A stretch of DNA of 64,000 bases from an uncultured Anaerolineales bacterium (GTDB lineage: Bacteria; Chloroflexota; Anaerolineae; Anaerolineales; UBA6663), in NCBI GenBank assembly GCA_964608265.1, contig CAZSNP010000002.1, positions 41,387 to 105,386 on the forward strand, read 5' to 3'. Below the pieces are notes generated by a model. The model ran no database searches. It saw only the letters and a list, made by a program, of their open reading frames with translations, and had not been told where the DNA came from. This document shows positions 1 to 64,000 of the stretch, one piece after another. Made by a program: the position numbers and the translations under genes. How positions within the stretch are numbered: the first letter of the stretch is position 1; every line of letters begins with the position of its first letter.

Positions 1-235
1 CGAACTCGGGGAAGCGCGCCGTCTGCAAAATCGTGCCGCCACGCTGGATGATGCCGCCCACATCGCGCGCGCCCATATCGGCGATCTCGCCCTGCACCAA
101 TCCCTGAAAGGCGCGCCGGATGCCCCGCACCCGCAGCCCGTGGCCGAGCGCCGTGCGCACCACCGCCCGCACACAGGCGTTCATCCCCGGCGCATCGCCG
201 CCGGAAGTCATCACCGCAATCGTCTTGAGGCTCAT
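1..235 (-). CDS. pfkA: 6-phosphofructokinase, N-terminal ~78 codons (gene runs off left edge)
   Basis: Own translation of reverse strand from ATG 235-233: [89 protein letters not shown] and RGGT.L..ARFPEF are diagnostic ATP-PFK motifs. Absent from the ORF track because there is no stop in the window. Confidence 0.85.
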
Positions 236-373
236 GTGATTTTAGCGAAGCGATCCGAGTCATTCAGAATAACGCGGCGCGATTGTAGCACGCGCACCGC
301 CCACCTCATCGGGCGGATTGCACAAAAAGGGTGGCGGGGCGCTGCTGGGGACGGGAGACTGGCGGGCCGGCGC

Positions 374-3300
374 TCAGTAGTCGCCGGCGAAGGTCTCCGA
401 CCACGCCATCACGCGGATGGCGTCGGCCCCCACCAACGCCTCCAGCTTGCGGCGCGCTTCGGCGGTGAAGGCGATGCGGTCGTTGGGGAAGCGCAACTGC
501 TGCTCGCGCTCCGCTTCGTGGATGACGAACTCGAACTCATCCGGCCCACGCTGGCGCGTGAGCACGCGGTACACGGCCTGCAATCGCTTGCGGTCTTTGA
601 GCGGATCGCCGCTCGCGGTCAGGGTGACGATCACCCGTTGCCACTGCGTGGAGGTGGTTTGTGGGGCCGGGCGCGGGTGGGCGCCGTTCCCGTTGCGGAG
701 GCCATTGCCTGTGGCAACGTTTGCGCTTGCCGGGGCAACTACAACCGGAGCTTCTGCCGCCGGGGAACCGTTGGTCGCCGAGGCCGCCACTTCCTTCACG
801 GCAACATTCGTTGCCGCCAGTGGCTGCGGTGCGCGACCGATCGGTGCGACGTTGGCCGGCTGCATGAATTCCTCATCGTACGGCACATCATCCGGCGGGG
901 GCGGCACGTAGCCGCGCGGCAGCGGCGCGTCATCCGGGGGCAACGGCGCCACGTCGTCGGGCGTGAACATAGTGGCTTGCACCGGCGCGGGGCGCGGGGC
1001 GGGAGCATTCGCCATCTTGAAATCCTGCCGCAGCGAGTCCACCAGAATCTTCGGCGTTCCCCCGGCCGCATCCACCTTGCCGTAGATGACGACGATCTGC
1101 TCGGCCGCCAGCCAGCGGCTGACCTCGCGCCACGTCTTCGGGAAGATGACGAGGTCGAGCGAACCCTGCACATCCTCCACGGTGACGAAGCCCATCGGGT
1201 CGCCCTTCTTCGTGGTGTGCGTGCGGAGGTGGGTGACGACGCCGGCCATCGTCACCGGCTTGCCGTGGTCGTCGGCGCCGAGTTGCGCGCTGGTGTGGGT
1301 GATGACTCCCCCGAGTTGCTCCATCACCGGCTGCAACGGGTGTGCGCTGACGTACAGCCCGATCAACTCCTTTTCCCACCTGAGTTGTTCGCGCTGCGTC
1401 ACGACCACCTTGACCCGCGGCAACTGCACGCCGGTGAAGCCGCCGCCCCCGTCGAACAGCGTCATCTGCCCGGCCTCCGCCGCGCGGAAATGGGCGGCGC
1501 TGGCGTTCACGAACTGGTCGAGGCCTTCGAGCATCTGCCCGCGGTCGCCGAACCGATCGAGCGCGCCGACCTTGATCAGGCATTCGAGCGCGCGTTTGCC
1601 CACCGCGCGCAAATCGGTGCGCTGGCAGAAGTCGTCCAGCGAGGCGAACGGCCCGCCCGCGGCACGCGCGCCGAGGATGACCTGCACCGCGCCCTCGCCG
1701 ACATTTTTGATAGCGGCCATGCCGAAGCGAATGGCTGATGGCTGATTGCCCGCTTTCTGCCTTCCGCCGTCTGCCTCCTGCGCCTCTCTATCTTCAATCG
1801 AAAAATCCACCTGGCTGCGGTTCACATCCGGCGGCAGCACGGCGATGCCCATCGCTTTGCAGTCTTCGACGTACAGCGCCACCTTGTCCGTGTCACCGCG
1901 CGAGGCCGAGAGCACGGCGGTCATGTACTCCACCGGATAGTGCGCTTTGAGATAGGCCGTCTGCACCGAGATCACGCCGTAGTCGGCGGCGTGACTTTTG
2001 TTGAAGCCGTAACGCGCGAACTCCTCCCAATCGGCGAAGATGCCCTCGGCGGCGCTGGGCGGCATGCCCCTGGCCACCGCGCCTTTGATGAACTTCTCCT
2101 GATGTTTTTGCAGACTCTCTTTTTGCTTCTTGGCAATCGCCTTGCGCAGGTCATCGGACTCGCTCATGGTATAGCCGGCGAGTTCCACTGCCGCGCGCAT
2201 GATCTGTTCCTGATAGACCGGGATGCCGTAGGTCTCGTTGAAGATCGGTTCGAGCGAGGCGTGGCGATACTCCACCGGCTCCTCGCCGTGCATGCGCCGG
2301 ATGTAGCTGGGGATGAACTCCAGCGGGCCGGGCCGGTAGAGCGAGATCATGGCGATGATGTTGTCCAGATTCTTGGGCTTCATCTGCGTCAGATAACGCG
2401 TCATGCCCGTGCCTTCCACCTGGAACACACCCAGCGTCTGCCCCCGGCCCATCAACTCGAACGACCTGGGATCGTCCACCGGGATGTTGGTGAGGTCGAA
2501 CTTCACGCCGCGCCGCTGCTCGATGAGCTGGCAGGCGCGCTGCATGATCGTCAGCGTGATCAGCCCGAGGAAATCCACCTTGAGCATGCCGAGCTTTTCG
2601 AGGATGCCCATCTCGAACTGTGTCACCGTTTTGATCGGCGTGTCCTCGGCGTTGCTGGTCGGGCGGTGCAGCGGCAGGTATTCGAGGATGGGCTTGTCGG
2701 CGATGACGACGCCGGCGGCGTGCGTGCCGACGTTGCGCACCACGCCCTCCATCTGCGCGGCGGTGTCAATCAAATCGCGCGTCAGCGATTTGTCGAGCCG
2801 CTGCTCGCCGTTGACCTCCAGCCCGCGGCTGTAAATCTCCTTCAACTCGGGGACCTGTTCCAGGGCTTCGGGGATCGTGATCGGTTTGCCGGGGATGTTG
2901 GGGATTTTCTCGGCGATCTTGCCGACATCCCCAAGGGGGATGTCCATCACCCGGCCCACATCGCGGATGGCGGCGCGCGCGCCGAGCGTGCCGAAGGTGA
3001 TGATCTGCGCGACCTTGTCGCCCCCGTACTTCTGCACGCAATAGTCGAGCAGTTTGTAGCGCAGGTCGTCCTGAAAATCGAGGTCGATATCGGGCATGGA
3101 GACGCGGCCCGGATTGAGGAAGCGCTCGAAGATCAGGCCGTGGGCCAGCGGCTCGACGGTGGTGATGTCGAGCACGTAGGCGACGATGCTGCCGGCCGCC
3201 GAGCCGCGCGCGTTGTACCAGATGCCGTTGTTCAGCGCGTACCGGCACAGATCCCACACGATGAGGAAGTACGCGGCGAAGCCCATCTCGTTGATGACGC

Positions 3301-4279
3301 GCAATTCGTAATGCAGGCGCTCCTTCACTTCGCCGGAGTCGGCGCGCGAGCCATAGCGCCGGCGCAACCCCTCGGCGCACAAGTGGCGCAGATAGCTCTC
3401 GGCCGTCTCGCCCTCGGGCACCGGGAATTGCGGCAGGTGATAGCCCTTGGTCTTGAGGTTGACGTTGCAGCGTTCCGCAATCAGCAACGTGTTGCGGATG
3501 GCAGCCGGCACCTCGGCGAACAGTTCGCTCATCTCCTGCGGCGTGCGCAGATAGTAATCCTGCCCCGACATCCGCATCCGCTTGGGGTCTTTGAGCACGC
3601 AGCCGGTCTGGATGGCGAGCAGGATATCCTGCAGCCGCGCCTCCTCGGGCTGGATGTAGTGCACGTCGTTGGTGGCGATGAACTGCGCCTCGTAGCGCGG
3701 GCCTAACTCGAGCAGCGCCCGGTTCAGCGTGTGGATGGCGGGGATGTCGTGATGTTGCAGCTCGAGGAAGAAGCGGTCGTGGCCGAAGACCTCGTAATAC
3801 CAGTCGAGCTTGCGGCGCGCCTCGTCCGGCGCCCCGTCTTCGATGGCGCGCGGAATCTCCGACGCCATGCAGCCGCTGGTGCAGATCAGGCCTTCACTGT
3901 GCGCGGCGAGGAAGTCGCGGTCGATGCGCGGGTAGTAGTAGAAGCCTTCGAGTTGCGCCGCGCTGGCGATCTTGAGCAGGTTTTGGTAGCCGGTTTGATT
4001 TTCGGCCAGCAGCAACAAGTGATAGGGCTTCTTGTCTTTGACGGGGTCGCGGTCGGTCATGCCGCGCGGCGCGAGGTAGGCCTCCAGGCCGATGATGGGC
4101 CTGATGTCATTCTCGGTCGCGGCGCTGAAGAACTCGATGACGCCGTGCATCGTGCCGTGGTCGGTGATGGCCAGCGCCGGCATACCCAACTCTTTGGCGC
4201 GCTTGACCAGGCGCTTGATGTTGCTGAAGCCGTCGAGCAACGAGTACTCAGTGTGGCAGTGCAAGTGAGCGAAGGACAT
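374..4279 (-). CDS. dnaE: DNA polymerase III alpha subunit (PHP domain N-terminus, long C-terminal extension)
   Basis: 1301-aa ORF. N-terminus MSFAHLHCHTEYSLLDG (PHP), then the GFAAYFLIVWD, PDIDLDF, FGTLGARAAIRDVGR, LKVDFLGL and YRPGP blocks typical of DnaE. Confidence 0.95.
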   Translation of the reverse strand: MSFAHLHCHTEYSLLDGFSNIKRLVKRAKELGMPALAITDHGTMHGVIEFFSAATENDIRPIIGLEAYLAPRGMTDRDPVKDKKPYHLLLLAENQTGYQNLLKIASAAQLEGFYYYPRIDRDFLAAHSEGLICTSGCMASEIPRAIEDGAPDEARRKLDWYYEVFGHDRFFLELQHHDIPAIHTLNRALLELGPRYEAQFIATNDVHYIQPEEARLQDILLAIQTGCVLKDPKRMRMSGQDYYLRTPQEMSELFAEVPAAIRNTLLIAERCNVNLKTKGYHLPQFPVPEGETAESYLRHLCAEGLRRRYGSRADSGEVKERLHYELRVINEMGFAAYFLIVWDLCRYALNNGIWYNARGSAAGSIVAYVLDITTVEPLAHGLIFERFLNPGRVSMPDIDLDFQDDLRYKLLDYCVQKYGGDKVAQIITFGTLGARAAIRDVGRVMDIPLGDVGKIAEKIPNIPGKPITIPEALEQVPELKEIYSRGLEVNGEQRLDKSLTRDLIDTAAQMEGVVRNVGTHAAGVVIADKPILEYLPLHRPTSNAEDTPIKTVTQFEMGILEKLGMLKVDFLGLITLTIMQRACQLIEQRRGVKFDLTNIPVDDPRSFELMGRGQTLGVFQVEGTGMTRYLTQMKPKNLDNIIAMISLYRPGPLEFIPSYIRRMHGEEPVEYRHASLEPIFNETYGIPVYQEQIMRAAVELAGYTMSESDDLRKAIAKKQKESLQKHQEKFIKGAVARGMPPSAAEGIFADWEEFARYGFNKSHAADYGVISVQTAYLKAHYPVEYMTAVLSASRGDTDKVALYVEDCKAMGIAVLPPDVNRSQVDFSIEDREAQEADGGRQKAGNQPSAIRFGMAAIKNVGEGAVQVILGARAAGGPFASLDDFCQRTDLRAVGKRALECLIKVGALDRFGDRGQMLEGLDQFVNASAAHFRAAEAGQMTLFDGGGGFTGVQLPRVKVVVTQREQLRWEKELIGLYVSAHPLQPVMEQLGGVITHTSAQLGADDHGKPVTMAGVVTHLRTHTTKKGDPMGFVTVEDVQGSLDLVIFPKTWREVSRWLAAEQIVVIYGKVDAAGGTPKILVDSLRQDFKMANAPAPRPAPVQATMFTPDDVAPLPPDDAPLPRGYVPPPPDDVPYDEEFMQPANVAPIGRAPQPLAATNVAVKEVAASATNGSPAAEAPVVVAPASANVATGNGLRNGNGAHPRPAPQTTSTQWQRVIVTLTASGDPLKDRKRLQAVYRVLTRQRGPDEFEFVIHEAEREQQLRFPNDRIAFTAEARRKLEALVGADAIRVMAWSETFAGDY

Positions 4280-4285
4280 GCTGGA

Positions 4286-4291
4286 ACGATA
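4286..4291 (-). promoter_or_regulatory. -10-like box TATCGT, 6 nt upstream of dnaE ATG (leaderless geometry)
   Basis: Reverse strand reads TATCGT TCCAGC ATG. Confidence 0.3.
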
Positions 4292-4456
4292 CGTGACGAT
4301 TGGAAACAGGGTTTGTGAGGACGGCTGCGGATTATAGCACCGAGCCTTTTTGGCGCATCTTAATCTCTTCCGCTCATTTCTCTCAGCCTGCTCTCACCCG
4401 CGGCGGGCAAATTCTGTCCTATTCTTTTTTTGCACAGACGCGCGGAGATATTTGCA

Positions 4457-5248
4457 ATGAACAGGACTCTCCTCATCGCCGGCCTGGTCGGCGTGTTGGC
4501 CGTGGGCGGGCTGGGCGCGGCGGCGCTGTACAACTGGGTGCTTGGCCCCACGCTCGCGCCCAGCGCGCCGATCAGCGCCATCCCGCTGCAACTCGCAGGC
4601 ACGCCCACCCCCGCGCCCGTCATCCCGAACACCGCCGGCGAACCGACAGCCGCGCCGACGACGGCGGCCGCCCCGGCCCCAACCGCAGCCGCGATGGCCG
4701 CGCCCGCCGGCGGGCTGACGGTGTTTCAAATCAGCCAAGCCGAGTCGGAGGTGCGCTTCATCATCTTCGAGGAGCTGCGCGGCCAGCCGGTGGATGTGGT
4801 CGGCAAGAGCAATCAGGTGGCGGGCGAGTTGGCCGTGAACCCGGCGGAGCTGAGCAGCGCGCAGGTCGGCGTGATCCGGGTCAACGCGCGCACGCTGGTC
4901 ACCGATCAGGATCGGCGCAATCAGGCCATCCGCAATCGCATCCTCAACACCGACAGCTACGAGTTCATCACCTTCACCCCGACCGAGGTGCGCGGCCTCT
5001 CCGGCAGCGCCGCGCCGGGCGACACGCAGACGTTTCAACTCGCCGGTGACCTGACCATCCGCGATGTGACGAAGCCCGTCGTTTTCGACGTCACCGTCAC
5101 CGCCGAGGCCGCCGACCGGCTGAAGGGCAGCGCGCTGGCCACCATCACCTGGGCGGACTTCGGCCTCATCATCCCCGACGTCCCTTTCGTCGCCAACGTG
5201 GGCGACACGGTCAGGCTCGAATTGGATTTTGTGGCCCTGGCAAAATAG
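4457..5248 (+). CDS. YceI-like (polyisoprenoid-binding) family protein with N-terminal TM/signal and Ala/Pro linker
   Basis: ORF 4430..5248; preferred start is MNRTLLIAGLVGVLAV at 4457, preceded by GGAG. The body (SEVRFIIFEELRG...VAGEL...TDQDRRNQAIRNRILNTDSYEFITF...LAGDLTIRDVTKPVVFDV) matches the YceI pattern. Confidence 0.75.
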   Translation: MNRTLLIAGLVGVLAVGGLGAAALYNWVLGPTLAPSAPISAIPLQLAGTPTPAPVIPNTAGEPTAAPTTAAAPAPTAAAMAAPAGGLTVFQISQAESEVRFIIFEELRGQPVDVVGKSNQVAGELAVNPAELSSAQVGVIRVNARTLVTDQDRRNQAIRNRILNTDSYEFITFTPTEVRGLSGSAAPGDTQTFQLAGDLTIRDVTKPVVFDVTVTAEAADRLKGSALATITWADFGLIIPDVPFVANVGDTVRLELDFVALAK

Positions 5249-5322
5249 AATCGGCAACGGGTTTGGAAGCGGCTGCAACGGATGGAACCGGCTCAGGCCG
5301 GCGCGGCCTTGAGGCGACCACA

Positions 5323-6405
5323 ATGAAACGCTTGCTGCTGTCCGGCCTGCCGCTCCTGCTCGCCCTCGCCGCGTGCGCGACGCCGACCGAACCACCGCCG
5401 CCGCAAGCCGCAGGTACGCGCGCGTTGAACGCGCGGCCCGCAGCCACAGCGCGACCGTCGCAAACGCCGCCGCCCGCGACGGCCACACCCGCCCCGACTT
5501 CCACCTCCACCCTAACCCCCGCCCCGACGCTGCACCCGATGATGATCGAAGCGATGCGGCAGCGCGAGTACCCGGGCAGCGATATTGTGATCGAGCGCGA
5601 GCTTGAGCCGGGCGTCAACTATCGGCGCTACTACGCCTCATACCTCTCCGAGGGGCTGAAGATATACGCGCTGCTCACCGTGCCGGACGGCGAGCGCCCC
5701 GCCGGCGGCTGGCCCGCCATCGTCTTCAATCACGGCTTCATCCCGCCGGAGGTGTACCGCACCACCGAACGCTACGTCGCGTATGTAGACCGGCTGGCGC
5801 AGGCGCAGTACATCGTGCTGCGCTCCGACTATCGCGGCCACGATCAATCCGAAGGCGAGGCCACCGGCGCGTACGGCAGCCCCGGTTACGTGATTGATGT
5901 CCTCAACGCCGTCGCCACGCTGCGCCGCTACCCCGAGGCCGACCCGGCCCGCATCGGGATGTGGGGCCACTCGATGGGCGGCTATCTCACCCTGCGGTCA
6001 ATGGTGATCGATCCGGGCATCAGGGCCGGGGTGATCTGGGCGGGCGTGGTCGCGCCGTATCCGGATTTGTTTGCGCGCGGCCCGCGGCCCACGCCCGATG
6101 CGACGAGCCTGGCGGCCTTCCCCGGTCGTGGACGCTGGCGCACGCAATGGCTGGAGTTGTACGGCGCGCCGGAGGAGAACCCGGCGTTTTGGAACGGCAT
6201 CTCGGCCAACGCTTTCCTTGCCGATCTCTCCGGCCCGATCCAACTGCATCACGGCACGGCCGACGAGTCGGTGCCGCTGGCTGCCTCGCAGACGCTGTAC
6301 GATGAGATGAAGGAGATGGCGCTGCCGGTGGAGTTTTACACCTACGAGGGGGGACAACCACAATCTGGCCGGCTTCTTCAGCACGGCAATGAAGCGCACG
6401 CTTGA
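5323..6405 (+). CDS. secreted lipoprotein alpha/beta hydrolase (prolyl-oligopeptidase/dienelactone-hydrolase-like); 3' end apparently frameshifted
   Basis: Lipobox MKRLLLSGLPLLLALAAC at 5323. Nucleophile elbow GHSMGG and acid HGTADESVP are present. The expected catalytic His (DNHNL) is only in the +1 frame after a G6 run at 6348-6353 (alternative end 6430). Confidence 0.7.
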   Translation: MKRLLLSGLPLLLALAACATPTEPPPPQAAGTRALNARPAATARPSQTPPPATATPAPTSTSTLTPAPTLHPMMIEAMRQREYPGSDIVIERELEPGVNYRRYYASYLSEGLKIYALLTVPDGERPAGGWPAIVFNHGFIPPEVYRTTERYVAYVDRLAQAQYIVLRSDYRGHDQSEGEATGAYGSPGYVIDVLNAVATLRRYPEADPARIGMWGHSMGGYLTLRSMVIDPGIRAGVIWAGVVAPYPDLFARGPRPTPDATSLAAFPGRGRWRTQWLELYGAPEENPAFWNGISANAFLADLSGPIQLHHGTADESVPLAASQTLYDEMKEMALPVEFYTYEGGQPQSGRLLQHGNEAHA

Positions 6406-6437
6406 GTTCTTCGACCGCTATCTCAAGTAACGCAGCG

Positions 6438-7250
6438 TTACGACGTATAGGCCCCGGCGTGCGCGCACGCCACGCGCCACGCGATGATGGTTGCGCTGTC
6501 GCGGCCCTGCGCCTGATGGATGCGGTTGAGCACGCGCTCAACGTTGGCGCTGAGGGAGAGTTGCCCGTCCTCGCCCTTTGCGGTGAGCGCGGCGGCCAGG
6601 GCCGCGCCCTCATCGTACAGCGAGCCGGGGCTTTCGAGCACGCCGTCGGTCACCAGCGCGATCACGTTCTCATCGCCGCGCAACTCGCGGAGGCCGGTGG
6701 AATAGCACGGCACCGGCAGGTCGAAGGTGTTCGTCTTCCCGATCCACTCGAAAAACTGGCGCTGGTTGAGGGCGTATTGCCCGAGGCGGGCCAGCTCGGG
6801 ATGAAAGAGATAGGCCACGCAATCGCCGACCGAAAACCAGAACAGCACGTTATCCTTTTGCGCGGCGATGAGGCACGCCGTCTCGCCCTGGATTTGCTGG
6901 CATTGCTTGCGGAACGCCGGCGAGGTGAAGCCCGCCAGCAGCCGCCGGTGCAATTGATCGAAGGCGGTGGCCGCGGGCGAGGCCAACGCCTCGACCAGGC
7001 TGCCGTGTTCGGCGTCGAGCAGATTGAGCACCAGCATCGCGCTCTGGCCGGTGGTGTGCGCGTCGAGGATGGCCGTGAACGTCCACGCCCCATCGGCGGC
7101 CTGCCAGGCCAGCGCGGCATCCTCGTTGGCCCGCGCCCCGGCGCGCGAGTTGCCGCCGTAGCAACCGACCGTCACCGACCCGCATTGGGTCAGCGTCGGC
7201 GTATCGAGGTGCGGCGCGCGGCTGCCGAGCCAATCGAAGCGGTGGGTCAT
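6438..7250 (-). CDS. PP2C-family Ser/Thr protein phosphatase-like protein
   Basis: From MTHRFDWLG (ATG 7250). Motif series NEDAA, LDAHTTGQSA, SVGDCVAY, LVTDGV and RDSATII follows the PP2C motif order. The upstream part of ORF 6438..7427 overlaps the preceding gene and is not used. Confidence 0.7.
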   Translation of the reverse strand: MTHRFDWLGSRAPHLDTPTLTQCGSVTVGCYGGNSRAGARANEDAALAWQAADGAWTFTAILDAHTTGQSAMLVLNLLDAEHGSLVEALASPAATAFDQLHRRLLAGFTSPAFRKQCQQIQGETACLIAAQKDNVLFWFSVGDCVAYLFHPELARLGQYALNQRQFFEWIGKTNTFDLPVPCYSTGLRELRGDENVIALVTDGVLESPGSLYDEGAALAAALTAKGEDGQLSLSANVERVLNRIHQAQGRDSATIIAWRVACAHAGAYTS

Positions 7251-7714
7251 GGGCGAGGCAGCAGCGTGAAGACCAGCAGGCCGAGGCAGAGCAGCACAAT
7301 CACCACTGCCGCGACGACGAGCCACACCTTCACCGGGTCGGTCGGTTTGTCGCCGGCCACCGCGCCCGTCTGTCCATTCACCAGCACGCGGTACAAGCGG
7401 TCGCCGTAGCGATACGTCCCGATCCACAACGGCAGCAGCACGAGCTTGTACAGCTCGCCGGTGAAGGCATCGGTCGTCACTTCGACGTTACGCATCGCCG
7501 CGCCGCCCCGCGCTACCCGATCGCGCACCTGCGGGCAGGCGCGCTTCACCATCACCTCGCGCGCGCGCAGCGAGGCATCGGCCAGCGAAAGATCGTACTG
7601 CGCCATCGGCCAGTCGGCCACATACTCCGGCTTGAAGTGGATGAGCTGCTTCAAATCGAAGGCCGCCAGCCTGGCGAGCAAATCGGGCGGCAGCGCACGC
7701 GAGGCCGGCTGCAA
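7247..7714 (-). CDS. hypothetical protein with C-terminal TM anchor, translationally coupled to the PP2C gene; start uncertain (TTG)
   Basis: 155-aa ORF. Its stop overlaps the PP2C ATG (ATGA at 7247-7250). C-terminal hydrophobic helix VWLVVAAVVIVLLCLGLLVF. The first codon is TTG and no in-frame ATG/GTG occurs until MAQYD. Confidence 0.5.
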   Translation of the reverse strand: MQPASRALPPDLLARLAAFDLKQLIHFKPEYVADWPMAQYDLSLADASLRAREVMVKRACPQVRDRVARGGAAMRNVEVTTDAFTGELYKLVLLPLWIGTYRYGDRLYRVLVNGQTGAVAGDKPTDPVKVWLVVAAVVIVLLCLGLLVFTLLPRP

Positions 7715-7754
7715 TTGATCGGTGTCGGTCGAAGCTCATATCAAAATGTGGAGG

Positions 7755-7799
7755 GTGGAGCGTGGAGGGAAGGGTCCCGCTTCACCCGCCACGCTCCAC
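7755..7799 (-). terminator. hairpin with 11-bp perfect stem overlapping the mobA 3' end
   Basis: GTGGAGCGTGG (7755-7765) is the exact reverse complement of CCACGCTCCAC (7789-7799); 23-nt loop. It lies in a GTGGAGGG-rich tract. Confidence 0.3.
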
Positions 7800-8381
7800 T
7801 AATTTGCGCGCTGCCTCTAAATCAGCGGGCGTGTTCACGTTGAAGAACGACAGGTGTTGCGGGTCGAAGCGGTCGATCTCGGCCTCGTCCACAAAACGCA
7901 CGCGCACGTCGGGGAAGAAGCTGATGATCCGCATCTTGCCCGCCTCCAGCGCGGCGCGAATCGGCCCGAGGCAGGCGCGCGCGTAGATGGCGCGGAACGG
8001 CTCGGCCTCCTTGCCGAGGCGCGGCACAATCGCATCGCCCTCCGGGATGAGGGCGATCAAATACTCGAGCAGCGGCCTGACGACGAAAGGCATATCGCAC
8101 GCCACGCACAGGGTGTGCGGCTGCGACGAGTGATAGAGCGCGGTATAGATTCCGCCCAGCGCGCCTTTGTCGGGCAGCACATCGGCGAACGCCGGCAGGC
8201 CGAGGTAGGCGTAGTGCGCGGGCTGGTTGGTGATGAGGATCGTTTCGGTGCCGAGGCCGCGCACCTGGTCGAGGATGTCTTCGATGAGGGGCTTGCCCAG
8301 CAGGCGCACGAACGACTTATCCGTGCCCATGCGCGAGCTTTTCCCCCCGGCGAGGATGGCAACCGTCAGCGGCTCAGACAT
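7782..8381 (-). CDS. mobA: molybdenum cofactor guanylyltransferase
   Basis: MSEPLTVAILAGGKSSRMGTDKSF... (LAGG.S.RMG..K motif), ~200 aa. ATG at 8381 is supported by a TATAAT box 7 nt upstream. Confidence 0.8.
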   Translation of the reverse strand: MSEPLTVAILAGGKSSRMGTDKSFVRLLGKPLIEDILDQVRGLGTETILITNQPAHYAYLGLPAFADVLPDKGALGGIYTALYHSSQPHTLCVACDMPFVVRPLLEYLIALIPEGDAIVPRLGKEAEPFRAIYARACLGPIRAALEAGKMRIISFFPDVRVRFVDEAEIDRFDPQHLSFFNVNTPADLEAARKLVERGG

Positions 8382-8388
8382 GGGCCGG

Positions 8389-8416
8389 ATTATATCGGAG
8401 AGGGATGGCCTGTCGG
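8389..8416 (-). promoter_or_regulatory. putative sigma70-type promoter of mobA (leaderless geometry)
   Basis: Reverse strand: CCGACA - 16 nt - TATAAT - CCGGCCC - ATG. Confidence 0.35.
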
Positions 8417-8502
8417 GGGCCAAATCGGTTTGAAGACGCTATCCGACGAAAACTCCCTCGCCCATTCTCCGTTCTCCCCATTGCCCTCCCACGCGCAGCG
8501 GG

Positions 8503-8508
8503 TAAACT
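8503..8508 (+). promoter_or_regulatory. -10-like box TAAACT, 6 nt upstream of the ATP-grasp ATG
   Basis: TAAACT TGCGGC ATG(8515). Confidence 0.3.
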
Positions 8509-8514
8509 TGCGGC

Positions 8515-9960
8515 ATGGCCCCCGCCGTGCTGACGTCCCAATACGAACTCGGCCGCTTCTACGATGAGATGTTCGCGGCCCCGGCTCAGCCGCGCGCGCA
8601 TTACGGTGTGCTGCAAGATTATCTGCGCGGCATGACGGCCGAGTCGTTCGCCCAGCGCCGCCGCATGGCCGATGCGGCCTTCCTCGCGCAGGGCATCACC
8701 TTCACGGTGTATGGGCAGGCGGAGGGCCTCGAGCGCATCTTCCCCTTCGACCTCGTGCCGCGCATCATCCCGCAGGCCGAATGGCAGATGCTCGAGCGCG
8801 GCCTCATCCAGCGCGTCACCGCCCTCAATCACTTTCTGCACGACCTGTATCACGAGCAGCGTATCCTGCGCGCGCAGATCATCCCGAAGGAACTGGCCCT
8901 CAGCGCCACCCACTTCCGGCGCGAGATGGTGGGCCTCAATCCGCCGAAGGGCGTCTATGCCCACATCGTCGGCACCGACATCGTGCGCGGCGACGACGGC
9001 GCGTATTACGTGCTGGAGGACAACCTGCGCTCGCCGTCGGGCGTGAGCTACATGCTCGAAAACCGGCAGGTGATGAAGCGCACCTTCGCCGAGCTGTTCG
9101 CCCGTTACGGGGTCTTGCCCATCGAGCATTACCCGCAGGAACTGCTCAACACGCTGCGCTCGGTCGCGCCGCACGGCTACTCGGATGCGACCGTGGTGCT
9201 GCTCACGCCCGGCCAGCACAACTCGGCCTACTTCGAGCACACCTTCCTCGCGCGGCAGATGGGCATCGAGATAGTCGAGGGCCGCGACCTGGTGGCGCAC
9301 AACAACAAGATCTACATGCGCACCACGCGCGGCCTCAAGCTGGTGGATGTGATCTATCGCCGGATTGACGATGACTTCCTCGACCCGCTGGCCTTTCGCA
9401 AAGACAGCGTGCTGGGAGTGGCCGGCCTGCTCAACGCCTACCGCGCCGGCAACGTCACCCTGGCCAACGCCATCGGCACCGGCGTGGCCGACGACAAGGC
9501 CGTGTACGCCTTCGTGCCCGAGATGATCCGCTACTACCTCGGCGAGGATCCGATCCTCAACAACGTGCCCACATATCTGGGAATGCGGGACTCGGAGCGC
9601 GATCACATCCTGGCCAACCTCGACCAGCTCGTGGTGAAGGCGGTGAACGAGAGCGGGGGCTACGGCATGCTCGTCGGCCCGCATGCCTCGCAGGCCGAGC
9701 GCGAGGCGTTCCGCGAGCGGATCGCCCATAACCCGCGCAACTACATCGCCCAGCCCACCCTCGCCCTCAGCCGGCATCCCACGCTGCTCGAGGACGAGCT
9801 GTACGGTTGCCACATTGACCTGCGCCCGTACATCCTTTACGGCGAGAAGGTCGTGCTCGTGCCCGGCGGCCTGACGCGCGTGGCGCTGCGCAAAGGCTCG
9901 CTCGTCGTCAACTCCTCGCAGGGAGGCGGGAGCAAGGACACGTGGGTGTTGAGGGAATAA
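8515..9960 (+). CDS. circularly permuted type-2 ATP-grasp protein (COG2308 family)
   Basis: 481 aa. N-terminus ...YDEMF...PR.HY and the overall pattern ([53 protein letters not shown]) match this family. It sits in the conserved position before the alpha-E and transglutaminase genes. Confidence 0.85.
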
Positions 9961-9962
9961 GT

Positions 9963-9977
9963 GTGGAGGGAAGAGGG
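9963..9977. repeat. left arm of 15-bp perfect inverted repeat (inside 44-nt purine tract 9961-10004)
   Basis: GTGGAGGGAAGAGGG is the reverse complement of 10406-10420. Confidence 0.9.
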
Positions 9978-10004
9978 AAGAGGGAGGAGGGAGGAGGGAG
10001 ACGT

Positions 10005-10397
10005 ATGGCAACGATAAAGGACTATCGCGAGTTGCGGGTGTATCAAGTGGCGTTTGAAGCTGCCATCGAGGTATATGAATTGACGAAGACGTTTCCCATT
10101 GAAGAACGCTACAGCCTGACCGATCAAATCCGGCGGGCATCACGTTCTGTGTGCGCCAACATTGCCGAAGCCTGGCGCAAGCGGCGCTATCCGCAGCATT
10201 TCGTCAGCAAGCTCAGCGACGCCGACGCCGAAGCGGCTGAAACAATCGTCTGGCTCGACTTTGCCTTGCGTTTCAACTTCCTTTCGCCCGAACGGCATCA
10301 GGAATTGCAGGGCCGCTACAACCAAATCTGTGCTCAACTCACAGTCATGATGTCGAGCCCTGGGCAGTGGGCCTATAAATCATCCTCACGTTCATAA
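10005..10397 (+). CDS. four-helix-bundle protein (23S rRNA intervening-sequence protein / Avd family, PF05635-like)
   Basis: MATIKDYRELRVYQVAFEAAIEVYELTKTFP.EERYSLTDQIRRASRSVCANIAEAW.. is the family signature. GGAGGGAG SD lies 5 nt upstream of ATG 10005. Confidence 0.85.
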   Translation: MATIKDYRELRVYQVAFEAAIEVYELTKTFPIEERYSLTDQIRRASRSVCANIAEAWRKRRYPQHFVSKLSDADAEAAETIVWLDFALRFNFLSPERHQELQGRYNQICAQLTVMMSSPGQWAYKSSSRS

Positions 10398-10405
10398 TCC
10401 CTCCA

Positions 10406-10420
10406 CCCTCTTCCCTCCAC
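10406..10420. repeat. right arm of 15-bp perfect inverted repeat (inside 30-nt pyrimidine tract 10398-10427)
   Basis: CCCTCTTCCCTCCAC is the reverse complement of 9963-9977. Confidence 0.9.
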
Positions 10421-10427
10421 CCTCCTC

Positions 10428-11417
10428 ATGCTTTCCAGAGTCGCCGAATCCCTCTTCTGGCTGGCCCGCTACATCGAACGGGCGGAGGACATCACGCGCT
10501 TGCTGGCCGTCAACTTCAACGCGCTACTCGACGTGCATCCGCTGGCGGCGCAACGCGGCTGGCAGCCGGTGGTGGCGATGACGGGCGACGAGGCGCTGTT
10601 CGCCGAAGTCTACGGCGCAGCTGACGCGCAGCACGCGATTGAGTTCCTGTTGTGGCATCCCCTCAACCCCAACGCCGTCACCGCCTGCATCACCCGCGCC
10701 CGCGAGAACGCGCGCGGCGTGCGCGAGCAGATCAGCAGCGAGATGTGGGAGCAGCTCAACCGGCTGTATTTCCTGGTGAAGGACGCCGACCGCGCGGCGG
10801 TGCTGCGCAGCCCCAACGAGTTCTTTCAACAGGTGCGCGACGGCTCGCAGGCCTTTCAGGGCATCACGCTGGCGACGATGACGCACAGCGAGCCGTACGA
10901 ATTCATCCGCCTCGGCACGCACCTCGAGCGGGCCGACAAGACCGTGCGCATCCTCGACGCCAGGTACGGCGATGTGCGCGGGCTGGCCGACTCGTCGGCG
11001 GATGCGGCGTTGCAACTCATCGCCCTGCTGCGCTCGTGCAGCGCCTTCGAGCCGTTCCGCCGCGCGCAGGGCTACAGCCTGCAAGCCGACCGGGTGATGG
11101 AGTTCCTGCTGCTCAATCGCGAGTTCCCGCGCGCCGTATTGTTCTGCGTCAACCGCAGCCTGCAATCGCTGGAGATGCTGGGCGAAACCCCGAGCCAACC
11201 GAAGGTGGAGCATCCGCGCCGCGTGCTGGGCCGGTTGAGCGCCGACCTTGAATATCTGGCCATCACGGAAGTGCTGGGTGATGAAATGGGTAAATTCCTC
11301 GACGGGCTCTTGTTGCGCCTCAACGCCGCCGGTGATAGCATCGTGCGCACGTACTTCAACACCAGCGTCATCCTGCCGGACGAGCGACCACGACAACAAC
11401 AGCAACAACAACAGTGA
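10428..11417 (+). CDS. alpha-E domain protein (COG2307 family), poly-Gln C-terminal tail
   Basis: [26 protein letters not shown] is the canonical alpha-E N-terminus. 329 aa, ending QQQQQQQ. Confidence 0.85.
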
Positions 11418-11483
11418 GGAATGAGAAGGGAGAAGAGAGGAGAGAGGAGGGTTTCATCCTCCCTCGTCCCTCCTCCCTCTTTC
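11416..11483. repeat. purine tract / TTTCAT / pyrimidine tract imperfect hairpin between the alpha-E and transglutaminase genes
   Basis: 11416-11451 is almost pure R and 11458-11483 almost pure Y. GGAGG 11446-11450 pairs with CCTCC 11458-11462. Confidence 0.6.
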
Positions 11484-11489
11484 GCACGT

Positions 11490-12284
11490 ATGCACCTGCG
11501 CATCGAGCACACCACCACCTTTACCTACGATCACCCCATCAGCGAGGCGTATACCGAGATGCGGTTGAAGCCGCTGGACGGGGATGGGCAGCGGTGCTCG
11601 CACTTCACCCTGCTGACCGAGCCGCGCGACGAAGTGCTGCAATACACCGACCGCTTCGGCAACGACGTGCGCCACTTCGACGTCATCCAGCCGCACACCA
11701 AACTGATGGTGGCGGCGGTGAGCGAAGTGCAAACGCCCGACGCCTTCGCGCCCGACGGGGCGCCGCTCTCCCCGCTCGATGAGTTCGACTACTTGATGGC
11801 GACGACGTACGCCCCGCTCAGCGGCGATCTGGCGCAGTTCGCCGCCGCGCGCGCGGTCAGCGGCGACCCGGGGGCCACGGCGCTCGCCCTGACGCACGCG
11901 CTGTTCGACTCGCTCAAATACGAAAAGGGCGCGACCGACGTGTACACGACGGCCGACAAAGCCCTCGCGCTTGGGCGCGGCGTGTGCCAGGATTTCGCCC
12001 ACATCCTGCTGGCCGCGTGCCGCAGCCAGGGCATCCCGGCGCGCTACGTCAGCGGCTATCTGTACAACAACGGCCGCACCGCCGCCTCGCACGCCTGGGT
12101 GGATGTGTACGTGGCCGGGCGCGGCTGGCTGTCGCTCGACCCGACGCATAACACGCTGCAAACAAACCATTACGTGCGCGTGGCCGTTGGCCGCGACTAC
12201 GCCGACGTGCCCCCCACGCGCGGCATCTTCAAGGGCAATGCCAAAGAGAAGATGGAGGTGGAAGTGAAAGTGACGGCAACGTGA
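11490..12284 (+). CDS. transglutaminase-like cysteine protease family protein (COG1305)
   Basis: [28 protein letters not shown] (Bact_transglu_N-like) plus the core [29 protein letters not shown]...HAWVDVY...GWLSLDPTH (Cys-His-Asp). Confidence 0.85.
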
Positions 12285-12286
12285 AG

Positions 12287-12471
12287 CAGGGCATGTGCAA
12301 AGTCCAAGCGATGCCGACGTTTCGCCCTCACCCCTGCCCTCTCCCGCTGGGAGAGGGAGTGATTCGCACCAGTGGAACGCCACTCCCAATCGTCAGGGCC
12401 GGCTCCCCTTCTCCCAGCGGGAGAAGGGGCCGGGGGATGAGGGCGGACTCGGCGACTTTGCACACGCCCTG
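12287..12471. mobile_element. MITE-like element, copy 1 (18-bp TIRs, two internal hairpins)
   Basis: Left end CAGGGCATGTGCAAAGTC (12287-12304) versus the reverse complement of the right end GACTTTGCACACGCCCTG (12454-12471): 17/18. Inner inverted pair CGCCCTCACCCC / GGGGATGAGGGCG. Hairpins CCCTCTCCC-GCTG-GGGAGAGGG and CCCCTTCTCCC-AGC-GGGAGAAGGGG. Confidence 0.65.
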
Positions 12472-12491
12472 CGCCTCCCGCCTCTCAACGC

Positions 12492-12497
12492 TATACT
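12492..12497 (+). promoter_or_regulatory. -10-like box TATACT, 7 nt upstream of priA ATG (leaderless geometry)
   Basis: TATACT TCCCGGC ATG(12505). Confidence 0.35.
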
Positions 12498-12504
12498 TCC
12501 CGGC

Positions 12505-15045
12505 ATGTACGCCGAGATCGCCGTCAACGTCGCCCACCTGAGCGGCACGTTTCACTACGAAATCCCCCGCGACCTTGAAAAACAGTTGCGGGCCGGCCAC
12601 CTCGTCACCGTGCCGTTCAGCGGGCGCGAGGCGCAGGGCGTCGTCGTCGCGTTGAGCGATGAGTCGCCCGTCGACGGCGTTCCCAGGGAACGCGTCAAGC
12701 CCGTCATCGGTCTCGTTGATCCCGAGCCGGCCCTCACCCGCGCGCAGCTCGACCTCGCCTATTGGATCGCGCACACCTACCTCGTCTCACTCATCGACGC
12801 GCTCACCCTCATGCTGCCGCCCGGCCTGAGCAAACAGGCCGAGGTGGTGTATTCGCTCGTGGACGGCGAGCTTGCAGCGGACGCTCCAGCGACGACCGCT
12901 AAAGCGGCCACTACCAACAATCTCCAGTCATCGCTTCTCAATCTTCTGAAAGAACGCGGCGCCCTTCGTTCGCGCCAGCTCGACCGGGCGTTTCCGAAGC
13001 AGAAGTGGCGGCCGGTCGCCGAAGCGCTCGTGCGGCGCGGCGTGCTGAGCAAGCACAGCCGCTTGGAGCCGCCCTCGGTGCATGCCAAGCAAGTGAAGAC
13101 CGCGCGCCTCATCGCCAGCGTGCCGCAGCTCGAGGCGGTGCGCGGCTCGCTCTCGCGCTCGGCAGCCAAGGCCAAACGTTTGCAAGCCGCGCTCGATTTT
13201 CTGGGCCGTGAGGCTAAGCCGGTGGAGGTGCCGTGGGTGTACGCGGCCTCGGGCTGCGACCTGCAGGACCTGCGCGACCTGGCCGAGATGGAACTCGTTG
13301 ACCTGGGCGAGGCCGAGGTGTGGCGCGACCCGCTGGCCGGCAAGGAGTTCGTGCCCGACAGCGCCCCGCCGCTCACCGACGATCAACAGCGTGTGTGGGA
13401 CGCCGTGCGCTCCTCCCTCCACTCCCCCCCTTCCACAATTTTGCTGCACGGCGTCACCGGCTCGGGCAAGACCGAAATTTATCTGCGGGCGCTGGAGGAA
13501 GCGCTGAAGCAGGGCAAGCGCGCGCTGGTGCTTGTGCCCGAGATCGCGCTCACGCCGCAGACGGTGCGCCGGTTCGCCGCGCGCTTCCCCGGCCGCGTGG
13601 CGGTGTGGCACAGTGAACTCGGCGAGGGCGAGCGTTACGACACCTGGCGGCGCGCGCGTTCGGGATTGGTGGACATCGTCATCGGCGCGCGCAGCGCGTT
13701 GTTCGCGCCGCTGCCCGACCTCGGCGTGATCGTGCTGGACGAGGAGCACGACGAGGCCTACAAGCAGGATCCGCCGCAGAGCGTGCCCTATCACGCGCGC
13801 GAGGCGGCGATTGAGTATGCCGGGCAGCTCGGCGCGGTGTGCCTGCTCGGCTCGGCCACGCCGGATGTGGTGACGTTCCATCGCGCGCGGCGCGGCGCGT
13901 ACACCTTGCTCGAACTGCCGCTGCGCATCATGGGCCACGCGCGCAAACTCGAGGAGCAGGCCGAACGGTTCCACGTCGCCTCGCGCTATCACTCGCTCAG
14001 CGCCGAGACGCAGACGATCGATCTGCCGCCGGTCGAGATCGCCGACATGCGACACGAGTTGCGCATGGGCAACACCACGATGTTCAGCCGCAAGCTGCGC
14101 GACTATCTCGAAAACGCCATCGCGCAGAACGAGCAGGCCATCCTGTTCCTCAACCGGCGCGGCACTTCGACGTTTGTGTTCTGTCGCGATTGCGGCGAGG
14201 CGCTCAAGTGCCCGAACTGCGACACCACCCTCACCCATCACGGCTCGGCGCAACAACTGACCTGCCACCACTGCGGCCATCGCCAGCCGCAGCCGGAGCG
14301 TTGCCCGAACTGCCACAGCCCGCGCGTGAAGTTTTTTGGATTGGGCACCGAGAAGCTGGCCGAGGCGGTGACGGCGGAGTTCCCCGGCGCGACGGTGCTG
14401 CGCTGGGATCGCGATGCCACGCGGACGAAGGGCGCGCACGAACTCATCCTGCGCACGTTCAGCACGCAACAGGCCAACGTCCTCGTCGGCACGCAGATGA
14501 TTGCCAAGGGCCTCGATCTGCCGCTGGTGACGCTGGTGGGCGTGATCTCGGCGGATGTCGGGCTCGGGCTGCCCGATTACCGCGCCACCGAGCGGACGTT
14601 TCAATTGCTGACGCAGGTGGCCGGGCGCGCGGGCCGCGGCCTGCTGGGTGGCCGGGTGGTGTTGCAGACCTATCAGCCGGAGCATTACGTGATTCAGGCT
14701 GCGTCACAGCACGATTACGCCGGCTTCTACCAGCGCGAGATCGCCTACCGCAAAGACCTCGGCCTGCCGCCCTTCCGGCGCGTGATGCGGCTGCTCTATC
14801 GCCACGCCGATTACTCGCGGGCCGAGGCCGAGGCCAACGTCGTGGCGGCGCAACTGCGGCTGCGGGTGAAGGATGGCAAGCTGCTGAACACCGACGTCGC
14901 CGGCCCGGCCCCGGCCTTTTTCGGCAAGCTGGCCGGTGAGCATCGCTGGCAGATTATCGTGCGCGGCCCCGACCCGGCCGCCCTGGCGCGCGGGCTGCAA
15001 CTCAAAGGCTGGGTGGTGGATGTGGATCCGTTGAGCACGCTGTAA
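12505..15045 (+). CDS. priA: primosomal replication restart helicase PriA
   Basis: MYAEIAVNVA..GTFHYEIP start. Walker A GVTGSGKTE, DEEHD box, Cys-rich zinc region CRDCGEALKCPNCDTTLTHH...LTCHHCGH...CPNC. The track's upstream 70 codons lie in the MITE and are rejected. Confidence 0.9.
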   Translation: MYAEIAVNVAHLSGTFHYEIPRDLEKQLRAGHLVTVPFSGREAQGVVVALSDESPVDGVPRERVKPVIGLVDPEPALTRAQLDLAYWIAHTYLVSLIDALTLMLPPGLSKQAEVVYSLVDGELAADAPATTAKAATTNNLQSSLLNLLKERGALRSRQLDRAFPKQKWRPVAEALVRRGVLSKHSRLEPPSVHAKQVKTARLIASVPQLEAVRGSLSRSAAKAKRLQAALDFLGREAKPVEVPWVYAASGCDLQDLRDLAEMELVDLGEAEVWRDPLAGKEFVPDSAPPLTDDQQRVWDAVRSSLHSPPSTILLHGVTGSGKTEIYLRALEEALKQGKRALVLVPEIALTPQTVRRFAARFPGRVAVWHSELGEGERYDTWRRARSGLVDIVIGARSALFAPLPDLGVIVLDEEHDEAYKQDPPQSVPYHAREAAIEYAGQLGAVCLLGSATPDVVTFHRARRGAYTLLELPLRIMGHARKLEEQAERFHVASRYHSLSAETQTIDLPPVEIADMRHELRMGNTTMFSRKLRDYLENAIAQNEQAILFLNRRGTSTFVFCRDCGEALKCPNCDTTLTHHGSAQQLTCHHCGHRQPQPERCPNCHSPRVKFFGLGTEKLAEAVTAEFPGATVLRWDRDATRTKGAHELILRTFSTQQANVLVGTQMIAKGLDLPLVTLVGVISADVGLGLPDYRATERTFQLLTQVAGRAGRGLLGGRVVLQTYQPEHYVIQAASQHDYAGFYQREIAYRKDLGLPPFRRVMRLLYRHADYSRAEAEANVVAAQLRLRVKDGKLLNTDVAGPAPAFFGKLAGEHRWQIIVRGPDPAALARGLQLKGWVVDVDPLSTL

Positions 15046-15374
15046 TGCGCCTCGTCTTCACCTTCATCGGTGGGAGCGGGGAGCCGTTGTTCCACAAGCG
15101 CGCGGCGGAATGGATCGCTCAGGCCAGGGCGCTCGGCGCCCGGATGGAGCCGATCACCAACGGCACGCTGCTGGCCGAGCAGACGGTGCGCGAGCTGGTG
15201 GAGGCCCGCCTCGATCCGTGGTGGGCGTCCATTGACGGCGCCACCCCCCGGTTGAGGCCGCATTGCCCGCGACAGCCCATAACCCGGGCCGAGCGGCGAA
15301 CGTTCGTGATCGCGCGAGAGGAACCATCCCAACCGTTCCCATCTTCTCCTCACATCGTCTCGGATTTACCATAG
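15045..15374 (+). pseudogene. radical-SAM enzyme remnant (internal fragment lacking the CxxxCxxC N-terminus)
   Basis: RLVFTFIGGSGEPLFHKRAAEWIAQARALGARMEPITNGTLLAEQTVRELVEARLDPWWASIDGATP matches the GGEPL...TNGTLL...SIDG core only. It starts inside the priA stop (TAATG) and sense is lost after a C-run near 15247. Confidence 0.55.
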
Positions 15375-15501
15375 ATTTACGGATTTCAGCAGCACGCTTT
15401 CAAAATACAATTGCGACGTTGGCGCAGGTCGGTATAGGAGTCAGTATCCGTCTTCAGCTAACTCAGGCATCGGGCCTGTGTTTCCGTACTCGGAGGACAC
15501 T

Positions 15502-17367
15502 ATGCAGATACAACCAAGGATCATCCGTTTATGGGCCGTCATCGGCGCCGCCCTGCTGGGCATGGTGCTGGCCGGCTGCGTGGTCGCTGCCTTCTCGCTG
15601 CCGGCCGGGGAGGTGGGCCACAGCTCGGCTGCAGAGATGCTAAATGATGAGGAGCCCGATGTCGTCGTCTACAACAATGTGCGCTACGTCGTCTTTGCCG
15701 GTGAGGAAACTTCGGGCGGCGACTACGAGCTTTTCATTCGCGGCTTTGACCTGAACAACAATCCGGTCACACCCCTTACGCGATTGACGAACAATTCAGG
15801 CTCCGACTATTCAGCGCGGATTGCGTCCGGGGAGAACGGCTTTCTGTATGTCGCCTGGGCCTACGTCTTGGGCGGGAATCGGACGGTCTGGTGGCTCAAG
15901 GTGCGCGCCAGCGACCTGGCGATTGTGGCCGGCCCGAGTCTGCTCTCAGGGGCATTTACTTCTCTGGACAACGTGCAAATCGCCTATTCGCCCTTCTACT
16001 CCACAACGGCCGTGGTGTGGGCGTCGGGCAACCCCACCCTCACGATTTACTACAACCGGGTGGTGACCGACACCAACGTGGGCACGCCGCTGATCGTATC
16101 GCAGGGCACCGGCTGCGCGGGCGCGGCCTTCACCCAATACGAGCCGCGTATGACGCGCACTTACCCCAACGGCACGTTCACACAAATCGCCTGGATTGGT
16201 CGCAAAGATTCGAGTGGCACAGCCGATGGCGTGTACTGGCGTGAGATTGACAATGAATTCGGGACAGCCTTTACGAACTGTCTTGAGCCCTCGTTTGGCA
16301 CCGGATTTACCGGCGGCCAGGAGCACGACGTCGAGATCAGCGTTAATCGTTTTTTTGGCAAGAGTTTTGTCACCTGGTCACGGGATACCGGTGGAGGCCA
16401 GTACGACGTCATCATGCGCCCGATCAATGCCATTACGGGCAGTCTGTGCAGCGCATACCTGGTGTCGAATAGCAACCCGAATGTTGACGAGATTGATCCC
16501 AGCATCGGGGCCGGGCGTGTAATGAGCGACTGGGTTCACCTGGCCTGGGAGAGCACCGGCGCGGCGAACGCCATCAACTACGAGCTGATTGACGCCTCGG
16601 TTTGCGCCGCGACACCAGTCAGCGTCAGTGGCGTACTGACCCTCAGCACGACCCCCTTGACCTCAACGGACGATGTGGATAAACCGCAATTGAGCGTATA
16701 CCCCGATCTCAGCTCCAGCGCGCTGAATTTGAACGCCGCCACCCTGACGGCTGAGCAGCTACAGTTCTTGACGGCCACCGGACAGGTGAGGCCGGAGCAG
16801 GCCCAGGCTGCCCTGGCCGATGGGACGATCACGGCTCAGGAGGCTTACGCAATGGCCTTCGGCCCTCGGCCCAACGCGCAGGCGGCGGCTCTGCCCGCGC
16901 CGCCCACTGGAGAGGACAGCGGTGTGGCCGCGCCCCCCGAATTCATCCTGCCTGATTGCGCCGCGGAGCCGTATAACGACAAATGCCAGGCGGCGGCCCG
17001 GCGATTATCAGCCGGTGCGGGGGTTTCGCCTCAGGCGACCTGCGGCCCCAACGCCGTCGACCACGTCGCGGTCAGCTTTCTCGATGACACCAACAACCGG
17101 ATGTATGGGTGGTTGTTTGCCGCCGGCGATGTGGACATCGGCTTCGGGTGCGGCACAGGGGCGTACTTGCTCGGAGGGCGGTTCGCATACCTGGCACGCC
17201 AGGATACGACACTGGCGGATTACGCCGACAGTTATCGTGTCTTGGTGGATCCATTGGGCTTTGCGACGTTTGTGTGGGCGGGCCTGGATTCAGGCGCCCC
17301 AGCCAACGATGAGGTGTATCTTGTCACCTCCAAGATACCGGTCTTTCTCCCCGTAGTTCGGCGTTAG
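15502..17367 (+). CDS. hypothetical secreted/anchored protein, probable beta-propeller-like repeats
   Basis: GGAGG SD 6 nt before ATG 15502. N-terminal TM LWAVIGAALLGMVLAGCVVAAF. Recurrent strand-end motif [VI][AT]W (YVAWAY, AVVWAS, QIAWIG, FVTWSR, HLAWES). One 60-nt line counted gave 58% GC. Confidence 0.6.
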   Translation: MQIQPRIIRLWAVIGAALLGMVLAGCVVAAFSLPAGEVGHSSAAEMLNDEEPDVVVYNNVRYVVFAGEETSGGDYELFIRGFDLNNNPVTPLTRLTNNSGSDYSARIASGENGFLYVAWAYVLGGNRTVWWLKVRASDLAIVAGPSLLSGAFTSLDNVQIAYSPFYSTTAVVWASGNPTLTIYYNRVVTDTNVGTPLIVSQGTGCAGAAFTQYEPRMTRTYPNGTFTQIAWIGRKDSSGTADGVYWREIDNEFGTAFTNCLEPSFGTGFTGGQEHDVEISVNRFFGKSFVTWSRDTGGGQYDVIMRPINAITGSLCSAYLVSNSNPNVDEIDPSIGAGRVMSDWVHLAWESTGAANAINYELIDASVCAATPVSVSGVLTLSTTPLTSTDDVDKPQLSVYPDLSSSALNLNAATLTAEQLQFLTATGQVRPEQAQAALADGTITAQEAYAMAFGPRPNAQAAALPAPPTGEDSGVAAPPEFILPDCAAEPYNDKCQAAARRLSAGAGVSPQATCGPNAVDHVAVSFLDDTNNRMYGWLFAAGDVDIGFGCGTGAYLLGGRFAYLARQDTTLADYADSYRVLVDPLGFATFVWAGLDSGAPANDEVYLVTSKIPVFLPVVRR

Positions 17368-17396
17368 CGTCTGCACACTGCATCGCGTATCAACAT

Positions 17397-17430
17397 ACCG
17401 GGCCTCCAGCGAGAGGCCCGGTGTCTTTTA
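17397..17430 (+). terminator. rho-independent terminator
   Basis: ACCGGGCCTC-cagcga-GAGGCCCGGT followed by GTCTTTTA. Confidence 0.7.
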
Positions 17431-18510
17431 CGCCGAGGCCCCGCCGTACGCGCGCAGGCCGCGGCGCCAGACGAAGCGCGCGATGAGGAACAGCGCCACG
17501 GTCAACGCCGCCGCGCCAGCTAACGTTTGTGGGGTGAGGCGATTGGTCAGCGCTTCGGCGGGGACGGTGACGGCGAAGGCCACCGGCACGAGGAAGGTCA
17601 GCCCGGCCCGCATCCAGTCGGGATAGAGCGTGACGGGATAGCGCCCCGCCGCGAACACGCCCTCGAACAGGTTGACCATCTCATCCACGCGGATGAACCA
17701 GAACGCCACCGAGGTCAGCATCAGCCCGCCGAGCAGCAGCGCGGCTGCGAAGGCCAGCGCCTGCAACAGCCCGACCGCGCCCTGCAACTCGGGATAGACG
17801 GCCTGCATCCGGCCCACAAACGCCGCGCCGTAGTTCTGCAGCAGCGCGGCCACATCGCTGGCCGGGTCGCCGAGGCCGGCCATGCCGAAGTCGAGCACGC
17901 CGCACAGTTCAGCGTTCGCATCCACCAGCAAATGCTCCGACCACAGATCGCCGTGGATGAGGCGCGGCTCGGCCTCGATATTGCGCGGGTCGCCGAGCAT
18001 CGAGTCGAACAGGTGCGTCGCCCAATCGCGTTGCTGCAGCATCAGCAGCGGATAGAGGTGCTGCCCGGCCTCGCGCCGCAACTGCGTCTGCGCGGCGTGC
18101 GTCACCGGCGCGCGGGTGGGCGGGAGGCCGTCGGCGGGCGTGGTGTGCAGCGCGTGCAGGAAGCGGCCCAACTGCTCGGCGAGCCGCTGTTGCGCGGACT
18201 CGGACAGCGTGCGCGGCAGATCGTTGCGCAGCGCCTGGCCGGCGATGAGGCGATAGGTCATGAAATCCGGCCCGCGCCGGTCGGGCGCCGGGATGGAGAC
18301 CGGGACGCGCGGTTGAAGCCGGTCGAGGATCAGCAGCTCGTCTTGCAGGATGCGGGCGCGGCGTTCGTCTTTGGCGAAGCGGAAGACGCGCTCACCGCAG
18401 AAGACGACGTCGTTCATCAGGCCCTCGCCGTTGAAGCGCGCTGAGGTCAGATCGGCGTCGGGGGCGAGGGCCCGAATTCGGTTTTCGTACTGAGCGATGA
18501 AAGGGTGCAT
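17428..18510 (-). CDS. chimeric ORF: aminoglycoside/choline-kinase-type phosphotransferase (APH family) N-terminal ~250 aa fused in frame to the C-terminal ~110 aa of an ABC-2-type permease
   Basis: APH motifs LIHGDLWSEHLL and VLDFGMAGLGDPASDVAAL. From about aa 255 the sequence becomes TM-rich: FWFIRVDEMVNLFEGVFAAGRYPVTLYPDWMRAGLTFLVPVAFAVTVPAEAL...FVWRRGLRAYGGASA, the typical C-terminus of ABC-2 (former DUF990) permeases. Confidence 0.65.
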   Translation of the reverse strand: MHPFIAQYENRIRALAPDADLTSARFNGEGLMNDVVFCGERVFRFAKDERRARILQDELLILDRLQPRVPVSIPAPDRRGPDFMTYRLIAGQALRNDLPRTLSESAQQRLAEQLGRFLHALHTTPADGLPPTRAPVTHAAQTQLRREAGQHLYPLLMLQQRDWATHLFDSMLGDPRNIEAEPRLIHGDLWSEHLLVDANAELCGVLDFGMAGLGDPASDVAALLQNYGAAFVGRMQAVYPELQGAVGLLQALAFAAALLLGGLMLTSVAFWFIRVDEMVNLFEGVFAAGRYPVTLYPDWMRAGLTFLVPVAFAVTVPAEALTNRLTPQTLAGAAALTVALFLIARFVWRRGLRAYGGASA

Positions 18511-18864
18511 GTCAGTTTTCACTCGGCTGGCTAAACGCAAACACGACAGGCCGGTGAGCCTGCGGAGCCGATGAAAACCGGGCTACACGGTCAGGCGCGG
18601 GCCGGCGAGGACGGGAGGTTGGCAGCGGAGCAACGGATATCGGCACTATTCGCTCACCGTGTGCACGCACGGGAATCCGGTAAAGACCGGCGCGGTCTTC
18701 GAGACCGCATCGGTCTGCCCGGCCGCAGCCGGTCTCCGGCAAGGTTGTTTTACAATCCGCTCCATTCGCATGGAATGAAGCCGCGCGCGACGGGCGGCAT
18801 CTAATCCCCAGGCCACTCTGCTCGCCCCTTTACTGCGTCGTTTGCTCCTCATCCCGCTGGTACC

Positions 18865-19290
18865 GTGGCCAACCGCCTCCAACTCGATGTGCGCAGCCTC
18901 GGCCTCAACTTCCGCCCGCCCGCCAATGCCGGCGTGCTGCCCGACGGCCGCAACTGGGTGTGGTTCATCGCCTTCTTCGGCACGCCCAAGCGGGTGTGGA
19001 CGGAGATGGGCAGTTCGATTTCGACGCCGCTCGACATCCCGCTGGAAGCGGCGCGGTTGCTGGCCGTTGACCCCGACGCGGTAGCGTATATCCGCGGGCG
19101 TTCCCTCCCCCAACCCGACGGGTTCGCCAAATTACTCTGTCAGGCCTGGCGGGCCGATGGGTTGAAGGCCTGGGAGGTCACTCTCATGCACGAGTTGGAT
19201 TTGTACGGGGTGCGGCCGCCCCTCATCAGCGGCGGCGCGCTGCCACCCGAGCGCGAACGCCTTCAGCGTGCGAAGAGGCGCTCAGCGTGA
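18865..19290 (+). CDS. hypothetical protein (GTG start)
   Basis: 141-aa ORF with GC3-rich codon usage, followed by a strong terminator. No recognisable motif. Confidence 0.4.
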   Translation: MANRLQLDVRSLGLNFRPPANAGVLPDGRNWVWFIAFFGTPKRVWTEMGSSISTPLDIPLEAARLLAVDPDAVAYIRGRSLPQPDGFAKLLCQAWRADGLKAWEVTLMHELDLYGVRPPLISGGALPPERERLQRAKRRSA

Positions 19291-19306
19291 CCGTGATCCA
19301 TCCCAC

Positions 19307-19343
19307 AAAAAAAGTGGAGGCCTCAATGAAGCCTCCACTTTTT
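19307..19343. terminator. bidirectional rho-independent terminator between convergent genes
   Basis: A-tract, AGTGGAGGC-ctcaatgaa-GCCTCCACT, T-tract. Confidence 0.8.
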
Positions 19344-19360
19344 GAGTCACCCCGCGGGCG

Positions 19361-20404
19361 TCAGCTCGTCAGTTGCGGTTGATCACTCATGGCCGGCGGC
19401 GCGGCCGGGGCGGAGGGCGCTGGCGTGTTGAAGTAGGGCCGCGTGCCGAAGCGCGTGAGCACCACCGCGCCTAACCCGATGCAGGCGACGACGAGCCAGG
19501 CCAGGAAGCTGAAGAGCCCGCCCACGCCGGGGAATAGGTTGATGCCGTTCACCAACAGCGTGATGATGAAGGTGCCGAGCGCCGCCGACACCACCGGGCT
19601 GAGGAGCGGCCACTTGAGCGCCGACGCCAGCCGGTCGCCGAAGAGGATGCCGAAGGCCAGCCAGCCGAAGAACAACGCCAGCGCGTACACCAGCAAACCG
19701 ATCAGGCTGAACGGCGCCAGACAGATTGTGAGGGCGACGACGACGGCCACGATGGGCACGGCCAGCAGCGTCAGCAGCCCGACGCCGCCCGACAGCATGG
19801 GCGCCGAGCCGATGGCGGCGGTGACGCGCGTCGTCTGATCCGGCAGGAAGAGCATCGTCACCACGGCCAGCAGCCCGGCGACCAGCGCCAACCCGAACGA
19901 CGTGAACACCCCCCACACCAGCGACACCGCGTAATCGAACGGGCCGTAACGCACCGACGGCACTTCGACAAAATCGGGCGCCGGGATGGGCACCGGCAGG
20001 CCGTCGAAATTGAAGTCACCCTCGAAGCCGGTGGTCTCGCTGCCCTGCACCTCGTAGCCTTCCTCCGTGCTCACCGAGCCACCCGTGCGCACCAGGTTGC
20101 CCTCGACGACGGAGGTGGCCTGCAAATCGAGTGAGCCGCCAAAGGTGACGACATTCCCTTTGACCGTGCCGGCCAGGGTGACGTTGCCGCCCATCATGGT
20201 CAGGTCGCCGGTGACGACGGCCCCCGCCTCGATGGTCGTATTGCCGCCGAAGATGGTCAGGTCGCCGGTGACGGTCTGACCACTCTTGATAACGTTGTTG
20301 CCGCCCCAGATGGTGCGGTCGGCCAGGCCGCTGGCGAAAGCGGTCGAGGCCCCGGTTGCCCACAGCAGCCCCATTGCAAAAATCAGAACGAGTAGCTTCT
20401 TCAT
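19361..20404 (-). CDS. membrane protein: signal peptide, Gly-rich beta-helix-like repeats (bactofilin/DUF583-like), then ~6 TM helices
   Basis: MKKLLVLIFAMGLLWATGASTAFA; repeats GDLTIFGGNTTIEAGAVVTGDLTMMGGNVTLAGTVKGNVVTFGGSLDL. The start overlaps the anti-sigma stop (ATGA 20401-20404). Confidence 0.7.
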   Translation of the reverse strand: MKKLLVLIFAMGLLWATGASTAFASGLADRTIWGGNNVIKSGQTVTGDLTIFGGNTTIEAGAVVTGDLTMMGGNVTLAGTVKGNVVTFGGSLDLQATSVVEGNLVRTGGSVSTEEGYEVQGSETTGFEGDFNFDGLPVPIPAPDFVEVPSVRYGPFDYAVSLVWGVFTSFGLALVAGLLAVVTMLFLPDQTTRVTAAIGSAPMLSGGVGLLTLLAVPIVAVVVALTICLAPFSLIGLLVYALALFFGWLAFGILFGDRLASALKWPLLSPVVSAALGTFIITLLVNGINLFPGVGGLFSFLAWLVVACIGLGAVVLTRFGTRPYFNTPAPSAPAAPPAMSDQPQLTS

Positions 20405-20958
20405 GACATCAATCCTTGCAGCGCCAACCGGCGCATGAGATAGAACCAGGCCGCGACGATTACGATTGCCGCCCCGCCGCCCGCCCACGCTACCGGTGAG
20501 CCGAGGGCGTATTCACCCAGCGACCGGGCGATGGCGGTGAACGCGCCGGCCAGCGTTGCCGCCAGATTCGAGGCGGCCGTCGCGCTATTGAACATGGCTG
20601 CCGTGGTGGCCGGCTGGCCGATGACCTGCGCCAGAGTCCACACCATGCCCAGCCCGAGCGGCAGGATCAACATCGCGCCGCCCGCGACCCCGAGGCCCAA
20701 TGCGAATACGCCCCACAACGGGCGCGGTTGCGACCGGCGTTGTTTGAGGCGCGCGTTGAAGCGCCCGATGAAGCCCGGCCGGGGGGCCACGACCGGCGCA
20801 CCGCTGAAGATGGCCGCGACGCGGGCCAACGCCTCGCGCCGGGTCGCGCATTCGGCGCACTCAGCGAGATGGGCGTCCAGCTCCCGTTGTTGCGTCGCCA
20901 GCAATTCACCATCCAGCGCCAATTGCATCCACTCGAAGTAGGGCTTATGCATCGTCAT
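20401..20958 (-). CDS. anti-sigma factor (zf-HC2 type) with one TM segment
   Basis: N-terminal HLAECAECATRRE (H-x3-C-x2-C) and central TM. Its start overlaps the sigma-factor stop (ATGA 20955-20958). Confidence 0.75.
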   Translation of the reverse strand: MTMHKPYFEWMQLALDGELLATQQRELDAHLAECAECATRREALARVAAIFSGAPVVAPRPGFIGRFNARLKQRRSQPRPLWGVFALGLGVAGGAMLILPLGLGMVWTLAQVIGQPATTAAMFNSATAASNLAATLAGAFTAIARSLGEYALGSPVAWAGGGAAIVIVAAWFYLMRRLALQGLMS

Positions 20959-21560
20959 CGCTTCATTCCCTCGACGGCCAGCGCGGGGCGTACCGGAACT
21001 GAGTTCAGCTTGGGGGTGCTGGCCGTCAACATCTCGGCTACGGCGCCGCGCGCCCGGTGCAGCCGGCTCTTCACCGCACTCACGGTGGCCCCGGTCGTTT
21101 CGGCAATCTCCTCATACGACAGGTCGTACCAATAACGCATCACAATCACGCCTCGATCTTCGGGCGAGAGTTTTGAGAGGTGGCCCTGGATGACCCTGGC
21201 CTGCTCGCGGCGGCTGGCGGTCTCCTCCGGGCCGGCGGCCGGCTCGCGCAAGTTGGGGTGCGGCGGCAAGTCGTCATCGTCAATCGACAACCAGGTGACG
21301 CGGCGTTTGCGCAGCCGGTCGATGCAATGGTGGCTGGCAATGGAGAACAGCCACGTTTTGAAAGAGCGCGTGGGGTCGTAGCGGCGCAGTTGCGAATAGG
21401 CGCGCAGAAAAGCCTCCTGGGCAGCGTCTTCGGCTTCGTGCGCGTCGCCCAGCATGCGGTAGCACAGGTTGTAAACCGCGGTCTGATAGGTCTCGACCAG
21501 CGGTGTGAAGGCGGCCTCGTCACCCGCCCGGGCCCGGGCCAAATACTCTTGTTCAGTCAC
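20955..21560 (-). CDS. ECF-type RNA polymerase sigma-70 family factor
   Basis: Region 2 (YNLCYRMLGDAHEAEDAAQEAFLRAY...FKTWLFSIASHHCIDRLRK) and region 4 (RGVIVMRYWYDLSYEEIAETTGATVSAVKSRLHRAR). GTG start. Confidence 0.9.
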   Translation of the reverse strand: MTEQEYLARARAGDEAAFTPLVETYQTAVYNLCYRMLGDAHEAEDAAQEAFLRAYSQLRRYDPTRSFKTWLFSIASHHCIDRLRKRRVTWLSIDDDDLPPHPNLREPAAGPEETASRREQARVIQGHLSKLSPEDRGVIVMRYWYDLSYEEIAETTGATVSAVKSRLHRARGAVAEMLTASTPKLNSVPVRPALAVEGMKR

Positions 21561-21821
21561 GCTTGCCTCGAGGGCCAGTCCGTCTCTACTGGCAACGGGT
21601 ATTACGCATTATAAAACGGTCGGTTGCGCCACCCGCCCCCTGACCGCGCATCACATGGACTGCCGTTTGTCGTCCCGGTGCGCGGCCAGCAGGCGGAGCC
21701 TCGCCTTGAATGAGTTTGACGGCGAGGCGAGACGGGCCGGGGGTGAGGTCATAACCAACCAACGCAACCGTTGCAGTCGTGGCCGGCGAGTTGATTTGCG
21801 GTACAATCGCCGCGGGTTGGG

Positions 21822-22214
21822 ATGGAGTCAATGGAAAAGCCGTATGTATTGGTGATTGACGATAGCCGCGAGACCGCGGATAGCATCGCCGAGATGCTGC
21901 GGCTCATCGGCTACCCGGCGCGCGTCGCCTACGGGCCACGGACGGCCATGAACGCCATCACCGCCCAGTTCCCCGGCGTCATCATGCTCGATATCCACAT
22001 GCCCGGCGTCGACGGGATTGAAGTGTGCCGCTATCTGCGGCGCGACCCGCGCACCGTGCATGTGCCGGTGATTGCGATGTCGAGCGACCATCAGCCCGAG
22101 ATCGTGGCGCGGGTGATGGCCGCCGGCGCGAACCTGTTCCTGGCCAAACCGATTGCGTTCGAGAAACTGGAGGCGGTGCTGACGAGCGTGCAGAAAGGCG
22201 TGGCCAGCGCATGA
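21822..22214 (+). CDS. single-domain response regulator (receiver only)
   Basis: VLVIDDSRE...VIMLDIHMPGVDGIEV...PVIAMSS...KP pattern. Confidence 0.85.
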   Translation: MESMEKPYVLVIDDSRETADSIAEMLRLIGYPARVAYGPRTAMNAITAQFPGVIMLDIHMPGVDGIEVCRYLRRDPRTVHVPVIAMSSDHQPEIVARVMAAGANLFLAKPIAFEKLEAVLTSVQKGVASA

Positions 22215-22627
22215 GCCCGACGCTGACGGCGGTCGTCATCGACGACAACCGCATGATTGCGAACAGCGTCGTCAAAATGCTGCAAATGCTGGGCTACGAA
22301 GCCCAGGTGGCGTACGGCGCGCTGCCGGCCATGCAATTGCTGGCGCAGGCCACACCCGATCTGGTGCTGGTGGATATCCACATGCAGGGCATTAACGGCG
22401 TGGAGGTCGTGCGCTACATCCGCCGCAACCAGCACACCGCCCGCGTCCCCATCGTCGCCATCTCCTCCGATACCCAGGGCGAGCTGGTGCATTCGATGAA
22501 GACCGCCGGGGCCAACGCCTTCTGCCCCAAGCCGATTGCGTTCGAGGCGCTCGAACAGGCCATCTCCGACGCCCGGCAAAACGTCACCCTCACCAAACCC
22601 CTCACCGGGCCGCTGCCGCCGGTGTGA
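22211..22627 (+). CDS. single-domain response regulator (receiver only), translationally coupled to the previous one
   Basis: ATGA overlap at 22211-22214. AVVIDDN...LVLVDIHMQGINGVEV...PIVAISS...KP. Confidence 0.85.
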   Translation: MSPTLTAVVIDDNRMIANSVVKMLQMLGYEAQVAYGALPAMQLLAQATPDLVLVDIHMQGINGVEVVRYIRRNQHTARVPIVAISSDTQGELVHSMKTAGANAFCPKPIAFEALEQAISDARQNVTLTKPLTGPLPPV

Positions 22628-22678
22628 GTGCAAAGCGTTGCGCGCTTTGCCCCCAACCCATTCCCCACCCAAGACCAA

Positions 22679-22707
22679 TTGCCTCAGCAATTTGCTCGTG
22701 CTACACT
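22679..22707 (+). promoter_or_regulatory. putative sigma70-type promoter for the MBL-STAS-pseudokinase gene
   Basis: TTGCCT - 17 nt - TACACT, 40 nt upstream of GTG 22748. Confidence 0.3.
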
Positions 22708-22747
22708 GCGCGACACATGACCGCACAATTCGGAGCAACGGGCTGCC

Positions 22748-24874
22748 GTGCGTGTTAAGTTCTGGGGGGTGCGTGGCTCCATCCCTACCCCTCTCACCAC
22801 CGAACAGTTGCGCGAGAAGCTCTTCCGGGCGCTCACCGGCGCGGCCGGTCTCGATTTATCGGACCCGGCGGCGGTGCAGGCTTACCTCGCCAATCTGCCG
22901 CCGGCGGTGAGCGGCGTCGTCGGCGGCAACACCACCTGCGTCGAAATCGAATCCGGCGCCGATACCCTCATCGTCGATTGCGGCTCGGGGATGCGAGCGC
23001 TCGGCCTGCAACTGATGGCCCGCGACTTCGGCAAGGGCAAGGGCACGGCGCACATCTTCCTCACCCACGCGCACTGGGATCATTTGCAGGGCTTCCCCTT
23101 CTTCCTGCCCGCCTACATCCCCGGCAACAAGCTCGTCTTCTACGCCGTCAATTTCAACCCGCAACACTACCTCGAGCATCAGCAGGTCGCGCCGATGTTC
23201 TTCCCGGTGCCGCCGAGCGTGATGGCGGCGGATAAGCAGTTCGTGCAATTGCGCGAAGGGCAGACGGTGCAGATCGGGCGCACGGCGATTTCAAGCCTGG
23301 CGCTGTACCATCCCGGCACCGCCTACGCCTATCGGTTTGACGACGGCGAGAGCGTCTTCGTCTTCGCCAGCGACGGCGAATACAAGTTGCTCACCGAGCC
23401 GAACCTGCGCCGCTACGTTGATTTCTACGCCAACGCCGACGCGCTCGTCTTCGACTCGCAGTTCTCGTTGCGGGATGTGTTCTTCAACCGCGCGGATTGG
23501 GGGCACAGCTCGGCCATCATCGGCGTGGATATCGCCGAGCGCGCGCGGGTGAAGCGGCTGGTCACCTTTCATCACGAGCCGACCCATAGCGACGAACAAA
23601 TCTATCAAATCGCCGAGACGGCCCGCGAGTACGCGCAGGTCAACGAGATCGAGTTTCACACCGAGGTCATCGTCGGCACCGAAGGTCTGGAGCTGTTCCT
23701 CGGCGAGCCGCCCCGGCTGGAGATGATCGAGCAGCGCAACGGCTCAGCCTGGTCGCTGGCGTTGGCCGGGCATTTGAACCAGGTCTCCGCCGACGGCGCG
23801 CGCGCCCACCTCGAGACGATGTTGACCCAGGCCCCCGGCGGGCGCGTGCTGCTTGATCTGACCCTGTTGGCGACCGTGGACGCGCACGGGGTGAAGGGCA
23901 TCCTCGACACGGCGCGGGCGCATCCGCACACGCGGCTGGCGGTGCTCGCCCCGGCCAAACACATCCGGCGCACCCTCGAACAGAGCGGGGTGACCGAGGC
24001 GCTGCACGTCTTCCGCAACCGGCAGCAGGCGCTGACGGCCCTCATCGGCCCCCGGCATCTGCGGTTGGCGTCCGAGACCATCGGCGGCGCGTATCAGATT
24101 CACGAGTTGTTGTTCGCCGATGAGGACGGTGTGGTGTACCTCGGCACCGATAAGGCGGATGAGTCCCCGGTGCTGGTGGAGGTCGTCGCCGGCTCGGCGG
24201 GCGACTCGACGCGCGAGTTGTTTCTGCAACGCGCCGCGGCCTGGCAGGGGCTGCGATACCCGTCGCTGTTGCCGGTGAAGACCATCGTTACGGATGAGGG
24301 CTGGGCGGCGGTGGTGTGCGCCAAACCCGAGGGCCGTTCGTTGCGCGAGTGGCGCGCGGCCAAACCGCCGTGGAAGGAGTTGTGGCTCACCGTCGAGCGG
24401 CTGTGTCACACGCTGGCCGCCCTGCACGCCGCCGGGTTGATCCATGGTGAACTCAGCCCCGAGCACATCGTCACCGATGAGCGCGGCATCCGCCTGGCGC
24501 GGACCTTGCTGTTCGAATATCCGCCGGGCTTCGGGCCGAGCAGTTACCGCGCCCCCGAGCAGTTGCGCGGCCAACCGCTTGCGGCGGCGAGCGACGTGTA
24601 TTTGCTGGGCCTGATTCTGTACGAGGTCTTGCTCGGCGCGCCAGCCTTTGCCGCCGAGAGTGAGGAGCTGCGGCTGACGCTGCAACTCCACAGCCAACCG
24701 CAAAGCCCGCGCGCGCATTGGCCCGAAATCCCCGAGGAACTGGAGGCGCTGCTGTTGAAGATGCTGGCGCTCTCCCCGGCCGACCGGCACCCCTCCGGGC
24801 GCGAGGTCGCCGACACCATCGCCGTAATCTCCCGCAAAATCTTCCCCCGCCGCAGCACCGGCTTGTTGTCGTAG
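22748..24874 (+). CDS. three-domain fusion: MBL-fold metallo-hydrolase + STAS domain + degenerate Ser/Thr protein kinase (pseudokinase)
   Basis: MRVKFWGVRGS...HTHAHWDHLQGFPFF (MBL). LLDLTLLATVDAHGVKGILD (STAS). Kinase C-lobe YRAPEQ, SDVYLLGLILYEVLLG and ADRHPS are kept, but VAIK-Lys is Glu (GAG 24179-24181), HRD is HGE (24443-24451) and there is no DFG. Confidence 0.8.
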   Translation: MRVKFWGVRGSIPTPLTTEQLREKLFRALTGAAGLDLSDPAAVQAYLANLPPAVSGVVGGNTTCVEIESGADTLIVDCGSGMRALGLQLMARDFGKGKGTAHIFLTHAHWDHLQGFPFFLPAYIPGNKLVFYAVNFNPQHYLEHQQVAPMFFPVPPSVMAADKQFVQLREGQTVQIGRTAISSLALYHPGTAYAYRFDDGESVFVFASDGEYKLLTEPNLRRYVDFYANADALVFDSQFSLRDVFFNRADWGHSSAIIGVDIAERARVKRLVTFHHEPTHSDEQIYQIAETAREYAQVNEIEFHTEVIVGTEGLELFLGEPPRLEMIEQRNGSAWSLALAGHLNQVSADGARAHLETMLTQAPGGRVLLDLTLLATVDAHGVKGILDTARAHPHTRLAVLAPAKHIRRTLEQSGVTEALHVFRNRQQALTALIGPRHLRLASETIGGAYQIHELLFADEDGVVYLGTDKADESPVLVEVVAGSAGDSTRELFLQRAAAWQGLRYPSLLPVKTIVTDEGWAAVVCAKPEGRSLREWRAAKPPWKELWLTVERLCHTLAALHAAGLIHGELSPEHIVTDERGIRLARTLLFEYPPGFGPSSYRAPEQLRGQPLAAASDVYLLGLILYEVLLGAPAFAAESEELRLTLQLHSQPQSPRAHWPEIPEELEALLLKMLALSPADRHPSGREVADTIAVISRKIFPRRSTGLLS

Positions 24875-24880
24875 GATTTG

Positions 24881-24948
24881 AACCACAAAGAACACGAAGG
24901 TTACAGAGTCTATCTGTATCCCTCGTGCTCTTTGTGTTCTTTGTGGTT
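24881..24948 (+). terminator. long hairpin downstream of the fusion gene (15-bp perfect stem)
   Basis: AACCACAAAGAACAC (24881-24895) / GTGTTCTTTGTGGTT (24934-24948). Confidence 0.45.
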
Positions 24949-25060
24949 AGCCTTCCGGCCGGCCTTCTCCGATAGCCGACTGACGCCTACCCGCCCGCTG
25001 CAACGCTCGGGCGCGCAGCGCGTAATACCGAGCAGACCGTCTGACTCAACTGGAGGCACT

Positions 25061-25363
25061 ATGTCTGCAATGTCACACGCCTGGCGGCACGAACTCCGCC
25101 ATTCACTGCGCCGCGCTTTCCGCCGCAACGGCCATCATCGCTCGCCGTTCGGCTGGCTGTTCTGGCTGCTCTTCCTGCCCTTCCGGCTGGTCTTCGGATT
25201 GGTCGGCTTCATCATCGGGCTGGTCGGGCGGCTGGTGGCGTTCATCCTCGGCGCGGTATTCGTCGTCGTCGGCGTGCTCGTCAGCCTGACCATCGTCGGG
25301 GCCATCATCGGCATCCCACTCGCATTGATCGGGTTGGTGATGATGGTCAAGGCGATCTTCTGA
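25061..25363 (+). CDS. small hydrophobic membrane protein (100 aa)
   Basis: GGAGG SD 5 nt before ATG 25061. Arg/His-rich N-terminus followed by ~3 TM helices. Confidence 0.55.
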   Translation: MSAMSHAWRHELRHSLRRAFRRNGHHRSPFGWLFWLLFLPFRLVFGLVGFIIGLVGRLVAFILGAVFVVVGVLVSLTIVGAIIGIPLALIGLVMMVKAIF

Positions 25364-25393
25364 TCGGCGATCTTCTGATCGGCGATCTTCTGA
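25351..25393. repeat. 15-bp tandem repeat x2.9 (GGCGATCTTCTGATC) spanning the stop codon of the small membrane protein
   Basis: Units at 25351-25365, 25366-25380 and 25381-25393; the stop TGA is at 25361-25363. Confidence 0.9.
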
Positions 25394-25395
25394 GC

Positions 25396-25509
25396 AAAAC
25401 GTGATGCGTGAAACGTGAGACTCGGTTGTGGCGAAGTTTCGACCATTGACCGAGTCAATGAACGACCACGCATCACGTTTCACGTTTCACGTTTTACGCA
25501 TCACGCATC

Positions 25510-25511
<2 letters not shown>
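25396..25511. repeat. heptamer-repeat inverted structure (CACGYWT units) with inner 8-bp hairpin
   Basis: Left: AAACGTG ATGCGTG AAACGTG. Right: CACGCAT CACGTTT CACGTTT CACGTTT TACGCAT CACGCAT. Inner pair GACTCGGT (25419-25426) / ACCGAGTC (25449-25456). Confidence 0.8.
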
Positions 25512-27189
<1,678 letters not shown>

Positions 27190-27242
27190 ACGGAGGCCTC
27201 CAGGATATGTGTGCCTTCTGAAATTCGACCTCGTTCGCGAGG

Positions 27243-27271
27243 ATTATACCGGCTGGGAGATCTTCAGCGAA
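27243..27271 (-). promoter_or_regulatory. putative sigma70-type promoter of the mutase gene
   Basis: Reverse strand TTCGCT - 17 nt - TATAAT, then a 54-nt leader ending in GGAGG ... ATG. Confidence 0.35.
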
Positions 27272-27415
27272 TGAGTCGCGGATGGCCGACAACGGATTGC
27301 TTTCGGCGAAGCGGATGGAAACGGATGCTGTTGCTCACCGAAAGGGAATCTACCTTCACGCGGCCATCCGCTGGTATCTGCGTATCCATCTCGGGCAGCA
27401 TCCGTTGACGATCGG

Positions 27416-28756
27416 TTACGGCCTCATCCCCCACTCTTTCATCCGCGCCCGCGCCGGCCCCCAGTTCGTGTGTTGCCTGAGCGCCTCGCGCAGATCGGCC
27501 TCGGCCTGTTGCGTGTTGCCCAGCGCATAGTGCGCCCGCGCGCGCCAGTAGTAGCTCTCCTCGAGGCCGGGCTTGACGACGAGCGCCGTTGCCAGATCAA
27601 TGATGTCTTGATGGCGGCCCGCGCCGAAGTAGGCGGCGTACATCTCGTGCTGATACCACAGCATCCGCCACGGCAGCGTGTTGTAGCCCCGCGCCTGATC
27701 GAACGCCGCCGCCGCTTCCTCATCGCGCCCGAGATAGTGCAGCGAGACCCCGGCGTTGTGCCAGGCGAAGGCCAGTTGTTCGGGATCGGTGAGCGTTTGC
27801 GTCTCGGACTGCGCGAGGCTGAGCGCGCGCAGGTGATTGCTTTGTTCATCCGCGTCCGCGCCGAGCAGCGCGAGCAGGTCGGCTTCGCGCTCGGCTGAGG
27901 CCAGCACGACGTACACGTAATTGAACGCGCGCCAATCCAGCGCCACGGCCTCATAGCCGCGCCGATAGTTCGGGCCTTTGAACGAGTCCTGGGTGATGAA
28001 CTCGCGTTGCTCATCGTCGTAGCCGGTGACGAGAGAGTAATGCCCCTCCCAGCCCAGTCCCTCCTGTTCGTGCTCGGCCTCCAAAAACGCCCGCTCGAGG
28101 ATGACCGGGAATCCGTTGGCCACCAGCACGCGCACCCGGTCGAGGTCGCCGCCGTAGCGGATGATGGCGCTCAATCCCACTTGCCGCGCGAAGGCCGCCA
28201 ACTCGTGCGGGGTGACGTTGCGATCCTCAAAATCGGGTTTGATGACCGCCGCGACATCCTTCTGCCAGCGCACATCCACCCCGTTGCCATACCACTTTAG
28301 CGAGTCGGCCTCCGCGCCGCGCCAGCCCCAGAACACGAGCGCGGCGGTGAGCGTGGCCGGGCCGCAATTGTTGAACAGTTGTGGTTCGTAGCGCGCGCCG
28401 GTCAGCGTGACCGTGGGCGGCAGCACGATGGGTGTCGGGGTGGATGTTGGCGGAGGTGTCGGCGTTGCGGTGAAGATGGGATCGGTGGGCGCGGGGGATG
28501 GCGTGGCGGTGGAGGCGGCGATGATGAGGCTGGGTGGCGCGGCGCGGGTCGCGTTGAGCGTGGGCAGCACAGCGGCCTGCGGCGCGAGCGTATCGCGCAC
28601 CCGTTCGATCAACAGCGCCACTCGCCATTCCAGCCGGTCGCGGACGAAGGGCATCTGCCAGAAGACCGCGCCCGCGGCGACGAGCAGCGCGAGCACAATC
28701 ACGCAACCGAGCGCATCGGCGGCGCGCCGGCGGCGACGGGCCAGACGGGTTTGCAT
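27416..28756 (-). CDS. membrane-anchored peptidase C39-like domain protein with C-terminal TPR repeats
   Basis: TM, Pro/Thr linker, then LFNNCGPATLTAAL (Cys) and EGHYSLVTGYDD (His). The C-terminal ~180 aa has TPR-like periodicity. ATG 28756 is supported by the upstream promoter geometry (alternative GTG 28774). Confidence 0.7.
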   Translation of the reverse strand: MQTRLARRRRRAADALGCVIVLALLVAAGAVFWQMPFVRDRLEWRVALLIERVRDTLAPQAAVLPTLNATRAAPPSLIIAASTATPSPAPTDPIFTATPTPPPTSTPTPIVLPPTVTLTGARYEPQLFNNCGPATLTAALVFWGWRGAEADSLKWYGNGVDVRWQKDVAAVIKPDFEDRNVTPHELAAFARQVGLSAIIRYGGDLDRVRVLVANGFPVILERAFLEAEHEQEGLGWEGHYSLVTGYDDEQREFITQDSFKGPNYRRGYEAVALDWRAFNYVYVVLASAEREADLLALLGADADEQSNHLRALSLAQSETQTLTDPEQLAFAWHNAGVSLHYLGRDEEAAAAFDQARGYNTLPWRMLWYQHEMYAAYFGAGRHQDIIDLATALVVKPGLEESYYWRARAHYALGNTQQAEADLREALRQHTNWGPARARMKEWGMRP

Positions 28757-28762
28757 GCGGGC

Positions 28763-28791
28763 ATCATCACCCACGCCGCGCGAAATGACAA
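28763..28791 (-). promoter_or_regulatory. putative promoter with leaderless geometry for the C39/TPR gene
   Basis: Reverse strand TTGTCA - 17 nt - GATGAT - GCCCGC - ATG. Confidence 0.4.
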
Positions 28792-28810
28792 GCCCGGCAG
28801 CGCGGGCCGG

Positions 28811-29233
28811 TTACGGGGTTGGGTTGGTCGCGCGCATGTGCTTGACCGATTGCCGGATCAGTTTCTTCAGCGTGGGCAGATGCACGTCGTCGAGGCGCTT
28901 GAGGTACAAACACGACTTGCCGCAGGCGTGCTTGCCCAGCTTCGCCAGCAGCGCCCCGTATTGCTCGAAGCCGGAGGTGATGTAGACCGTCAGGTTTTGT
29001 TTGCGTGGCGAGAAGCCGGTCAGCGGCCAGTCGCCCTCGCGCCCGCTGGCGTAAACGTAGTGATAGGCGCCAAAGCCGACGATGCTGCTGCCCCACATCT
29101 TCGGCTCGGCCTTCGTGACCTGCTTCATGATTTCCACCAGCTTGAAGCAATCAGCCCGTGTCTGCGCATCGGGGATGCGGTTGAGGAAGGCCTCGACGCT
29201 TTCGTCGGTGAGCTTGGTTTTTGGCTCGGCCAT
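28811..29233 (-). CDS. DUF1801 (YdhG-like) domain protein
   Basis: MAEPKTKLTDESVEAFLNRIPD..R.DCFKL.EIM...T...PKMWG.SIVGFG.YHY.YASGREGDW is typical of the family. AAGGAGA SD. Confidence 0.8.
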   Translation of the reverse strand: MAEPKTKLTDESVEAFLNRIPDAQTRADCFKLVEIMKQVTKAEPKMWGSSIVGFGAYHYVYASGREGDWPLTGFSPRKQNLTVYITSGFEQYGALLAKLGKHACGKSCLYLKRLDDVHLPTLKKLIRQSVKHMRATNPTP

Positions 29234-29296
29234 GGTGGTCTCCTTGGATCAGATGACGGTACGGGCGCGCCTGGGGCCGATCATACGAGGAATGGG

Positions 29297-30055
29297 CTAC
29301 GGCGCGGGCGGCTCGATTTGCGAGAGGCGCGGCACTTGCAGGGTGAGTTGATACTGCTGCCCACCGGATTCGACGAGGGCGTAGATGTTTGTATTGATGA
29401 TGCTCCACGCCAGCGCCAACGTCTCGCCTTCGATGGTGCGCCCGCCCACCGCCTCGGCCAGTGTGAAGCCGGCCTCGTCGTCGGGCCAGCGGAAGTCCGA
29501 GGGCCGAGTGCCGTCACCGGCGGGCATCGCCGTGAGGTAGCCGGTGGCCGGCACGAACTCCGCGCCGGTCGCGCCCGCTCCGCCGCCCACCGCACTCACC
29601 AGATCGTGAAACTTCGCCGGTGCGCCCTCGAAGTATTCCGACACGCTCTTGCTTTCGCTCACCAGATTCACGCGCAGCGTCGTCGTCCCCGCGTCGTACA
29701 CGGTATCCACCGGCCCGTACAAACTCTGCCAGCCGAAGAAGCCGGCGTCGGAAAATTGCGTGAGCAGCCCCAGCATTTGCTCGCGGGTGAGTGTGCCTTC
29801 GTACACATGACGCTCGCGCGTGTTGATCCGGGTTCCGACCCACACAATCCGCCCATCGCCGTACACGCGCGCCACCGGGATGGCGTTTAGCACCCAATTC
29901 TGCGGCGCCATCCCGCCTGAGTAGTAGGCCTCGATGATGACGGCGTCCGGCGACTCATCCCATTCCAGCGCCGGTCGCGGCGGCGCAACCGTGCTGCACG
30001 CCAGCGCGGCCAGCACGAGAGTGATTATGACGAAAAGGATGTGGCGGTTGAGCAT
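29297..30055 (-). CDS. hypothetical lipoprotein
   Basis: MLNRHILFVIITLVLAALAC lipobox; GGAGG SD; no recognised domain. Confidence 0.6.
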   Translation of the reverse strand: MLNRHILFVIITLVLAALACSTVAPPRPALEWDESPDAVIIEAYYSGGMAPQNWVLNAIPVARVYGDGRIVWVGTRINTRERHVYEGTLTREQMLGLLTQFSDAGFFGWQSLYGPVDTVYDAGTTTLRVNLVSESKSVSEYFEGAPAKFHDLVSAVGGGAGATGAEFVPATGYLTAMPAGDGTRPSDFRWPDDEAGFTLAEAVGGRTIEGETLALAWSIINTNIYALVESGGQQYQLTLQVPRLSQIEPPAP

Positions 30056-30104
30056 GCAGCCTCCGAATGAGCGATGCTTGCATGACGCGTTGTATAGGTC
30101 AGGG

Positions 30105-30147
30105 GTTCACGGAATTCCAGCGTTGGCTAGAGCCAACGCCTGTGAAC
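30105..30147. repeat. compound hairpin GTTCAC..GCGTTGGC-TAGA-GCCAACGC..GTGAAC
   Basis: 8-bp inner stem (30120-30127 / 30132-30139) and 6-bp outer stem (30105-30110 / 30142-30147). Confidence 0.6.
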
Positions 30148-30165
30148 AAAAGCGACACCTGCGAA

Positions 30166-30210
30166 GCGGGTTTCTCGTTGACCAGCCGTCCGTTTCCAGC
30201 GGATGGCTGG
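30166..30210. repeat. 45-nt repeat family 'R2', copy A (hairpin GCCGTCCG-TTTCCAG-CGGATGGC)
   Basis: GCGGGTTT-9nt-CAGCCGTCCGTTTCCAGCGGATGGCTGG, near-identical to 45433-45476. Confidence 0.7.
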
Positions 30211-30212
30211 CA

Positions 30213-31103
30213 TTACAGATCGGGAGCGAGGAAGTAAATTGGTTTTAGCGGTAGCCTATCTCTTGCTTCCTCGTCCAGCCTGTCGGAGTATTCTATCCAC
30301 AGTTCAAATAAACGCTCAAGGTTGATCAATGTTACCTGCCGCGACTCTTGAGTTCGAGCAGCTTCCTCAGCATCTTTGGTGAAGCCTCCGACATTGACGA
30401 AGATACCAACGTCTTCACCTCCCAGCAAAGCCATGAATGACCGCAAATCCTGAACACGGATCGGGCTGGATTCACGCTTTACTTGAACCTTGATACGCGG
30501 TGGGCGTGTGCCCAATGGATCATTCCAGGCCAAGATGTCAATTCCGCCATCCTTTCCCGGCGGTGCAATCCAAGACACGTGGTAACCCATGGCTCGGAGT
30601 AATGCCGCCACAAGTTTCTGAAACTCAAAAGGATTCATGATGCGAAAGTATTGCTCGATTTCGTTCCACGCTTGTTCTTCCGCCTGTTCGAAGGTTATCG
30701 TAACTGTTTTTTCGTCATCACTCGCAACACCGTCTTCTCCGCCCACAGGGAGCTCGACCACGCGACTGGCCCGCCATGCCTGATAGAGTTTCACAGCAGC
30801 TCGATGAAAGCTCTCTGGAGTTTTGAACTTTTCGTATGCTTCTCGTCCTTGGTCAGTCACAACCCAACGACCTTTGTCTTTGAGCAACCATCCGGCCTTT
30901 ACGTAGTCAATCGTCGCAAAGCGGACAATCTTTTCGAAACGCGAACCGGATTCGTATGATCCTTGTTCGTATTCGGACAATTCAACCTGCGATCGAAGCG
31001 CACCTAATGCGTCCTGTGCGCGCATTCCTTCCGGGTGAGCAAGAAGTATTTCAAAGAGCTTCCGCAGGAGTTCACCAGTTCGTTGTAGTGTTACTGCTGG
31101 CAT
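30213..31103 (-). CDS. mrr: Mrr-type (type IV) restriction endonuclease: Mrr_N winged helix + Mrr catalytic domain
   Basis: C-terminal FEFQKLVAALLRAMGY...GKDGGIDILAW......RIKVQVKR....IRVQDLRSFMALL.....GIFVNVGGFTKDA (D-x(n)-(Q/E)xK PD-fold) with an Mrr_N-like N-terminus. Hand-counted GC is 45-47% versus 73% in the neighbouring gene. Confidence 0.85.
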   Translation of the reverse strand: MPAVTLQRTGELLRKLFEILLAHPEGMRAQDALGALRSQVELSEYEQGSYESGSRFEKIVRFATIDYVKAGWLLKDKGRWVVTDQGREAYEKFKTPESFHRAAVKLYQAWRASRVVELPVGGEDGVASDDEKTVTITFEQAEEQAWNEIEQYFRIMNPFEFQKLVAALLRAMGYHVSWIAPPGKDGGIDILAWNDPLGTRPPRIKVQVKRESSPIRVQDLRSFMALLGGEDVGIFVNVGGFTKDAEEAARTQESRQVTLINLERLFELWIEYSDRLDEEARDRLPLKPIYFLAPDL

Positions 31104-31166
31104 TCATAATCTCCCACATGCGAAAAGGCTTAGCCCGCATCAACAGCAAATGACGACGACAATACG

Positions 31167-32435
31167 CTATCCCCTCAACGGCCCGGTGCCCGCCTTCGCG
31201 TTGGCCGGCGGGGGCGGCGGGGTGACGGGCAGGTGCAGGGTGAAGGTGCAGCCGGGGAAGTGCTGCTCGTCGTAGCCCGCGCTCTCCACCCAGATCTTGC
31301 CGCCGTGCGCGCGCGCCACGCCCTTCGCAATCGCCAAACCCAGCCCCGGCCCGCCGCCCTTGAACGCCACCTTGCTGCTCGAGTGCAGCGCCACCGCGCC
31401 GACCTGATAGAACTTCTCGAAGATCAAATCCTTGTGCTCGGCGTCGAGGCCGATGCCGGTGTCCTGCACCACGATCTCCGCGCCGGGCGCGTCCCCCTCC
31501 AGCGTGACGGGCCGCGTGCGAATGGTGATCGTACCGTCGTCGGGCGTGTATTTCACCGCGTTGATGATGAGGTGATACAACGCCTTTTGAATCAGCGTCG
31601 GGTCGGCGTTGATGATCGGCGTCAGGCCGGTGTGCTCGACGGTGAACGTCAGCTTGCGCGCGCCGGCCTCGGCCTCTTTCTGGATGCGGTTGACGATGTC
31701 GTTGACGACGCTTTTGAGCGGCACCGGCACCACGGAGAGCCGCAACCCCTCGCTGTCGATCCGGCTCACATCCAGCATCGTGTTGACGATCTCGTGCAGC
31801 CGCTCGGTGCCCTTGCTCAACCCGTCGAGCACCTCCATCAACATGCTGCTGGCGCGTACGCCGTTGTCGAGTTTCATCACGTTGATGTAGCCCTTCATCA
31901 CCGTCAGCGGGGTGCGCAGTTCGTGCGCGGCCACCTGGATGAAATCGAGCTTGTTGCGGTCGAGCTGGGCGAGGACCTTGTTGGTGCGGCGCAAGTCCTC
32001 GATCGCCATCTGATCGTTTTGCCGCATGCGGTTGAGGGTGATGCGGATGATGTTGAGGGCCATGTGCGGGCTGCGGCTCAACATCGCCTCGAAATCGCTC
32101 TTGGCCATCTCGAGCACGTCCACCTCGGTCAGGGCGCGCACGCTGGCGGCGCGCGGCGCGTTTTGGATCAGCGCCATCTCGCCGACGAAGTCGCCCTGCC
32201 CGACCACGCGCAGCACCCGCTCGGCGTGATCTTCGCCGACGGCCTTGGTGATCACCGCCTCGCCGCCGGCCAGGATGTAAAACACTTCTTCATACGCGCC
32301 CTCGCGGCAGAGCACGTGCCCCGGCGGGTACGTGTGCGCGCGCGTCACGTCCGCCATATCCTGCAATTCGGCCTCGGTCAGCCCGACGAACGTCTGCCCG
32401 AGGACGGCGATCTTGTTGATGGGGGTGGTGCTCAT
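31167..32435 (-). CDS. cyclic-nucleotide-binding domain + histidine kinase (HisKA, HATPase_c)
   Basis: cNMP motif GDFVGEMALIQNAPRAASVRA. H-box AAHELRTPLT. N, G1 and G2 boxes (HLIINAVKYTP, DTGIGL, GGPGLGLAIAKG). Confidence 0.85.
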   Translation of the reverse strand: MSTTPINKIAVLGQTFVGLTEAELQDMADVTRAHTYPPGHVLCREGAYEEVFYILAGGEAVITKAVGEDHAERVLRVVGQGDFVGEMALIQNAPRAASVRALTEVDVLEMAKSDFEAMLSRSPHMALNIIRITLNRMRQNDQMAIEDLRRTNKVLAQLDRNKLDFIQVAAHELRTPLTVMKGYINVMKLDNGVRASSMLMEVLDGLSKGTERLHEIVNTMLDVSRIDSEGLRLSVVPVPLKSVVNDIVNRIQKEAEAGARKLTFTVEHTGLTPIINADPTLIQKALYHLIINAVKYTPDDGTITIRTRPVTLEGDAPGAEIVVQDTGIGLDAEHKDLIFEKFYQVGAVALHSSSKVAFKGGGPGLGLAIAKGVARAHGGKIWVESAGYDEQHFPGCTFTLHLPVTPPPPPANAKAGTGPLRG

Positions 32436-32464
32436 GGTGCTGTGCGGATGGTGCCCGAAGATTT

Positions 32465-32565
32465 CGCCCTCACCCCCCGCCCCTCTCCCGCTGGGAGAGG
32501 GGGGTGGGCTTGGTCATTTCAGGGTCAACTCCCTCTCCCGGAGGGAGAGGGTTGGGGTGAGGGCG
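32465..32565. mobile_element. MITE-like element, copy 2 (core only; outer TIRs degraded)
   Basis: CGCCCTCACCCC ... CCCCTCTCCC-GCTG-GGGAGAGGGG ... CCCTCTCCC-GGA-GGGAGAGGG ... GGGGTGAGGGCG. Confidence 0.55.
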
Positions 32566-32573
32566 AGCCGCAA

Positions 32574-35500
32574 TCACGAAGAAGCCTCTGCCACCGGCGC
32601 AAACGGCAGCGTGAAATGGAAGGTGCTGCCTTTGCGGTACTCGCTCTCGAACCAGATGCGCCCGCCCTGCATCTCGATCAGGTTCTTGACGATGTTGAGG
32701 CCGAGGCCGGTGCCGGTGGCCATCTCGCGCGCCATGCGGTCCTCGGCGCGGAAGAACTTTTGGAAGAGCTTGCGTTGATCCTCGGGCGCGATGCCGATGC
32801 CGTCATCCTGCACCGACAGATGCAACACCTCCGGCGGGCCATCCGGCTCCCAGATGTTTTCGGCGCGCGCCGCCCGCAGCACGATGTGCCCGCCCTCGGG
32901 CGTGTACTTGTGCGCGTTCGAGATCAGGTTGGTGACGACCTGCGAGGTGCGCACGTAATCGGCCAGCACGTACGGCAGGTCGGTCGGAATCTCCACCGTC
33001 AGCAGTTGTTTCTTGGCCTCGAGCAACGCGCTGGTGCTGCGGATGACGTCGTCGGTGACGGCGGTGATCGGCAGCGGCTTCAACTCCAGCTTCAACCGCC
33101 CGCTCTCGATGCGGGCCACGTCGGAGAGGTCGGAGACCAGCGTGTTCATGCGCTCGACGTTGCCGCGGATGGTGCCGAGGAACTGCCGCTGCATGTCGTT
33201 GGGCTGGCCGACCACGCCGCCCATCAGCAAATCGGCGTAGCCCTTGATCGACGTCATCGGCGTCTTCAGCTCGTGCGCGACGAAGGACACAAATTCGCTC
33301 TTGGCCAGATTCGCGGCGTGCACCTCGGCGTACAGCCGCGCGTTCGTCAGGGCAATCGCGGCCAGGTCGCCGAGGCGCGTGGCGAACGCTTGCTGCTCCG
33401 GGGTGAAGCCTTCGGGCAGATTGCTCTCGAGCACGATCAGGCCGATGACCTGCCGCTCGCGCCGCAGCGGGATGGTGAACACCGCGCGCGTCGAGTCGAG
33501 CACCGGCAGGCCATGCGCCTCGCGGACGACATCGCCCAGCAGTTGCGGCTCGCCGGTGGCCAGCACCCGCCCAAGCAGACCTTCATCCAACGGCAGCGAC
33601 CGCTCGCTCAAATGCGCGGCCGCCTCGCCGTAGCCCTCGCTCACCAGCACGTTCACGCCGCTTTCGGAGGTCAGCCCGCCCCAGCCGGCGAGGGCGCTGG
33701 CGCTGCGCATCGCCGCGCGCAGCGTCACCGCCATCACCCGGTTGGTCTCGAGGGTGGTGTTCAACTCGCGCCCGATGCGTTGCAGCGCCGAGAGTTCATC
33801 CACGCGCGCGTTCAGCGCCTCATCCGTCTGCGTGAACAAGCGCGCGTTCTCGATGGCGATGACCGACGGCGTGGTGAAGGCGGTGAGCAGCGTTTGATCG
33901 TTCTCGTCGAACGGGGAGCCGTCGCGTTTGTTGATCAGTTGCAGCGCGCCGATGGGCCGGCCCTTGAACTTGAGCGGCACGGTGATGAGGGCGTGGGTGT
34001 GGAAGCCGGTGAAGGTATCGGCGTCTTTGTACCAGCGCGCATCCTTCTCCACATCGTTGACGATGACGGGCCGGCCGCCCTCGATGGCCTCGCCGACGAA
34101 GCCGCGCCCGGGGGCGATGCGCGTGCCGACCAGGTTCTGGCCCACCGGCCCGACGGCCACGCGGAAGACGTACTCACCGGTGTCGGCGTCAATCAAATAC
34201 AGGCTGCCGGCCTCGCAGTTGAGGATGCTGACCGCGCTCTGCACGATCTTTTCGAGCAACGGGTCGAGTTCGAGGGTCGAGGCGATGGTGAGGCTGACCT
34301 CGTTGAGGGTGGCCAGTTGGCGCGCGCGTTCCTCGGATTGTTGAAAGAGCCGCGCCTTGGTGATGGCCGAGGCGGCCTGATCGGCGATGGCCCAGAAGAT
34401 TTTGAGCTGGTCGTCGGTGAAGGTGATCGTCGGGTCGGTCGCCGCCACCATCATCGCCCCGATGGTCTCCGGCCCGGCGTTGAGCGGCACGCCCATCCAC
34501 GCGCGATAGAGCTTCGCGCCCGGCGTCACCTCGCGCCGGTGGCACTCCTCCGTGTAGTCGTCGGTGCGGATGGGTTGGCCGCTGCCGAGGATGACGCTCT
34601 CCAGCCCGCGGTCATCGGGCACCGGCTGGCCTTCACGCTCGAGGATGCGGTCGTCGTTTTCGACGTACAACTCGTACCGGGCCACGCCGCGCGGGTCCTT
34701 CAACGCGAGGAAGAAATTGCGCGCATCCACGATCTTGCCGGCCTGCGCGTTGATGAGTTCGAGCAAATCGTTGAAGGCGGTGGTGAAGCTCACCGCCTGC
34801 GACATCTGGCTGAGGACGTTGAGTTCCTTCACGCGCCGCTCGAGGTCGTTGATGACCGAGGCGCGTTCGACCGCCAGCGCGGCCTGGTCGGCCAGCGACT
34901 CGATAAAGCGCAAATCGTCGCGGCTGAACGGCTCGCCGGAGAGCTTCGGCCCGACGGCCAGCCAGCCGGTCAGCCCGCTCTTGCCCCGCAACGGCGTATA
35001 CAGCCCCGAACCGAGCACGGCCAGCCGCGCCCGATCACGCACCAGCCGCTGGGGCAGCGTCTGCTCGGGCGAGAGCAGCAGCGAGTTGCGTTCGCCCTTC
35101 AAATGCGTGGCCAGCGGGCCGTCGCTCGCAAACCGGATGTCGGTGGTGGCCTGGCCGCTATCGTCGGGCGCGGCGGCGAACTCATCGGTGACGCTGTCAT
35201 GCAGGAAGACGTGCAGGTGCGCGGGCTTCACCACTTCATCGGCCGTCTGCGCCAGCGCGGTCGTGATCTCGTATAACCCGGCAGCCTGAGTCAGCACGCG
35301 GCCAAACTGCTCGAGCTGGCGGGTGTAAGTCCGCGAGCCTTGAAAGAACGCCCGCTCGATCCAGCGTTGCAGCCGCTCGCGAATCGGGTTCGAGATAAAG
35401 ACCAGCACGAGCACCAGCACCGTCACCGTCAACGGGTCGCTCGCGTTGAGGGCCGTGCCGAGCAGCACACTCAGGCCGGCGAGCACCAGGCCGTACCCGG

Positions 35501-36632
35501 CCAGCGTGAAGCCGGTGACGAGGGCAAACGTCAATCCCCGCCCGAGCACCGCATCGGTGTCGAGCAGGCGATGGCGCAGGATGGTGTAGGCGACCGCTGC
35601 CGGGAAGAGGATGAGCGGGGCGATGAAGTACAGGCTGTTGAAGTACCACGGCTGAGGCGTCACTTGCGTCGCCACCCACACCAGCACCGGCGCGAAGCCC
35701 AGCAACATGCCGGCGAAGATGATGCCGCTCTGCGAACGCACGATGGGCGACTCGTTCCGCAGCCAGCGATAGAGCATCATCCCCAGCAGGAGCGTCATGC
35801 CCAGGCCGACGAAGATGAATTCCAGCCGCCAGCCCCACACATACGCATACGGGTCAACGCCCGGCGCGTAGACGGTGTACAGCGCATGCGCGGCCAGCAA
35901 CATCGCCGGGATGAAGATGACCAAACGCAACAGGGGCTGGCGCGAGAGCGGTGTGGCCAGGCGCGGGAAGACGAGGCCGAGCACGATCGCCGCCGCCCCA
36001 ACGTTGGCAACCGCAATCGTCCAGGCCCAGGTGAAGACGTGCGTGGTGTAAAAATCGAACAGGGTGCCGAGCAGCAACCCGGCCAGCGCGCATGTCAGCG
36101 CGAAGGCGCGCCCGGCGCTTTCGTTGCGGCGCAGGCGGAACACCCACACGCCGATGCCGAGGTAAGCCCAGCCCACCAGCGCCGGGACGATGAAGAAGCG
36201 GATGAGGTCGGCCAGCGGGAATTGGGTGAGGGTGACCGAGTAAACCTGCGGCGTGTCATCGGGCGCGAGCGTGCCGAGGGCCACCGTCTGCCCGACCGTT
36301 CGCGCGGCGAGCACCGCGCCCAGTTCGGCGGCGGTGCGCACCGGGATGCCGTCCACCGTCTGCAAACGGTAGCCCACCGGAACCGTGCGGCGCGCCCCCC
36401 ACGCCGGGTCGCCGGCCTCCCCGATGCCGTTGAAGGCGAAGGGCACCTCCACAAACGCGCCGAGGAAGGGCCGTTGCATGAAACCGATGGCCAGAAACGG
36501 CGCGACGAGGTTGAACAGAATCGCCAGCGCCAAAACGATCTGCACCGTCCATTCGAGCGCGCGCTCGACGGTGGCGGCGGGGTGCTCACCGGCCTCGCGC
36601 TTCAATTCCGTTGCCTCGATGGCCTGGGACAT
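32574..36632 (-). CDS. large multi-TM sensor histidine kinase with PDZ-like loop, multiple GAF domains, HisKA and HATPase_c
   Basis: 1352 aa with ~12 TM segments. Loop GYRLQTVDGIPVRTAAELGAVLAARTVGQTVALG. Three GAF-like blocks. H-box VAHELKTPMTSI. C-terminal GTGLGLNIVKNLIEMQGG. Confidence 0.85.
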   Translation of the reverse strand: MSQAIEATELKREAGEHPAATVERALEWTVQIVLALAILFNLVAPFLAIGFMQRPFLGAFVEVPFAFNGIGEAGDPAWGARRTVPVGYRLQTVDGIPVRTAAELGAVLAARTVGQTVALGTLAPDDTPQVYSVTLTQFPLADLIRFFIVPALVGWAYLGIGVWVFRLRRNESAGRAFALTCALAGLLLGTLFDFYTTHVFTWAWTIAVANVGAAAIVLGLVFPRLATPLSRQPLLRLVIFIPAMLLAAHALYTVYAPGVDPYAYVWGWRLEFIFVGLGMTLLLGMMLYRWLRNESPIVRSQSGIIFAGMLLGFAPVLVWVATQVTPQPWYFNSLYFIAPLILFPAAVAYTILRHRLLDTDAVLGRGLTFALVTGFTLAGYGLVLAGLSVLLGTALNASDPLTVTVLVLVLVFISNPIRERLQRWIERAFFQGSRTYTRQLEQFGRVLTQAAGLYEITTALAQTADEVVKPAHLHVFLHDSVTDEFAAAPDDSGQATTDIRFASDGPLATHLKGERNSLLLSPEQTLPQRLVRDRARLAVLGSGLYTPLRGKSGLTGWLAVGPKLSGEPFSRDDLRFIESLADQAALAVERASVINDLERRVKELNVLSQMSQAVSFTTAFNDLLELINAQAGKIVDARNFFLALKDPRGVARYELYVENDDRILEREGQPVPDDRGLESVILGSGQPIRTDDYTEECHRREVTPGAKLYRAWMGVPLNAGPETIGAMMVAATDPTITFTDDQLKIFWAIADQAASAITKARLFQQSEERARQLATLNEVSLTIASTLELDPLLEKIVQSAVSILNCEAGSLYLIDADTGEYVFRVAVGPVGQNLVGTRIAPGRGFVGEAIEGGRPVIVNDVEKDARWYKDADTFTGFHTHALITVPLKFKGRPIGALQLINKRDGSPFDENDQTLLTAFTTPSVIAIENARLFTQTDEALNARVDELSALQRIGRELNTTLETNRVMAVTLRAAMRSASALAGWGGLTSESGVNVLVSEGYGEAAAHLSERSLPLDEGLLGRVLATGEPQLLGDVVREAHGLPVLDSTRAVFTIPLRRERQVIGLIVLESNLPEGFTPEQQAFATRLGDLAAIALTNARLYAEVHAANLAKSEFVSFVAHELKTPMTSIKGYADLLMGGVVGQPNDMQRQFLGTIRGNVERMNTLVSDLSDVARIESGRLKLELKPLPITAVTDDVIRSTSALLEAKKQLLTVEIPTDLPYVLADYVRTSQVVTNLISNAHKYTPEGGHIVLRAARAENIWEPDGPPEVLHLSVQDDGIGIAPEDQRKLFQKFFRAEDRMAREMATGTGLGLNIVKNLIEMQGGRIWFESEYRKGSTFHFTLPFAPVAEASS

Positions 36633-36638
36633 GGCGCG

Positions 36639-36644
36639 ATTCTA
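36639..36644 (-). promoter_or_regulatory. -10-like box TAGAAT, 6 nt upstream of the large HK ATG
   Basis: Reverse strand TAGAAT CGCGCC ATG. Confidence 0.35.
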
Positions 36645-36782
36645 TGCCCGGATGAGGGGTGGAGCAAGAGCCAGGGTGGTTGGGGTGTGTTAGATGTCGC
36701 CCCTGCCCTCAAGGCAGCCGCAGTTTGGGGAGCGGGTGGCGTTACATGGTCGAACTCTTTCAACGCGGGGCTGGGGGTGAGG

Positions 36783-36788
36783 TAGAAT
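36783..36788 (+). promoter_or_regulatory. -10-like box TAGAAT, 8 nt upstream of birA ATG
   Basis: TAGAAT GCCGCGGC ATG(36797). Confidence 0.35.
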
Positions 36789-36796
36789 GCCGCGGC

Positions 36797-37588
36797 ATGT
36801 TTCGTGCACACGACCTCACGCGCGCGCTGCGCGATTTGCGCCTGGCGCGCGCCGTACATTTCCATCCCAGCCTCGGCTCGACGATGGACGAGGCCAAACG
36901 CCTCGCCGAGGACGGCGCGCCCGAGGGCACGCTCGTCATCGCCGAGGCACAGACGGCGGGGCGCGGGCGCAACGGCCGCGCCTGGCTCACCCCGCCGGGC
37001 AGCGCCCTGGCGCTCAGCCTGGTGTTGCGTCCGTCGCTCAAAGCCGGCGACGCGGCGCGGTTGACGATGTTGGCCGGCGTGGCTGTGGGTGAGGCGATTG
37101 AGCAAACAGCGAACGTGGCTGCGGCGCTCAAATGGCCGAACGACGTATTGATCAACGGCCAGAAGACAGCCGGCGTGTTGATCGAGTCGGCGCTGCGCGG
37201 GGCGGAGCTTGATTTCGCCGTGCTCGGCCTCGGGCTGAACGTGAGCTGGTCGCCGCCGCCCGAGGCGGTGGATTTCCCGGCCACCTGCGTGCAGGCCGAA
37301 GCGTCGGCGCCGGTCGATCGGCTGGCGCTGCTGCGCTCAGTGCTCGTTCGACTGGAGGCGCGCTACGACGACTTGAACGCCGCTTCGCTGTTCGCCGACT
37401 GGCGCGCGCGGCTGAGCACGCTCGGGCAGTGGATTGAGTTTCGCGACGGCCCGCATCTCATCACCGGCCTGGCGGAGGACGTCACGCCGGGCGGCGCTTT
37501 GTTGGTTCGGCTGGATTCAGGCGCACGCCAAACCGTGTTCGCCGGCGAGGTGCGCGCCGTGCGCGCGATTGACGCGCCGCCGAATTGA
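36797..37588 (+). CDS. birA: biotin--[acetyl-CoA-carboxylase] ligase (group I, no HTH domain)
   Basis: STMDEAKRLA..GAPEGTLVIAEAQTAGRGRNGR.W.TPPGSALALSLVLRP and LKWPNDVLINGQKTAGVLIE. Confidence 0.85.
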   Translation: MFRAHDLTRALRDLRLARAVHFHPSLGSTMDEAKRLAEDGAPEGTLVIAEAQTAGRGRNGRAWLTPPGSALALSLVLRPSLKAGDAARLTMLAGVAVGEAIEQTANVAAALKWPNDVLINGQKTAGVLIESALRGAELDFAVLGLGLNVSWSPPPEAVDFPATCVQAEASAPVDRLALLRSVLVRLEARYDDLNAASLFADWRARLSTLGQWIEFRDGPHLITGLAEDVTPGGALLVRLDSGARQTVFAGEVRAVRAIDAPPN

Positions 37589-37613
37589 ACTAAACTTGCG
37601 GATGGAGGCAGAC

Positions 37614-37808
37614 ATGTTCGACAACTTGCGGCAACCGGCGAGTGATAACTCCTTTGACGTGCGACCGGCGGGCGGCAATGAGCGTTCGCTGTTTGGCCTG
37701 AAACCCTCGCAACTTTTCATCGTCTCGCTCATGCTCTTCATCAACGTCGCCTTCCTCGGCTGCTTCGCGTTGATCGTGTTTGAAAAGATCGCCCTGCCGC
37801 TGTTCTGA
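37614..37808 (+). CDS. small membrane protein (64 aa), hypothetical
   Basis: GGAGG 5 nt before ATG 37614. One TM (LFIVSLMLFINVAFLGCFALIVF). Followed by a perfect palindromic terminator. Confidence 0.4.
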   Translation: MFDNLRQPASDNSFDVRPAGGNERSLFGLKPSQLFIVSLMLFINVAFLGCFALIVFEKIALPLF

Positions 37809-37827
37809 GCCAATCTGACGCGGGCGA

Positions 37828-37861
37828 CCCGTTGGGGCACGGCATGCCGTGCCCCAACGGG
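37828..37861. terminator. 34-nt perfect palindrome, bidirectional terminator between convergent genes
   Basis: CCCGTTGGGGCACGGCA|TGCCGTGCCCCAACGGG followed by TTTAATT. Confidence 0.7.
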
Positions 37862-37868
37862 TTTAATT

Positions 37869-40367
37869 CTACGGCCTGAGCGTCAACGTCTCCGCCTTCA
37901 TTGCCTCGACTGCCGCGCGGGTGAACGGCAGCGTGTTGTACTCGATCTTGCGCCACTTCTCGGCATAATCAATGTAGTGCGCGTGATACGGGTGGCCCGA
38001 CTGCCCGGTGGTGTGGATGGCGCGGGTGTTGTCGAAGTCGCTGAAGTCCACGATCAGCCGCATCGACGGCACCGAGGTCACCGCATACGGCTCTCCGCGC
38101 AGGAGGTTGAAGCCGGTGGCGTTGACGATGGATGTGCCCCCGCTGGTGGCGAACGGCCCGCGATTGAACAGCGCGCGGATCGGCGCCGGCCACGCGGTGC
38201 TGCCGAAGACCCGGTTGTTGAACGTCGAGGTGTGCAACCGGCCCCAGTTCCACTCCTCCATCGAGCCGCCCAGCCGCGTCTTCAAATCAGCCACGCCCTC
38301 GGCGAAGGCGCGGCGCAGGATGTCGTCGCGCGATTCGATCACCCCGGTGCCCTGGTCATCCCACCACGCGCTGTTCGGCTGGGCCATGAGCACGCGCAGC
38401 CGCACCCAGGTGTCGTCGTTGCCCTGCGGCCGATACTCCTCGGGCAGCGGCTCATCCCAAAACGTCTCCATCACCAGCGAGCGGAAGAAGCCGGCATAGA
38501 TCGCCGCCGGCCGCGAACCCATCCGCATCTGCAGATCCCACCCGCGCAACTCGGCCTGGGCGCGCGCTAACTCCGGGTCATCGAACTGCAGGGCCAGCAA
38601 CGCCGGCAGCACCTCCGCCGCGCCGAGGTTTTTGTCGTCGCCGTGGATCGTCATCATATCTTCGAGCGACAGCGTCGGCCTGGCGCGGATCATCTCATTG
38701 ATGCGCGCCGCGCGATAGCCCATGTCGAAGCCGCTGGCGGTGATGAGGTATGGATATTCCGGCCCGACGACGGGCTGGTTGGCGGTGGCGAGGTAGCCCT
38801 GCGGCGGGTTGAAGGCGTAGGGCAACTCGTCGAACGGGATGAAGCCCGTCCACTGATAGTCGTCCGTCCAGCCGGGCACCGGCAGCGTGCCGTCGCCGCT
38901 CCGGCGGATGGGCACGTTGCTCGGCATCTGATAGCCGATGTTGCCGTCGACATCGGCGTACACGAAGTTCTGCGCCGGCACGTTCCAATAGCGCAGGGCA
39001 TTCCGAAAATCATCCCAGTTCTGCGCGCGGTTGAGTTCGAGCACCGCACGGAAAACCTGCCCCGTGTCGAGCGCGGTCCAGCGCAGGGCCAGCCCGTAGC
39101 TCGCATCGAGCGCGACGCTGTTGATCGTCACCGTCTCGGAGATCAGGCTCTCGGCGTCGCCAAACACGTCGTTGATGAGCGGCCCGTTGCGGGTGTAGCG
39201 AATCGTCACCGGCACCGGCTCGCCGCCGAGCACGTTGATCGTCTCCTCAATCACCGTCATATCGCGCCACGCGCCGTTGACGTCGTATTGATTGGGGTTG
39301 GCCGGGTTGATCTTTTCGATGAAAAGATCCTGCACGTCGGGGTCGACGTTCGTCACCCCCCAGGCGATGCGGGCGTTGTGGCCGATGATGACGCCGGGGT
39401 CACCGGCCAGCGAATAGCCCACCACATCGAACGGGCAATCGGCGGAGACCGTGCGGCAGTGCAGACCGACAAGATACCAGATCGCTGGCATCTGAATCCC
39501 AAGGTGGGGATCGTTGGCGAGCAGCGGCTGGCCGGTGTTCGTGCGGCTACCGTGGATGACCCAGTTGTTCGAGCCTATGCCGCGCCGCGCTTCGCCGAAG
39601 GCATTGCCGAACAGCGCGCGCACATCGTCGATCCGCGCCCGCACCCGATGCAGCCCAAGCGCACCGACGGCGGGCGAGGGCACGATGACGGGATGATCGC
39701 GCGGCGGCGCGGGCAGAAACTCGGCGGTCCGCTGCGGGCCGAGGGCCTCGGTCAGCACAGCGCGCATGATTTCGTTATCCATGCTGCCGCTCAAATCCCA
39801 CGCCATCGCCTTGCCCCACGCCAGCGAGTCAGCCGCGCTCCACGCATACGGCTTCCGGCTCGGGTCAAAGCCGTTGAGCGCCAGCAGCGAATACTCGAGG
39901 CCGAGGTCGGCATACGTGCGCGGGCCGATGTACGCATTCACACCCTCGGTATAGGCGTCGAGGATGGCGCGTGTTTCGCCATCGGCCAGCGCATGTTCCT
40001 GCTCGGCCACGCGCCACCAGCCGACGGTGCGCAGGAACATATCCGTCTCCACCTGGCTCGCGCCGACGAGTTCGGAGAGGCGCCCGGCGGTGGTGTGCCG
40101 CCAGAAATCCATCTGCCAGAAACGGTCTTGCGCGTGAACGTAGCCCTGCGCGAAGAACAGGTCGTGCGGGGTGTCGGCGTAAAGGTGCGGCACGCCGTTG
40201 ACATCGCGGATGATCTCGACCGGGCCGCGCAGGCCGGGCGCGGTCAGCGCGCCGGCCGTTTGCGGGAACGAGCGGGTGATGGTGTAACCGAGGAAGGTAA
40301 GGGCCAGCACGACCACGGCCAGCAGGACGATACCAACGACGCGCAGCACGCCGAGCACGGTTCGCAT
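37869..40367 (-). CDS. penicillin acylase family protein (Ntn-hydrolase, peptidase S45)
   Basis: MRTVLGVLRVVGIVLLAVVVL TM, then VEIIRDVNGVPHLYADTPHDLFFAQGYVHAQDRFWQMDFWR and the GSNNWV autoprocessing site. This is only the 3' third of the 2550-aa track ORF. Confidence 0.85.
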   Translation of the reverse strand: MRTVLGVLRVVGIVLLAVVVLALTFLGYTITRSFPQTAGALTAPGLRGPVEIIRDVNGVPHLYADTPHDLFFAQGYVHAQDRFWQMDFWRHTTAGRLSELVGASQVETDMFLRTVGWWRVAEQEHALADGETRAILDAYTEGVNAYIGPRTYADLGLEYSLLALNGFDPSRKPYAWSAADSLAWGKAMAWDLSGSMDNEIMRAVLTEALGPQRTAEFLPAPPRDHPVIVPSPAVGALGLHRVRARIDDVRALFGNAFGEARRGIGSNNWVIHGSRTNTGQPLLANDPHLGIQMPAIWYLVGLHCRTVSADCPFDVVGYSLAGDPGVIIGHNARIAWGVTNVDPDVQDLFIEKINPANPNQYDVNGAWRDMTVIEETINVLGGEPVPVTIRYTRNGPLINDVFGDAESLISETVTINSVALDASYGLALRWTALDTGQVFRAVLELNRAQNWDDFRNALRYWNVPAQNFVYADVDGNIGYQMPSNVPIRRSGDGTLPVPGWTDDYQWTGFIPFDELPYAFNPPQGYLATANQPVVGPEYPYLITASGFDMGYRAARINEMIRARPTLSLEDMMTIHGDDKNLGAAEVLPALLALQFDDPELARAQAELRGWDLQMRMGSRPAAIYAGFFRSLVMETFWDEPLPEEYRPQGNDDTWVRLRVLMAQPNSAWWDDQGTGVIESRDDILRRAFAEGVADLKTRLGGSMEEWNWGRLHTSTFNNRVFGSTAWPAPIRALFNRGPFATSGGTSIVNATGFNLLRGEPYAVTSVPSMRLIVDFSDFDNTRAIHTTGQSGHPYHAHYIDYAEKWRKIEYNTLPFTRAAVEAMKAETLTLRP

Positions 40368-40398
40368 ATTGACCTCACGAGTGGGTTGCGGTGGCGCA

Positions 40399-40427
40399 CT
40401 TGTACCACCGGCGCAGCCCGGCGTCAA
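40399..40427 (-). promoter_or_regulatory. putative promoter of the penicillin acylase gene
   Basis: Reverse strand TTGACG - 17 nt - TACAAG; GAGG SD before the ATG. Confidence 0.35.
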
Positions 40428-40441
40428 ACACCCATCGCGGA

Positions 40442-40447
40442 TACAAT
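40442..40447 (+). promoter_or_regulatory. -10-like box TACAAT, 10 nt upstream of ATG 40458
   Basis: TACAAT CTGCTCCAAC ATG. Confidence 0.3.
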
Positions 40448-40457
40448 CTGCTCCAAC

Positions 40458-42689
40458 ATGCGACTCGCCGTTTTCATTTTGCTGGCCGCATTCTACCTGC
40501 GCCTCACCGATCTGTTGAGCTTCCCCGTCTTCATTGACGAAGCGACCTACGTGCACTGGGCCAGGCTGTTCGCCGCGAACACGCCCACATATCCGGTGTG
40601 GATGGAGGGCCGCCTCCTCGCGGTGATGTGGATGGCGCTGTTCGACCTCTCGGGCGCGGGGCCGCTGTGGCTGGCGCGGGCGGCGGTGGCGCTGCTGTCG
40701 GTGATGAACTGCGCGGCCTGCCTCACGGTGGGCCGGTGGGCGGGCGGGCGAGTTGTGGGTTGGATGGCGGGCGGGTTGTACGCGGCGTTGCCGTACGCGC
40801 TCTTTCACGACCGGCAGGCGATCACCGATCCGGTGGCGACGGCCTTCGGTTCGCTCGTGCTCGTGGGCGCGTTGAGCCTGGCTCGCACGCGGCGCTGGCC
40901 GCTCGTCGTGCCGCTGGGCGCGGCGTTCGCGGCGGCGGTGCTGGCGAAGTTCAACGCCGCGCAATATCCGGTCGTGTTTGTGCTGGCCGTCATCGTCATC
41001 GCCCGCACACGGCGTGAGCGCGCAACACTCGCGCTGCAATTCGGCGCGGCGCTGCTGGTGGCTGCCGTGGGCGTCGGCGCGTTTGCCGGGCTGCTCGGCC
41101 CGAGGCTGGGCAGCGGCGGCGGCATCCTGGCCGACTCGGCGTTGAGCCAGCAGCAGTGCCCGCCCGCGCTGTGCGGCGGCGATTGGGCCGAGCAGTGGCG
41201 GCGTTTGCCCCTCGCCCTCAACAGCCTGCCCGAGGTCGTGCCGCCCTACTTCGGCTGGCCGCTGCTCGCCGCCGCGGTGCTGGGCAGCGTTTCGCCTCGC
41301 CCGGCGCGGGAGGGGTCGGGGGGGAGGGCGAGCCGGCGGCCATTGATCGTCACCCTCGCCCTCACCCTCCTCCTCATGCTCCTCGCCGTCATCGTCACCA
41401 TGCGCTCGGTGGTCGTGCCGCGCTACATGGGCTTCATGGTCGTGCCGCTGCTCGTGCTGGCGGCGAATGGGGTGGCGTACTTTTTCAACCGGCGCACGCT
41501 CATCCCCGGCCTGCTGGCGCTGGGGATCGTGGCGCTCTCGTTTCGCAATTCGCTGACGTTGCTCACCGCGCCGACGCAGGTCGAGCTGCCGGCGATTGAT
41601 CGGCAGCAATACCTCACCGGCTTTTACTCCGGCCGCGGCTTTCGCGAGCTCGCGGCGACGGTGGCCGCCCGCGAGCCACAACCGCTGACGCTGACGAGGA
41701 CGGCGTGGCAGACACTGCCGCTCAACGCCTACCTCGACGCGCGCGGCTTGCAGGCCGTGGCGGCGACCGAGGCGCGCTGGCCCGCCGTGCTCCGGGCCCT
41801 CGCGGCGCAAGGCGGCGTGTCCGTCATCGAGGAACTCGATGGCGACTCGTTGACCGATGGCGAAACTCAGTTTACGCTCGAACGCGAGGGCGAGGCCAGG
41901 ACGTTGCGGCTCGTTCACTTCGATGAGCCGACGGCGACTCTGTTCGATGCGGTCTTCCAGCGGCCCGATGCTTTCCTCGACGCCTACGCTCAACTCATCG
42001 CCGACACGCCGGCCGAGGCCGCCCTCGTGCCGTATCCGCTGCATCAGGCCTCGGTGCTCAAAGAACGCACGCCGCTCACCGTCATCGACACCGCGCAGCG
42101 CTGGGACACCGCAGCCCTCATCGCCGAGGCCGGGGGCCGGCCGCGCGTCCGCACCGTTTTTCTGGATGAGGCCCGCTTCGATCCGGAGCGCAGCTTCGAG
42201 GCGTGGCTGGCTGCGGATTTCCACCACCTCGGCGTGCGCTGGTTCGGCCCGCTGCGTGCGGTGGATTGGGCCGGCGCGGCCGAGCTGGATCGCTTGTGGC
42301 GCGCCGAGGTTGCCTTCGGCCAGGCGTTGACCCTGCGGACGGTGGAGGTCGGCGAGGCTGCCGCGCGGCCCGGTGAACCGCTGCGCCTGCGGCTGACGTT
42401 CGCGGCCTCGGCCCCAACCGCCATCCCGTACAAAGTCTTCGTCCATCTCATCCGAGGCGATCAACTCCTCGGCCAGCACGACAGCGAGCCGGTTGCCGAC
42501 CTGCGCCCGACGACGGGTTGGCGGCCCGGCGAGGTCATCCGCGATCAAATTGCCCTGCAAATCCCGGCCGATTTGCCGCCCGGCGAGGCCCGGCTGCGGA
42601 TTGGGCTGTACGACCCCGTCAGCGGCGACCGGATTCTGACCCTTGACGGCGCGGAGTTTTACCTGTCGCCGCCGCTCACGCTGCGCTGA
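40458..42689 (+). CDS. GT-C fold membrane glycosyltransferase (ArnT/PMT family 39-like) with large C-terminal soluble domain
   Basis: MRLAVFILLAAFYLRLTDLLSFPVFIDEATYVHWA (first-loop DE motif), >10 TM segments, then ~350 aa soluble. In frame with track ORF 38643..42689, whose upstream part is antisense to the acylase. Confidence 0.55.
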   Translation: MRLAVFILLAAFYLRLTDLLSFPVFIDEATYVHWARLFAANTPTYPVWMEGRLLAVMWMALFDLSGAGPLWLARAAVALLSVMNCAACLTVGRWAGGRVVGWMAGGLYAALPYALFHDRQAITDPVATAFGSLVLVGALSLARTRRWPLVVPLGAAFAAAVLAKFNAAQYPVVFVLAVIVIARTRRERATLALQFGAALLVAAVGVGAFAGLLGPRLGSGGGILADSALSQQQCPPALCGGDWAEQWRRLPLALNSLPEVVPPYFGWPLLAAAVLGSVSPRPAREGSGGRASRRPLIVTLALTLLLMLLAVIVTMRSVVVPRYMGFMVVPLLVLAANGVAYFFNRRTLIPGLLALGIVALSFRNSLTLLTAPTQVELPAIDRQQYLTGFYSGRGFRELAATVAAREPQPLTLTRTAWQTLPLNAYLDARGLQAVAATEARWPAVLRALAAQGGVSVIEELDGDSLTDGETQFTLEREGEARTLRLVHFDEPTATLFDAVFQRPDAFLDAYAQLIADTPAEAALVPYPLHQASVLKERTPLTVIDTAQRWDTAALIAEAGGRPRVRTVFLDEARFDPERSFEAWLAADFHHLGVRWFGPLRAVDWAGAAELDRLWRAEVAFGQALTLRTVEVGEAAARPGEPLRLRLTFAASAPTAIPYKVFVHLIRGDQLLGQHDSEPVADLRPTTGWRPGEVIRDQIALQIPADLPPGEARLRIGLYDPVSGDRILTLDGAEFYLSPPLTLR

Positions 42690-42833
42690 TCCGATTGGAA
42701 AAGTTCCCTCGCGTTGAGTACACTTAAGCCTGGATAAGTCACGGCTGAGATCGCAGAGTAAAATAGGTTTTCTCAGCGCGCTCCGTGGTTCAACCACCCC
42801 GGTCATACAGTCGCGGTGAAAGAAGGTCAGGCA

Positions 42834-45428
42834 ATGGATCAACCCAACCTGGATCAGGACCCGAACGTCGGCCTGATCCAACGGATCAACATTGATCATC
42901 AGATGCGCTCGGCGTACCTCGATTACGCCATGAGCGTGATCGTGGCCCGCGCGCTGCCCGATGCGCGCGACGGCCTCAAGCCGGTGCAGCGCCGCATTTT
43001 GTACGCGATGCACGATATGGGCCTGCGCTCGAATGCGGCCTACAAGAAATCGGCCCGCATCGTCGGCGAGGTGCTGGGCAAGTATCACCCACACGGCGAC
43101 TCGGCGGTCTACGAAGCGATGGCCCGCCTGGCGCAGGATTTCTCGATGCGCTACATGCTGGTGGATGGGCAGGGCAACTTCGGCTCGGTGGATGGCGACG
43201 CGCCCGCCGCCATGCGGTATACCGAGGCCCGGCTGGCGCGCATGGCCGAGGAGATGCTGGCCGACATCGACAAGAACACGGTGGACTTCACCGACAACTT
43301 CGACGGCTCGCTGCAGGAGCCGAGCGTGCTGCCGGCGCGGCTGCCGAATCTGTTGCTCAATGGGGCTACCGGCATCGCCGTCGGCATGGCCACCAATATC
43401 CCGCCGCACAACCTGCGCGAGGTGGCAGCGGCCATTGCCCATTTGATTGATCATTACGACACCGCCGACGATGTCGGCGTCGAGGAGCTGATGCAGTTCG
43501 TGAAGGGGCCGGATTTCCCGACCGGCGGCATCATCGTCGGCCGCGAGGGCATCAACGCCGCGTATGGCGAGGGCAAGGGCCGCATCGTGGTGCGCGGCGT
43601 CGCCCACATCGAAGATATGAGCGGCAGCCGCCAGCGCATCGTCATCACCGAGCTGCCGTACATGGTCAACAAGGCCACGCTCATCGAGCGCATCGCCGAG
43701 CTGGTGCGCGATGAGCGCATTGACGCCATCAGCGATATGCGCGATGAGAGCGACCGGCGCGGCATCAGCGTCGTCATCGAACTCAAGCGCGGGGCGCAGG
43801 CGCGCAAAGTCCTCAACCAGCTCTACAAGTACACGGCGCTGCAATCCACCTTCGGCGTGCAGATGCTGGCGCTGATCACCGACGAGACGGGCCGGGCCGA
43901 GCCGCGCCTGCTGCGCCTCAAGCCCGCGCTGCAAGCCTTCATCGAGCACCGGCGCGTTGTCCTCACCCGCCGCACCGAGTTCGAACTGGAGCGAGCCCGC
44001 CGCCGTGCGCACATCCTCGAAGGCCTGCTCATCGCGCTGGCCAACCTCGACGCCGTCATCCAGACCATCCGCGAAAGCCCGGACGCCGAGGTGGCCAAAG
44101 AGCGCTTGATGACGCGCTTCAACCTGACGGACGTGCAATCGCAGGCCATCCTCGACATGCAGTTGCGCCGCCTGGCCGCGCTCGAACGCCAGAAGATCGA
44201 GGACGAGTACAAACAGGTCAAGGACGAGATCGCCTACCTCGAAGACCTGCTGGCCAATCCGAAGAAAATCCTGGCGCTGATCAAGACCGACCTCGGCGAG
44301 TTGGCCGAGAAGTACGGCGACGACCGCCGCACGCAGATCGCCGCCGAGGCGACCGAGTCGATGAGCGAGGAGGATTTGGTCGAGAACAAGCCGGTGCTCA
44401 TCTCCATCACCCAGCGCGGCTACATCAAGCGCACGCCGCAGGAGAAGTATCGCGCCCAGAGCCGTGGCGGCACCGGCGCGCGCGGCCAGGAGTTGCGCGA
44501 GGAGGATGTGGTGCAATACATCTTCCTCGCTCGCTCGCTCGACACGATTCTGTTTTTCTCGGATAAAGGCAAGGTGTACTCCGAGAAGTGCTATCAGATC
44601 CCGGAGGCCGACCGCGCCGACCGGGGCATCTCGCTGGCCAACATCATCAACATCCCGCAGGGCGAGAACGTCACCGCCGTGCTGCCGGTGCGCGATTTCG
44701 CCGACGCCGACTTCTGCACGATGGTGACGCGCAACGGCCGCATCAAACGCATCGCGCTGAGCGAGTTCGCCTCGGTGCGCCCGTCGGGCATCATCGCCAC
44801 CAATCTGGATGACGGCGACACGCTCGGCTGGGTGCGGCTGACGACGGGCAAGGATGAGATCATCATCGTCACCGAGATGGGGCAGGCGCTGCGTTACGAG
44901 GAAACCGAGGTGCGCGCGATGGGCCGCACGGCGGCGGGCGTCACCGCCATCCGCCTCGACGACGGCGACTTTGTGACCAGCATGGAAGTCGTCGAGCCGG
45001 ACGGCGAATTGCTGGTGGTGGCGGCCAATGGCTACGGCAAGCGCACCGCCTTCCGCGAGTACTCGGCCAAGGGCCGCGCGACGATGGGCGTCGCCACCAT
45101 CGCGCACAGGAATTTGGAGACGACGGGCCGCATCGTCTCGGCGCGGGCGGTGCGCGAGGAGGACGACATCACCCTCATCACCACCAACGGCCAGACGTTG
45201 CGGCTGAAGGTGGCCGAGGTGCGCCAGAGCGGTCGCAGCACGATGGGCACGCGGCTGATCAATGTGAAAGACGGCGACAGCGTGGCCTCGGTGGCGCGGC
45301 TGGCGGCGAAGGATTTGGCCGCGCCGGTGGAGGAAACAAAGGCGACGAATGGGAAAGAAACGAGGGAAATAGCGGCAACGAAGGAAACGGCCATCGCTGA
45401 GGTGAGCAGCAACGGGGCGGCGGAGTAG
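42834..45428 (+). CDS. gyrA: DNA gyrase subunit A
   Basis: [57 protein letters not shown], and C-terminal beta-pinwheel repeats. ATG 42834 has a GAAGG SD (the track's GTG 42816 is possible). Confidence 0.95.
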
Positions 45429-45432
45429 AGAG

Positions 45433-45476
45433 GCGGGTTTTGCCACCCTCAGCCGTCCGTTTCCAACGGATGGCGG
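45433..45476. repeat. 45-nt repeat family 'R2', copy B, just downstream of gyrA
   Basis: GCGGGTTT-9nt-CAGCCGTCCGTTTCCAACGGATGGCGGG. It has the same spacing and the same G.T wobble position as copy A. Confidence 0.7.
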
Positions 45477-45507
45477 GCGCGGCGGTGACGAGCACCAATC
45501 ACAAGTT

Positions 45508-46869
45508 ATGACCCTCCCCACCCTGCGCGCGGCGGGCCAGCAAATGGCCTACCTGCCCTCGACAACGGCGGAGCCGCTGGCCGAGTGCCTCGTCGCCTTT
45601 GCCAACAGCGACGGCGGCTCGGTCATCCTCGGGCTGGACGAGAAGGGCCGCATCCTCAACGGCGTGCATCCCGAAGAGCTTGAGAATGCGCTCAAATCGG
45701 CCGAGCGGCTATGCCGCCCCCCCATCGTCACCGGCTGGGAGCAGATCGAAACGCCGAGTGGCACAGCGTATGCGATCAAAGTGCCGCGCTCGCCGGAACT
45801 GCACTCGCTGGCCGATGGGCGCGTGTTGATTCGCGTCGGCGCCGAGAACCGGCCGCTGGGCGGCGACCAGATCCGGCAACTGGCCGCCACCAAATCCTCG
45901 GCCGACTTCGAGGCCGAGCCGATGCCGGGCGCGCGCCGCGACGACCTCGACGAGGAGATGATCACCGAATACGTCGAGAAGCGACAGCAGCGCCAGCGGC
46001 GCGTCATCACCGAGACGCCGGATGAATTGCTGCAAGAGATCGGCGCCCTGTCGCGCGACGGCGCCCCCACGACCAGCGGCTTGCTGTTGTTCGGGCGCAA
46101 CCCCAATCAGTTCATCCCGCACGCCGGACTCGTCTTCGTCAAATTCCCCGGCACGCAGCCGGGCGGCGAGGGCGGCCTGGCCGGTTACGGCCGGCGCGAA
46201 GAGTTCAACGGCCCGCTGGCGCGCGTCATCGAGGGCGCGTGGCAGGTCATCTGGGGGGAGATGGCGGTGGGGGCCGTCGTCACCGGGCTGGAGCGGCAGG
46301 AGATCGCCGAATACCCGGCCTTTGCCGTCCGCGAGGCGCTCGTCAATGCCGTGTGCCATCGCGATTACCGATTGAAGGGGCGGCGCATCGAAGTTCGCAT
46401 GTACTCCGACCGGCTCGAAGTCATCTCCCCCGGCGGGCTGCCCGGCTTCATCACCGTCGACAACATCGTGGATGAGCACTTCTCGCGCAACCCGCGTCTG
46501 GTGAATGGGTTGTTTCAATGGGGCTACATCGAGGAACTCGGCCTCGGCATTGACCGCATGATCGAGGACATGGTAAACGGCGGGCATCCACCGCCCAGGT
46601 TCGAGCCGAAGCCGTACTCGTTCACCGTCACCCTGTACAACGCCCGCGAACGCAAGCCCATCCCCAAATGGGAAAACGTGATGAACGAGCGGCAGGCGCG
46701 CGCCCTCAACTTCATCCGCGACAACGGGCGGATCACGAGCCGCGATTATCAACTGCTCTGCCCGGATGTGTCGCCCGAGACCCTGCGGCTGGATTTGCAG
46801 GATCTGGTCAACCGGGGCCTGCTGCTGCGCATCGGTGCGAAGAAGGGCACGTATTATGTGTTGAAATGA
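45508..46869 (+). CDS. AlbA_2/Schlafen-like domain + ATPase-like domain + C-terminal wHTH (COG2865-type putative regulator)
   Basis: ECLVAFANSDGGSVILGLDEKG (AlbA_2). REALVNAVCHRDY...I.V..Y.DR.EV.SPGGLP (HATPase_c_4-like). C-terminal RITSRDYQLLCPDVSPETLRLDLQDLV.RGLL. Confidence 0.75.
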   Translation: MTLPTLRAAGQQMAYLPSTTAEPLAECLVAFANSDGGSVILGLDEKGRILNGVHPEELENALKSAERLCRPPIVTGWEQIETPSGTAYAIKVPRSPELHSLADGRVLIRVGAENRPLGGDQIRQLAATKSSADFEAEPMPGARRDDLDEEMITEYVEKRQQRQRRVITETPDELLQEIGALSRDGAPTTSGLLLFGRNPNQFIPHAGLVFVKFPGTQPGGEGGLAGYGRREEFNGPLARVIEGAWQVIWGEMAVGAVVTGLERQEIAEYPAFAVREALVNAVCHRDYRLKGRRIEVRMYSDRLEVISPGGLPGFITVDNIVDEHFSRNPRLVNGLFQWGYIEELGLGIDRMIEDMVNGGHPPPRFEPKPYSFTVTLYNARERKPIPKWENVMNERQARALNFIRDNGRITSRDYQLLCPDVSPETLRLDLQDLVNRGLLLRIGAKKGTYYVLK

Positions 46870-46919
46870 CTGGGCGACCCCCCGGGTCTCCCCGCTGGCG
46901 GCTGGATTATTACCCTAGG

Positions 46920-46952
46920 TTATCCCAAACTTATCCCAAATTACCCAAATTC
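46920..46952 (+). promoter_or_regulatory. direct repeats TTATCCCAAAC / TTATCCCAAAT / TACCCAAAT at ~11-bp period (candidate regulator binding array)
   Basis: Read directly; located 50-80 nt upstream of the TAGAAT box of the downstream HK gene, in a locally AT-richer spacer. Confidence 0.3.
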
Positions 46953-47000
46953 CCCGAGAAATTCCGGCTTATGTCCTATTTCGGGATAGCGCCACCGATC

Positions 47001-47006
47001 TAGAAT
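47001..47006 (+). promoter_or_regulatory. -10-like box TAGAAT, 7 nt upstream of HK ATG 47014
   Basis: TAGAAT TGTCTCG ATG. Confidence 0.35.
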
Positions 47007-47013
47007 TGTCTCG

Positions 47014-48666
47014 ATGGCTCTCCGCAAGTTCTTCGGTTTTGTGCTGCTCTTCGGGGTGACGCTGGCCGTCCTGCTGGCTGCATTGTGGGCCGCCCCTCCG
47101 TTTGTCGCCCAACTGACGCCCGAGCAAATCCTGCCGACCACCCTTGGCCTGGGCGTCATCGCCGCGCTCGTCATCGTGATGGTCTCCCTCCTCGTCTCGA
47201 TGCTGACCGGCGGTGAAGAGGCCAGTGTCTCATTCGACCCCACGCGCCTCGCCGCCGACTACAGCCAGCGCCTCACCGGAATCGCCGACGATGCCAGGCT
47301 GGCCGAGACCACCGGCGATTTGCTGGCGCAACATTTGAAAGTCCATCGCTCCGGCTGGCTGATGCTGACGGCGAACAACGTCGCCTTCGCCGCGCAGCCG
47401 GTGCCGGGGCAGGGCAGCTTCCCGTCCGCGCCGGCCGAGCTCTCGCGCGCCAACGGCCTCATCCGGCTGTTGACTCAGAAGCGCGGGCCGGTGCTGCATG
47501 CCGAGCTCGACATCGAACGCATGCCGCCGGCCGAGCGCGATTGGTTGCGGATGCTGGGCGCGGAGGCGTATGCGCCGGTGTTCGATGCCGGCATCCTGAC
47601 CGCCGCGCTGGCCGTCGGGCCGAAGGGCGAGGGCAAAGCCTTCAGCCGCAGCGATCTGGATCTGCTCGGGCTGCTCGCCGCGCTCAGCGGGCCGGCGCTG
47701 AAAACCACCCGCGCCACCGCCGACCTCAACATCGCCAACGCCTCGCTGGCGGCGCTCAACGAATCACTGCGCGAGAAAAGCAGCGCCGTCGAAAAGATCG
47801 ACAGCTCCCGCAGCGACTTCCTCGCCATCGCCTCGCATGAGCTGCGCACGCCCGTCACCCAATTGCTTGGCTTCGCCGATTTGCTCGGCGCGATGGCCGA
47901 CGACAACACGCTCGACCGCGCCTCGGTGAAGCAGGCCACCGATAGCATCGTCAAATCGTGCGCGCGGCTCAACGAAGTCGTCAATCAAATCCTGGATATG
48001 GCCCAGCTCGACTCGAACGCGCTGCAACTACGTTTCAAGGATACGACCCTCGAGGCGGTGTTGCGCCTGGCCATCGAGCCGTATCTGCCGGCGGTGCGCG
48101 AGCGCCGGCTCAACGTGCACCTCAACGGCCTCAGGCATATGCCGGCCATCCATGTGGATGAGGCGCGCCTGGCCCAGGCCCTGAGTCAATTGACGAGCAA
48201 CGCCATCAAGTACACGCCCGACGGCGGGACGATTGATATCAGCGTGCGGATGCTGCCGCCCGAGGGCAACCTGCCGCCGAGCGCGCACATCACCTTCGCC
48301 GACAGCGGCATCGGCATCGACCCGCAGTATCAGCAATTGATCTTTGAGAAGTTCTACCGCATCGGCCGTTCGGCCCAACACACCACCAGCACGACGAAGT
48401 TCATGGGCGGCGGGCCGGGCCTCGGGCTGTCGATTGCGAAGGGCGTCATCGAGCGGCACGGCGGCCGGGTGTGGGCCGAAAGCGATGGGCACGACGCCGC
48501 CAAGCTCCCCGGCAGCCGCTTCCACGTCCTGCTCCCCATCAAGCCGCCGGCCTTTGACCCGCGCGCGCTCGAGGACGCAACCGGCGCGGGCAATGGCAAC
48601 GGTGGCGCGCGCCCCACACGCCCGCTGCCCCGCACCGACCCGTTCGTGCCCACCCTGCCCAGCTGA
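47014..48666 (+). CDS. sensor histidine kinase (2 TM, GAF-like, HisKA, HATPase_c)
   Basis: H-box ASHELRTPVTQL; N/G boxes LTSNAIKYTPDGG, DSGIGI, GGPGLGLSIAKGVIERHGG. Confidence 0.8.
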   Translation: MALRKFFGFVLLFGVTLAVLLAALWAAPPFVAQLTPEQILPTTLGLGVIAALVIVMVSLLVSMLTGGEEASVSFDPTRLAADYSQRLTGIADDARLAETTGDLLAQHLKVHRSGWLMLTANNVAFAAQPVPGQGSFPSAPAELSRANGLIRLLTQKRGPVLHAELDIERMPPAERDWLRMLGAEAYAPVFDAGILTAALAVGPKGEGKAFSRSDLDLLGLLAALSGPALKTTRATADLNIANASLAALNESLREKSSAVEKIDSSRSDFLAIASHELRTPVTQLLGFADLLGAMADDNTLDRASVKQATDSIVKSCARLNEVVNQILDMAQLDSNALQLRFKDTTLEAVLRLAIEPYLPAVRERRLNVHLNGLRHMPAIHVDEARLAQALSQLTSNAIKYTPDGGTIDISVRMLPPEGNLPPSAHITFADSGIGIDPQYQQLIFEKFYRIGRSAQHTTSTTKFMGGGPGLGLSIAKGVIERHGGRVWAESDGHDAAKLPGSRFHVLLPIKPPAFDPRALEDATGAGNGNGGARPTRPLPRTDPFVPTLPS

Positions 48667-48711
48667 GGGCGACATTCAAAGGCGCAGGGGAGTAGGAATC
48701 ACACAAAAGAA

Positions 48712-48745
48712 AACAGCGGAGCCAGTTTGGCTCCGCTGTTTTGTT
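48712..48745. terminator. bidirectional rho-independent terminator
   Basis: AACAGCGGAGCC-agttt-GGCTCCGCTGTT flanked by an A-run and TTTGTTGT. Confidence 0.8.
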
Positions 48746-48754
48746 GTGCGTCCG

Positions 48755-50185
48755 TTACGGCTTCCCGTTCACCGCCGGCTGTGGCGCGTCCACATCCTCG
48801 GGCGAGGCGGCCTCAGCCGGGGCGCCGGCGCGTTTGAGGGCGCGTTGAAGCTGCCAGAGCACAAAACGCACCCGCAGCGCCATCGCGCGGGCGACGTTCC
48901 ACAACACGCGCGTGCCGAGTTCGGGGTCGTCGTCGGCCATCGCCGCCAGCCGGTCGCGGTCGAGGACGAGCAGCGTCGTGCCCTCCGGCCCGGCGCGCAG
49001 ATCGGCGCTGCGTTGCCCGCCGTCGAGCATGGCCAGCTCGCCGGTGATGCTGCCGGGCTTGAGCGTGGCGAGGTGTTTGAAGTTGCCGGTGTCCTGCACC
49101 GCGCCCACGTTGTCCGGGTCGCTCCACACCTCCACGTTGCCGTCGCGCACGATGTACATCTCGTTGCCGCCATCCTGCATGCGGGCGATGACCTCGTGCG
49201 GGGCGTAACGGTGCTGGCGGAACTGGGCGGCCAGGCGCAGCAATTGGGCGTGGTTGAGGTTGTTGCCGACATCCGAATTGGCGAGGAATTGCGCCACGCT
49301 CTGAGTATCGGCCAGGTCATCATCGGCGATGGTCTTGAGTTCGGTGCTGAGCTGCGGCAGGCCGAGGAAGGCGGCGATGTGGCGACGCGTCTGCTCGGGC
49401 GTCTCGAACTGCGGCCAGTGCCCGGCCTTGGGGATGATGCGCAGGTCGGCCTGCGGCCACTCGTCGGCCACCACGCCCGAATCGCGCAGCGGCACGGTGT
49501 TGTCCTCCGCGCCCCACAGCACCATCGTCGGCGGCTCGATGCCGCCCAGCTTGCCGCTCAAATCGTTGTCGCGCATCGCATAAAAACACTCGTACCGCGT
49601 GCGGCCCTGGCCGGGGCGGCGGGCGTCGGCGCGCAGCCGCTTGTACGTCTCCTCGGTGATGCCGGTGCGCTGCGAAAACGAGATCGGCCGCATAAGCATG
49701 TCGGTCAGGCTGGTGAAGGTGTTTTCGAACGTCGAGACCAGCAAACTGCCGAGGCCAAAACGCTCCATGATGGTGATGGGCGAGATGAGGAAGTTGATGA
49801 AGGTGGAGAGTTTGCCGCTGACCGTCGGGCAGACCAGCACCATCCGCTCGATGAGCACCGGGTGGCGCATGGCCAGCGTCATCCCGATCATGCCGCCCAT
49901 CGAGTGACCGATGAGGACCGCCGGGCCGTTGCCCTCGCGCTCGATCAACTCCGCCAGCAGGTCGGCGTAGGCCGCGATCGTCACCCGTTCCTTCAACGGC
50001 GGCGACTGGCCGTAACCGGGCAGATCCACCGCGAGGCAATGAAAGCGTTGCGAGAGCAGGGGGACGAGCGAGGAGAGGGCGTAATGCGAGCTTGACCAGC
50101 CGTGGATGAGGAGGGCCAGTTGCCGGTTGGGGTTGCCCTCTTCGTCCGCGGCGAGGCGTTGCCCGCCGACTTCGAAGACTTTCAC
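48755..50185 (-). CDS. alpha/beta hydrolase fused to a C-terminal cyclic-nucleotide-binding domain
   Basis: LLIHGWSSS...GHSMGG (hydrolase). C-terminal IVRDGNVEV...GSITGELAMLDGGQRSADLRA (cNMP phosphate-binding cassette). GTG start with GGAGA SD. Confidence 0.8.
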   Translation of the reverse strand: MKVFEVGGQRLAADEEGNPNRQLALLIHGWSSSHYALSSLVPLLSQRFHCLAVDLPGYGQSPPLKERVTIAAYADLLAELIEREGNGPAVLIGHSMGGMIGMTLAMRHPVLIERMVLVCPTVSGKLSTFINFLISPITIMERFGLGSLLVSTFENTFTSLTDMLMRPISFSQRTGITEETYKRLRADARRPGQGRTRYECFYAMRDNDLSGKLGGIEPPTMVLWGAEDNTVPLRDSGVVADEWPQADLRIIPKAGHWPQFETPEQTRRHIAAFLGLPQLSTELKTIADDDLADTQSVAQFLANSDVGNNLNHAQLLRLAAQFRQHRYAPHEVIARMQDGGNEMYIVRDGNVEVWSDPDNVGAVQDTGNFKHLATLKPGSITGELAMLDGGQRSADLRAGPEGTTLLVLDRDRLAAMADDDPELGTRVLWNVARAMALRVRFVLWQLQRALKRAGAPAEAASPEDVDAPQPAVNGKP

Positions 50186-50257
50186 GGTCGTCGTTCTCCA
50201 GGTCTGCCGTCGGCCCGTATTCTAATTCCGGTTGCCAAAACGGGCACGCGGTACCTG

Positions 50258-50686
50258 TTATGGATTCGTTTGCGGGGCGAGGCGCGGCAGCAGGTGTTCG
50301 ATGGTTTCTTTGAGCTGGCGCAGGCGCACCGGCTTGCTGAAGTAGGCCGTCGCCCCGGCGGCGAGGCAGCGCTCGCGGTCGCCGGGCATGGCGAAGGCGG
50401 TTTGCACGATGATGGGGATCGCGGCGGTCGCCGCCTCGTTCCGTAACTGGCGGGTGGCCTCCAGCCCGTCGAGGCGCGGCATCTGGATATCCATCAGCAC
50501 CACATCGGGGTTGAGGCTGCGCGCCATCGCCACCACTTGGGCGCCGTCGCGCGCCACCTCGACGCGGGCGCCCAGCCAGCGCAGATAGCTGCTGAGGGTG
50601 GTGATGCTGGTCTCACTGTCCTCGGCGAGCAAGATCAGCGGTGGGTGCACCCGCCAGGTGTCAGTGGTTTTCCCCGAATCATCCAT
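50258..50686 (-). CDS. single-domain response regulator
   Basis: LILLAEDSE...VVLMDIQMPRLDGLEATRQLR...PIIVQTA...AGATAYFSKP. Only the 3' 429 nt of track ORF 50258..51739. Confidence 0.8.
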   Translation of the reverse strand: MDDSGKTTDTWRVHPPLILLAEDSETSITTLSSYLRWLGARVEVARDGAQVVAMARSLNPDVVLMDIQMPRLDGLEATRQLRNEAATAAIPIIVQTAFAMPGDRERCLAAGATAYFSKPVRLRQLKETIEHLLPRLAPQTNP

Positions 50687-50709
50687 GCCCCCATTATGGC
50701 CAAAGCCAC

Positions 50710-52047
50710 TCACCCCGATGGTGTGCGATGGTGGGCGGTATGGCGAGGTTCGGCGACCCAGCCCATTAGCATCACCCCGCCGGTCACGGCCAGCGCGAGT
50801 GAAACGGCGAACAGCACGGGATAGTTGAAAGTCTGCGCCAGCCAGCCGCCGACCAGCGGCGCGATGAGGAGCGCCGGCCCGGTGACGGTGCGCGTCAGCC
50901 CGATATACGTCGGTCGCTCGGCCTCCGGCCCGAACTCCATCGCCAGGTTCACATCGGAGAGTGTGCCGGCGGCATTGCTGAAGCCCATCAGCGCGAAGAC
51001 GAGGTAGAACCCCCACAGCGTCGGCACGGTCAGCGCCACGACCAGCGCGCCGGCCCACAACGCCGAGGCAAAAACCATCACGCGTTTGTGCCCATACCGG
51101 TCGCCCACCGTCCCCCACACCGCATAACCGATGACGCCCGCGCCGAACAGGATGCCGGTGAAGGTCGCCGAGACCGCATCCTCGAGTTGAAAGCGCTCGA
51201 CGGCGTACACGGCCAGAAATCCCGCCGCCATGCCGCCGCTGTAACTCAACCATCGGCTCGAAAGATAGTTGCGGAAGTTGGCATTGCCGCGCAGGATGGC
51301 GAACAGACGTTGGGCATAGGCGCGGTTGAGTCGGACCACGTTGGCCGGGTCGGCAGTCGCCACGGTCACCGCCGGTTCTTTCGTGAGGGTGATGAAGGCG
51401 AGCGAGGCCCAAATCCCCACCGCCCCCACGCCGAAGCTCAGCGCGAAGTTCTGCGGGTAGGGCCACGCAGCCAGGATCCACGCCGCCAGCGCCGCGCCGC
51501 CGATGCCGAGCAGTTGCCCGGCGACGTGCGCGATGCCGAAGAAGCGCCCGCGATGGGTGACCGGGATGACCTTGGCCAGCATCTCCTGCCACGGCGTGGC
51601 GACGAAGCCGCTGCCGAGCGCGCGCCACAGGATGATGAGGAGGAAGGCCGTCACCGCCACCGGCTGCGGTTGGCCCGGCAACCACAGCGCCATGAACGGC
51701 AGCAGCGCAAACGGCACGCGCTCGAACGCGCCGAGCCACAACACCAGTGGCAGCTTGCGCGGCAGCCGTTCGACCAGCGGCGCGAAGAAGAGTTGCGGCA
51801 GGAACCAGCCCGCGTCAATGAGCGCGGGGATAAGGCCGAGGAAGATGGGCGAGTCGGAGAGGCGGCTGGCGTACACCGGCAGGACGGCGCTGACCGAGAG
51901 GAAGCTGATGCCGAACAACCATGTCGTCATGTCGCCGGCGTTGGCGAGGAAGTTGCGGGCGAAGTGCTGCGCGATCTCGGGCGGGCGAGCCGGGTCGGGC
52001 GGCAGAGTGAAGAATTGCCGGAGGCGGGCGGATAGTGATGAGAGCAT
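50710..52047 (-). CDS. MFS transporter
   Basis: 12 predicted TM segments and an MFS loop motif (GTVGDRYGHKRVM). ATG 52047 preferred over the track start 52122. Confidence 0.8.
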   Translation of the reverse strand: MLSSLSARLRQFFTLPPDPARPPEIAQHFARNFLANAGDMTTWLFGISFLSVSAVLPVYASRLSDSPIFLGLIPALIDAGWFLPQLFFAPLVERLPRKLPLVLWLGAFERVPFALLPFMALWLPGQPQPVAVTAFLLIILWRALGSGFVATPWQEMLAKVIPVTHRGRFFGIAHVAGQLLGIGGAALAAWILAAWPYPQNFALSFGVGAVGIWASLAFITLTKEPAVTVATADPANVVRLNRAYAQRLFAILRGNANFRNYLSSRWLSYSGGMAAGFLAVYAVERFQLEDAVSATFTGILFGAGVIGYAVWGTVGDRYGHKRVMVFASALWAGALVVALTVPTLWGFYLVFALMGFSNAAGTLSDVNLAMEFGPEAERPTYIGLTRTVTGPALLIAPLVGGWLAQTFNYPVLFAVSLALAVTGGVMLMGWVAEPRHTAHHRTPSG

Positions 52048-52188
52048 GACAGTGCGCGGGGGAAATTGTCGCCATGAATTGACACGCATGAACACGAAGG
52101 GGGCTTCGTGAAATGTGTGCAAATCGTGGCGAAAACTTTGGTCTTGTTTCGACGGAGCCTGCTTGAGATGGAGGTGGACGCGCCGGAA

Positions 52189-52998
52189 TTACTCTTCCAC
52201 CACTTGCCGCGCGGCCACCGGGTCATCGGCGATGAGGCCATCGACCCCGAAGGCTTTGAGGTAGCGATAGAGCAACTCGTTCTCGAACTGGGCGAACCAC
52301 ACGAAGACGCCGCGGCCCTCGCTGTGCGCGGTGCGCACCAGGCCGGGGTTGAGCAGCACCATCTCCGCCGGCGGGCAGACGTACTCGGCGTCGGCGGCGG
52401 GCCAACTCACCTCCCATTGCCATTGATCATACAGCGCGCCCAACCGTGCGGACGGCTTGAGCTGGCGCAGCCGGCGCAGGCTGTCCCAATCGAACGATTG
52501 CAGCACGCAGCGCTCGAGGTAGCCCGCATCCTCGAGGTCGGTCAGCACCTTGAACTCAATGCCCGGGTAGAGCTTCGGCGACTTCACCTCGACGAGCAGT
52601 TCGGCGCCGGTGCGCTTCGCCAGCTCGACCAGTTCCTTCAGCGTCGGCACGCGCTCGCCGTTACCGGCGTCGAGGGCGCGCAGTTCGGCCAGGGTCTTGT
52701 CCATCACCCAGCCCTCGCCGTTGGTCGTCCGCTCCAGCGTCTCGTCGTGGATGACGACGACCTCGCCATCCCTGGTGAGGTGCACATCGCATTCGAGCAT
52801 GGTCGCGCCGACGGCGATGGCGTGCTGGAAGGCGGCCAGCGTGTTCTCGGGCGCGTACTTCGGCCCGCCCCGGTGCGCGATGACGCGCGTGCCGCCGACC
52901 GGCGCGGTGCGGCGCGCGTATTGCGCGGCGTAATATGCCGCCGCCGCCCCGGCCGCAATGCCCAGCATGTTGGTGAGGTTACGAGAGAAGGAGGACAT
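52189..52998 (-). CDS. glycerophosphodiester phosphodiesterase (GDPD) with N-terminal TM
   Basis: VIAHRGGPKYAPENTLAAFQHAI.VGA.MLECDVHLTRDGEVVVIHDETLERTTNG; GGAG SD. Confidence 0.85.
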   Translation of the reverse strand: MSSFSRNLTNMLGIAAGAAAAYYAAQYARRTAPVGGTRVIAHRGGPKYAPENTLAAFQHAIAVGATMLECDVHLTRDGEVVVIHDETLERTTNGEGWVMDKTLAELRALDAGNGERVPTLKELVELAKRTGAELLVEVKSPKLYPGIEFKVLTDLEDAGYLERCVLQSFDWDSLRRLRQLKPSARLGALYDQWQWEVSWPAADAEYVCPPAEMVLLNPGLVRTAHSEGRGVFVWFAQFENELLYRYLKAFGVDGLIADDPVAARQVVEE

Positions 52999-53084
52999 AG
53001 TTTGCTCCAGAGCGGTTTGTAATCTGAAGTCGAAAACCCCGTATCGAATCACACGGATACATCAAAGAGCGAAACAACGAGCGT

Positions 53085-53229
53085 GTCACCCTGAGCGCGA
53101 ATGCTGAGTTTGTGCACTGCCGCTTCTTTTCGCGCGAAGGGTCTTCAGGAATTGCAAGGGCGCCTTTCGCGCGATGAGTTTCAGTTGAAGCTAGGGCCGG
53201 GCATCAGCGCTCAGGGCGACATGCCCGGC
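53085..53229. repeat. nested inverted-repeat element in the purA-GDPD spacer
   Basis: GTCACCCTGAGCGC (53085-53098) versus GCGCTCAGGGCGAC (53207-53220), 13/14. GCCGGGCAT (53196-53204) / ATGCCCGGC (53221-53229). Inner TTCGCGCGAAGG / CCTTTCGCGCGA. Confidence 0.5.
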
Positions 53230-53317
53230 TCAACTCAATTCGCGTTCATTCGCGAAATACGCTGCCCTCCGCCATTCTACCGTACGGACAAGTTTACCAG
53301 TGGCGTCGCGGTTTGGC

Positions 53318-54610
53318 TCACCTCACAAACACAATCTGCTCGCGCTCGGGGCCGACGCTGACCATGCTCACCGGCACGCCGGTCAGCGCCTCGATGCGGC
53401 GGAGGTAGTGGCGGGCCGCCTCCGGCAACGCGGCGAGCGTGCGCACCCCGGTCACATCTTCTTCCCATCCCGGCAAATCCTCGTACACGGCGGTGAACGG
53501 CGAAAGGTCCGCCGGGCCGAGGGGCAACTCGGCGTGCGTCTGGCCGTTGGCCACATAAGCCGTACACAGCTTCACCGTCGTCAATCCCGAGAGCACATCC
53601 AACTTCGTCAACGCCAATTCGGTGAGGCCGTTGACGCGGATGGCGTACCGCAGCAAGACCAGGTCGAGCCAGCCGCAGCGGCGCGGGCGGCCCGTCGTCG
53701 TGCCGAACTCATCCCACGGGTTGCGGCCCGTGCCGCGCAAGCGTTCGGCCTCGGCGCCGAAAGCCTCCGTCGGAAACGGCCCCTCGCCGACGCGCGTCTG
53801 AAACGCCTTCGTCACCCCGAGGATCCGATCCACCCACTTCGGCCCGACGCCGAGGCCGCTGAACACGCCGCCCGCCGAGGGCGAGGAACTGGTGACATAC
53901 GGATACGTGCCATGATCGACATCGAGCAGGGTGCCCTGCGCGCCCTCGGCGATGACGCGCGCGCCCAGCTGCAACTGTTGATACAGGAACAGCGAGGTGT
54001 CGGTGATGTACGGCGCGAGGCGGTGGGCGTGCGCGGCATATTCGGCGGCGACGGCCTGAGCGTCGAGCAGCGGCGCGCCGTAGATTTTTCCCAGGTAGGC
54101 ATTGGCCTGGCGGATGTGTTCGTGCATCGCGTCGCCGAGCTTTTCGGGGTCGAGCAACAGCTCGGCCCGCAACCCGTGGCGCGAGGTTTTGGCCGTGTAC
54201 GCCGGGCCGATGCCGCGCCCGGTCGTGCCGATCTTGCCTTCCGCGCGCGCCGACTCTTCCGCGCGGTCGAGGGCGATGTGCGCCGGGGTGAGGAGGTGGG
54301 CGGCCGCCGAGATTTTGATGCGCGCCGGCGATACCTCGACCCCGTGCCCGGCCAGTTCATCCATCTCCTTCAGCAGCCGCGCCGGGTTGACGACCATGCC
54401 GTTCCCCAGCACACTCACCGTGCGCGGCTGCACGATGCCCGACGGCAGCAGATGCAGTTTGAAGAGTTGCGCGCCGACGGTGACGGTGTGCCCGGCGTTG
54501 TCGCCGCCCGAGTAGCGCGCGACGATGGCGGCGTCCTCGGCCAGCAGATCGGTGATGCGGCCCTTGCCCTCATCGCCCCACTGCGCGCCGACCAGGATAT
54601 CCAGTGGCAT
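53318..54610 (-). CDS. purA: adenylosuccinate synthase
   Basis: MPLDILVGAQWGDEGKGRITDLL, GTTGRGIGPAY, GTTTGRPRRCGW. Confidence 0.95.
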   Translation of the reverse strand: MPLDILVGAQWGDEGKGRITDLLAEDAAIVARYSGGDNAGHTVTVGAQLFKLHLLPSGIVQPRTVSVLGNGMVVNPARLLKEMDELAGHGVEVSPARIKISAAAHLLTPAHIALDRAEESARAEGKIGTTGRGIGPAYTAKTSRHGLRAELLLDPEKLGDAMHEHIRQANAYLGKIYGAPLLDAQAVAAEYAAHAHRLAPYITDTSLFLYQQLQLGARVIAEGAQGTLLDVDHGTYPYVTSSSPSAGGVFSGLGVGPKWVDRILGVTKAFQTRVGEGPFPTEAFGAEAERLRGTGRNPWDEFGTTTGRPRRCGWLDLVLLRYAIRVNGLTELALTKLDVLSGLTTVKLCTAYVANGQTHAELPLGPADLSPFTAVYEDLPGWEEDVTGVRTLAALPEAARHYLRRIEALTGVPVSMVSVGPEREQIVFVR

Positions 54611-54676
54611 AGACCCCTCGTTGAGGGGGCGAATGACGGGTGACGAGGGTCACTCGCCGCCCGTCACTCGTCCCTT

Positions 54677-56092
54677 TCAGTACGCGCCGTTCCCAAACAG
54701 CACGCGCGGAATCGTCCGCAACATGATGATGATGTCGAGCGGCACCGACCAGTTCTCGATGTAATAGATGTCGAGCAGACATCCCTCGTCGAAGGTCAGG
54801 TCGCTGCGGCCCGAGATCTGCCACAGCCCGGTGATGCCGGGCTGCACCTCCAGCCGTTGCAGGTGCCAGTGCTGATACTGCGTCACCTCGGCCGGCAGCG
54901 CCGGGCGCGGGCCGACGACGCTCATCTCGCCGCGCAGCACGTTGAGAAATTGCGGCATCTCGTCGAAGCTGGTGCGGCGCAGCCATTTACCCACGCGGGT
55001 GATGCGCGGGTCGTCTCTGATCTTGAACAGCGGGCCGCTGGCTTCGTTCAGCGTGCGCAGGGCCTCGACCTGCTCCTCGGCGCCGTGATACATCGAACGG
55101 AATTTATAGATCGTGAACGGGCGGCCCTTCTCGCCGATGCGGGTCTGTTTGAACAGCACCGGGCCGGCCGATTCGAGCCGGATGAGCAGGGCGGACAGCA
55201 ACAGGATCGGCCCGTTGATGAGCAAGATCAGCAGCGCGAAGACGACATCGAGCGCGCGCTTGAGCACCCGGCCCGGCCGCGAGATCTTCGCCTCCTTGAT
55301 GCCGATGAGGGGGATGCCGCCGATGTCGTCCACGTCGAGGCGGCTGAGCGAGAGCTGGAAGATATCCGGCACGACGCGCGCCCGCACGCCGACCCGCTCG
55401 CAGGCGCGCACCAGGCCGACGATCTTGCGCTGATACATCCACGGCAACGTGATCAAGACTTCATCCACCGGTTCCGAGCGCAGCAACTCCTCCACGCGCT
55501 CGAGGCTGCCATAGTTCTTGTAGCGTCCCAGTTCGGCTTTGGAGGGATTGTCATCCACAAAGCCGGCGATCTGGTAGCCCAGCGCCGGATTGGCCACGAT
55601 CGTGCGCATGACGGTGCGGCCCAGTTCTCCCGCGCCGACGATGAGCACCCGCGCCACCCCGACGCCGCGCCGCCGCAGCCCGGCCCGAATCCAGCGTTGC
55701 ATCAAACGCGCCAGGCTCAACAGCACGATGGTGAACAGGATCGCCCACAGGATCATGAGGCGCGAGTACACCAGCGTGCGCACGAGAAAAACCACGGCGA
55801 AGAGGATGACGCCGACGGTGGTGGTGGCGTTGACGATGCGGTAGACCTCGGTGAACCAACTGCCGCCGCGCTGCGCGGTGTACACGCCGTCGACGGCCAT
55901 GAACATCAGCATCAGCCCGGTGTAGGCCACCAGCATGAGGGTGTATTCCGAAAACGGCGCGAAGAACTGCTCGCCCACCGGCTGGATCAGTTGCAGCACA
56001 TAGCGCGCGTAATAGGCCAGCGCGAACGCGAGGATGATCAGCACCGCATCGGTGACGATGAGCAAAGCCAGGGTGCCGTTTCGCTTGAGCAT
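54677..56092 (-). CDS. polyprenyl-phosphate hexose-1-phosphate transferase (WbaP/exopolysaccharide priming sugar transferase family)
   Basis: N-terminal TM block and Rossmann-like middle (RVLIVGAGELG). C-terminal KRALDVVFALL...PVLFKQTRIGEKGRPFTIYKFRSM...DELPQFLNVLRGEMSVVGPRP. Confidence 0.85.
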   Translation of the reverse strand: MLKRNGTLALLIVTDAVLIILAFALAYYARYVLQLIQPVGEQFFAPFSEYTLMLVAYTGLMLMFMAVDGVYTAQRGGSWFTEVYRIVNATTTVGVILFAVVFLVRTLVYSRLMILWAILFTIVLLSLARLMQRWIRAGLRRRGVGVARVLIVGAGELGRTVMRTIVANPALGYQIAGFVDDNPSKAELGRYKNYGSLERVEELLRSEPVDEVLITLPWMYQRKIVGLVRACERVGVRARVVPDIFQLSLSRLDVDDIGGIPLIGIKEAKISRPGRVLKRALDVVFALLILLINGPILLLSALLIRLESAGPVLFKQTRIGEKGRPFTIYKFRSMYHGAEEQVEALRTLNEASGPLFKIRDDPRITRVGKWLRRTSFDEMPQFLNVLRGEMSVVGPRPALPAEVTQYQHWHLQRLEVQPGITGLWQISGRSDLTFDEGCLLDIYYIENWSVPLDIIIMLRTIPRVLFGNGAY

Positions 56093-56131
56093 GCCGGAAT
56101 CGGAGAGAAGTACCGCAGCGCGCGCCTGCCG

Positions 56132-57241
56132 TCAGCTGGTCAGCGCCTTTCGATAGCTGGCCACAGTGGCCGCCGCCGTATCGGCCCAGGTGAAGCGCGC
56201 CGCGTGCGCCGGGCCGCGCGCCGCCAGCGCGCCGTCGTCGTTCAGCGCGCGGCGCAGCGCCTCGGTCAACGCCGGCACATCGCCCGGCGGCACACACACC
56301 GCCGCCTGCCCGGCGGCCTCGGGCAGCGACGAAGCCGTCGTCGTTACGACGGGCCGGCCACAGGCCAGGGCTTCCAGCACAGGCATTCCAAAACCTTCGA
56401 AGGTCGAGGGATAGGCGAAGACGGCGGCTGCGTTATACCACATCGGCAACTCCTCGGCGGGCACAAACCCGGGAAAATGCACAACGTTCGTCAGCCCGGA
56501 TCGTTCCACCTGCCGGAAGAGGTCAGCGTAGAACCAACCCTTCGCGCCCGCGAGCACCAGGTGGAGCTTGGCGGCCTGGAGCTTGTCGAAGGCGCTGATG
56601 AGGCAGGCGAGGTTCTTGCGCGGCTCGAGGGTGCCGAGGTAAAGGATGAAGCGCTCGGGCAGGCCGGCGCGCGCGCGAAAGGCCTCCACCTCGGCGGGCG
56701 GCAGCGGGCGGAAGCGCGCGTCCACGCCGGGCCGCGCCACATCCACGCGGTCATCCATCACACCCAATAGCTGCACCACATCCCGCTTCGTGCTCTCCGA
56801 AATCGCGAGCACCCGGCGCGCGCGGCGGCACGAGTGCGCGGTGAGGGCCGACAGGTACAGCCGTTGCGCTGTCGGAAAGTTGCGCGGGAACAATCGAAAC
56901 GAGAGGTCGTACACGGTGACGACGGCGGGCACGGGGTTGAGCAGCGGCGAGGCGAAGGCCAGCGAGTGCAGCAGGTCGGGCCGGAGGCGCGCGAGGGCCA
57001 GCGGCTGCGCGAGTTGCTCCCACAGGATGCGGGCCAGCGGGCGCTGCGTCGGCCAGCGGCTGCGCTCGATCCGCGCGCGCGCCATCACCGGTTGGCCTGC
57101 GCCGACGAACACCGTGAAGTCAAACTCCGGCCCGGCCTCGGGCAGAGACTGGAGCGTGTTGAAAATGTATTGATGGATGCCCGCGCTGCGATACGACGCG
57201 CCACCGTACAGCAAGTGCGCGTTGAGCGCGAGGTGCGGCAT
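56132..57241 (-). CDS. glycosyltransferase family 4 (GT-B)
   Basis: MPHLALNAHLL..G...RSAGIHQY start. C-terminal LGTLEPRKN...PS.FEGFGMPVLEALACG.PVV (E-x7-E region). The track's N-terminal 90 codons were rejected. Confidence 0.8.
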   Translation of the reverse strand: MPHLALNAHLLYGGASYRSAGIHQYIFNTLQSLPEAGPEFDFTVFVGAGQPVMARARIERSRWPTQRPLARILWEQLAQPLALARLRPDLLHSLAFASPLLNPVPAVVTVYDLSFRLFPRNFPTAQRLYLSALTAHSCRRARRVLAISESTKRDVVQLLGVMDDRVDVARPGVDARFRPLPPAEVEAFRARAGLPERFILYLGTLEPRKNLACLISAFDKLQAAKLHLVLAGAKGWFYADLFRQVERSGLTNVVHFPGFVPAEELPMWYNAAAVFAYPSTFEGFGMPVLEALACGRPVVTTTASSLPEAAGQAAVCVPPGDVPALTEALRRALNDDGALAARGPAHAARFTWADTAAATVASYRKALTS

Positions 57242-57419
57242 ACGCAGGATTATAGCGGAGCGAAAAAAGCCGCGCCTCCTTAATGGGATGCGCGGCTGAA
57301 GCTCGGTCGGTGACGACGGGGTTACCGATTGTGCGGCACCGTCACCGCCCGCGAGCCGGATGACGGCACGGGCGACGCGGATAGGGCCAACGATACCGTG
57401 ATTGTGAATGACACAACCT

Positions 57420-57868
57420 TCAGGCTGCGCCGTGGGGCCGGGCGTGATCGAGGTAGCCCGACTGGCCCTGAAAGACGACGAAGTTCGCGTCCGCGCCGCG
57501 GAAGGCGTCAATCAGCTTGGTGTAGCCGGCCAGGGCGAGGGCAAAGTCCAGTCCACGCCAGATTTTCGCCCTCACCCCGTCCCTCTCCCGCTGGGAGAGG
57601 GAGTGGAGCGTGTCATTGGAATCCCGCTCCAAATCATGAGTGCCGACTCCCCCTTCTCCCGCTGGGAGAGTCGCTGCGCTTACGGGGCTGGGGGATAAGG
57701 GCGAGCGCGGTGACTTTGCACACACCCTGTGTGGCCGGCGTTCCTGATCGCCGTGATCGTGTCTTCGAGAGCGTATGCGTTGAGTTCGCCGCTGATGAAT
57801 CTGTGTCGAAGCGCGTTCACAGAGGATACGCCGGTTGTCGTGAGGCTGTATGCGAAGGCGGGTGACGG
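57420..57868 (-). pseudogene. C-terminal remnant of an extracellular endonuclease/exonuclease/phosphatase (ExeM/NucH-like) gene, split by a MITE
   Basis: Reverse-strand translations: 57850-57730 gives ..FISGELNAYALEDTITAIRNAGHT; 57530-57423 gives AGYTKLIDAFRGADANFVVFQGQSGYLDHA... The two halves are 209 nt apart and out of frame; removing 209 nt restores the frame. Confidence 0.45.
57531..57729. mobile_element. MITE-like element, copy 3, with 10-bp flanking direct repeat
   Basis: TIRs CAGGGCGAGGGCAAAGTC (57531-57548) / GACTTTGCACACACCCTG (57712-57729), 15/18. Flanks TGTAGCCGGC (57521-57530) and TGTGGCCGGC (57730-57739), 9/10. Confidence 0.65.
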
Positions 57869-57942
57869 TCACGGGCAACTCGTTGCTGCCCGTGACCGTC
57901 GCTGTGAAACAAGTGGGGCTGGCCCTGAAGGCGGCCAGCCCC
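57863..57942 (-). terminator. two tandem strong hairpins downstream of the NPP/5'-nucleotidase gene
   Basis: GGGGCTGGCC-8nt-GGCCAGCCCC (57915-57942), followed on the minus strand by ACTTGTTTC. GACGGTCACGGGCA-9nt-TGCCCGTGACCGTC (57863-57899). Confidence 0.65.
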
Positions 57943-57968
57943 TGTTGATACCGGGATAGTCGTTGGGG

Positions 57969-60900
57969 TTACTGTCGGACGATGCGACCCTGCACGGGCG
58001 GCGCCGTCACCGGCGAGTTCGCTGCTACGTAATCGATGGAGATTTCGAGCAGGCCATCACCGGGCTGCTGCACGTTCGTGCCGCCGGCCAGGGCGGTGTA
58101 ACCATCGCCGCCGGTGAACATGAAGTCGTTGGTCACCAGCCGGACGTTGGTCGTGTCCGTGATTTCTGTTTCCGGCCCGCCGATGCCGCTCGGCGTCAGC
58201 CACATACCGGTGATCTCCGGCGTGGTGCCGTTGCAGCGGAAGGTGAAGCGCATCCCCGAGACCTGTGGGAAGCGCCCGGTGGCGACGGCGGTATTGCACA
58301 CGGGCGACACGCCGTTGAGCAACGCCGTGCGCAACTGCGCCCCGGTCAGTGTTTCGATGACGGTGCGGTTGCCGAACGGCAGCACGGCGAACATCTCGCC
58401 CCAGGTGATTTCACCGGGTTGCTCGCCAGCGGAGGGCGGCGCGACCAACAGGTCGGCGCGCAGGCCACCCGAGTTGGTGAGGGCGACCTGCACGCTCGGA
58501 TACTTCAGGCGCATCGCGTCGGCGATGAGGTTGCCCATCGGGGATTCGTTCAGCCGCGTCGGGTCGCGCCGGATGTCGGCGGTCTGGCTGCCGATAACCT
58601 GATTGCGCAACACCGCCGTCTGCGCGTTGGCGTCATCAACGATGGCCTTGACATCGGGCCGCAGGGCCACGCCGAGGTTCTTGGCCACGCGCGTCGCGCC
58701 GCCGGCCCACTCCACATCGCCGCCTTGCACGACGAGCTGGAGCACCGAGAAAGTCGCGCCGGCGTTGACGCCCTCCACCACGAGGATGTCGCCGACGTAC
58801 AGGTTCGACACGCGATGGGTGTGCCCGGCGATGACGGCGTCCACCGTCGTATCCTGTATGGCGTTGGTGATGTCGACAATCGGCCCGGCCCACGCCACGG
58901 GCGCGACACCATCCACGGCGTTCGAGCCGACCGCCGAGCCTTCGTGGATGAGCACGATTTGGATCTGCACGCCCTGATGGCGCAGCCGCTCCGATTCGGC
59001 GCGGATGGTTTCCACCGCCGGCAGGAAGCGCAGCCCGGCGGTCGCGCCCGCCGAGACCAGCTCAGGCGTGTTCTCCAGTTCGATGCCGATGACGCCGATG
59101 GGGTAGTCGCCCCACCAGAAGATGCGGCTGCCCTCGACCCAGTCGGGATTGTGGCCGGTGGCCGCGTCCACGATGTTCGCGCCGAGGAAGGGGAAGTTGG
59201 CGCGGGCCTGATGTTGCAGCAGCCGCGACACACCGTAGTCGAACTCGTGGTTGCCGTACGAGGTGGCGTTCAGCCCCCACGCGTTCTCGACATCAATCGC
59301 CGGCATGTCCTGCAGCAGGCCGGAGTTGGCCGGCGAAGCCCCGACGTTATCGCCGGCGGCGAACAGCAGCGCGTGACCCGTCAATCGGGCGGCCTCTTCG
59401 TCGAACAGCGTGGCCAGTTGCGCCGCGCCGCCGACCGAGACATTGAGGTTGTCCATCCGCATCGTCGTCGGGTCAAGCTGGCCGTGGAAGTCGTTCAGGC
59501 CGAGCATCGGGATGACGTTATCCCACGAGCCGCCCTTGATCACATCCATGTGCACCTGGCCCTGGGCGTGCTGCGGGATGGGGATGCGCATGAGATAGGC
59601 GATCGTCGGGGCGAGGTCGGTCGAGCGGATGCCGTCCACCACCGTGCGCCGGATGGCCGGGCCGCCGGCGAGGAAGGTCGCGCGCAGGTTGATGTTGGCC
59701 TCGAGGTTCTGCACATCCGGCACGTAGCCGTGCTGCCCGAAGAAGGCCGACAGCGCGATCAACGTTCCGGGGGTCGCCGCATCGAATTGATACGGCGGAT
59801 AAGAGAACGCCACCACGTCGCCGGTGCGGGTGGGGTGGGCCATATCGGTGTGATTAAGGCCGTCGTCCGTGTTGGGGATATAGCGCGCCTCGGCCTTGGT
59901 GTAGACGCGGTCAATCACCGTCCACCCCTCCGGCTGGCCGTCGCCCGTCCAGTCGTTCGGATCAGACAGGCCCTGGAATGCGGACTTGATTTGCGCGACG
60001 ACGGTATCGTAATTCGAGGCCACGACCTGCGTGATCGTACTCGGCATCGGGAGCGGGTCGCGCCCGGCGAGGTTGAGGTAAATCTGCACCGTGCCGCCGG
60101 CCCAGCAAGCCTTGGCCTTGCCGATGGTCTCGCCCGTCGCCAGTCGGCAGTTGGAGGTCTGTGGCCGCGACAGCAAACCCAAATCCACCAACACCTTGCT
60201 GGCGTCAATGGCCAGGAACTGCGGCGCGAAGCCGTGATCGGACGACACGAACGTGTTGACGTTGCCCGGCATGAGCGACTGAACGAGCGCCAGCGTCCGA
60301 TCGGCGCCTTGATAAGCGCGGCGCAGGAAGCCTTCGCGCACGGCCACGCGGCCATCGGGCGTGCCGTTGACTTGCACGTCGTCATAGGCCGGGTTGTGGT
60401 CGCCGTTCGGCAAGGTCGGCGAGACCAGCCCGAGGAACTGATGCGAGAACTCATCGGTGACCGGGTAGCCCGCAAGCACCAGATCGGGCCTGTGCTTGTC
60501 GAGGATGTACTCGATCACCGGCCAGTGCCCGGTTTCCCAGTACAGGCCCTGCTCCACATACGTTTCTTCGCTGACGATGCCGGCCTCGAGGACGGCGAAG
60601 TCGGCGGCGGTGGAGGTGGGGAATTCCCTGGCGATGAACTCGCCGAAGTCGGTATAGCCCGGCTCGCCCGGCCACGTCGGCCACGAAGCGTTCGAGCGCG
60701 CCACCGAGGTGTGGAAGAGGCGCACTTCCGAGAGATCGGGCGCGAGCCGTTCCACTTTCACCAGCATGCCGCCGGTCTTGCCGGCCAGCGACCCGCCGAC
60801 GATGGTGACTTTGACGTCGGCCCACTCACCTTCGGCCAGCGTGCCGGCGGCGGCGCTGCCGTCTTTGCTCGGCGAGAAGAGCACATGATCGTAATTGGTC

Positions 60901-61676
60901 GTGCTGTCGTTGGTCGAGTCAAAGATGTAGGCATTCAGGCCATACTTGTCGGTGCCGAAGTCGAGCACCCGCATCCGCATCTCTTTGGCCGGACTGTATG
61001 AGGTCGGCACATTCGTCCAGCCGCTCGCATCGGTCGGCGCAGCGCCGGGGAAGGGTGGCTGGCCCGCGAAGCCAACCGGATGATCGAACTGCAAGCTAAA
61101 GGCCGCGGTGAAGGAGGCGCTATCGAGCGGGCTGATGTAGTTGGTGGCGACGCCGCGCCCGGAGAAGAACCCACGGAAGTCAATCGTCGGGCCGTTGATG
61201 GTGCCGTTGCGGCCGCCGGCCCACTCGATCTGCGCCACCTTCTTGCCGCCGCGTTCGGCGGCCTGGGCCAGCGTCTCGGCCTGCAACACGCCGGCGTCGA
61301 ACGCGGCGGTGCGATTGGTGAACGCTTGGCCATTGATATGGAAGGTGTTATTCGTGGAGCCATGCACACCCGGCCAGGCACCGGTCGCGAGCGTGTACCA
61401 GCCCGCGCCCGTATTGGCGGCGGCCTGGGTCAGCAATCCGTTGCCGCTGGCATACGCGCCGCGTTGCAGCAGCTTCCGCATCGCGGGCAGTGTCCCCTGC
61501 TGGGCATACTGCCGAACGAGGTCTTGCCGCAAACCGTCGGCGGCGAAAAAGATCACGGAGTCGGCTTTGGCGGATTGGCGCGTGTGGGTGGGGGTGGCCG
61601 CGCGCACTGACGGCGCGAAACCGGCGCCCATGGCCAGCACAAGGATGACAAAGAGGTTGAAGAGTCTGTTTTTCAT
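57969..61676 (-). CDS. secreted fusion: nucleotide pyrophosphatase/phosphodiesterase (AlkP superfamily) + calcineurin-like metallophosphoesterase + 5'-nucleotidase C-terminal domain
   Basis: Signal peptide [36 protein letters not shown]...TGAWPGVHG...SSDHGF (NPP). NDFHGQL...GNHEFDYG (5'-NT metallophosphatase). UshA-like C-terminus. Confidence 0.85.
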
Positions 61677-61891
61677 AGGGTTACCTTGCGAAAGGAAACA
61701 ACCACTCAATGGGGGCTGGCCGAGGTGCATTGGCCGGAGGAACACGCCCCGTCGTGCAAAGAGGAATTGGGAACGTATGATGTTGATGAGCGGTCTGGCA
61801 CCTCCTCCAAGTTGGCGTTGCTACAGCGGCACGGGCGAGTCAGCCCGACAGGTCGAACCTGCAGACAGGCTTTTTCATGCTACTGGCTAAA

Positions 61892-61941
61892 GCTCAACGC
61901 CTCTTCAACCAGCCTTCAACAGCATTTCAGGTTGTAACAAC
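61892..61941 (-). promoter_or_regulatory. three direct repeats GTTGA(A/G) at exact 11-nt spacing plus a GTTGTAACAAC palindrome, upstream of the phosphatase fusion gene
   Basis: Minus strand: GTTGTAACAAC ctgaaatgct GTTGAAGGCTG GTTGAAGAGGC GTTGAGC, 215-265 nt upstream of ATG 61676. Confidence 0.3.
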
Positions 61942-62015
61942 TCGAATGGGGAAAGCGACAAACTGAACTCTACCGTTACTGAGCAGGCGTATGATACCGC
62001 GTTTGGCGCGGGCCT

Positions 62016-63176
62016 TCAATCGGCATTTTGGCCCATCACAAACCGATACATGTCTACCGTTTGTTCAGCGATGCGGCGCTGGGTGAAGAGCGCCAGCACC
62101 CGGGCGCGCCCGGCGGCCGAAAGCTGAGCCCGCCGCTCCGCATTGCGCTGAAGGAGGCGCAGTTGGGCCGCGAGCGTTTCGACGTGTTCTTCCGGGAAGG
62201 TCAGGCCGGCCGCGCCGATGACGTTGGGGATCTCGCCGCACGTGGAGCCGACCACCGGCACGCCGCAGGCCATCGCCTCGATGAGCACGCGCCCGAATTG
62301 TTCCTTCCAGTTGGGCCGCGTGCGCGAGGGCAGCACGAGGCAATCGAGTCGCGAGTAGAACTCGGGCATAGCGGTCGAGGGCAGAGGTCGCTCAATCACG
62401 GCCCGCTCGCGCAACCCGTGTTGTGCGATGAGATGTTCGAGCAATCCATGTTCCGGCCCCGAACCGAGAATCCGCACCCGCACTTCGGGAACCTGTGCGG
62501 CGGCGAGCAGCAATATCTCCACACCCTTTTCGGGCACGAGGCGGCCGGCATAACCTGCGGTGAAGGGATGAGGGGACGATGTGACGGGGTGACGGGGTGA
62601 CGTCACCTCGCCACCTGTCACCCCGTCACTGTCTCGCCCGGATGTTGGCTTGAAGAGTTCCGGGTCGACACCGAACTGCGGGATGACGCGCACCGGCCCG
62701 CGATAGCCCTTCGCCCGCCACAGGGCTTCGGAATCCGCATTGCCCACGATAGCCGCGTCGGCCCGGTCGAGCACGGAGCGCTCTATCCAATTGAACGGTG
62801 GTGGGTAGCGCCGGTGCAGGTTCTGCCACGAGAAGAACAAAGCTTTCGCACCGTGCCGCTTTGCTGAACGCAACGCCAGCCACGTCGCCAGGTTGTACGG
62901 CTCCTCATCAATGTGAACGAGGTCGGGCTTCCAACGCGCTACTAACTCAGCGAAGCGCGGATAGAAGTGAAGATGAAAGTTGCCGTTGAAGAGGATGGGC
63001 GTCTCGATCAGAGCGTAGCCGTTCATGTGGGCGCGTTCGAGCGTTTGCACACCGCGCTCGTCGCGCCATTCGGGCGGCACAACCACCGTCAGCTCGACGC
63101 CGAGTGACGCGATCTCCTCCAGCTTGCGCTGGTACGCGCCGACGACGCACGCCTTGGAAAGCATGAGCACCCGCAT
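62016..63176 (-). CDS. glycosyltransferase family 4 (GT-B) carrying an in-frame repeat-derived insertion in the interdomain linker
   Basis: MRVLMLSKACVVGAYQRKLEEIA start. C-terminal GRLVPEKGVEILL...PS....WKEQFGRVLIEAMACGVPVVGS. Linker peptide SGRDSDGVTGGEVTSPRHPVTSSPHP is encoded by GTGACGGG repeats. Confidence 0.8.
   Translation of the reverse strand: MRVLMLSKACVVGAYQRKLEEIASLGVELTVVVPPEWRDERGVQTLERAHMNGYALIETPILFNGNFHLHFYPRFAELVARWKPDLVHIDEEPYNLATWLALRSAKRHGAKALFFSWQNLHRRYPPPFNWIERSVLDRADAAIVGNADSEALWRAKGYRGPVRVIPQFGVDPELFKPTSGRDSDGVTGGEVTSPRHPVTSSPHPFTAGYAGRLVPEKGVEILLLAAAQVPEVRVRILGSGPEHGLLEHLIAQHGLRERAVIERPLPSTAMPEFYSRLDCLVLPSRTRPNWKEQFGRVLIEAMACGVPVVGSTCGEIPNVIGAAGLTFPEEHVETLAAQLRLLQRNAERRAQLSAAGRARVLALFTQRRIAEQTVDMYRFVMGQNAD
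62581..62629. repeat. GTGACGGG tandem units with inverted partner inside the GT4 coding sequence
   Basis: GTGACGGG GTGACGGG GTGACG ... GTCACCCCGTCAC, which is the reverse complement of GTGACGGGGTGAC. Confidence 0.8.
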
Positions 63177-63377
63177 GGCGCGGCAGTATAGAGCAGTGGG
63201 TGCGGCTCAAGCAAACCAGACTCAAATCTTGAGGGCTACGGCGTAACAATCGCGTAAAAGTCTCTCGCAAACTGTTGACGTGTGATGAGACACACCTAGA
63301 ATGTTCCTATCGCAGATGGGGGTTCCCTCATCATAGGGATCACCGCCACCGCACGTTTGAACGATACGCGGGGTCGT

Positions 63378-64000
63378 ATGGAAAAAAAACCACAAAATCA
63401 TGGGGATTGGAAACGCACCGCGCATGTGTTGCCATTTGTGGTGGTGGTGTTGACACTGGCGGCACCGGTCAGTGCCCGCAGCGATTTACAATCCGCTTCA
63501 CCGACACCCGTTCCCAGCCGCAGCCTGCAATTTGATGGGGTCAACGACATCGCGCGCACCGTCAACCTGCCGCTGTTGACTCAGTTCACGGTCGAGGCCT
63601 GGGTGCGGCGCTCGGCCGACTCGAACAGCTACCAAACTTTCCTCTCGGATGCCAACAGTTCGTACGGGCAAGCCATGCTCACGCTGTTTGTGGATGGCGG
63701 CAACCAGAGCTGCTCGGGCGCAGCCGATCAGTTCGCCTACTACCAGCTCAACAACAATCAGACGCAATGCTCGGGCGTCACCGCAACCGTGGGGCAGTGG
63801 TTTCACGTGGCAGTCTCGCGCGACGCCAGCGGCACGCGCCGGCTGTTCGTGAACGGCGTTTTGCGCAGCACGCAGACCAACTCAGCCGCGCCCACCGATA
63901 GCAGCGGCGTGTTTGCCTTTGGCCGCGCCGGCGACTTCAACGGCGAATACTTCGCCGGACTGGTGGATGAGGCGCGCCTCTCCAATATCGCCGTTTACAC
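63378..64000 (+). CDS. secreted LamG/concanavalin-A-like lectin domain protein, 5' part (runs off right edge)
   Basis: Own translation from ATG 63378: MEKKPQNHGDWKRTAHVLPFVVVVLTLAAPVSA...SLQFDGVNDIARTV...FTVEAWVR...WFHVAVSRDASGTRRLFVNGVL...YFAGLVDEARLSNIAVY, the typical Laminin_G_3 pattern. Not in the track (no stop in the window). Confidence 0.7.
   Translation, partial: MEKKPQNHGDWKRTAHVLPFVVVVLTLAAPVSARSDLQSASPTPVPSRSLQFDGVNDIARTVNLPLLTQFTVEAWVRRSADSNSYQTFLSDANSSYGQAMLTLFVDGGNQSCSGAADQFAYYQLNNNQTQCSGVTATVGQWFHVAVSRDASGTRRLFVNGVLRSTQTNSAAPTDSSGVFAFGRAGDFNGEYFAGLVDEARLSNIAVY

Follow-up and report, generated by a model that had tools for sequence, protein, structure and literature searches.

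A 467-nt cassette fills the gap between an ATP-grasp gene and an alpha-E gene in an uncultured Anaerolineales bacterium: a gene for a four-helix-bundle (4HB) protein lies between two inverted arrays of short repeats, a design known from the intervening sequences (IVSs) of 23S rRNA genes. We consider it probable (about 0.7) that this IVS-type cassette was inserted once between the two genes and inherited vertically thereafter, that it is transcribed with the operon, that its stem is possibly processed by RNase III, and that its protein stands outside the ATP-grasp/alpha-E/transglutaminase triad. The window referred to below is the whole 64,000-nt stretch of DNA analysed; the features of the region are as follows.

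8515-9960, plus strand: circularly permuted ATP-grasp gene (COG2308 type), the upstream host (PF14403, E = 4e-169)
9961-10004, plus strand: 5' arm, a purine-rich heptamer array of GGGAAGA/GGGAGGA (TRF period 7, 5.1 copies)
10005-10397, plus strand: 4HB gene, 130 aa (ATG at 10005, TAA at 10395-10397)
10398-10427, plus strand: 3' arm, a pyrimidine-rich array, complement of the 5' arm, reaching the alpha-E ATG
10428-11417, plus strand: alpha-E gene (COG2307 type), the downstream host (PF04168, E = 1e-91)
11418-11489, plus strand: ORF-less hairpin of purine heptamer array, UUUCA loop and pyrimidine array (period-7 arrays)
11490-12284, plus strand: transglutaminase-like gene with its true start at 11490 (PF01841 and PF08379)
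12285-12504, plus strand: structured spacer before PriA (outer stem 12286-12304/12454-12472)

Arm, 4HB ORF and arm together make up the entire gap from the ATP-grasp stop (TAA, 9958-9960), which abuts the cassette, to the alpha-E ATG at 10428. The 5' array begins 1 nt past this stop, and its partner array lies at 10398-10427. An initial annotation of this DNA had reported a 44-nt, almost pure purine tract directly after the stop, which is indeed purine at 40 of its 44 bases and forms a period-7 array. It had also reported a pure pyrimidine tract running up to the alpha-E ATG, of which the extent stands but the purity does not (28 of 30 bases, the remaining two being A). The coordinates given for the 4HB ORF hold, as does the 15/15 match between the tracts: GTGGAGGGAAGAGGG (9963-9977) is the perfect reverse complement of 10406-10420, and the full arms extend to 31 nt each (9962-9992 and 10398-10428), 87% complementary and 405 nt apart. 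Exact 15-mer inverted pairs less than 700 nt apart number 9 in the window, where Markov simulations give 0.33 on average and never more than 3, and the cassette arms form the second-longest inverted repeat of such span across the 64 kb. In the MFE fold of 9940-10450 the two tracts are base-paired with each other (z = -3.7), in line with the long-range stem first envisaged; folded alone, neither the 5' tract nor the 3' tract has any structure. Rfam at gathering thresholds matched no family and no rRNA anywhere in the window. A promoter and terminator scan of 7600-12700 gave no promoter-like site and no plus-strand terminator-like site within the cassette; its sole match there is a weak minus-strand terminator-like site in the 4HB ORF (10344-10328), and the counts are those of chance. 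With no internal promoter or terminator, the cassette would thus be transcribed within the operon mRNA.

We compared the ATP-grasp/alpha-E junction between species. The junction is free of the cassette, and of any 4HB gene, in 80 of 80 other species, and in the four closest Chloroflexota its gaps measure only 9-66 nt. Relative to these uninterrupted homologous junctions the cassette is an insertion, as an IVS is, and the limits of the inserted segment are exactly the arm ends; the proposal that ORF and arms form one inserted cassette is thereby borne out. Among the species sampled, the cassette occurs at this junction only in the window organism and a sister lineage (L011), the two being sisters in an NJ tree and having in common the order ATP-grasp, 4HB, alpha-E, transglutaminase, PriA. 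The nearest genomes are uncultured Chloroflexota/Anaerolineales, with ATP-grasp identities of 76-80%. Between the window organism and its sister lineage, the 4HB orthologues are 70% identical (dN 0.28, dS saturated) and the genes neighbouring the cassette 74-81%, while the arms of the sister cassette are only about 70% complementary (inverted-repeat score 24). Because the cassette is confined to these two lineages, the insertion is old, and sequence comparison indicates that purifying selection on the 4HB protein has kept it since. Across 19 strain contigs the 4HB protein is invariant, and no strain-level empty site was found: every contig with an identical ATP-grasp protein has the cassette. 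The term "mobile" therefore applies on an evolutionary time scale only, the cassette being fixed at the strain level. The 5' arm varies in copy number, with lengths of 37, 44, 65 and 79 nt by contig; the 3' arm is 30 nt in every strain, with one C/T SNP.

Until now IVSs have passed for a peculiarity of rRNA genes, and PF05635 for a family of "23S rRNA IVS proteins" whose function is unknown. By curated cut-offs the 4HB protein is a member of this family, scoring 110 bits against PF05635 (E = 8e-32, cut-off 33.8) and 103 bits against TIGR02436 (E = 9e-30, cut-off 24); its relatives in the PDB are 2GSC (E = 9e-12) and 2RLD, and structural relatives of the family assemble as pentamers. No close relatives were found in viral contigs. 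The Avd half of the original "Avd/IVS-type" label did not survive. The four-helix-bundle fold is common to the DGR accessory protein Avd and the 4HB protein, but its scores against the Avd models fall short of the thresholds (bAvd 37.6 bits, cut-off 40; DivGenRetAVD 38, cut-off 80), no reverse transcriptase was called within 10 kb on either side, and neither a template repeat nor a variable repeat lies near the gene; identity as a DGR Avd is thus ruled out. More broadly, one could argue from the conserved position of the gene, its purifying selection in two lineages and the weak bAvd similarity that the protein is an Avd, or that it serves the ATP-grasp/alpha-E/transglutaminase system as a dedicated accessory. 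This is highly improbable, given that the junction lacks a 4HB gene in every other species sampled and that close paralogues adjoin a tRNA synthetase, CheB/R, an amidohydrolase, an oxidoreductase and other unrelated genes. We conclude that the 4HB protein is no part of the ATP-grasp/alpha-E/transglutaminase system.

The likeness to rRNA IVSs extends from the protein to the architecture. The ORF-containing 23S rRNA IVSs (those of Leptospira and Coxiella burnetii, and IVSs at helix 9, 25 or 45) encode a PF05635 protein, as the window cassette does, and in both settings the ORF occupies a loop of about 400 nt above an inverted-repeat stem of about 30 bp; the window ORF lies inside terminal inverted repeats giving the stem of about 25-35 bp typical of IVSs. 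The Coxiella IVS is 428-444 nt long, RNase III cuts its 28-bp stem in the middle, and such rRNA stems are established RNA-level substrates of this enzyme (PMC4990558). A further parallel, of nearly the same dimensions, is found in the 23S gene of Azospirillum lipoferum, whose helix-45 site holds a genuine IVS of about 469 nt with a 4HB ORF. CAGAGGA/CGGATGA arrays of 36 nt, 86% complementary and 397 nt apart, make up its arms, which are purine-rich heptamer arrays like those of the window cassette. The window cassette differs from these IVSs: it lies not in a 23S helix (9, 25 or 45) but in an mRNA spacer between protein genes, where it supplants the translation-initiation spacer, and its excision is putative; its ORF is selected and stably inherited, while it is doubtful that the S23p protein of Coxiella is expressed. 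It is therefore fair to describe the cassette as an IVS-type element that came to lie in an mRNA spacer.

Is this arrangement peculiar to the window? We examined 79 loci with related 4HB genes, using Smith-Waterman inverted-repeat scores and full MFE folds for the arm statistics. The inverted-repeat score of a locus's own flanks averages 41, compared with 20 for mismatched flanks and 21.5 for a composition control (p about 2e-14), and 49 of the 79 loci exceed the 95th percentile of the control. The arrays have a period of 7, 8 or 9 nt at 73/79 loci, and the upstream flank is G-rich at 77/79, with the downstream flank as its complement; at 62 of 69 loci the MFE fold joins the two flanks through 15 bp or more. 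The gene upstream runs in the same direction as the 4HB gene at about 61/66 loci. None of 87 related 4HB loci (80 metagenome loci together with cyanobacterial-plasmid and other Chloroflexota copies) is located in rRNA. Thus the IVS-like design of an ORF in a long stem recurs at most of the 79 non-rRNA loci, and the idea of an IVS-type cassette in mRNA, which had rested on this one window, gains the support of these loci and of the Azospirillum 23S IVS. The ORF-in-loop geometry is common among 4HB loci but not universal: three loci (L015, L102, L106) have complete hairpins on each side of the ORF, and the L182 arrays stand in direct, not inverted, orientation. The repeat units themselves are diverse, with 27 distinct units over 33 loci (GCGTGGA, GGGCGAC, GACGCGG, GGGAGTGT and similar). 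This lack of arm conservation across loci, together with the failure to find a direct duplication flanking the window cassette, led us to dismiss a MITE or other TIR transposon.

The diversity of units also bears on the suggestion that the stem acts as a translational gate for 4HB and alpha-E, by pairing SD-like GGAGG with anti-SD-like CCUCC. The sequence at the junction makes the suggestion understandable: the 5' arm carries the SD-like GGAGG of the 4HB gene among five GGAGG or GAGGG motifs, one of them 9-13 nt upstream of its ATG; the alpha-E ATG lies directly at the end of the 3' arm; alpha-E has no SD in either the window or the sister lineage, while a purine-rich SD-like run is present in the junction gap of three of the four closest cassette-free relatives; and the MFE fold hides both regions. 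However, SD likeness belongs to the window's repeat unit and is no property of the element, the arms elsewhere not being SD-like. In addition, an SD-like 4-mer precedes only 11 of 41 window genes (15% background), many window genes have a TATAAT-like box about 7 nt upstream of their ATG and look leaderless, and the transglutaminase and ATP-grasp genes likewise lack an SD. The scarcity of SD-like motifs and the boxes near the ATGs indicate that initiation in this organism is largely SD-independent. We therefore regard a gate as quite unlikely, and the SD/anti-SD pairing as probably incidental.

A further question concerns the arms: did they arrive with the gene, or was the gene inserted between arms already there? 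In the window, ORF-less hairpins of the same build occur at 11418-11489, 7746-7800, 25391-25512 and about 62580-62640. The first occupies the whole alpha-E/transglutaminase spacer (fold -33.4 kcal/mol); a longer transglutaminase ORF from 11421 traverses it, and gene calls on identical contigs give a protein of 264 aa. The hairpin is 72 or 100 nt long depending on the strain, and in strain L008 a different hairpin element takes its place; indeed, ORF-less hairpins are swapped and inserted between strains in spacers IG3 and IG4. At the ATP-grasp/alpha-E junction of L022, in the sister group, a small hairpin without an ORF stands at the cassette site. Outside cassettes, 4HB-bearing contigs hold short-repeat arrays at a 7- to 9-fold higher density, and these are often built from the cassette's own unit. 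The cassette arms are thus members of a wider class of short-repeat hairpins, and the bracket is not unique to 4HB genes. Since ORF-less hairpins of like type exist, the arms need not have moved with the ORF, an observation that counts against the overall explanation, as do the lower complementarity of the arms in the sister lineage and the loci that depart from the ORF-in-loop geometry.

The same class is known from Xanthomonas, where 70-75 inverted pairs of GGGAATC lie between operon genes (Rehm et al. 2015, PMC4692102). As in the window, the arrays of Xanthomonas (GGGAATC) and Nostoc are G-rich heptamers, often in convergent pairs, that lie a few nt past the stops of co-directional operon genes (groES/EL, atpA/G, atpD/C) and differ in length between strains (PMC4692102). 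The window cassette is likewise an inverted pair of heptamer arrays, with GGGAGGA rather than GGGAATC as its unit. In the published pairs the members are 21-67 nt apart (PMC4692102), and it is the window hairpin at 11418-11489 that matches them; the cassette arrays are 405 nt apart and surround a gene. That study views the arrays as G-quadruplex (G4) motifs, which GGGAATC arrays form in vitro, and draws no link to 4HB genes (PMC4692102). Its array no. 15 lies 6 nt past accB, where it overlaps XCC0516 at the annotated start (PMC4692102), and XCC0516 is the 4HB protein of PDB 2GSC.

These hairpins lend weight to a different account, in which the arms are generic REP-like intergenic repeat hairpins, the 4HB gene landed in the loop of an existing hairpin or came in by recombination between similar arms, bracket and ORF are separable, and the stem serves the host mRNA through stability or insulation. 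The ORF-less hairpins in the window and at the L022 junction, their exchange between strains, the Xanthomonas pairs and the array density of 4HB-bearing contigs all fit this account. It fits less well with the arms that flank the 4HB ORF at most loci, with their presence in a 23S rRNA IVS, where a host-mRNA function does not apply, and with the coincidence of arm limits and insertion limits; we hold it possible, though the odds are well below even.

It is instructive to consider also what maintains the complementarity of the arms. At their non-Watson-Crick positions, G.U and A.C occur 133 and 149 times, respectively; with no G.U excess, the arms give no sign that a sense-RNA helix has been selected for, and arm complementarity could be maintained at the DNA level. 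Nor did we find arm co-evolution in five orthologous cassettes (L103, L105, L107, L108, L109), whose own arms pair no better than cross-locus arms. A tentative alternative, for which we would put the chance at something like one in three or a little less, is that slippage expands the arrays and that template switching at quasipalindromes, or recombination, matches the arms, whose function would then lie in DNA structure (cruciform, G-quadruplex, H-DNA) or in homology for exchange. The strain differences in the copy number of one arm agree with this, and the 5' arm of the window is a canonical G3N4 quadruplex motif of the kind for which GGGAATC is the in vitro precedent. Such a motif is present in 22 of 79 upstream arms but absent from the other 57, so that we dismissed the G-quadruplex as a general property of the arms. 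Two further points speak for RNA: the same design occurs in rRNA, where its stem is an RNase III substrate, and 4HB genes nearly always run in the direction of the gene upstream of them, a sign that they depend on the host transcript.

Returning to the IVS-type cassette, we propose the following course of events. A single insertion between the ATP-grasp stop and the alpha-E start would have replaced a short, SD-bearing spacer in the common ancestor of the window Chloroflexota organism and its sister lineage, with vertical descent since. A stem of this length fits RNase III substrates. The example of rRNA IVSs makes it plausible that the enzyme cleaves this stem of roughly 30 bp, and a cut would divide the operon transcript and free a 4HB mRNA. 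If left uncut, the stem could be melted by ribosomes terminating at the ATP-grasp and 4HB stops, both of which abut arms, and the SD-less downstream genes would then be translated through coupling or reinitiation.

Two other systems offer parallels. REP/REPIN elements with their RAYT genes are, as with 4HB, dispersed intergenic hairpins and a gene flanked by inverted copies of the repeat; the 4HB protein, unlike RAYT, has no nuclease or transposase fold, and its flanking units are diverse whereas REP/REPIN form a single family. An action of the 4HB protein on the repeats is hypothetical. In cas operons, 23S_rRNA_IVP genes have been noted, for example between cmr3 and cmr2 in Pleurocapsa (Zhang et al., PMC3936711); there, as in the window, a PF05635 gene lies between co-directional genes of an unrelated operon. 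That work reads the gene as having a possible Cas-associated function, flanking repeats being outside its analysis (PMC3936711). A more speculative and rather improbable reading would make one system of all this, with the 4HB gene as the autonomous member, ORF-less hairpins and ORF-less IVSs as non-autonomous members, and a pentameric protein that binds, protects or propagates the arrays in a RAYT-like manner. If true, its hairpin elements are a large family that has settled in rRNA helices as well as operon spacers, in groups that include Chloroflexota, cyanobacteria and Xanthomonas; this would account for where rRNA IVSs come from, for the surplus of heptamer repeats seen in bacterial genomes and so far unexplained, and for what a very large uncharacterised protein family does.

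The importance of these results lies in the picture they give of a large PF05635 subfamily, whose usual home is the spacer past the stop codon of a protein gene, often within operons. G-rich tandem arrays of 7-9 nt and their complement are the arm build in both rRNA and mRNA, and the 4HB cassettes are accompanied by ORF-less hairpins of the same build; such hairpins in neighbouring spacers tie 4HB genes to the unexplained heptamer hairpins of Xanthomonas and cyanobacteria. Three literatures are thus joined: rRNA IVSs, heptamer-repeat excess with G4 arrays, and "IVP genes in cas operons". In the full-text literature, a scope outside which most subscription journals fall, we found no description of repeat-array arms of IVSs or of IVS-type mRNA cassettes. 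For the operon this means in practice that its 4HB gene is a passenger and no fourth subunit, and in general our observations caution against guilt-by-association annotation of 4HB genes. The cassettes also provide tractable systems for asking whether RNase III-processed cassettes fragment operon mRNAs.

Downstream of the transglutaminase gene, the spacer at 12285-12504 is structured as well: its outer stem is 19 nt long and 95% complementary, with two small C-first hairpins inside. A TATACT box at 12492-12497, 7 nt upstream of the PriA ATG, suggests by its position that PriA has a leaderless start.

The ATP-grasp and alpha-E genes flank a cassette, 9961-10427, in which a four-helix-bundle (4HB) ORF lies between two tracts of opposite base composition:

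8515-9960: ATP-grasp gene (PF14403, E = 4e-169), stop codon TAA at 9958-9960
9961-10004: 5' purine tract of 44 nt, 40/44 purines
10005-10397: 4HB ORF of 130 aa, from ATG at 10005 to TAA at 10395-10397 (PF05635, E = 8e-32; TIGR02436, E = 9e-30)
10398-10427: 3' pyrimidine tract, 28/30 pyrimidines
10428: start of the alpha-E gene (PF04168, E = 1e-91)

The tracts, the ORF and their coordinates agree with the initial annotation, and the two 15-mers it quoted are exact reverse complements; its 3' tract is nearly pure pyrimidine, not pure. Tandem Repeats Finder resolves 9961-10004 into a period-7 array, GGGAAGA/GGGAGGA, of 5.1 copies. The full arms span 9962-9992 and 10398-10428 (31 nt, 87% complementary, spacing 405 nt). 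Exact 15-mer inverted pairs at most 700 nt apart occur 9 times in the window, compared with 0.33 expected by chance, and that of the cassette is the second-longest inverted repeat of such span in 64 kb. Taken singly, the arms fold without structure; the minimum-free-energy (MFE) fold of 9940-10450 joins both tracts (z = -3.7). A sequence scan of the cassette found no promoter- or terminator-like sites on the plus strand and a single weak terminator-like match on the minus strand, located in the 4HB ORF.

This architecture recurs across the 4HB family. The first five homologues examined are 65-75% identical and lie in unrelated contexts (tyrosyl/tryptophanyl-tRNA synthetase, CheB/R, hexapeptide transferase/amidohydrolase), and all five carry tandem heptamers upstream (GCGTGGA, CGTGAAG and others) and the complement downstream. 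Scanning metagenomes with an alignment of 25 sequences as query yielded 80 further 4HB loci, 79 of them usable, none in an rRNA. The Smith-Waterman inverted-repeat score averaged 41 for a locus's own flanks; it was 20 when flanks of different loci were paired, and a complement-only composition control gave 21.5 (Wilcoxon p about 2e-14); 49/79 loci scored above the 95th percentile of that control. A dominant repeat period of 8 nt was the most frequent (42 loci), ahead of 7 nt (22) and 9 nt (9), and the 33 loci having at least 3 near-perfect copies displayed 27 distinct repeat units. Complementarity and repeat structure are conserved in the arms; the unit sequence is not. Full MFE folds gave flank-flank pairing of at least 15 bp in 62/69 loci (median 42 bp), compared with a median of 20 bp in chimeras carrying a foreign downstream flank. 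Rough ORF calls put the upstream gene in the same direction as the 4HB gene at about 61/66 loci, and the downstream gene at about 40/65; past the upstream stop, the gap has a median of 67 nt.

The arms also tend to a G-first order: G exceeds C in the upstream flank at 77/79 loci, and C exceeds G in the downstream flank at 65/79. A hairpin whose 5' arm is G-rich looks the same from either strand, so this G-first rule belongs to the hairpin and not to ORF orientation. We speculate that it might keep a long C-rich, Rho-attracting tract from being exposed before its partner is synthesized. An exception to the hairpin rule is the Oscillatoria nigro-viridis plasmid pOSC7112.02, where long G-rich GAGAGGGG/GAGAGTGG arrays flank the 4HB gene on both sides in direct, not inverted, orientation. 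At loci L015/L016, whole short-repeat hairpins, G array then C array, stand both upstream and downstream, so that the 4HB ORF lies between two hairpins and also inside a possible long-range stem.

Searching plasmids with tblastn extended the comparison to rRNA. Cyanobacterial plasmid copies of 4HB (Nostoc, Leptolyngbya) have matching G-array/C-array flanks. One match without an annotated CDS, on Azospirillum lipoferum plasmid AZO_p2, lies within a 23S rRNA gene identified with Rfam (LSU 1792-4990, 4HB ORF about 3001-3336), at a site that corresponds to helix 45 when set against the E. coli sequence. The arms of this intervening sequence (IVS), CAGAGGA CGGATGA CAGAGGA CGGAGGA... and TCCGTCC TCTGTCT TCTGTCA TCCGTCT, measure 36 nt, with 86% complementarity and 397 nt between them, close to the 31 nt, 87% and 405 nt of the window cassette. 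The Coxiella IVS is 428-444 nt long, with a terminal stem of 28 bp that RNase III cuts mid-stem (PMC4990558). In every respect tested, the window cassette and rRNA IVSs are alike; they differ in the host RNA. This comparative evidence supports the IVS reading of the initial annotation, and we assign a probability of roughly 0.7-0.75 to the cassette being the same kind of element.

The history of the junction was traced with the ATP-grasp protein as query, taking one genome per species. The cassette-free junctions sought among orthologues were found in all 80 species loci scanned, with alpha-E following ATP-grasp and no 4HB gene. The four closest, from uncultured Chloroflexota/Anaerolineales (ATP-grasp identity 76-80%), have gaps of 9-66 nt, three with a purine-rich, Shine-Dalgarno (SD)-like run, e.g. 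cgtgagTGAGGGACGatg; the 66-nt spacer of one of the four (L022) contains a small hairpin. One lineage (L011/L012) shares the window's gene order, ATP-grasp, 4HB, alpha-E, transglutaminase, PriA, and a neighbor-joining tree of ATP-grasp plus alpha-E places it as sister of the window organism, with cassette-free lineages outside; a single insertion in the common ancestor accounts for this distribution. Between the two, the 4HB orthologues are 70% identical (dN 0.28, dS saturated) and the neighboring genes 74-81%; the cassette is therefore old and vertically inherited, with an ORF under purifying selection. The layout is identical in 19/19 strain-level contigs bearing the exact 4HB protein and in every contig with identical ATP-grasp; the 5' array varies among strains (37, 44, 65 or 79 nt), and the 3' arm is constant at 30 nt.

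What might such a cassette do in an mRNA? It would be transcribed with the operon, and the singly unstructured arms would then form a stem of about 30 bp. Judged by analogy to rRNA IVSs, this stem is likely to be an RNase III substrate; a cut would part the ATP-grasp mRNA from that of alpha-E and free a 4HB mRNA. We give such cleavage in vivo, argued from this analogy, slightly less than even odds. The initial annotation also proposed that the stem gates translation by SD/anti-SD pairing. This is unlikely: arms at other 4HB loci are not SD-like, the ATP-grasp, alpha-E and transglutaminase genes alike lack an SD, and an SD-like 4-mer occurs at -20 to -4 in just 11/41 window genes, against a 15% background. 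In several window genes that lack an SD, a TATAAT-like box precedes the ATG by about 7 nt (e.g. upstream of 8381, 57241 and 63176; PriA has TATACT at 12492-12497), which suggests that leaderless initiation is widespread in this organism. Termination-reinitiation at internal operon genes would be more plausible than the gate; since the ATP-grasp and 4HB stops abut the arms, terminating ribosomes would melt the stem. Among arm mismatches, G.U is no commoner than A.C (133 versus 149), a caveat for selection at the RNA level, and slippage with DNA-level quasipalindrome correction could alone maintain arm complementarity.

Hairpins of like build also occur without an ORF:

7746-7800: GTGGAGG/GTGGAGC units, between two minus-strand genes (z = -3.9)
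11418-11489: alpha-E/transglutaminase spacer, purine heptamer array, UUUCA loop, pyrimidine array (-33.4 kcal/mol)
25391-25512: CGTGA-type units (z = -6.9)
about 62580-62640: GTGACGGG octamer units (z = -3.8)

The hairpin at 11418-11489 is 72 or 100 nt long depending on the strain, and in one strain contig (L008) is swapped entirely for an unrelated 112-nt CGTGA-type element. The mechanical transglutaminase ORF begins at 11421 and runs through this hairpin; calls on identical contigs begin at 11490 (264 aa), the more likely start. The CGTGA-type family (about 107-120 nt, arms (NNCGTGA)n/(TCACGNN)n, diverged loops) occupies 25391-25512, the L008 spacer and the transglutaminase-PriA spacer of loci L005-L009, where a 107-nt insertion is present or absent among strains. 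At the 3' end of ORF 24878-25363, a perfect 15-nt tandem repeat, GGCGATCTTCTGATC (25351-25393, 2.9 copies), directly precedes the window copy. In the window the transglutaminase-PriA spacer, 12285-12504, is composite: an outer stem (12286-12304/12454-12472, 19 nt, 95% complementary) holds two small C-first hairpins, CCCTCTCCC-GCT-GGGAGAGGG and CTCCCCTTCTCCC-AGC-GGGAGAAGGGG. The strain-variable CGTGA-type copy sits directly after the 3' arm of this outer stem. Outside cassettes, short-repeat arrays number 18.6/100 kb in 4HB-bearing contigs versus 2.1-2.6/100 kb at ATP-grasp loci of other genomes, a comparison confounded by taxonomy; they resemble their own contig's cassette arm more than other contigs' arms (20.8 versus 14.7, p = 0.005).

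Already known were rRNA IVSs that carry PF05635 ORFs and have RNase III stems, scattered genes named 'four helix bundle protein', and heptamer arrays and inverted pairs in Xanthomonas and cyanobacteria. Full-text literature searches found no account of IVS-type cassettes as mainly mRNA-spacer residents, of short-tandem-repeat arrays as IVS arms in both rRNA and mRNA, or of the co-occurrence of such cassettes with ORF-less hairpins of like build. In Xanthomonas, GGGAATC heptamer arrays form 70-75 convergent pairs a few nt past stops between operon genes, e.g. groES/EL, atpA/G and atpD/C, and array no. 15 of Table S2A lies 6 nt past accB (XCC0517), overlapping the annotated start of XCC0516; a connection between heptamer arrays and 4HB was not drawn (Rehm et al., PMC4692102). 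PDB 2GSC shows the 4HB protein XCC0516, which among relatives with a solved structure stands nearest to the window protein (E = 9e-12). Genes annotated 23S_rRNA_IVP also occur within cas operons, e.g. cmr3, IVP, cmr2, and a Cas-related role was proposed for them (Zhang et al., PMC3936711); our results suggest that these are passenger cassettes.

Follow-up and report, generated by a model that had tools for sequence, protein, structure and literature searches.

The stretch of DNA analysed here (64 kb, referred to below as the window) carries three copies of a repeat, which lie where a preliminary description of the same sequence had placed them and align as described there. Copy 1 (12287-12471, 185 bp) occupies the gap between a gene for a transglutaminase-like protein and priA: it starts 2 nt past the transglutaminase-like stop codon (12282-12284) and its end is separated by 33 nt from the priA ATG (12505). 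Copy 2 (about 32463-32577) takes up a spacer of 138 bp that separates two histidine-kinase genes, one coding for a cNMP-binding histidine kinase and the other for a GAF histidine kinase; both placements agree with the preliminary description. Copy 3 (57531-57729, 199 bp) is flanked by genes for a phosphodiesterase/5'-nucleotidase and a GT4 glycosyltransferase and lies about 290 nt upstream of the likely start of the latter. Proteins identical to those encoded in the window were found on JGI metagenome contigs with lengths of up to 45 kb (the population is present in samples 3300043267, 3300043243, 3300043178, 3300037501, 3300037465, and Ga0114938), and the near-identical strains all have the copies; in a strain that is 96-98% identical to the window (loci L132 and L134), copy 3 is in place.

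Copies 1 and 3 are bounded by 18-bp terminal inverted repeats (TIRs; CAGGGCRTGTGCAAAGTC). In copy 1, the left TIR, CAGGGCATGTGCAAAGTC (12287-12304, plus strand), starts with CAGGG and differs at a single position from the reverse complement of the right TIR, GACTTTGCACACGCCCTG (12454-12471, plus strand, 0 mismatches to the 18-mer), which bears out the complementarity at 17 of 18 positions reported earlier. The left TIR of copy 3, CAGGGCGAGGGCAAAGTC (57531-57548, plus strand), is degenerate, with 2 mismatches to the 18-mer; its right TIR, GACTTTGCACACACCCTG (57712-57729, plus strand), has 1, and the two arms are complementary at 15 of 18 positions. When the 18-mer GACTTTGCACACGCCCTG was searched for in the window with up to 3 mismatches, the only matches, four in all, were the two ends of copy 1 and those of copy 3 (0.10 expected; 0 of 100 shuffles). 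Copy 3 is also flanked by a 10-bp target-site duplication (TSD), its left copy, TGTAGCCGGC (57521-57530), being identical at 9 of 10 positions to the right one, TGTGGCCGGC (57730-57739). No TSD was found in the flanks of copy 1.

Between the TIRs lie two triplex-motif (TM) modules in inverted orientation. The left TM module of copy 1 (12324-12357, minus strand) consists of the C-tract GCCCTCACCCC, the dinucleotide TG, and the hairpin CCCTCTCCC-GCT-GGGAGAGGG, the loop of which has 3 nt and is not the GCTG, followed by four G, given in the preliminary description. It is followed by a middle spacer (12358-12404; ..ATTCGCACCAGTGGAACGCCACTCC..) and by a right TM module of a variant type (12405-12444, plus strand), with the structure CCCCTTCTCCC-AGC-GGGAGAAGGGG-CC-GGGGGATGAGGGC. 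The middle spacer can be aligned with that of copy 3, as had been claimed, and also with the middles of the Oscillochloris MITEs (ATTCCGCACCAGGA..) described below. Copy 3 has a left TM module at 57568-57601 (minus strand) and a disrupted right TM module of the variant type at 57647-57702 (plus strand; G-tract GGGGGATAAGGGC), the purine arm of which is interrupted by the 13-nt sequence TCGCTGCGCTTAC (57671-57683); the same disruption is present in the related metagenome copies L134, L140, L141, and L143. The two hairpins ascribed to every copy are present in all three, but the second hairpin of copy 3 is eroded at this point. Copy 2 is the common core, a TM doublet without TIRs, made up of a left module (32466-32502), a right module (32531-32564), and the tail GAGCCGCAATCAC. 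It had been regarded as an eroded core, a view that does not fit its two intact motif modules, one of which matches a published pattern exactly (see below); what distinguishes it is a shorter middle and the missing TIRs.

The repeat stands out clearly from the rest of the window. The sequence TTCGCCCTCACCCC occurs exactly once per copy, hairpin-type matches number 7 (0.35 expected), and there are 8 blocks of the GGGGTGAGGGCG type (0.88 expected). A search of the window with an nhmmer profile of the family returned the three copies and no other match at an E-value of up to 10; the segment 41283-41335 resembles a module in degenerate form but is situated within a long ORF, was missed by the profile, and was rejected. 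In agreement with the earlier claim that the elements have no coding capacity, copies 1 and 3 consist of TIRs, motif modules, and spacer, and the ORFs that cross them are read-throughs of the PSPLPSPAGRG type. The PSPLPSPAGRGS peptide, likewise traced to these elements in the preliminary description, is the frame CCC TCA CCC CTG CCC TCT CCC GCT GGG AGA GGG AGT starting from 12325. A 152-aa ORF that spans copy 3 (57420-57878) has no Pfam match. Removal of copy 3 together with one TSD reopens a frame of about 80 codons, but the resulting peptide has no Pfam match; disruption of a gene by this copy is not claimed.

Copy 1 is predicted to fold into a single long hairpin (-123 kcal/mol, z = -10.9) with the middle spacer at its apex; the predicted fold of copy 3 has a z-score of -4.4. 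A fold as stable as that of copy 1, and the intergenic position of all three copies, with copy 1 following the stop codon of one gene and preceding the start of another, are features that could be expected of a structured RNA or a regulatory signal (terminator, attenuator, or mRNA stabilizer) that is selected by the host, recurs between genes, and is not mobile. However, an Rfam search of the whole window gave nothing at the gathering thresholds, and a permissive Rfam scan of copy 1 produced only sub-threshold microRNA-precursor and generic hairpins that scored far below them. No promoter-like or terminator-like sites were predicted in the region 12150-12600, the genes adjoining the three copies are unrelated, and the motif at the core of the element displayed no promoter or terminator activity in tests in E. 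coli (PMC4666352). Since the TSDs and the transposase-bearing relatives described below indicate mobility, this explanation appears highly improbable.

A scan with the TIR pattern GACTTTGCACAYRCCCTG, covering one genome per species, identified at least 112 loci, at least 103 of them in Chloroflexota. Among the matches listed, there are 18 loci in Ca. Oscillochloris fontis, 14 in an Oscillochloris MAG, 15 in a Herpetosiphonaceae MAG, and 24 in Dehalococcoidia MAGs, with others in Anaerolineae, Aggregatilineales, Roseiflexus, and Thermoflexus; the 9 listed loci from other phyla each contain one unpaired TIR, as chance would give. The matches listed include at least 60 left-right TIR pairs, which comprise short ones of 73-308 bp and two of 1276 and 1288 bp (two pairs of 39 and 66 bp include masked N runs); at least 58 short pairs are in Chloroflexota genomes. 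The 10-bp flanks are identical at all 10 positions in 27 of 60 listed pairs, at 9 positions in 6, at 8 in 3, and at 7 in 1, whereas 23 pairs show identity at 1 to 4 positions, i.e., no recognizable TSD. A TSD with at least 7 of its 10 positions identical thus accompanies 37 of the 60 listed pairs, compared with a maximum of 7/10 in control flanks cross-paired between elements. The preliminary description had stated that, if copies elsewhere were to lack conserved termini and target duplications, the repeat would be only a generic intergenic hairpin motif; both are present, the termini at the Chloroflexota loci and the TSDs at the majority of the listed pairs. Two matches to the TIR pattern on viral contigs (L151 and L152) resemble a shared coding motif and were not accepted as elements.

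The two long TIR pairs (L083:2216-3491, 1276 bp, and L034:2470-3757, 1288 bp) have the same TIRs as the MITEs and perfect 10-bp TSDs, and the latter has, at both ends, the exact sequence of the right TIR of copy 1. Each of these elements contains one ORF, of 388 and 394 aa, respectively, with a full-length match to NF033564, "ISAs1 family transposase" (234 and 222 bits; cut-off, 70), and both proteins also match PF13808 (DDE_Tnp_1_assoc) and PF01609 (DDE_Tnp_1). A transposase gene flanked by the same TIRs, suggested earlier as something to look for, has therefore been found, and the proposal that the partner transposase lies outside the window agrees with both this result and a tblastn search of the window with the two ISAs1 transposases, in which the best E-value was 0.6 and no transposase was detected. 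Several contigs of the Herpetosiphonaceae MAG break off some 100 nt inward of the TIR, at the apparent 3' end of a transposase gene, which suggests a multi-copy element that breaks short-read assembly. Members of the ISAs1 family are characterized by inverted repeats of 14-22 bp that start with CAGGG and by a 10-bp direct repeat (PMC11946415). The repeat described here has TIRs of 18 bp (CAGGGCATGTGCAAAGTC and GACTTTGCACACGCCCTG) with the CAGGG start and, in copy 3, a 10-bp TSD with 9 matching positions; copy 1 has none. The 18-bp CAGGG TIRs and the 10-bp TSD are shared with such insertion sequences (ISs) of this family as ISAs1 of Aeromonas salmonicida and ISMae35 and ISAsp2 in cyanobacteria; the H-repeat element of E. 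coli is also of the ISAs1 type. Unlike these ISs, the TIR-bounded elements of the window are only 185-199 bp long and non-coding, having just the 18-bp ends in common with the autonomous elements and an unrelated interior.

The TIRs, the TSDs, and the existence of autonomous ISAs1 elements with the same ends identify copies 1 and 3 as MITEs of an ISAs1-family IS, so the earlier interpretation of the repeat as a non-autonomous transposable element is supported by conserved ends, 10-bp TSDs, and transposase-bearing elements alike. In all likelihood, the repeat is an ISAs1-type MITE whose cargo is a doublet of the motif variously known as BoxC, PIT, or TM_ECO (see below) and which has been moved by an ISAs1-family transposase encoded elsewhere. 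Under this scheme, the 18-bp TIRs would serve as the recognition ends of the DDE transposase, which would be supplied in trans from 1.28-kb ISs with the same ends, possibly by a partner still active in the organism represented by the window. The enzyme would bind and cut these ends and integrate the 185-199-bp unit with a 10-bp stagger, giving rise to the 10-bp TSD. The two inverted TM modules, with any role they may have, would form an inner layer that rides along as cargo. Each consists of a 9-11-bp C/T-G/A hairpin and a mirror-symmetric G-tract; with the modules inverted and the G-tracts facing outward, the whole element is one long palindrome. After insertion, the copies would decay or rearrange, as may have happened through TIR erosion at the left end of copy 3, through hairpin deletion in the 115-bp Oscillochloris derivatives, and in head-to-tail arrays.

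Close relatives of the window copies were sought in metagenomes using the left module of their subfamily as the query. Two of those found, L136 and L138, occupy unrelated loci and are 94.6% and 93.5% identical to copy 1, respectively; the 10-bp TSD of L138 is perfect, and L136 has the 8-bp sequence GCACCACC on both flanks, 2 bp off the 10-bp register. Some of the related metagenome contigs contain head-to-tail arrays of elements. The Oscillochloris MITEs of 166-169 bp (L056, L088, L102, L126, L101, and L110) share the architecture of the window copies, in the order TIR, spacer, C-tract and hairpin, middle (ATTCCGCACCAG..), hairpin and G-tract, spacer, and TIR; in the 115-bp versions from Oscillochloris, one hairpin is missing. 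In the Dehalococcoidia MITEs, the two modules are oppositely arranged, with their G-tracts directed inward and abutting the TIRs. The motif is found inside approximately 20 of 59 listed TIR pairs, the remaining pairs having unrelated interiors. Being short, non-coding, and dispersed with conserved ends (two TIR-bearing copies in the window), these elements have the usual features of MITEs and resemble the multi-copy bacterial MITEs already described, such as MaeMITEa-h of Microcystis (PMC2779907) and the Tn3-derived, mosaic-forming TIMEs (PMC4133298), also in sharing TIRs with an autonomous IS, in having a TSD of the partner's length, and in forming a long hairpin over the whole element. They differ from bacterial MITEs in general in the nature of the cargo, which is a specific and widely conserved doublet of triplex motifs that is also found in at least one other TIR shell. 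No paper on an ISAs1-derived MITE family or on MITEs of Chloroflexota was found in the literature searched.

The closest named homologs of the PriA protein encoded next to copy 1 (77-82% identical) come from Anaerolineales MAGs, which assigns the window to an Anaerolineales bacterium (Chloroflexota). In relatives whose PriA is 80-82% identical, the transglutaminase-priA gene order is preserved and the copy 1 element is absent: the orthologous spacer measures 113 bp in L147 and 138 bp in L149, compared with 220 bp in the window, and contains a different palindrome, CGTGAAACGTGA, with similarity to the window resuming at ACGCTATACTTCCC.CATG. Because these spacers hold another palindrome and a single-copy target is not readable in them, they were not accepted as a clean empty site, and the locus displays a presence/absence difference between the window and its relatives. 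With no TSD in its flanks and no clean empty site at the orthologous locus, the insertion of copy 1 is inferred from the behavior of the family.

The inner core of the element leads to a different body of literature. A literal literature search for GGGTGAGGG pointed to TM_ECO, defined as CCCTCNCCC-N3-6-GGGNGAGGG-N3-GGGNGAGGG and formerly described as BoxC and as the PIT element (Holder et al. 2015, PMC4666352). This motif forms a purine-motif intrastrand triplex in vitro, as observed with single-stranded E. coli oligonucleotides only, and has been undetected in vivo; it is intergenic, often occurs as inverted pairs (3610 occurrences in 262 proteobacterial genomes), and was never seen with transposons or transposases, with no mobility genes nearby (PMC4666352). 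The window contains three exact matches to the TM_ECO pattern, with 0 expected: one in the left module of copy 1 (12325-12357, minus strand), one in the right module of copy 2 (32531-32563, plus strand), and one in the left module of copy 3 (57569-57601, minus strand). The remaining three modules are near-matches or variants. A BLAST search with copy 2 found matches in 4460 of 5426 complete E. coli genomes. The third block of the motif is mirror-symmetric to the purine arm, GGGAGAGGG pairing with GGGTGAGGG and GGGAGAAGG(G) with GG(G)ATGAGGG. In copies 1 and 3, the right modules represent the variant CCCTTCTCCC / GGGAGAAGGG / GGGATGAGGG, in which both the purine arm (GGGAGAAGGG) and the G-tract (GGGATGAGGG) have gained an A, so that the mirror symmetry is preserved. 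Across the loci, 75 modules combine the standard arm with the standard G-tract, 6 combine the two variant forms, and 0 are mixed, a distribution that faintly hints at covariation, the variant pairing representing only about two independent lineages.

Like BoxC/PIT/TM_ECO, the modules of the window are intergenic and arranged as inverted pairs, and there are foldable one-hairpin deletion derivatives, as in E. coli. In contrast to the published TM_ECO, which is known from proteobacteria and not from transposons, they are found in Chloroflexota and inside elements bounded by TIRs and TSDs, and the second of their modules is of a co-varying variant type, in which GGGAGAAGGG goes with GGGATGAGGG; furthermore, their G-tracts face outward, whereas those of the E. 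coli pair examined face inward. An origin of the E. coli BoxC pairs from ISAs1 MITEs by decay was considered and rejected on the basis of the hrpB-mrcB pair of strain MG1655, the sole locus checked, which has no ends resembling CAGGG...AAAGTC. Of the matches to the core pattern on viral contigs, those examined (L012, L013, and L016) are single modules beside gene starts, without TIRs, and were not counted as elements either.

An intergenic doublet of inverted hairpin modules that forms a larger hairpin is also the layout of REPINs, in which two inverted REPs are mobilized by RAYT, an IS200/IS605-like Y1 transposase. One account of REP palindromes gives them a GTAG or CGTC tetranucleotide tag at one end (PMC3733652). 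No such tag is conserved in the repeat described here: the C-tract is preceded by GACGTTTC in copy 1, by AGATTTC in copy 2, and by GATTTTC in copy 3. In addition, the elements have the TIRs of DDE transposons and 10-bp TSDs, neither of which Y1 transposition is known to produce, and the matching autonomous elements code for ISAs1 DDE transposases. The chance that the repeat is a REPIN is accordingly very small. The label of a REP-like module, offered in the preliminary description next to that of a transposable element, is apt for the inner core, a BoxC/PIT/TM_ECO pair that is free of TIRs in copy 2.

The distribution of the core extends beyond the ISAs1-type elements. The Chloroflexota loci contain 48 motif hits, approximately 20 of which lie at a great distance from TIRs of the ISAs1 type, a count to be read with the bias that these loci, having been chosen by the TIR pattern, impart to all figures on TIR association. 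In Oscillochloris sp. CAIRFY, a doublet of about 115 nt, 94.8% identical without gaps, is present both in the ISAs1-type shell and in a second (type-2) shell, the TIR of which, CAATACTTTTCGAATAAG, is unrelated to that of the ISAs1 type. The type-2 elements are 171-182 bp long and have 10-bp TSDs of their own, two of them perfect (gctttaagcg and tctttaaacc) and the third matching at 8 of 10 positions; a third, long-TIR shell in the same organism also encloses the doublet. The boundaries of the core are sharp, at GCCCTCACC...GGTGAGGGC, and the boundaries themselves showed neither a TSD nor a target signature. Because the doublet occurs in two unrelated, TSD-bearing shells, the core is a module common to MITE families. 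Neither an ISAs1-type nor a type-2 TIR was found around copy 2, and the GCGGCAA(A)TC tail that follows its G-tract is part of the core, so this copy is assignable to no shell; an attempt to place it in the ISAs1 shell by its GCCGCAATCAC tail was abandoned, as this tail is found after the core in the type-2 shell, too.

These observations bear on the alternative that the BoxC/TM doublet is the real repeat unit, spreading independently of TIRs through an unknown machinery, through gene conversion between copies, or through insertion into the centers of other palindromes, with the ISAs1-type TIRs being a secondary shell. Such a reading would accommodate the intact TIR-free doublet of copy 2, the sharply bounded cores in the ISAs1-type, CAATACTTTTCGAATAAG, and long-TIR shells of Oscillochloris sp. 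CAIRFY, the opposite arrangement of modules in the Dehalococcoidia MITEs, the lack of TIRs in the E. coli BoxC pair examined, and the published finding of no mobility genes close to TM_ECO (PMC4666352). However, in the case of copies 1 and 3 and the elements close to them, it is the whole element from TIR to TIR that the TSDs enclose; two TSD-bearing shells are exactly what one would expect if the MITE shells are the vehicles; and the core boundaries carry no TSD or target signature of their own. As a replacement for ISAs1-type transposition of the MITEs, independent spread of the core is thus unlikely, and it should rather be regarded as a second layer, one that complements that explanation and does not compete with it. 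The ISAs1-type ends account for the movement of copies 1 and 3 but not for the whole history of the core, since the core is also found without TIRs and in a different shell.

MITEs, ISAs1 elements, and the core motif are all known already. What is new relative to the literature searched is a superfamily of ISAs1-derived MITEs that extends across Chloroflexota and the presence of BoxC-type triplex motifs inside TSD-flanked elements of two TIR types; in that literature, the BoxC/triplex motif had not previously been tied to mobility machinery. In practical terms, these elements produce spurious ORFs in annotation and break the contigs of short-read Chloroflexota MAGs, and the combination of an 18-bp TIR with a 10-bp TSD offers a simple mask as well as a marker for insertion polymorphism at the strain level.

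For BoxC/PIT/TM_ECO, biophysical data from E. coli and a link to local genome instability are on record, without a known means of dispersal: the spread of this class of motifs has been unexplained since its description in the 1990s, and the 2015 study detected no link to mobile elements. The occurrence of the motif in TSD-flanked elements of two TIR types makes the question of its spread directly testable. Tentatively, the BoxC/TM doublets may constitute a discrete module, exchangeable among the MITE shells (the ISAs1-type one and at least one from an unrelated TIR family) that carry it through Chloroflexota genomes, a reading that for the moment we consider possible but somewhat doubtful; if it is right, a stronger version might hold as well, in which the doublet itself acts as a seed for the formation of MITEs or as a partner preferred by TIRs. 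If true, transposase-driven hitch-hiking combined with core exchange between shells would provide a concrete mechanism for the spread of this motif.

The TM doublet, the ~115-nt core made of two inverted BoxC/PIT/TM_ECO triplex-motif modules (each a hairpin with a G-tract), is enclosed not only by the ISAs1-type shell, whose 18-bp terminal inverted repeats (TIRs) bound MITE copies 1 and 3, but also by other TIR pairs. A second shell, with the TIR CAATACTTTTCGAATAAG, was found in the Oscillochloris sp. MAG CAIRFY, where it forms MITEs of 171-182 bp (L018:3309-3490, L087:3946-4126, and L126:777-947) flanked by 10-bp target site duplications (TSDs) of a TTTAAA-like target. The doublet inside this shell is ~95% identical to that of the ISAs1-type shell. 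L018, L038, L050, and L084 also contain a third shell, which is bounded by a TIR of ~33 nt (ACAAGGTTCGCAGATACTTTACAGTTTGTCGCC).

Elements of the copy 3 type also occur in head-to-tail tandem arrays on five contigs (L130, L131, L141, L143, and L145) from the metagenomes Ga0114938 and Ga0209398. These arrays have a period of 133-146 (TRF) and comprise at least 1.8 units, being interrupted by contig ends; at each junction, a degenerate left TIR is joined directly onto the right G-tract (GGGCGAGCGCAAAGCCCACGCC). Three successive elements of 250-308 bp with variant TIRs (CAGGGCCGGCGCAAAGTC) are found in the Dehalococcoidia MAG OZ253476.1 (L024:4988-5890), with the same ~37-bp flank after each; this region is a tandem triplication of the MITE together with its flank.

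Removal of copy 3 and one copy of its TSD restores a continuous minus-strand frame of ~80 codons (57740-57970 joined to 57420-57530) that contains NAYALEDTITAIRNAGYTKLIDAFRGADANFVVFQGQSGYLDH. This frame has no match in Pfam and is possibly a relic gene fragment.

The exact TIR 18-mer is found in two viral contigs (L151:9651-9668 and L152:471-488), within an apparent coding region (..DFAHAL..) common to both phages. Since it has no partner TIR, it was rejected as an element and represents a coincidental or convergent match. Within the window, the string tttcgcctcgcccggcgcgggaggggtcgggggggagggcgag (41283-41335), which looks like a single, degenerate motif module, lies inside a long plus-strand ORF (38643-42689) that has no match in Pfam; the nhmmer profile of the MITE family does not detect this string.

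Among the other genes of the window, a 31-nt purine-rich inverted repeat (9962-9992 and 10398-10428, 87% complementary) flanks both sides of a gene for a 130-aa bAvd/23S rRNA-intervening-sequence protein (PF05635, PF22296). The insertion site of this gene lies between the CP_ATPgrasp and Alpha-E genes, and the relatives L147 and L149 carry the gene as well. The Mrr-type restriction endonuclease gene (30213-31103, minus strand, PF04471), carried by the window and three strain contigs and missing from the otherwise collinear L003, is a strain-level presence/absence polymorphism.

A further intergenic palindromic element, built of CACGTTT/ACGTGAA heptads, is located at 25391-25500, directly downstream of a tandem repeat (25351-25393) in which the 15-bp unit GGCGATCTTCTGATC is perfectly repeated 2.9 times; the heptad pattern CGTGAAACGTGA was observed 4 times in the window versus 0.35 expected. 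A relative of this element fills the transglutaminase-priA spacer in L147 (~2890-3000) and L149 (~2865-3000), at the exact position of MITE copy 1 in the window, where the MITE takes the place of everything upstream of approximately -25 of priA. The sequence TATACT, which precedes the priA ATG by 7 nt, is conserved at aligned positions in the window (12492-12507), L147, and L149, suggesting that the priA transcript is leaderless.

Follow-up and report, generated by a model that had tools for sequence, protein, structure and literature searches.

How a single open reading frame (ORF) comes to begin as an aminoglycoside phosphotransferase (APH)-family kinase and to end as an ABC-2 permease, and whether its product is a new kind of protein or what is left of two older ones, is the question raised by this locus. 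In the window, meaning the whole 64-kb (64,000-nt) stretch of DNA that was analysed, the chimeric ORF occupies 17428-18510 on the minus strand and comprises 360 codons followed by a TAA stop (ORF list and translation), as given in a first-pass annotation made from the sequence alone, whose quoted motifs are all present. ATG 18510 is the right start, because intact homologues likewise start MHP.... The same annotation described an APH half and an ABC-2 permease half, and each is matched by its own Pfam domain: residues 25-241 by APH (PF01636; 94.6 bits against a cut-off of 23.2, profile 3-227 of 239) and residues 262-359 by ABC2_membrane_6 (PF06182; 86 bits against a cut-off of 22, profile 131-229 of 229). 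Both domains are incomplete, with scores far above chance. The kinase motifs K47, H186-G-D188, and D207-F-G209 are kept in the chimera and are invariant across both homologue alignments, and the three hydrophobic helices described for the tail are seen in its hydropathy as three hydrophobic segments.

Two origins had been put forward for this architecture: a deletion that made one ORF from two neighbouring genes, or a genuine membrane-tethered kinase. The latter would be a selected protein, its kinase core anchored by three helices, with the first permease helix replacing a helix lost from APH. If this were true, an expressed membrane-anchored small-molecule kinase would represent a new membrane protein made in one microhomology deletion step. 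Full-length homologues commonly sharing the architecture had been named as the mark of a real conserved fusion, and the architecture was found in one cluster only. In a word-indexed search of 5.8 billion proteins, no dual-domain protein occurs among the best 120 matches beyond the query's own 90%-identity cluster, and the other matches cover one half of the chimera each. A HMMER search of 1.84 billion representatives returned 4,453 matches, of which the best 150 align with either query residues ~1-270 or ~240-360 and none with both; a true dual-domain relative would top the ranking. The query's cluster holds five further 360-aa variants at 92-99% identity, together with intact 283-aa APH proteins. 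The fused form is thus limited to one tight cluster of at least 92% amino-acid identity among billions of proteins, a distribution that argues against a tethered kinase.

The nearest separate homologues of the two halves are a 283-aa APH (P0002, 78% identical) and a 249-aa permease (P0007, 90%), which share one metagenomic contig, L001, and are found together again in a second sample (L002). On L001, the gene order is APH, ABC ATPase, permease 1 (270 aa), and permease 2 (249 aa), all as separate genes, in DNA that is ~87% identical to the window. By blastn, window 17785-18618 corresponds to L001 10726-9890 (86.9% identity), and window 17426-17792 corresponds to L001 13595-13208 (86.6% identity). 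These two pieces share 8 nt of the window and are separated by a gap of 2,489 bp in L001 coordinates, with the rest colinear. The shared 8 bp, CCGAGTTG, occur on L001 at 10719 in the APH gene and at 13208 in permease 2, both in codon phase 2, and as a single copy in the window at 17785-17792. When L005, the closest intact APH, is taken as the left-side reference, CAG is added and the repeat extends to 11 bp, CCGAGTTGCAG, at 17782-17792. For breakpoints placed at random, the chance of 8 shared bp is ~4^-8, and the repeat is therefore a mechanistic signature.

DNA comparison with relatives thus divides the ORF, all on the minus strand, into three parts. The APH-derived part, with codons 1-240 unambiguous, lies at 17793-18510 (86.9% nt identity to L001 9890-10726, and 92-95% to L005 and L006). 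The deletion junction, carrying codons P240-E-L-Q243 and one copy of the microhomology, lies at 17782-17792, where the first-pass annotation had estimated 17750-17790. The permease-2-derived tail lies at 17428-17781, with 117 codons and the native stop, and retains the last three hydrophobic segments (86.6% nt identity to L001 13208-13595; PF06182; hydropathy; alignment with 11 full-length homologues). In protein terms, the chimera consists of APH 1-243 joined to permease-2 residues 126-249 minus 7. What was lost comprises APH residues 244-283, the entire ATPase gene, the entire permease-1 gene, and permease-2 residues 1 to ~122-125. No ABC ATPase or permease-1 homologue was found in the 64-kb window (tblastn, E<=1e-3), which extends to the whole window the earlier statement that no ABC ATPase gene is adjacent.

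The proposed deletion between two genes is thereby borne out, as relatives carry the separate full-length genes and the difference is a single repeat-bounded gap; the synteny check suggested at the outset accordingly turned up relatives with intact 283-aa APH and 249-aa permease genes. The two genes were indeed fused by deletion, but they were not adjacent, being the first and fourth of the series APH-ATPase-permease 1-permease 2. Ancestrally, the site carried four co-directional genes, one for an APH(2'')-like kinase, one for an ABC ATPase, and two for PF06182 permeases. The middle of the cluster would then have been lost when the copies of CCGAGTTG(CAG), which lie 2,489 bp apart, one near the APH 3′ end and the other in the turn between permease-2 hydrophobic segments 3 and 4, recombined illegitimately or underwent replication slippage. 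The equal codon phase of both repeat copies allows read-through to the permease's native stop. A later slippage deletion of 21 bp would have shortened the first helix still present by seven conserved residues, and the ORF would still be open because the event was recent and in frame by chance. Weighing all of the evidence, the chimeric ORF is very probably the remnant of one microhomology-mediated deletion in a decaying cluster. Counted against this reading is that both large deletions in the clade are in frame, for which the chance is 1 in 9.

The opposite order of events, in which the fusion came first and insertion of the ATPase and permease genes followed, was considered and rejected: full-length members of both parental families are widespread, the fusion is unique, and L005 retains at the same site part of an ATPase gene as well as the 3′ end of the permease. 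Because its genomic context differs from that of the window, L001 may be a paralogous or transferred copy of the cluster and not a strict orthologue.

Another concern is that the junction could be an assembly artefact, with a contig mis-joined at a repeat common to the APH and permease genes. The source is evidently a metagenome-assembled genome, and related strains with differing versions of the locus do co-occur, such as L001 and L004 in one sample. However, the identical junction and the same 21-bp deletion, within the same 360-aa architecture, are present in L004, L008, L009, and L010, representing four further samples, and two more 360-aa protein variants come from other assemblies. L008 and L009 are 99.8-99.9% identical to the window across 8 kb, on contigs of 34-45 kb, and L004 is a more diverged carrier of the fusion (95-97% nt identity to the window). 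The junction is not a misassembly, since at least five contigs of up to 150 kb carry it, each assembled independently, and these derive from different samples and from different pipelines (NCBI, JGI, Logan). In addition, a repeat of 8-11 bp falls far under assembler k-mer sizes and is too short to mislead an assembler, and a carrier-specific variant, GAA at codon 241, lies only 4 nt from the junction, such that real reads must span it. The probability of an artefact is, in our assessment, negligible.

The consequences for the kinase half can be read from its intact homologues. The APH part of the chimera is without its last 40-41 residues (244-283 of the intact proteins), as judged from these homologues and an alignment with PDB 3TDW, and not the ~60 residues estimated initially. 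The lost segment contains ten positions that are invariant among eight homologues, down to 39% identity. In an AlphaFold model, which covers the intact APH only (pLDDT 87.6, pTM 0.85), the segment forms a helix at 242-267 followed by short terminal helices. The helical subdomain is the substrate-binding framework in APH(2'') enzymes (PMC3691515), and from its position in the model the lost helix appears to be part of this helical-subdomain bundle. The C-terminal lobe of the chimera's APH is therefore incomplete. For the tethered kinase, it is suggestive that the new hydrophobic helix begins exactly where the lost APH helix starts, and that neither the catalytic residues nor the native upstream region has been lost. 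The ten invariant positions are nonetheless gone, which counts against a selected enzyme.

On the permease side, the junction interrupts permease 2 at the turn joining segments 3 and 4 of its six hydrophobic segments, and three of the six remain. The tail bears a second lesion at 17713-17725 on the minus strand, where, by DNA comparison with L001, 21 bp were deleted in frame between the repeats GCTGATGCTG and GCTGATGTTG. The deleted codons specify YSFWLML, a run of seven residues that is absent from the window and present in 11 of 11 full-length permease-2 homologues, with Y, F, and W nearly invariant. This further loss of conserved residues argues against a selected tethered kinase. The permease would be expected to adopt an N-in, C-in topology, consistent with its basic C-terminus. 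Segment 4 would then natively run from outside to inside and would be ill-suited to carrying a cytoplasmic kinase on its N-terminus; in a tethered kinase with native topology, the junction ahead of segment 4 would place the kinase on the wrong side of the membrane. With the conserved C-terminal helix gone and a permease segment of unsuited orientation joined in its place, the kinase function of the chimera is probably lost, the product being inactive or unstable. Its transport function is certainly gone, as the ATPase and the partner permease are both missing and half of the membrane domain is all that is left.

The DNA on either side of the ORF retains native ends of the cluster. The native APH upstream region is found at 18511-18618 on the minus strand, with homology to L001 up to 108 nt ahead of the ATG (blastn); a promoter scan gave no match to a sigma-70-type promoter upstream of the chimeric ORF, and a repeat scan found no tandem repeats within window 17300-19400. 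Directly past the stop codon, within the 60-bp spacer to a convergent 629-aa gene, lies a predicted GC-rich inverted repeat, CCGGGCCTC-tcgctg-GAGGCCCGG (17398-17421, minus strand), read directly from the sequence. This region corresponds to the native 3′ end of permease 2; the permease-2 3′ end and the spacer are retained in L005, L006, and L106, where homology to the window restarts at 17467.

The surroundings of the ORF also yield several observations in their own right. The intergenic region upstream of APH varies in length: L106 has, at 3440-3738 (window ~18550-18670), a 21-nt tandem repeat, TCCGTTGATCCGCTGCCAACC, in 14.2 copies, called there as a 151-aa 'PLPTSVD' ORF, the window has about one TCCGTTGATCCGCTGCCAACC unit, and in this region the alignment of the window with L004 contains 79 gap columns. 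Divergent from APH, at window 18865-19290 on the plus strand, is a 141-aa ORF with no Pfam match and a dN/dS of 0.6-0.9 against relatives, which is either a doubtful gene or one in very fast evolution. The convergent 629-aa ORF (621 aa in relatives), at window 15478-17367 on the plus strand, likewise has no Pfam match; a comparison of the window with L004 across its final 139 codons gives nine nonsynonymous changes and one synonymous change, and it may be a fast-evolving or surface protein. At window 15045-15374 on the plus strand, with a start overlapping the priA stop, is a 109-aa ORF that is a truncated Radical_SAM remnant (Pfam profile 49-126 of 166; 26 bits, under the 29.5 cut-off) with no CxxxCxxC motif. 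It is also present in L008 and L009, L005 has a 45-aa ORF only in this place, and it is probably another deletion scar. Downstream of priA, at window ~10005-10397 (L008 18114-18506), a small gene with 23S_rRNA_IVP and bAvd Pfam matches lies between the CP_ATPgrasp and the Alpha-E/transglutaminase genes.

Sister lineages show what became of the same cluster elsewhere in the clade. L005, L006, and L007 have both flanks in common with the window at 92-93% nt identity, one flank comprising an ECF sigma factor, an anti-sigma factor, a 358-aa gene, and a 145-aa gene, and the other flank the convergent 621-aa gene and priA. Between these flanks, the APH gene is intact and is followed by an ATPase remnant without its first ~72 codons, Walker A included, which matches only positions 79-136 of the Pfam ABC_tran profile. 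This remnant is fused in frame to the final ~12 permease-2 codons (ending DDERRGLRAYGGASA and a stop), creating a second in-frame chimera (L005 3666-4241; L006 2836-3441; L106 4735-5340) by a deletion of 1.79 kb within an imperfect 24-nt repeat. Its presence at the same site means that the full four-gene cluster once stood there and was cut down twice, independently. In L106-L110, from five samples, the L005-type remnant occurs together with an APH gene damaged by a frameshifting deletion of 43 bp and by a premature stop. The L001 type is the only relative with both permeases intact besides APH, and its ATPase gene (L001 10955-11938) is interrupted at codon 109 by an in-frame stop (GNRNQ*QWD; L in L005). 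As this stop is seen in two samples (L001 and L002), even the 'complete' cluster may be non-functional. Repeats flank each of the lesions of 21 bp, 43 bp, and 1.79 kb, and both point lesions consist of nonsense codons. That sister lineages are losing both APH and the transporter counts against a selected fusion. At ~45 more distant loci, the ATPase-permease 1-permease 2 genes are all intact and no APH gene was found near them, and the adjacency of APH is therefore specific to this clade, with no conserved functional pairing. The nearest named relative, an Anaerolineales MAG, has the permease only. From the names that its nearest relatives bear, the window probably belongs to an uncultured member of the Anaerolineales (Chloroflexota).

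Divergence along the locus raises the possibility of a different route to the same junction. Between the window and L004, the flanks and tail are ~1% diverged, while divergence is 5-13% in a patch between ~19270 and the junction, with the last difference 4 nt from the junction. Such a pattern would fit homology-facilitated illegitimate recombination on uptake of diverged DNA in place of intragenomic slippage, with one end anchored upstream of APH and the other at the microhomology, and with the same outcome for the ORF. The APH segment is also where strains that are otherwise nearly identical most often exchange alleles: over 8 kb, 16 of 17 mismatches between L008 and the window, and 6 of 8 for L009, fall inside APH, and the mismatch patches of both, at window 17899-18424, match alleles of other lineages. 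In addition, the three APH haplotypes group differently by block (codons 1-96 versus 97-201). However, both carriers share the junction and yet differ inside the patch, such that a single uptake event is insufficient without further recombination; strain mixing in the metagenome assemblies could contribute to the patch, and every other lesion in the clade is a simple deletion flanked by repeats. The sharp change in divergence at the junction may reflect recombination among co-occurring strains, strain mixing, or formation of the deletion on uptake of diverged DNA, and we regard the last of these as unlikely. Deletion between the two repeat copies within one genome remains the preferred route.

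Substitution patterns bear on whether the fused protein has been under selection. Between the window and L001, the tail has a dS of 0.31 and a dN/dS of 0.09, with 7 nonsynonymous to 26 synonymous changes. Between the window and L004, which both carry the fusion, the count is 4 nonsynonymous to 2 synonymous (Fisher p=0.04, on six substitutions only), and all four nonsynonymous changes fall in the conserved WFIRVDEMVNLF motif. The neighbouring control genes, with a dN/dS of 0.1-0.26 with outliers and a heterogeneous dS of 0.03-0.26, limit this test. The only tail changes to follow the fusion are mostly nonsynonymous and lie in a family motif, which may point to relaxed selection and is counted against the tethered kinase. 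For comparison, the dN/dS of the ATPase remnant between L005 and L106 is 0.49. The APH part has a dN/dS of 0.26 between the two carriers and 0.22 between intact genes, the former of which would speak for a maintained kinase; the APH part is mosaic, however, making branch-wise dN/dS unsafe as a test of selection after the fusion, and its divergence between carriers may predate the fusion. The ORF is open in every carrier, from at least five samples, including a variant with an 8% protein difference, and the catalytic motifs are unchanged, which favours the tethered kinase and is counted against the remnant. Taken with the narrow distribution and the structural losses on both sides of the junction, a selected membrane-tethered kinase is highly improbable.

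The chimera is ordinary gene decay and not a new kind of protein, and it opens no long-standing question. It does carry an annotation risk, as sources label the ORF an 'aminoglycoside phosphotransferase family kinase' and it could be miscounted as a resistance gene or as a novel architecture. The locus also offers a natural allelic series, with at least four lesions of one APH-ABC cluster in closely related, co-occurring strains of uncultured Chloroflexota, which displays the course of gene loss and the chance origin of in-frame chimeric ORFs.

Among known systems, the kinase half is closest to the APH(2'')-type phosphotransferases, the closest solved structure being APH(2'')-IIIa (PDB 3TDW), with the capreomycin phosphotransferase Cph also related. 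Residues 8-275 of an intact homologue (P0127) align with 3TDW 8-288 (E 1e-32), and the chimera has the HGD and DFG motifs and the N-lobe lysine. Unlike these enzymes, the chimera is without the C-terminal 40-41 residues, the long conserved helix included. APH(2'')-IIIa and Cph are its best NCBIfam matches, but with 91 bits against a cut-off of 625 it is not the APH(2'')-IIIa resistance enzyme; the second match scores 52 bits against 390, and no named resistance family is reached.

PF06182 (ABC2_membrane_6) permeases form three-gene ABC-2 exporters with an ATPase and two permeases. Some sources call them the 'viologen exporter family', and a literature search on that family found nothing directly applicable. 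Like them, the tail ends at the family's conserved ...RAYxGASA terminus, and its identity to the C-terminal half of the nearest relative's permease 2 is 90-97%. Unlike them (normal size about 250-260 aa), it retains only profile positions 131-229, is missing the first three segments (~125 N-terminal residues), and has no ATPase or partner permease in the window. Both domains being incomplete, the chimera belongs to the APH and PF06182 families by descent only.

Deletions between short direct repeats, arising by replication slippage or microhomology-mediated illegitimate recombination, are a classical source of chimeric ORFs and pseudogenes in gene loss. The present case resembles them in the single copy of an 8-11 bp repeat at the junction and in its narrow, recent distribution. 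Nothing essential differs; what is unusual is that four decay states of one cluster are found in co-occurring strains.

Follow-up and report, generated by a model that had tools for sequence, protein, structure and literature searches.

The window, a stretch of 64,000 nucleotides from an uncultured Anaerolineales bacterium, carries an NPP/5'-nucleotidase gene on its minus strand (ATG start at 61676, stop codon at 57969), followed on the same strand by a GT4 glycosyltransferase gene. The 728-bp spacer between these two genes holds two hairpins, several short stretches resembling a secreted nuclease and a 199-bp repeat element enclosed by two nearly identical decamers (Table 1).

Table 1. Features of the 728-bp spacer, in minus-strand order, followed by related elements elsewhere in the window and in other Chloroflexota
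Feature	Position	Strand	Length	Remarks
Hairpin 1, intrinsic-terminator-like, of the upstream NPP/5'-nucleotidase gene	57915-57942	-		Kept in L120
Hairpin 2, perfect 16-bp stem	57864-57900	-		Lineage-specific; absent from L120; no repeat elsewhere in the window
Retained 5' end of the nuclease gene	57797-57824	-		GTG at 57820 and MNALRHRF; L120 8969-8996, MKSLRHRI
Fragment A (ISGELNAYALEDTITAIRNAG[H]T)	57740-57796	-		~residues 831-851 of the L120 protein
TSD copy TGTGGCCGGC	57730-57739			Minus-strand GCCGGCCACA, encodes AGHT; one substitution
MITE, non-autonomous, assigned to the ISAs1 type	57531-57729	.	199 bp	No ORF of its own; long imperfect hairpin
Right TIR GACTTTGCACACACCCTG	57712-57729	+		Matches the family consensus exactly
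Left TIR CAGGGCGAGGGCAAAGTC	57531-57548	+		2 mismatches to the family consensus CAGGGYRTGTGCAAAGTC
TSD copy TGTAGCCGGC	57521-57530			Minus-strand GCCGGCTACA, encodes AGYT
Fragment B (AGYTKLIDAFRGADANFVVFQGQSGYLDHA)	57440-57530	-		L120 11588-11673, ~residues 860-889; 77%, E = 6e-12
Inverted nuclease fragment	57341-57430	+		Encodes TVTAREPDDGTGDADRANDTVIVNDTTFRLR; L120 residues 989-1019, L120 11973-12062 reversed
Last nuclease codons, (A)VTVPHNR and stop	57322-57347	-		Collinear with TVTVPHNQ and stop in L120
Conserved intergenic region	57216-57321	-		GC hairpin and T-run, then promoter-like box CGCTATAATCC, then start of the GT4 glycosyltransferase gene (ATG 57241)
Second full MITE copy	12287-12471	.	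185 bp	Consensus TIRs, no TSD
Inverted pair of the MITE internal module, GCCCTCACCCC and CCCTCTCCC-loop-GGGAGAGGG	32466-32564	.		No ISAs1 termini
Autonomous element	L073 2216-3491		1276 bp	Same termini, perfect 10-bp duplication; NF033564, 234 bits
Autonomous element	L024 2470-3757		1288 bp	Same termini, perfect 10-bp duplication; NF033564, 222 bits

RESULTS

A short element with ISAs1-type ends

The initial annotation had delimited the element accurately: its length, the two decamers that abut it on both sides and match at 9 of 10 positions, the peptides that these encode, the 209-nt offset and the in-frame junction were all reproduced, with every coordinate and sequence. At the local base composition, two given decamers would match at 9 or more positions with a probability of about 6e-5. 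On the minus strand the decamers lie in two pieces of open reading frame, one ending in ALAGYTKLIDAFRGADANFVVFQGQSGYLDHARPHGAA and a stop and the other beginning with MNALRHRFISGELNAYALEDTITAIRNAGHT (also written as a piece ending in FISGELNAYALEDTITAIRNAGHT and a piece AGYTKLIDAFRGADANFVVFQGQSGYLDHARPHGAA with its stop). The element and one decamer together measure 199 + 10 = 209 nt (2 mod 3), and their excision in silico brings the two halves into frame. The TIRs are 18 bp long and start with CAGGG, and their complementarity extends to 15 of the 18 positions (CAGGGCGAGGGCAAAGTC against CAGGGTGTGTGCAAAGTC, the right end reverse-complemented). Folded as single-stranded DNA, the element forms one long hairpin with an MFE of -48.7 kcal/mol (z = -3.6).

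To place the element in a family, we scanned a species-representative genome collection for the terminus GACTTTGCACAYRCCCTG and then paired left with right ends; the figures given here refer to the matches listed. These matches were overwhelmingly from Chloroflexota, spanning Oscillochloris, Roseiflexus, Herpetosiphonaceae, Anaerolineae and Dehalococcoidia, and pairing of the ends yielded at least 67 elements outside the window, most of them 39 to 500 bp long and three of about 1.24 to 1.29 kb. Among the 67 elements listed, perfect 10-bp direct repeats abut the ends in 28, perfect 9-bp repeats in 3 more, and flanks matching at 8 or 9 of 10 positions are found in a further 7. Random pairs of left and right flanks almost never reached 8 of 10, and the few that did include an element paired with itself. 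A clear duplication is absent in about 45% of the paired ends, a share that includes some mis-paired ends and some 9-bp cases offset by one base. The initial annotation's reading of a MITE with a 10-bp target-site duplication (TSD) is thus backed by repeats of the same length across elements with the same termini.

Two of the larger elements, on contigs L073 and L024, each encode a protein some 390 aa long, which scores far above the cutoff of 70 bits against the NCBIfam model NF033564, "ISAs1 family transposase", and also matches PF13808 and PF01609. The ISAs1 family is defined by IRs of 14 to 22 bp beginning with CAGGG and by DRs of 10 bp (PMC11946415), and we assigned the 199-bp MITE to this type because its termini and the 10-bp duplications agree with that definition. 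Judged by its sequence, 57531-57729 is an ISAs1-type MITE: its TIRs have the length and the start of the family, its TSD measures 10 bp, and its termini are common to transposase-encoding elements. It is also non-autonomous, being shorter than 600 bp and devoid of a transposase ORF, with 2 full copies in the 64 kb and dozens in other Chloroflexota. A tblastn search of the 64-kb window with an ISAs1 transposase returned no transposase gene of this family, and the MITE is presumably mobilised in trans by an ISAs1 transposase. The sequence that it has in common with the autonomous elements is limited to the terminal 18 to 19 bp, so that descent from a particular IS is not established, and the interiors of elements with these termini vary widely between genomes.

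Other copies and the internal hairpin module

The other full copy in the window (12287-12471) nearly fills the gap between a transglutaminase-like gene (stop at 12284) and priA (ATG at 12506). In every strain contig found, this copy is either present or the contig breaks inside it, and no polymorphism for it was found among these strain contigs. The initial annotation had proposed to look for 10-bp duplications at other copies, and the outcome was divided: they flank 28 of the 67 family elements listed, but not this only other full copy in the window.

The interior of the MITE contains a GC-rich hairpin module, GCCCTCACCCC and CCCTCTCCC-loop-GGGAGAGGG, which occurs 5 times in the window, as opposed to 0 times in shuffled sequences, and recurs inside MITE copies from several lineages. 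The inverted pair of this module at 32466-32564 is either a MITE that has lost its termini or a REP-like repeat in its own right, which MITEs have captured. A metagenome scan for the internal module of the subfamily returned 7 stretches, all from one sample and mostly fragments at contig ends, which are uninformative on duplications.

A different account of the element would be that it is a REP/BIME-like or otherwise structured repeat spread without DDE transposition (for example, by a RAYT-type or recombinational route), with the match between the decamers due to coincidence or to a local duplication. Such an account would suit an interior made of hairpin modules, the pair at 32466-32564 without ISAs1 termini, the modules fused in tandem at the contig ends of L125, L129 and L130, and the lack of a duplication at the 12-kb copy. 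We nevertheless consider it very unlikely, given that transposase-encoding ISAs1 elements have matching 18-bp termini, that the listed members with 10-bp duplications include 9 of the 17 module-carrying copies outside the window (those with at least 4 hairpin-motif matches), and that the target sequence is single-copy in the related contig L120 (see below).

Tandem arrangements were seen in two settings. In a Dehalococcoidia MAG (OZ253476.1, L014 4988-5890), three elements of about 250 to 310 bp follow one another; their left ends are degenerate and their "flanks" identical, which suggests that a related MITE of the ISAs1 type forms a tandem array here rather than having inserted independently each time. 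In metagenome Ga0114938 (L125 1-260, L129 1-270 and L130 1-245), MITE interiors are fused head to tail at contig ends, with a degenerate terminus, GAGCTTTGCGCTCGCCCT, continuing directly into the next unit; these fusions may reflect tandem amplification by recombination through CTCGCCCT (terminus by subterminal region) or an assembly artefact. A separate observation concerns a 130-aa gene at about 10005-10397 of the window (L131 1016-1408), which lies between CP_ATPgrasp and Alpha-E genes and has Pfam matches to 23S_rRNA_IVP / bAvd. Four-helix-bundle proteins of the bAvd type accompany diversity-generating retroelements.

A relative with an intact nuclease gene at the same place

The peptide obtained by joining the two halves matched the NCBIfam model NF033681, ExeM_NucH_DNase, with E = 1.1e-12 at model positions 436 to 488 of 546; its score of 47.7 bits lies below the curated whole-domain cutoff of 300, as expected for a pseudogene. 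Pfam returned no match for this peptide, and a word-indexed protein search with its 63 aa returned only a strain variant (P0001). The NPP/5'-nucleotidase protein proved more informative, as its homologue P0003, 82% identical, is encoded on contig L120 in the gene order GT, NPP, a 1057-aa Big_5 + Exo_endo_phos gene, GT and Bac_transf. Read from its probable GTG start, the L120 nuclease has 1068 aa and scores 560.8 bits against NF033681, compared with the cutoff of 300. This intact ExeM/NucH gene, which an earlier suggestion to look for relatives with a nuclease downstream of NPP/5'-nucleotidase had anticipated, occupies exactly the place of the 728-bp spacer. On both sides the two loci are collinear, with a nucleotide identity of about 80%, and a stretch of 632 bp in the window corresponds to 3277 bp in L120. 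Two other contigs, L121 and L122, with about 75% NPP identity, do not keep the downstream arrangement and are of no help in dating the events.

The window remnant thus is a positional orthologue of a bona fide ExeM/NucH gene, with the same gene order and with piecewise DNA homology that extends from its start region as far as its stop codon, and the identification of an ExeM/NucH-type nuclease split by the element holds, on the grounds of both the NF033681 match and the synteny with L120. Like nucleases of this family (EEP fold, PF03372), it carries the block of motifs GDLNAY...ED(P)I and F.GQ.GYLDH, and its intact orthologue adjoins NPP/5'-nucleotidase and has an N-terminal signal-like sequence and a Big_5 domain. 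In contrast to them, it amounts to about 9% of the gene length and is frameshifted, and the aspartate conserved in GD(L/F)N is replaced by glutamate, so that the catalytic motif GDLN reads GELN. The element interrupts its open reading frame, some 91% of the gene is gone and one block is inverted; the remnant cannot encode a functional nuclease. The motif block had been taken for the C terminus of the protein; it corresponds instead to about residues 831 to 889 of the L120 nuclease in the 1057-aa numbering (about 842 to 900 from the GTG start of the 1068-aa form).

Surviving pieces and breakpoints

Alignment with L120 places the nuclease pieces of the spacer one by one. The retained 5' end matches the L120 start region at 86% over 28 bp (E = 8e-4). 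Codon 8 then runs directly into fragment A with the frame preserved, the roughly 2.5 kb that separate them in L120 (8997 to about 11497) having been deleted. Beyond the element and fragment B, about 300 bp are lost (L120 11674-11972), followed by a 90-bp block in inverted orientation, which is 80% identical to L120 at the DNA level (E = 2e-18) and is found on the opposite strand by tblastn (E = 3e-11). Another 91 bp or so (L120 12063-12153) are missing after this block, and the tail of the pseudogene, together with the intergenic region, then aligns with L120 12154-12282 at 81% identity. In L120, short inverted repeats border the inverted region, CGGTCACC at about 11969 and CGGTGAC at about 12153. 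One inversion between them, followed by one deletion across its upstream junction, would be the most economical history.

These alignments redraw the extent of what is left. Instead of some 85 C-terminal codons, as first proposed, the survivors are the start with 8 codons, a catalytic-domain part of about 50 codons, which makes up the nuclease homology around the element, an inverted piece of 30 codons and the last 8 codons with the stop. The peptide tail RPHGAA and stop that follows LDHA is not nuclease sequence; it arises where reading continues, in antisense, into the inverted block. The tandem hairpins had been held responsible for a truncation at the 5' side of the gene, a view that fails because what was deleted is an internal stretch of about 2.5 kb beyond codon 8; hairpin 1 is the NPP terminator, and hairpin 2 lies upstream of the retained start codon. 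Hairpin 2, which separates the NPP terminator from the relic start of the nuclease gene, has an RNA MFE of -34 kcal/mol. An origin of hairpin 2 from the nuclease "VTSNE" region by inverted duplication was considered and rejected, the similarity being too short, and an Rfam search of the spacer gave nothing near any gathering score. Metagenome gene calls of 70 aa (L001 7775-7987 and homologues) and 51 aa (P0001, L119 1425-1580) at this locus are spurious ORFs in which MITE sequence forms a chimera with nuclease fragment B.

The pieces also bear on whether the nuclease-like sequence arose in place or is a chance similarity or an imported fragment, for example, one carried in with the element. 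Each homologous piece is short, Pfam is blank on the joined peptide and the protein word search found only the strain variant, all of which would be compatible with such an origin. However, the NCBIfam match has an E value of 1e-12, and five pieces, including the start region and the stop, match the L120 gene between the same flanking genes and follow the L120 order except for the inverted block, which leaves chance or import scarcely credible next to a pseudogene that decayed in situ.

Target site and strain variants

At the orthologous site, L120 has GATGACTACA once and no element (...GACTACA). The L120 site differs from the window target at 3 of 10 positions, and a 24-nt indel lies just upstream. 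Because L120 reads GACTACA here, GCCGGCTACA, the copy encoding Y, is favoured as ancestral: it is probably the original target, as far as the sequences tell, with GCCGGCCACA the mutated proximal copy. In strain L119 the distal copy has changed as well (GCCGGCTGCA).

In six JGI assemblies made from different samples (L001-L006), the spacer and its element recur at 99.9% identity; they are also seen in L126, a contig that breaks off within the element at 57646, and in strains L127 and L119, which are 96.5 to 97.4% identical. All nine independent metagenome contigs that cover the site or extend into it thus carry the insertion, with the TSD differing at 1 or 2 positions, and a search of metagenomes for exact matches to the empty allele GCTTGGTGYRGCCGGCGTTCCTGA returned 0. 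Whereas the initial annotation described an insertion caught in the act, its presence in every strain variant found and the incipient divergence of the TSD indicate that it is fixed and not recent. That the inversion, the deletions and the element are a repeat-driven artefact of metagenome assembly deserves hardly any credence: assemblers do struggle with this repeat, as contigs end inside MITE copies (L126, and Logan contigs L134 and L135 at 12349), but the whole spacer recurs in the six assemblies, the diverged strains L119 and L127 reproduce it with scattered substitutions, and the inversion junction does not fall at a repeat copy.

DISCUSSION

In this study, we followed up a repeat insertion in an uncultured Chloroflexota lineage and found it in what is, with high probability, an ExeM/NucH pseudogene decayed in situ, in which an ISAs1-type MITE insertion, deletions and an inversion have together produced the 728-bp spacer. 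This reading builds on the anatomy of the element, its membership in a family, the in situ orthology with L120, the breakpoints of the deletions and the inversion, and the fixation of the insertion in the population. The events can be outlined as follows, their order being tentative. A secreted ExeM/NucH nuclease gene of about 3.2 kb would originally have lain between the NPP/5'-nucleotidase and GT4 glycosyltransferase genes. At some point, the 199-bp MITE entered the region coding for the catalytic domain, its 18-bp CAGGG... termini presumably being recognised in trans by an ISAs1 DDE transposase, and repair of the staggered cut would have created the 10-bp duplication (GCCGGCTACA on the coding strand). 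An independent internal deletion removed about 2.5 kb, from codon 9 to about codon 830, a segment near the 3' end was inverted, probably between the short inverted repeats CGGTCACC and CGGTGAC, and about 300 bp and about 91 bp were lost besides. Both TSD copies are intact, which argues that the deletions are not transposase-mediated adjacent deletions. What the neighbouring genes need has stayed intact, namely the terminator of the upstream gene, that of the nuclease gene itself and the promoter region of the downstream gene, and selection on these neighbours may explain why such pieces were spared.

Trans-mobilised MITEs, DDE transposases, staggered 10-bp cuts and pseudogene decay are textbook biology, and the locus is a well-explained case of ordinary gene decay rather than a new kind of system. 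The element resembles ISAs1-family ISs (ISAs1 of Aeromonas salmonicida and the H-repeat/ISEc1 type) in its 18-bp CAGGG TIRs, 10-bp TSD and termini of the same type, but it differs from them in its size of 199 bp without a transposase and in an interior of GC-rich hairpin modules that is unrelated to IS interiors. Its hosts differ as well, since the ISAs1 family has mostly been described in Proteobacteria, Cyanobacteria and Actinobacteria, whereas the MITEs reported here reside in Chloroflexota. With the Correia elements of Neisseria and the MaeMITEs of Microcystis it has in common that all are small, TIR-bounded, hairpin-forming multicopy elements located in or beside genes and flanked by a TSD; the differences lie in the parent transposase family and the length of the duplication. 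In the part of the literature to which we had access, which was limited, we found no description of ISAs1-derived MITEs in Chloroflexota. We speculate, giving the idea somewhat less than an even chance, that the CAGGGYRTGTGCAAAGTC termini mark a phylum-wide, undescribed Chloroflexota superfamily of ISAs1-mobilised MITEs, in which only the 18-bp ends are conserved, the interiors are freely exchanged and a standalone hairpin repeat (GCCCTCACCCC and CCCTCTCCC-loop-GGGAGAGGG) has been captured repeatedly. If this were true, ISAs1 transposases would be a general vehicle for the spread of REP-like hairpins in these genomes.

Nothing at the locus overturns current understanding. What it offers is a fully mapped decay of a large accessory gene in an uncultured Chloroflexota lineage, brought about by a MITE, a large internal deletion, an inversion bounded by microhomology and additional losses. 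The assignment of the repeat family in the window to ISAs1 makes it easier to annotate genomes of Chloroflexota, in which repeats of this sort interrupt assemblies and give rise to spurious small ORFs. For the organism itself, a secreted nuclease that a relative has kept beside NPP/5'-nucleotidase has been lost, which may change how it scavenges extracellular DNA or nucleotides.
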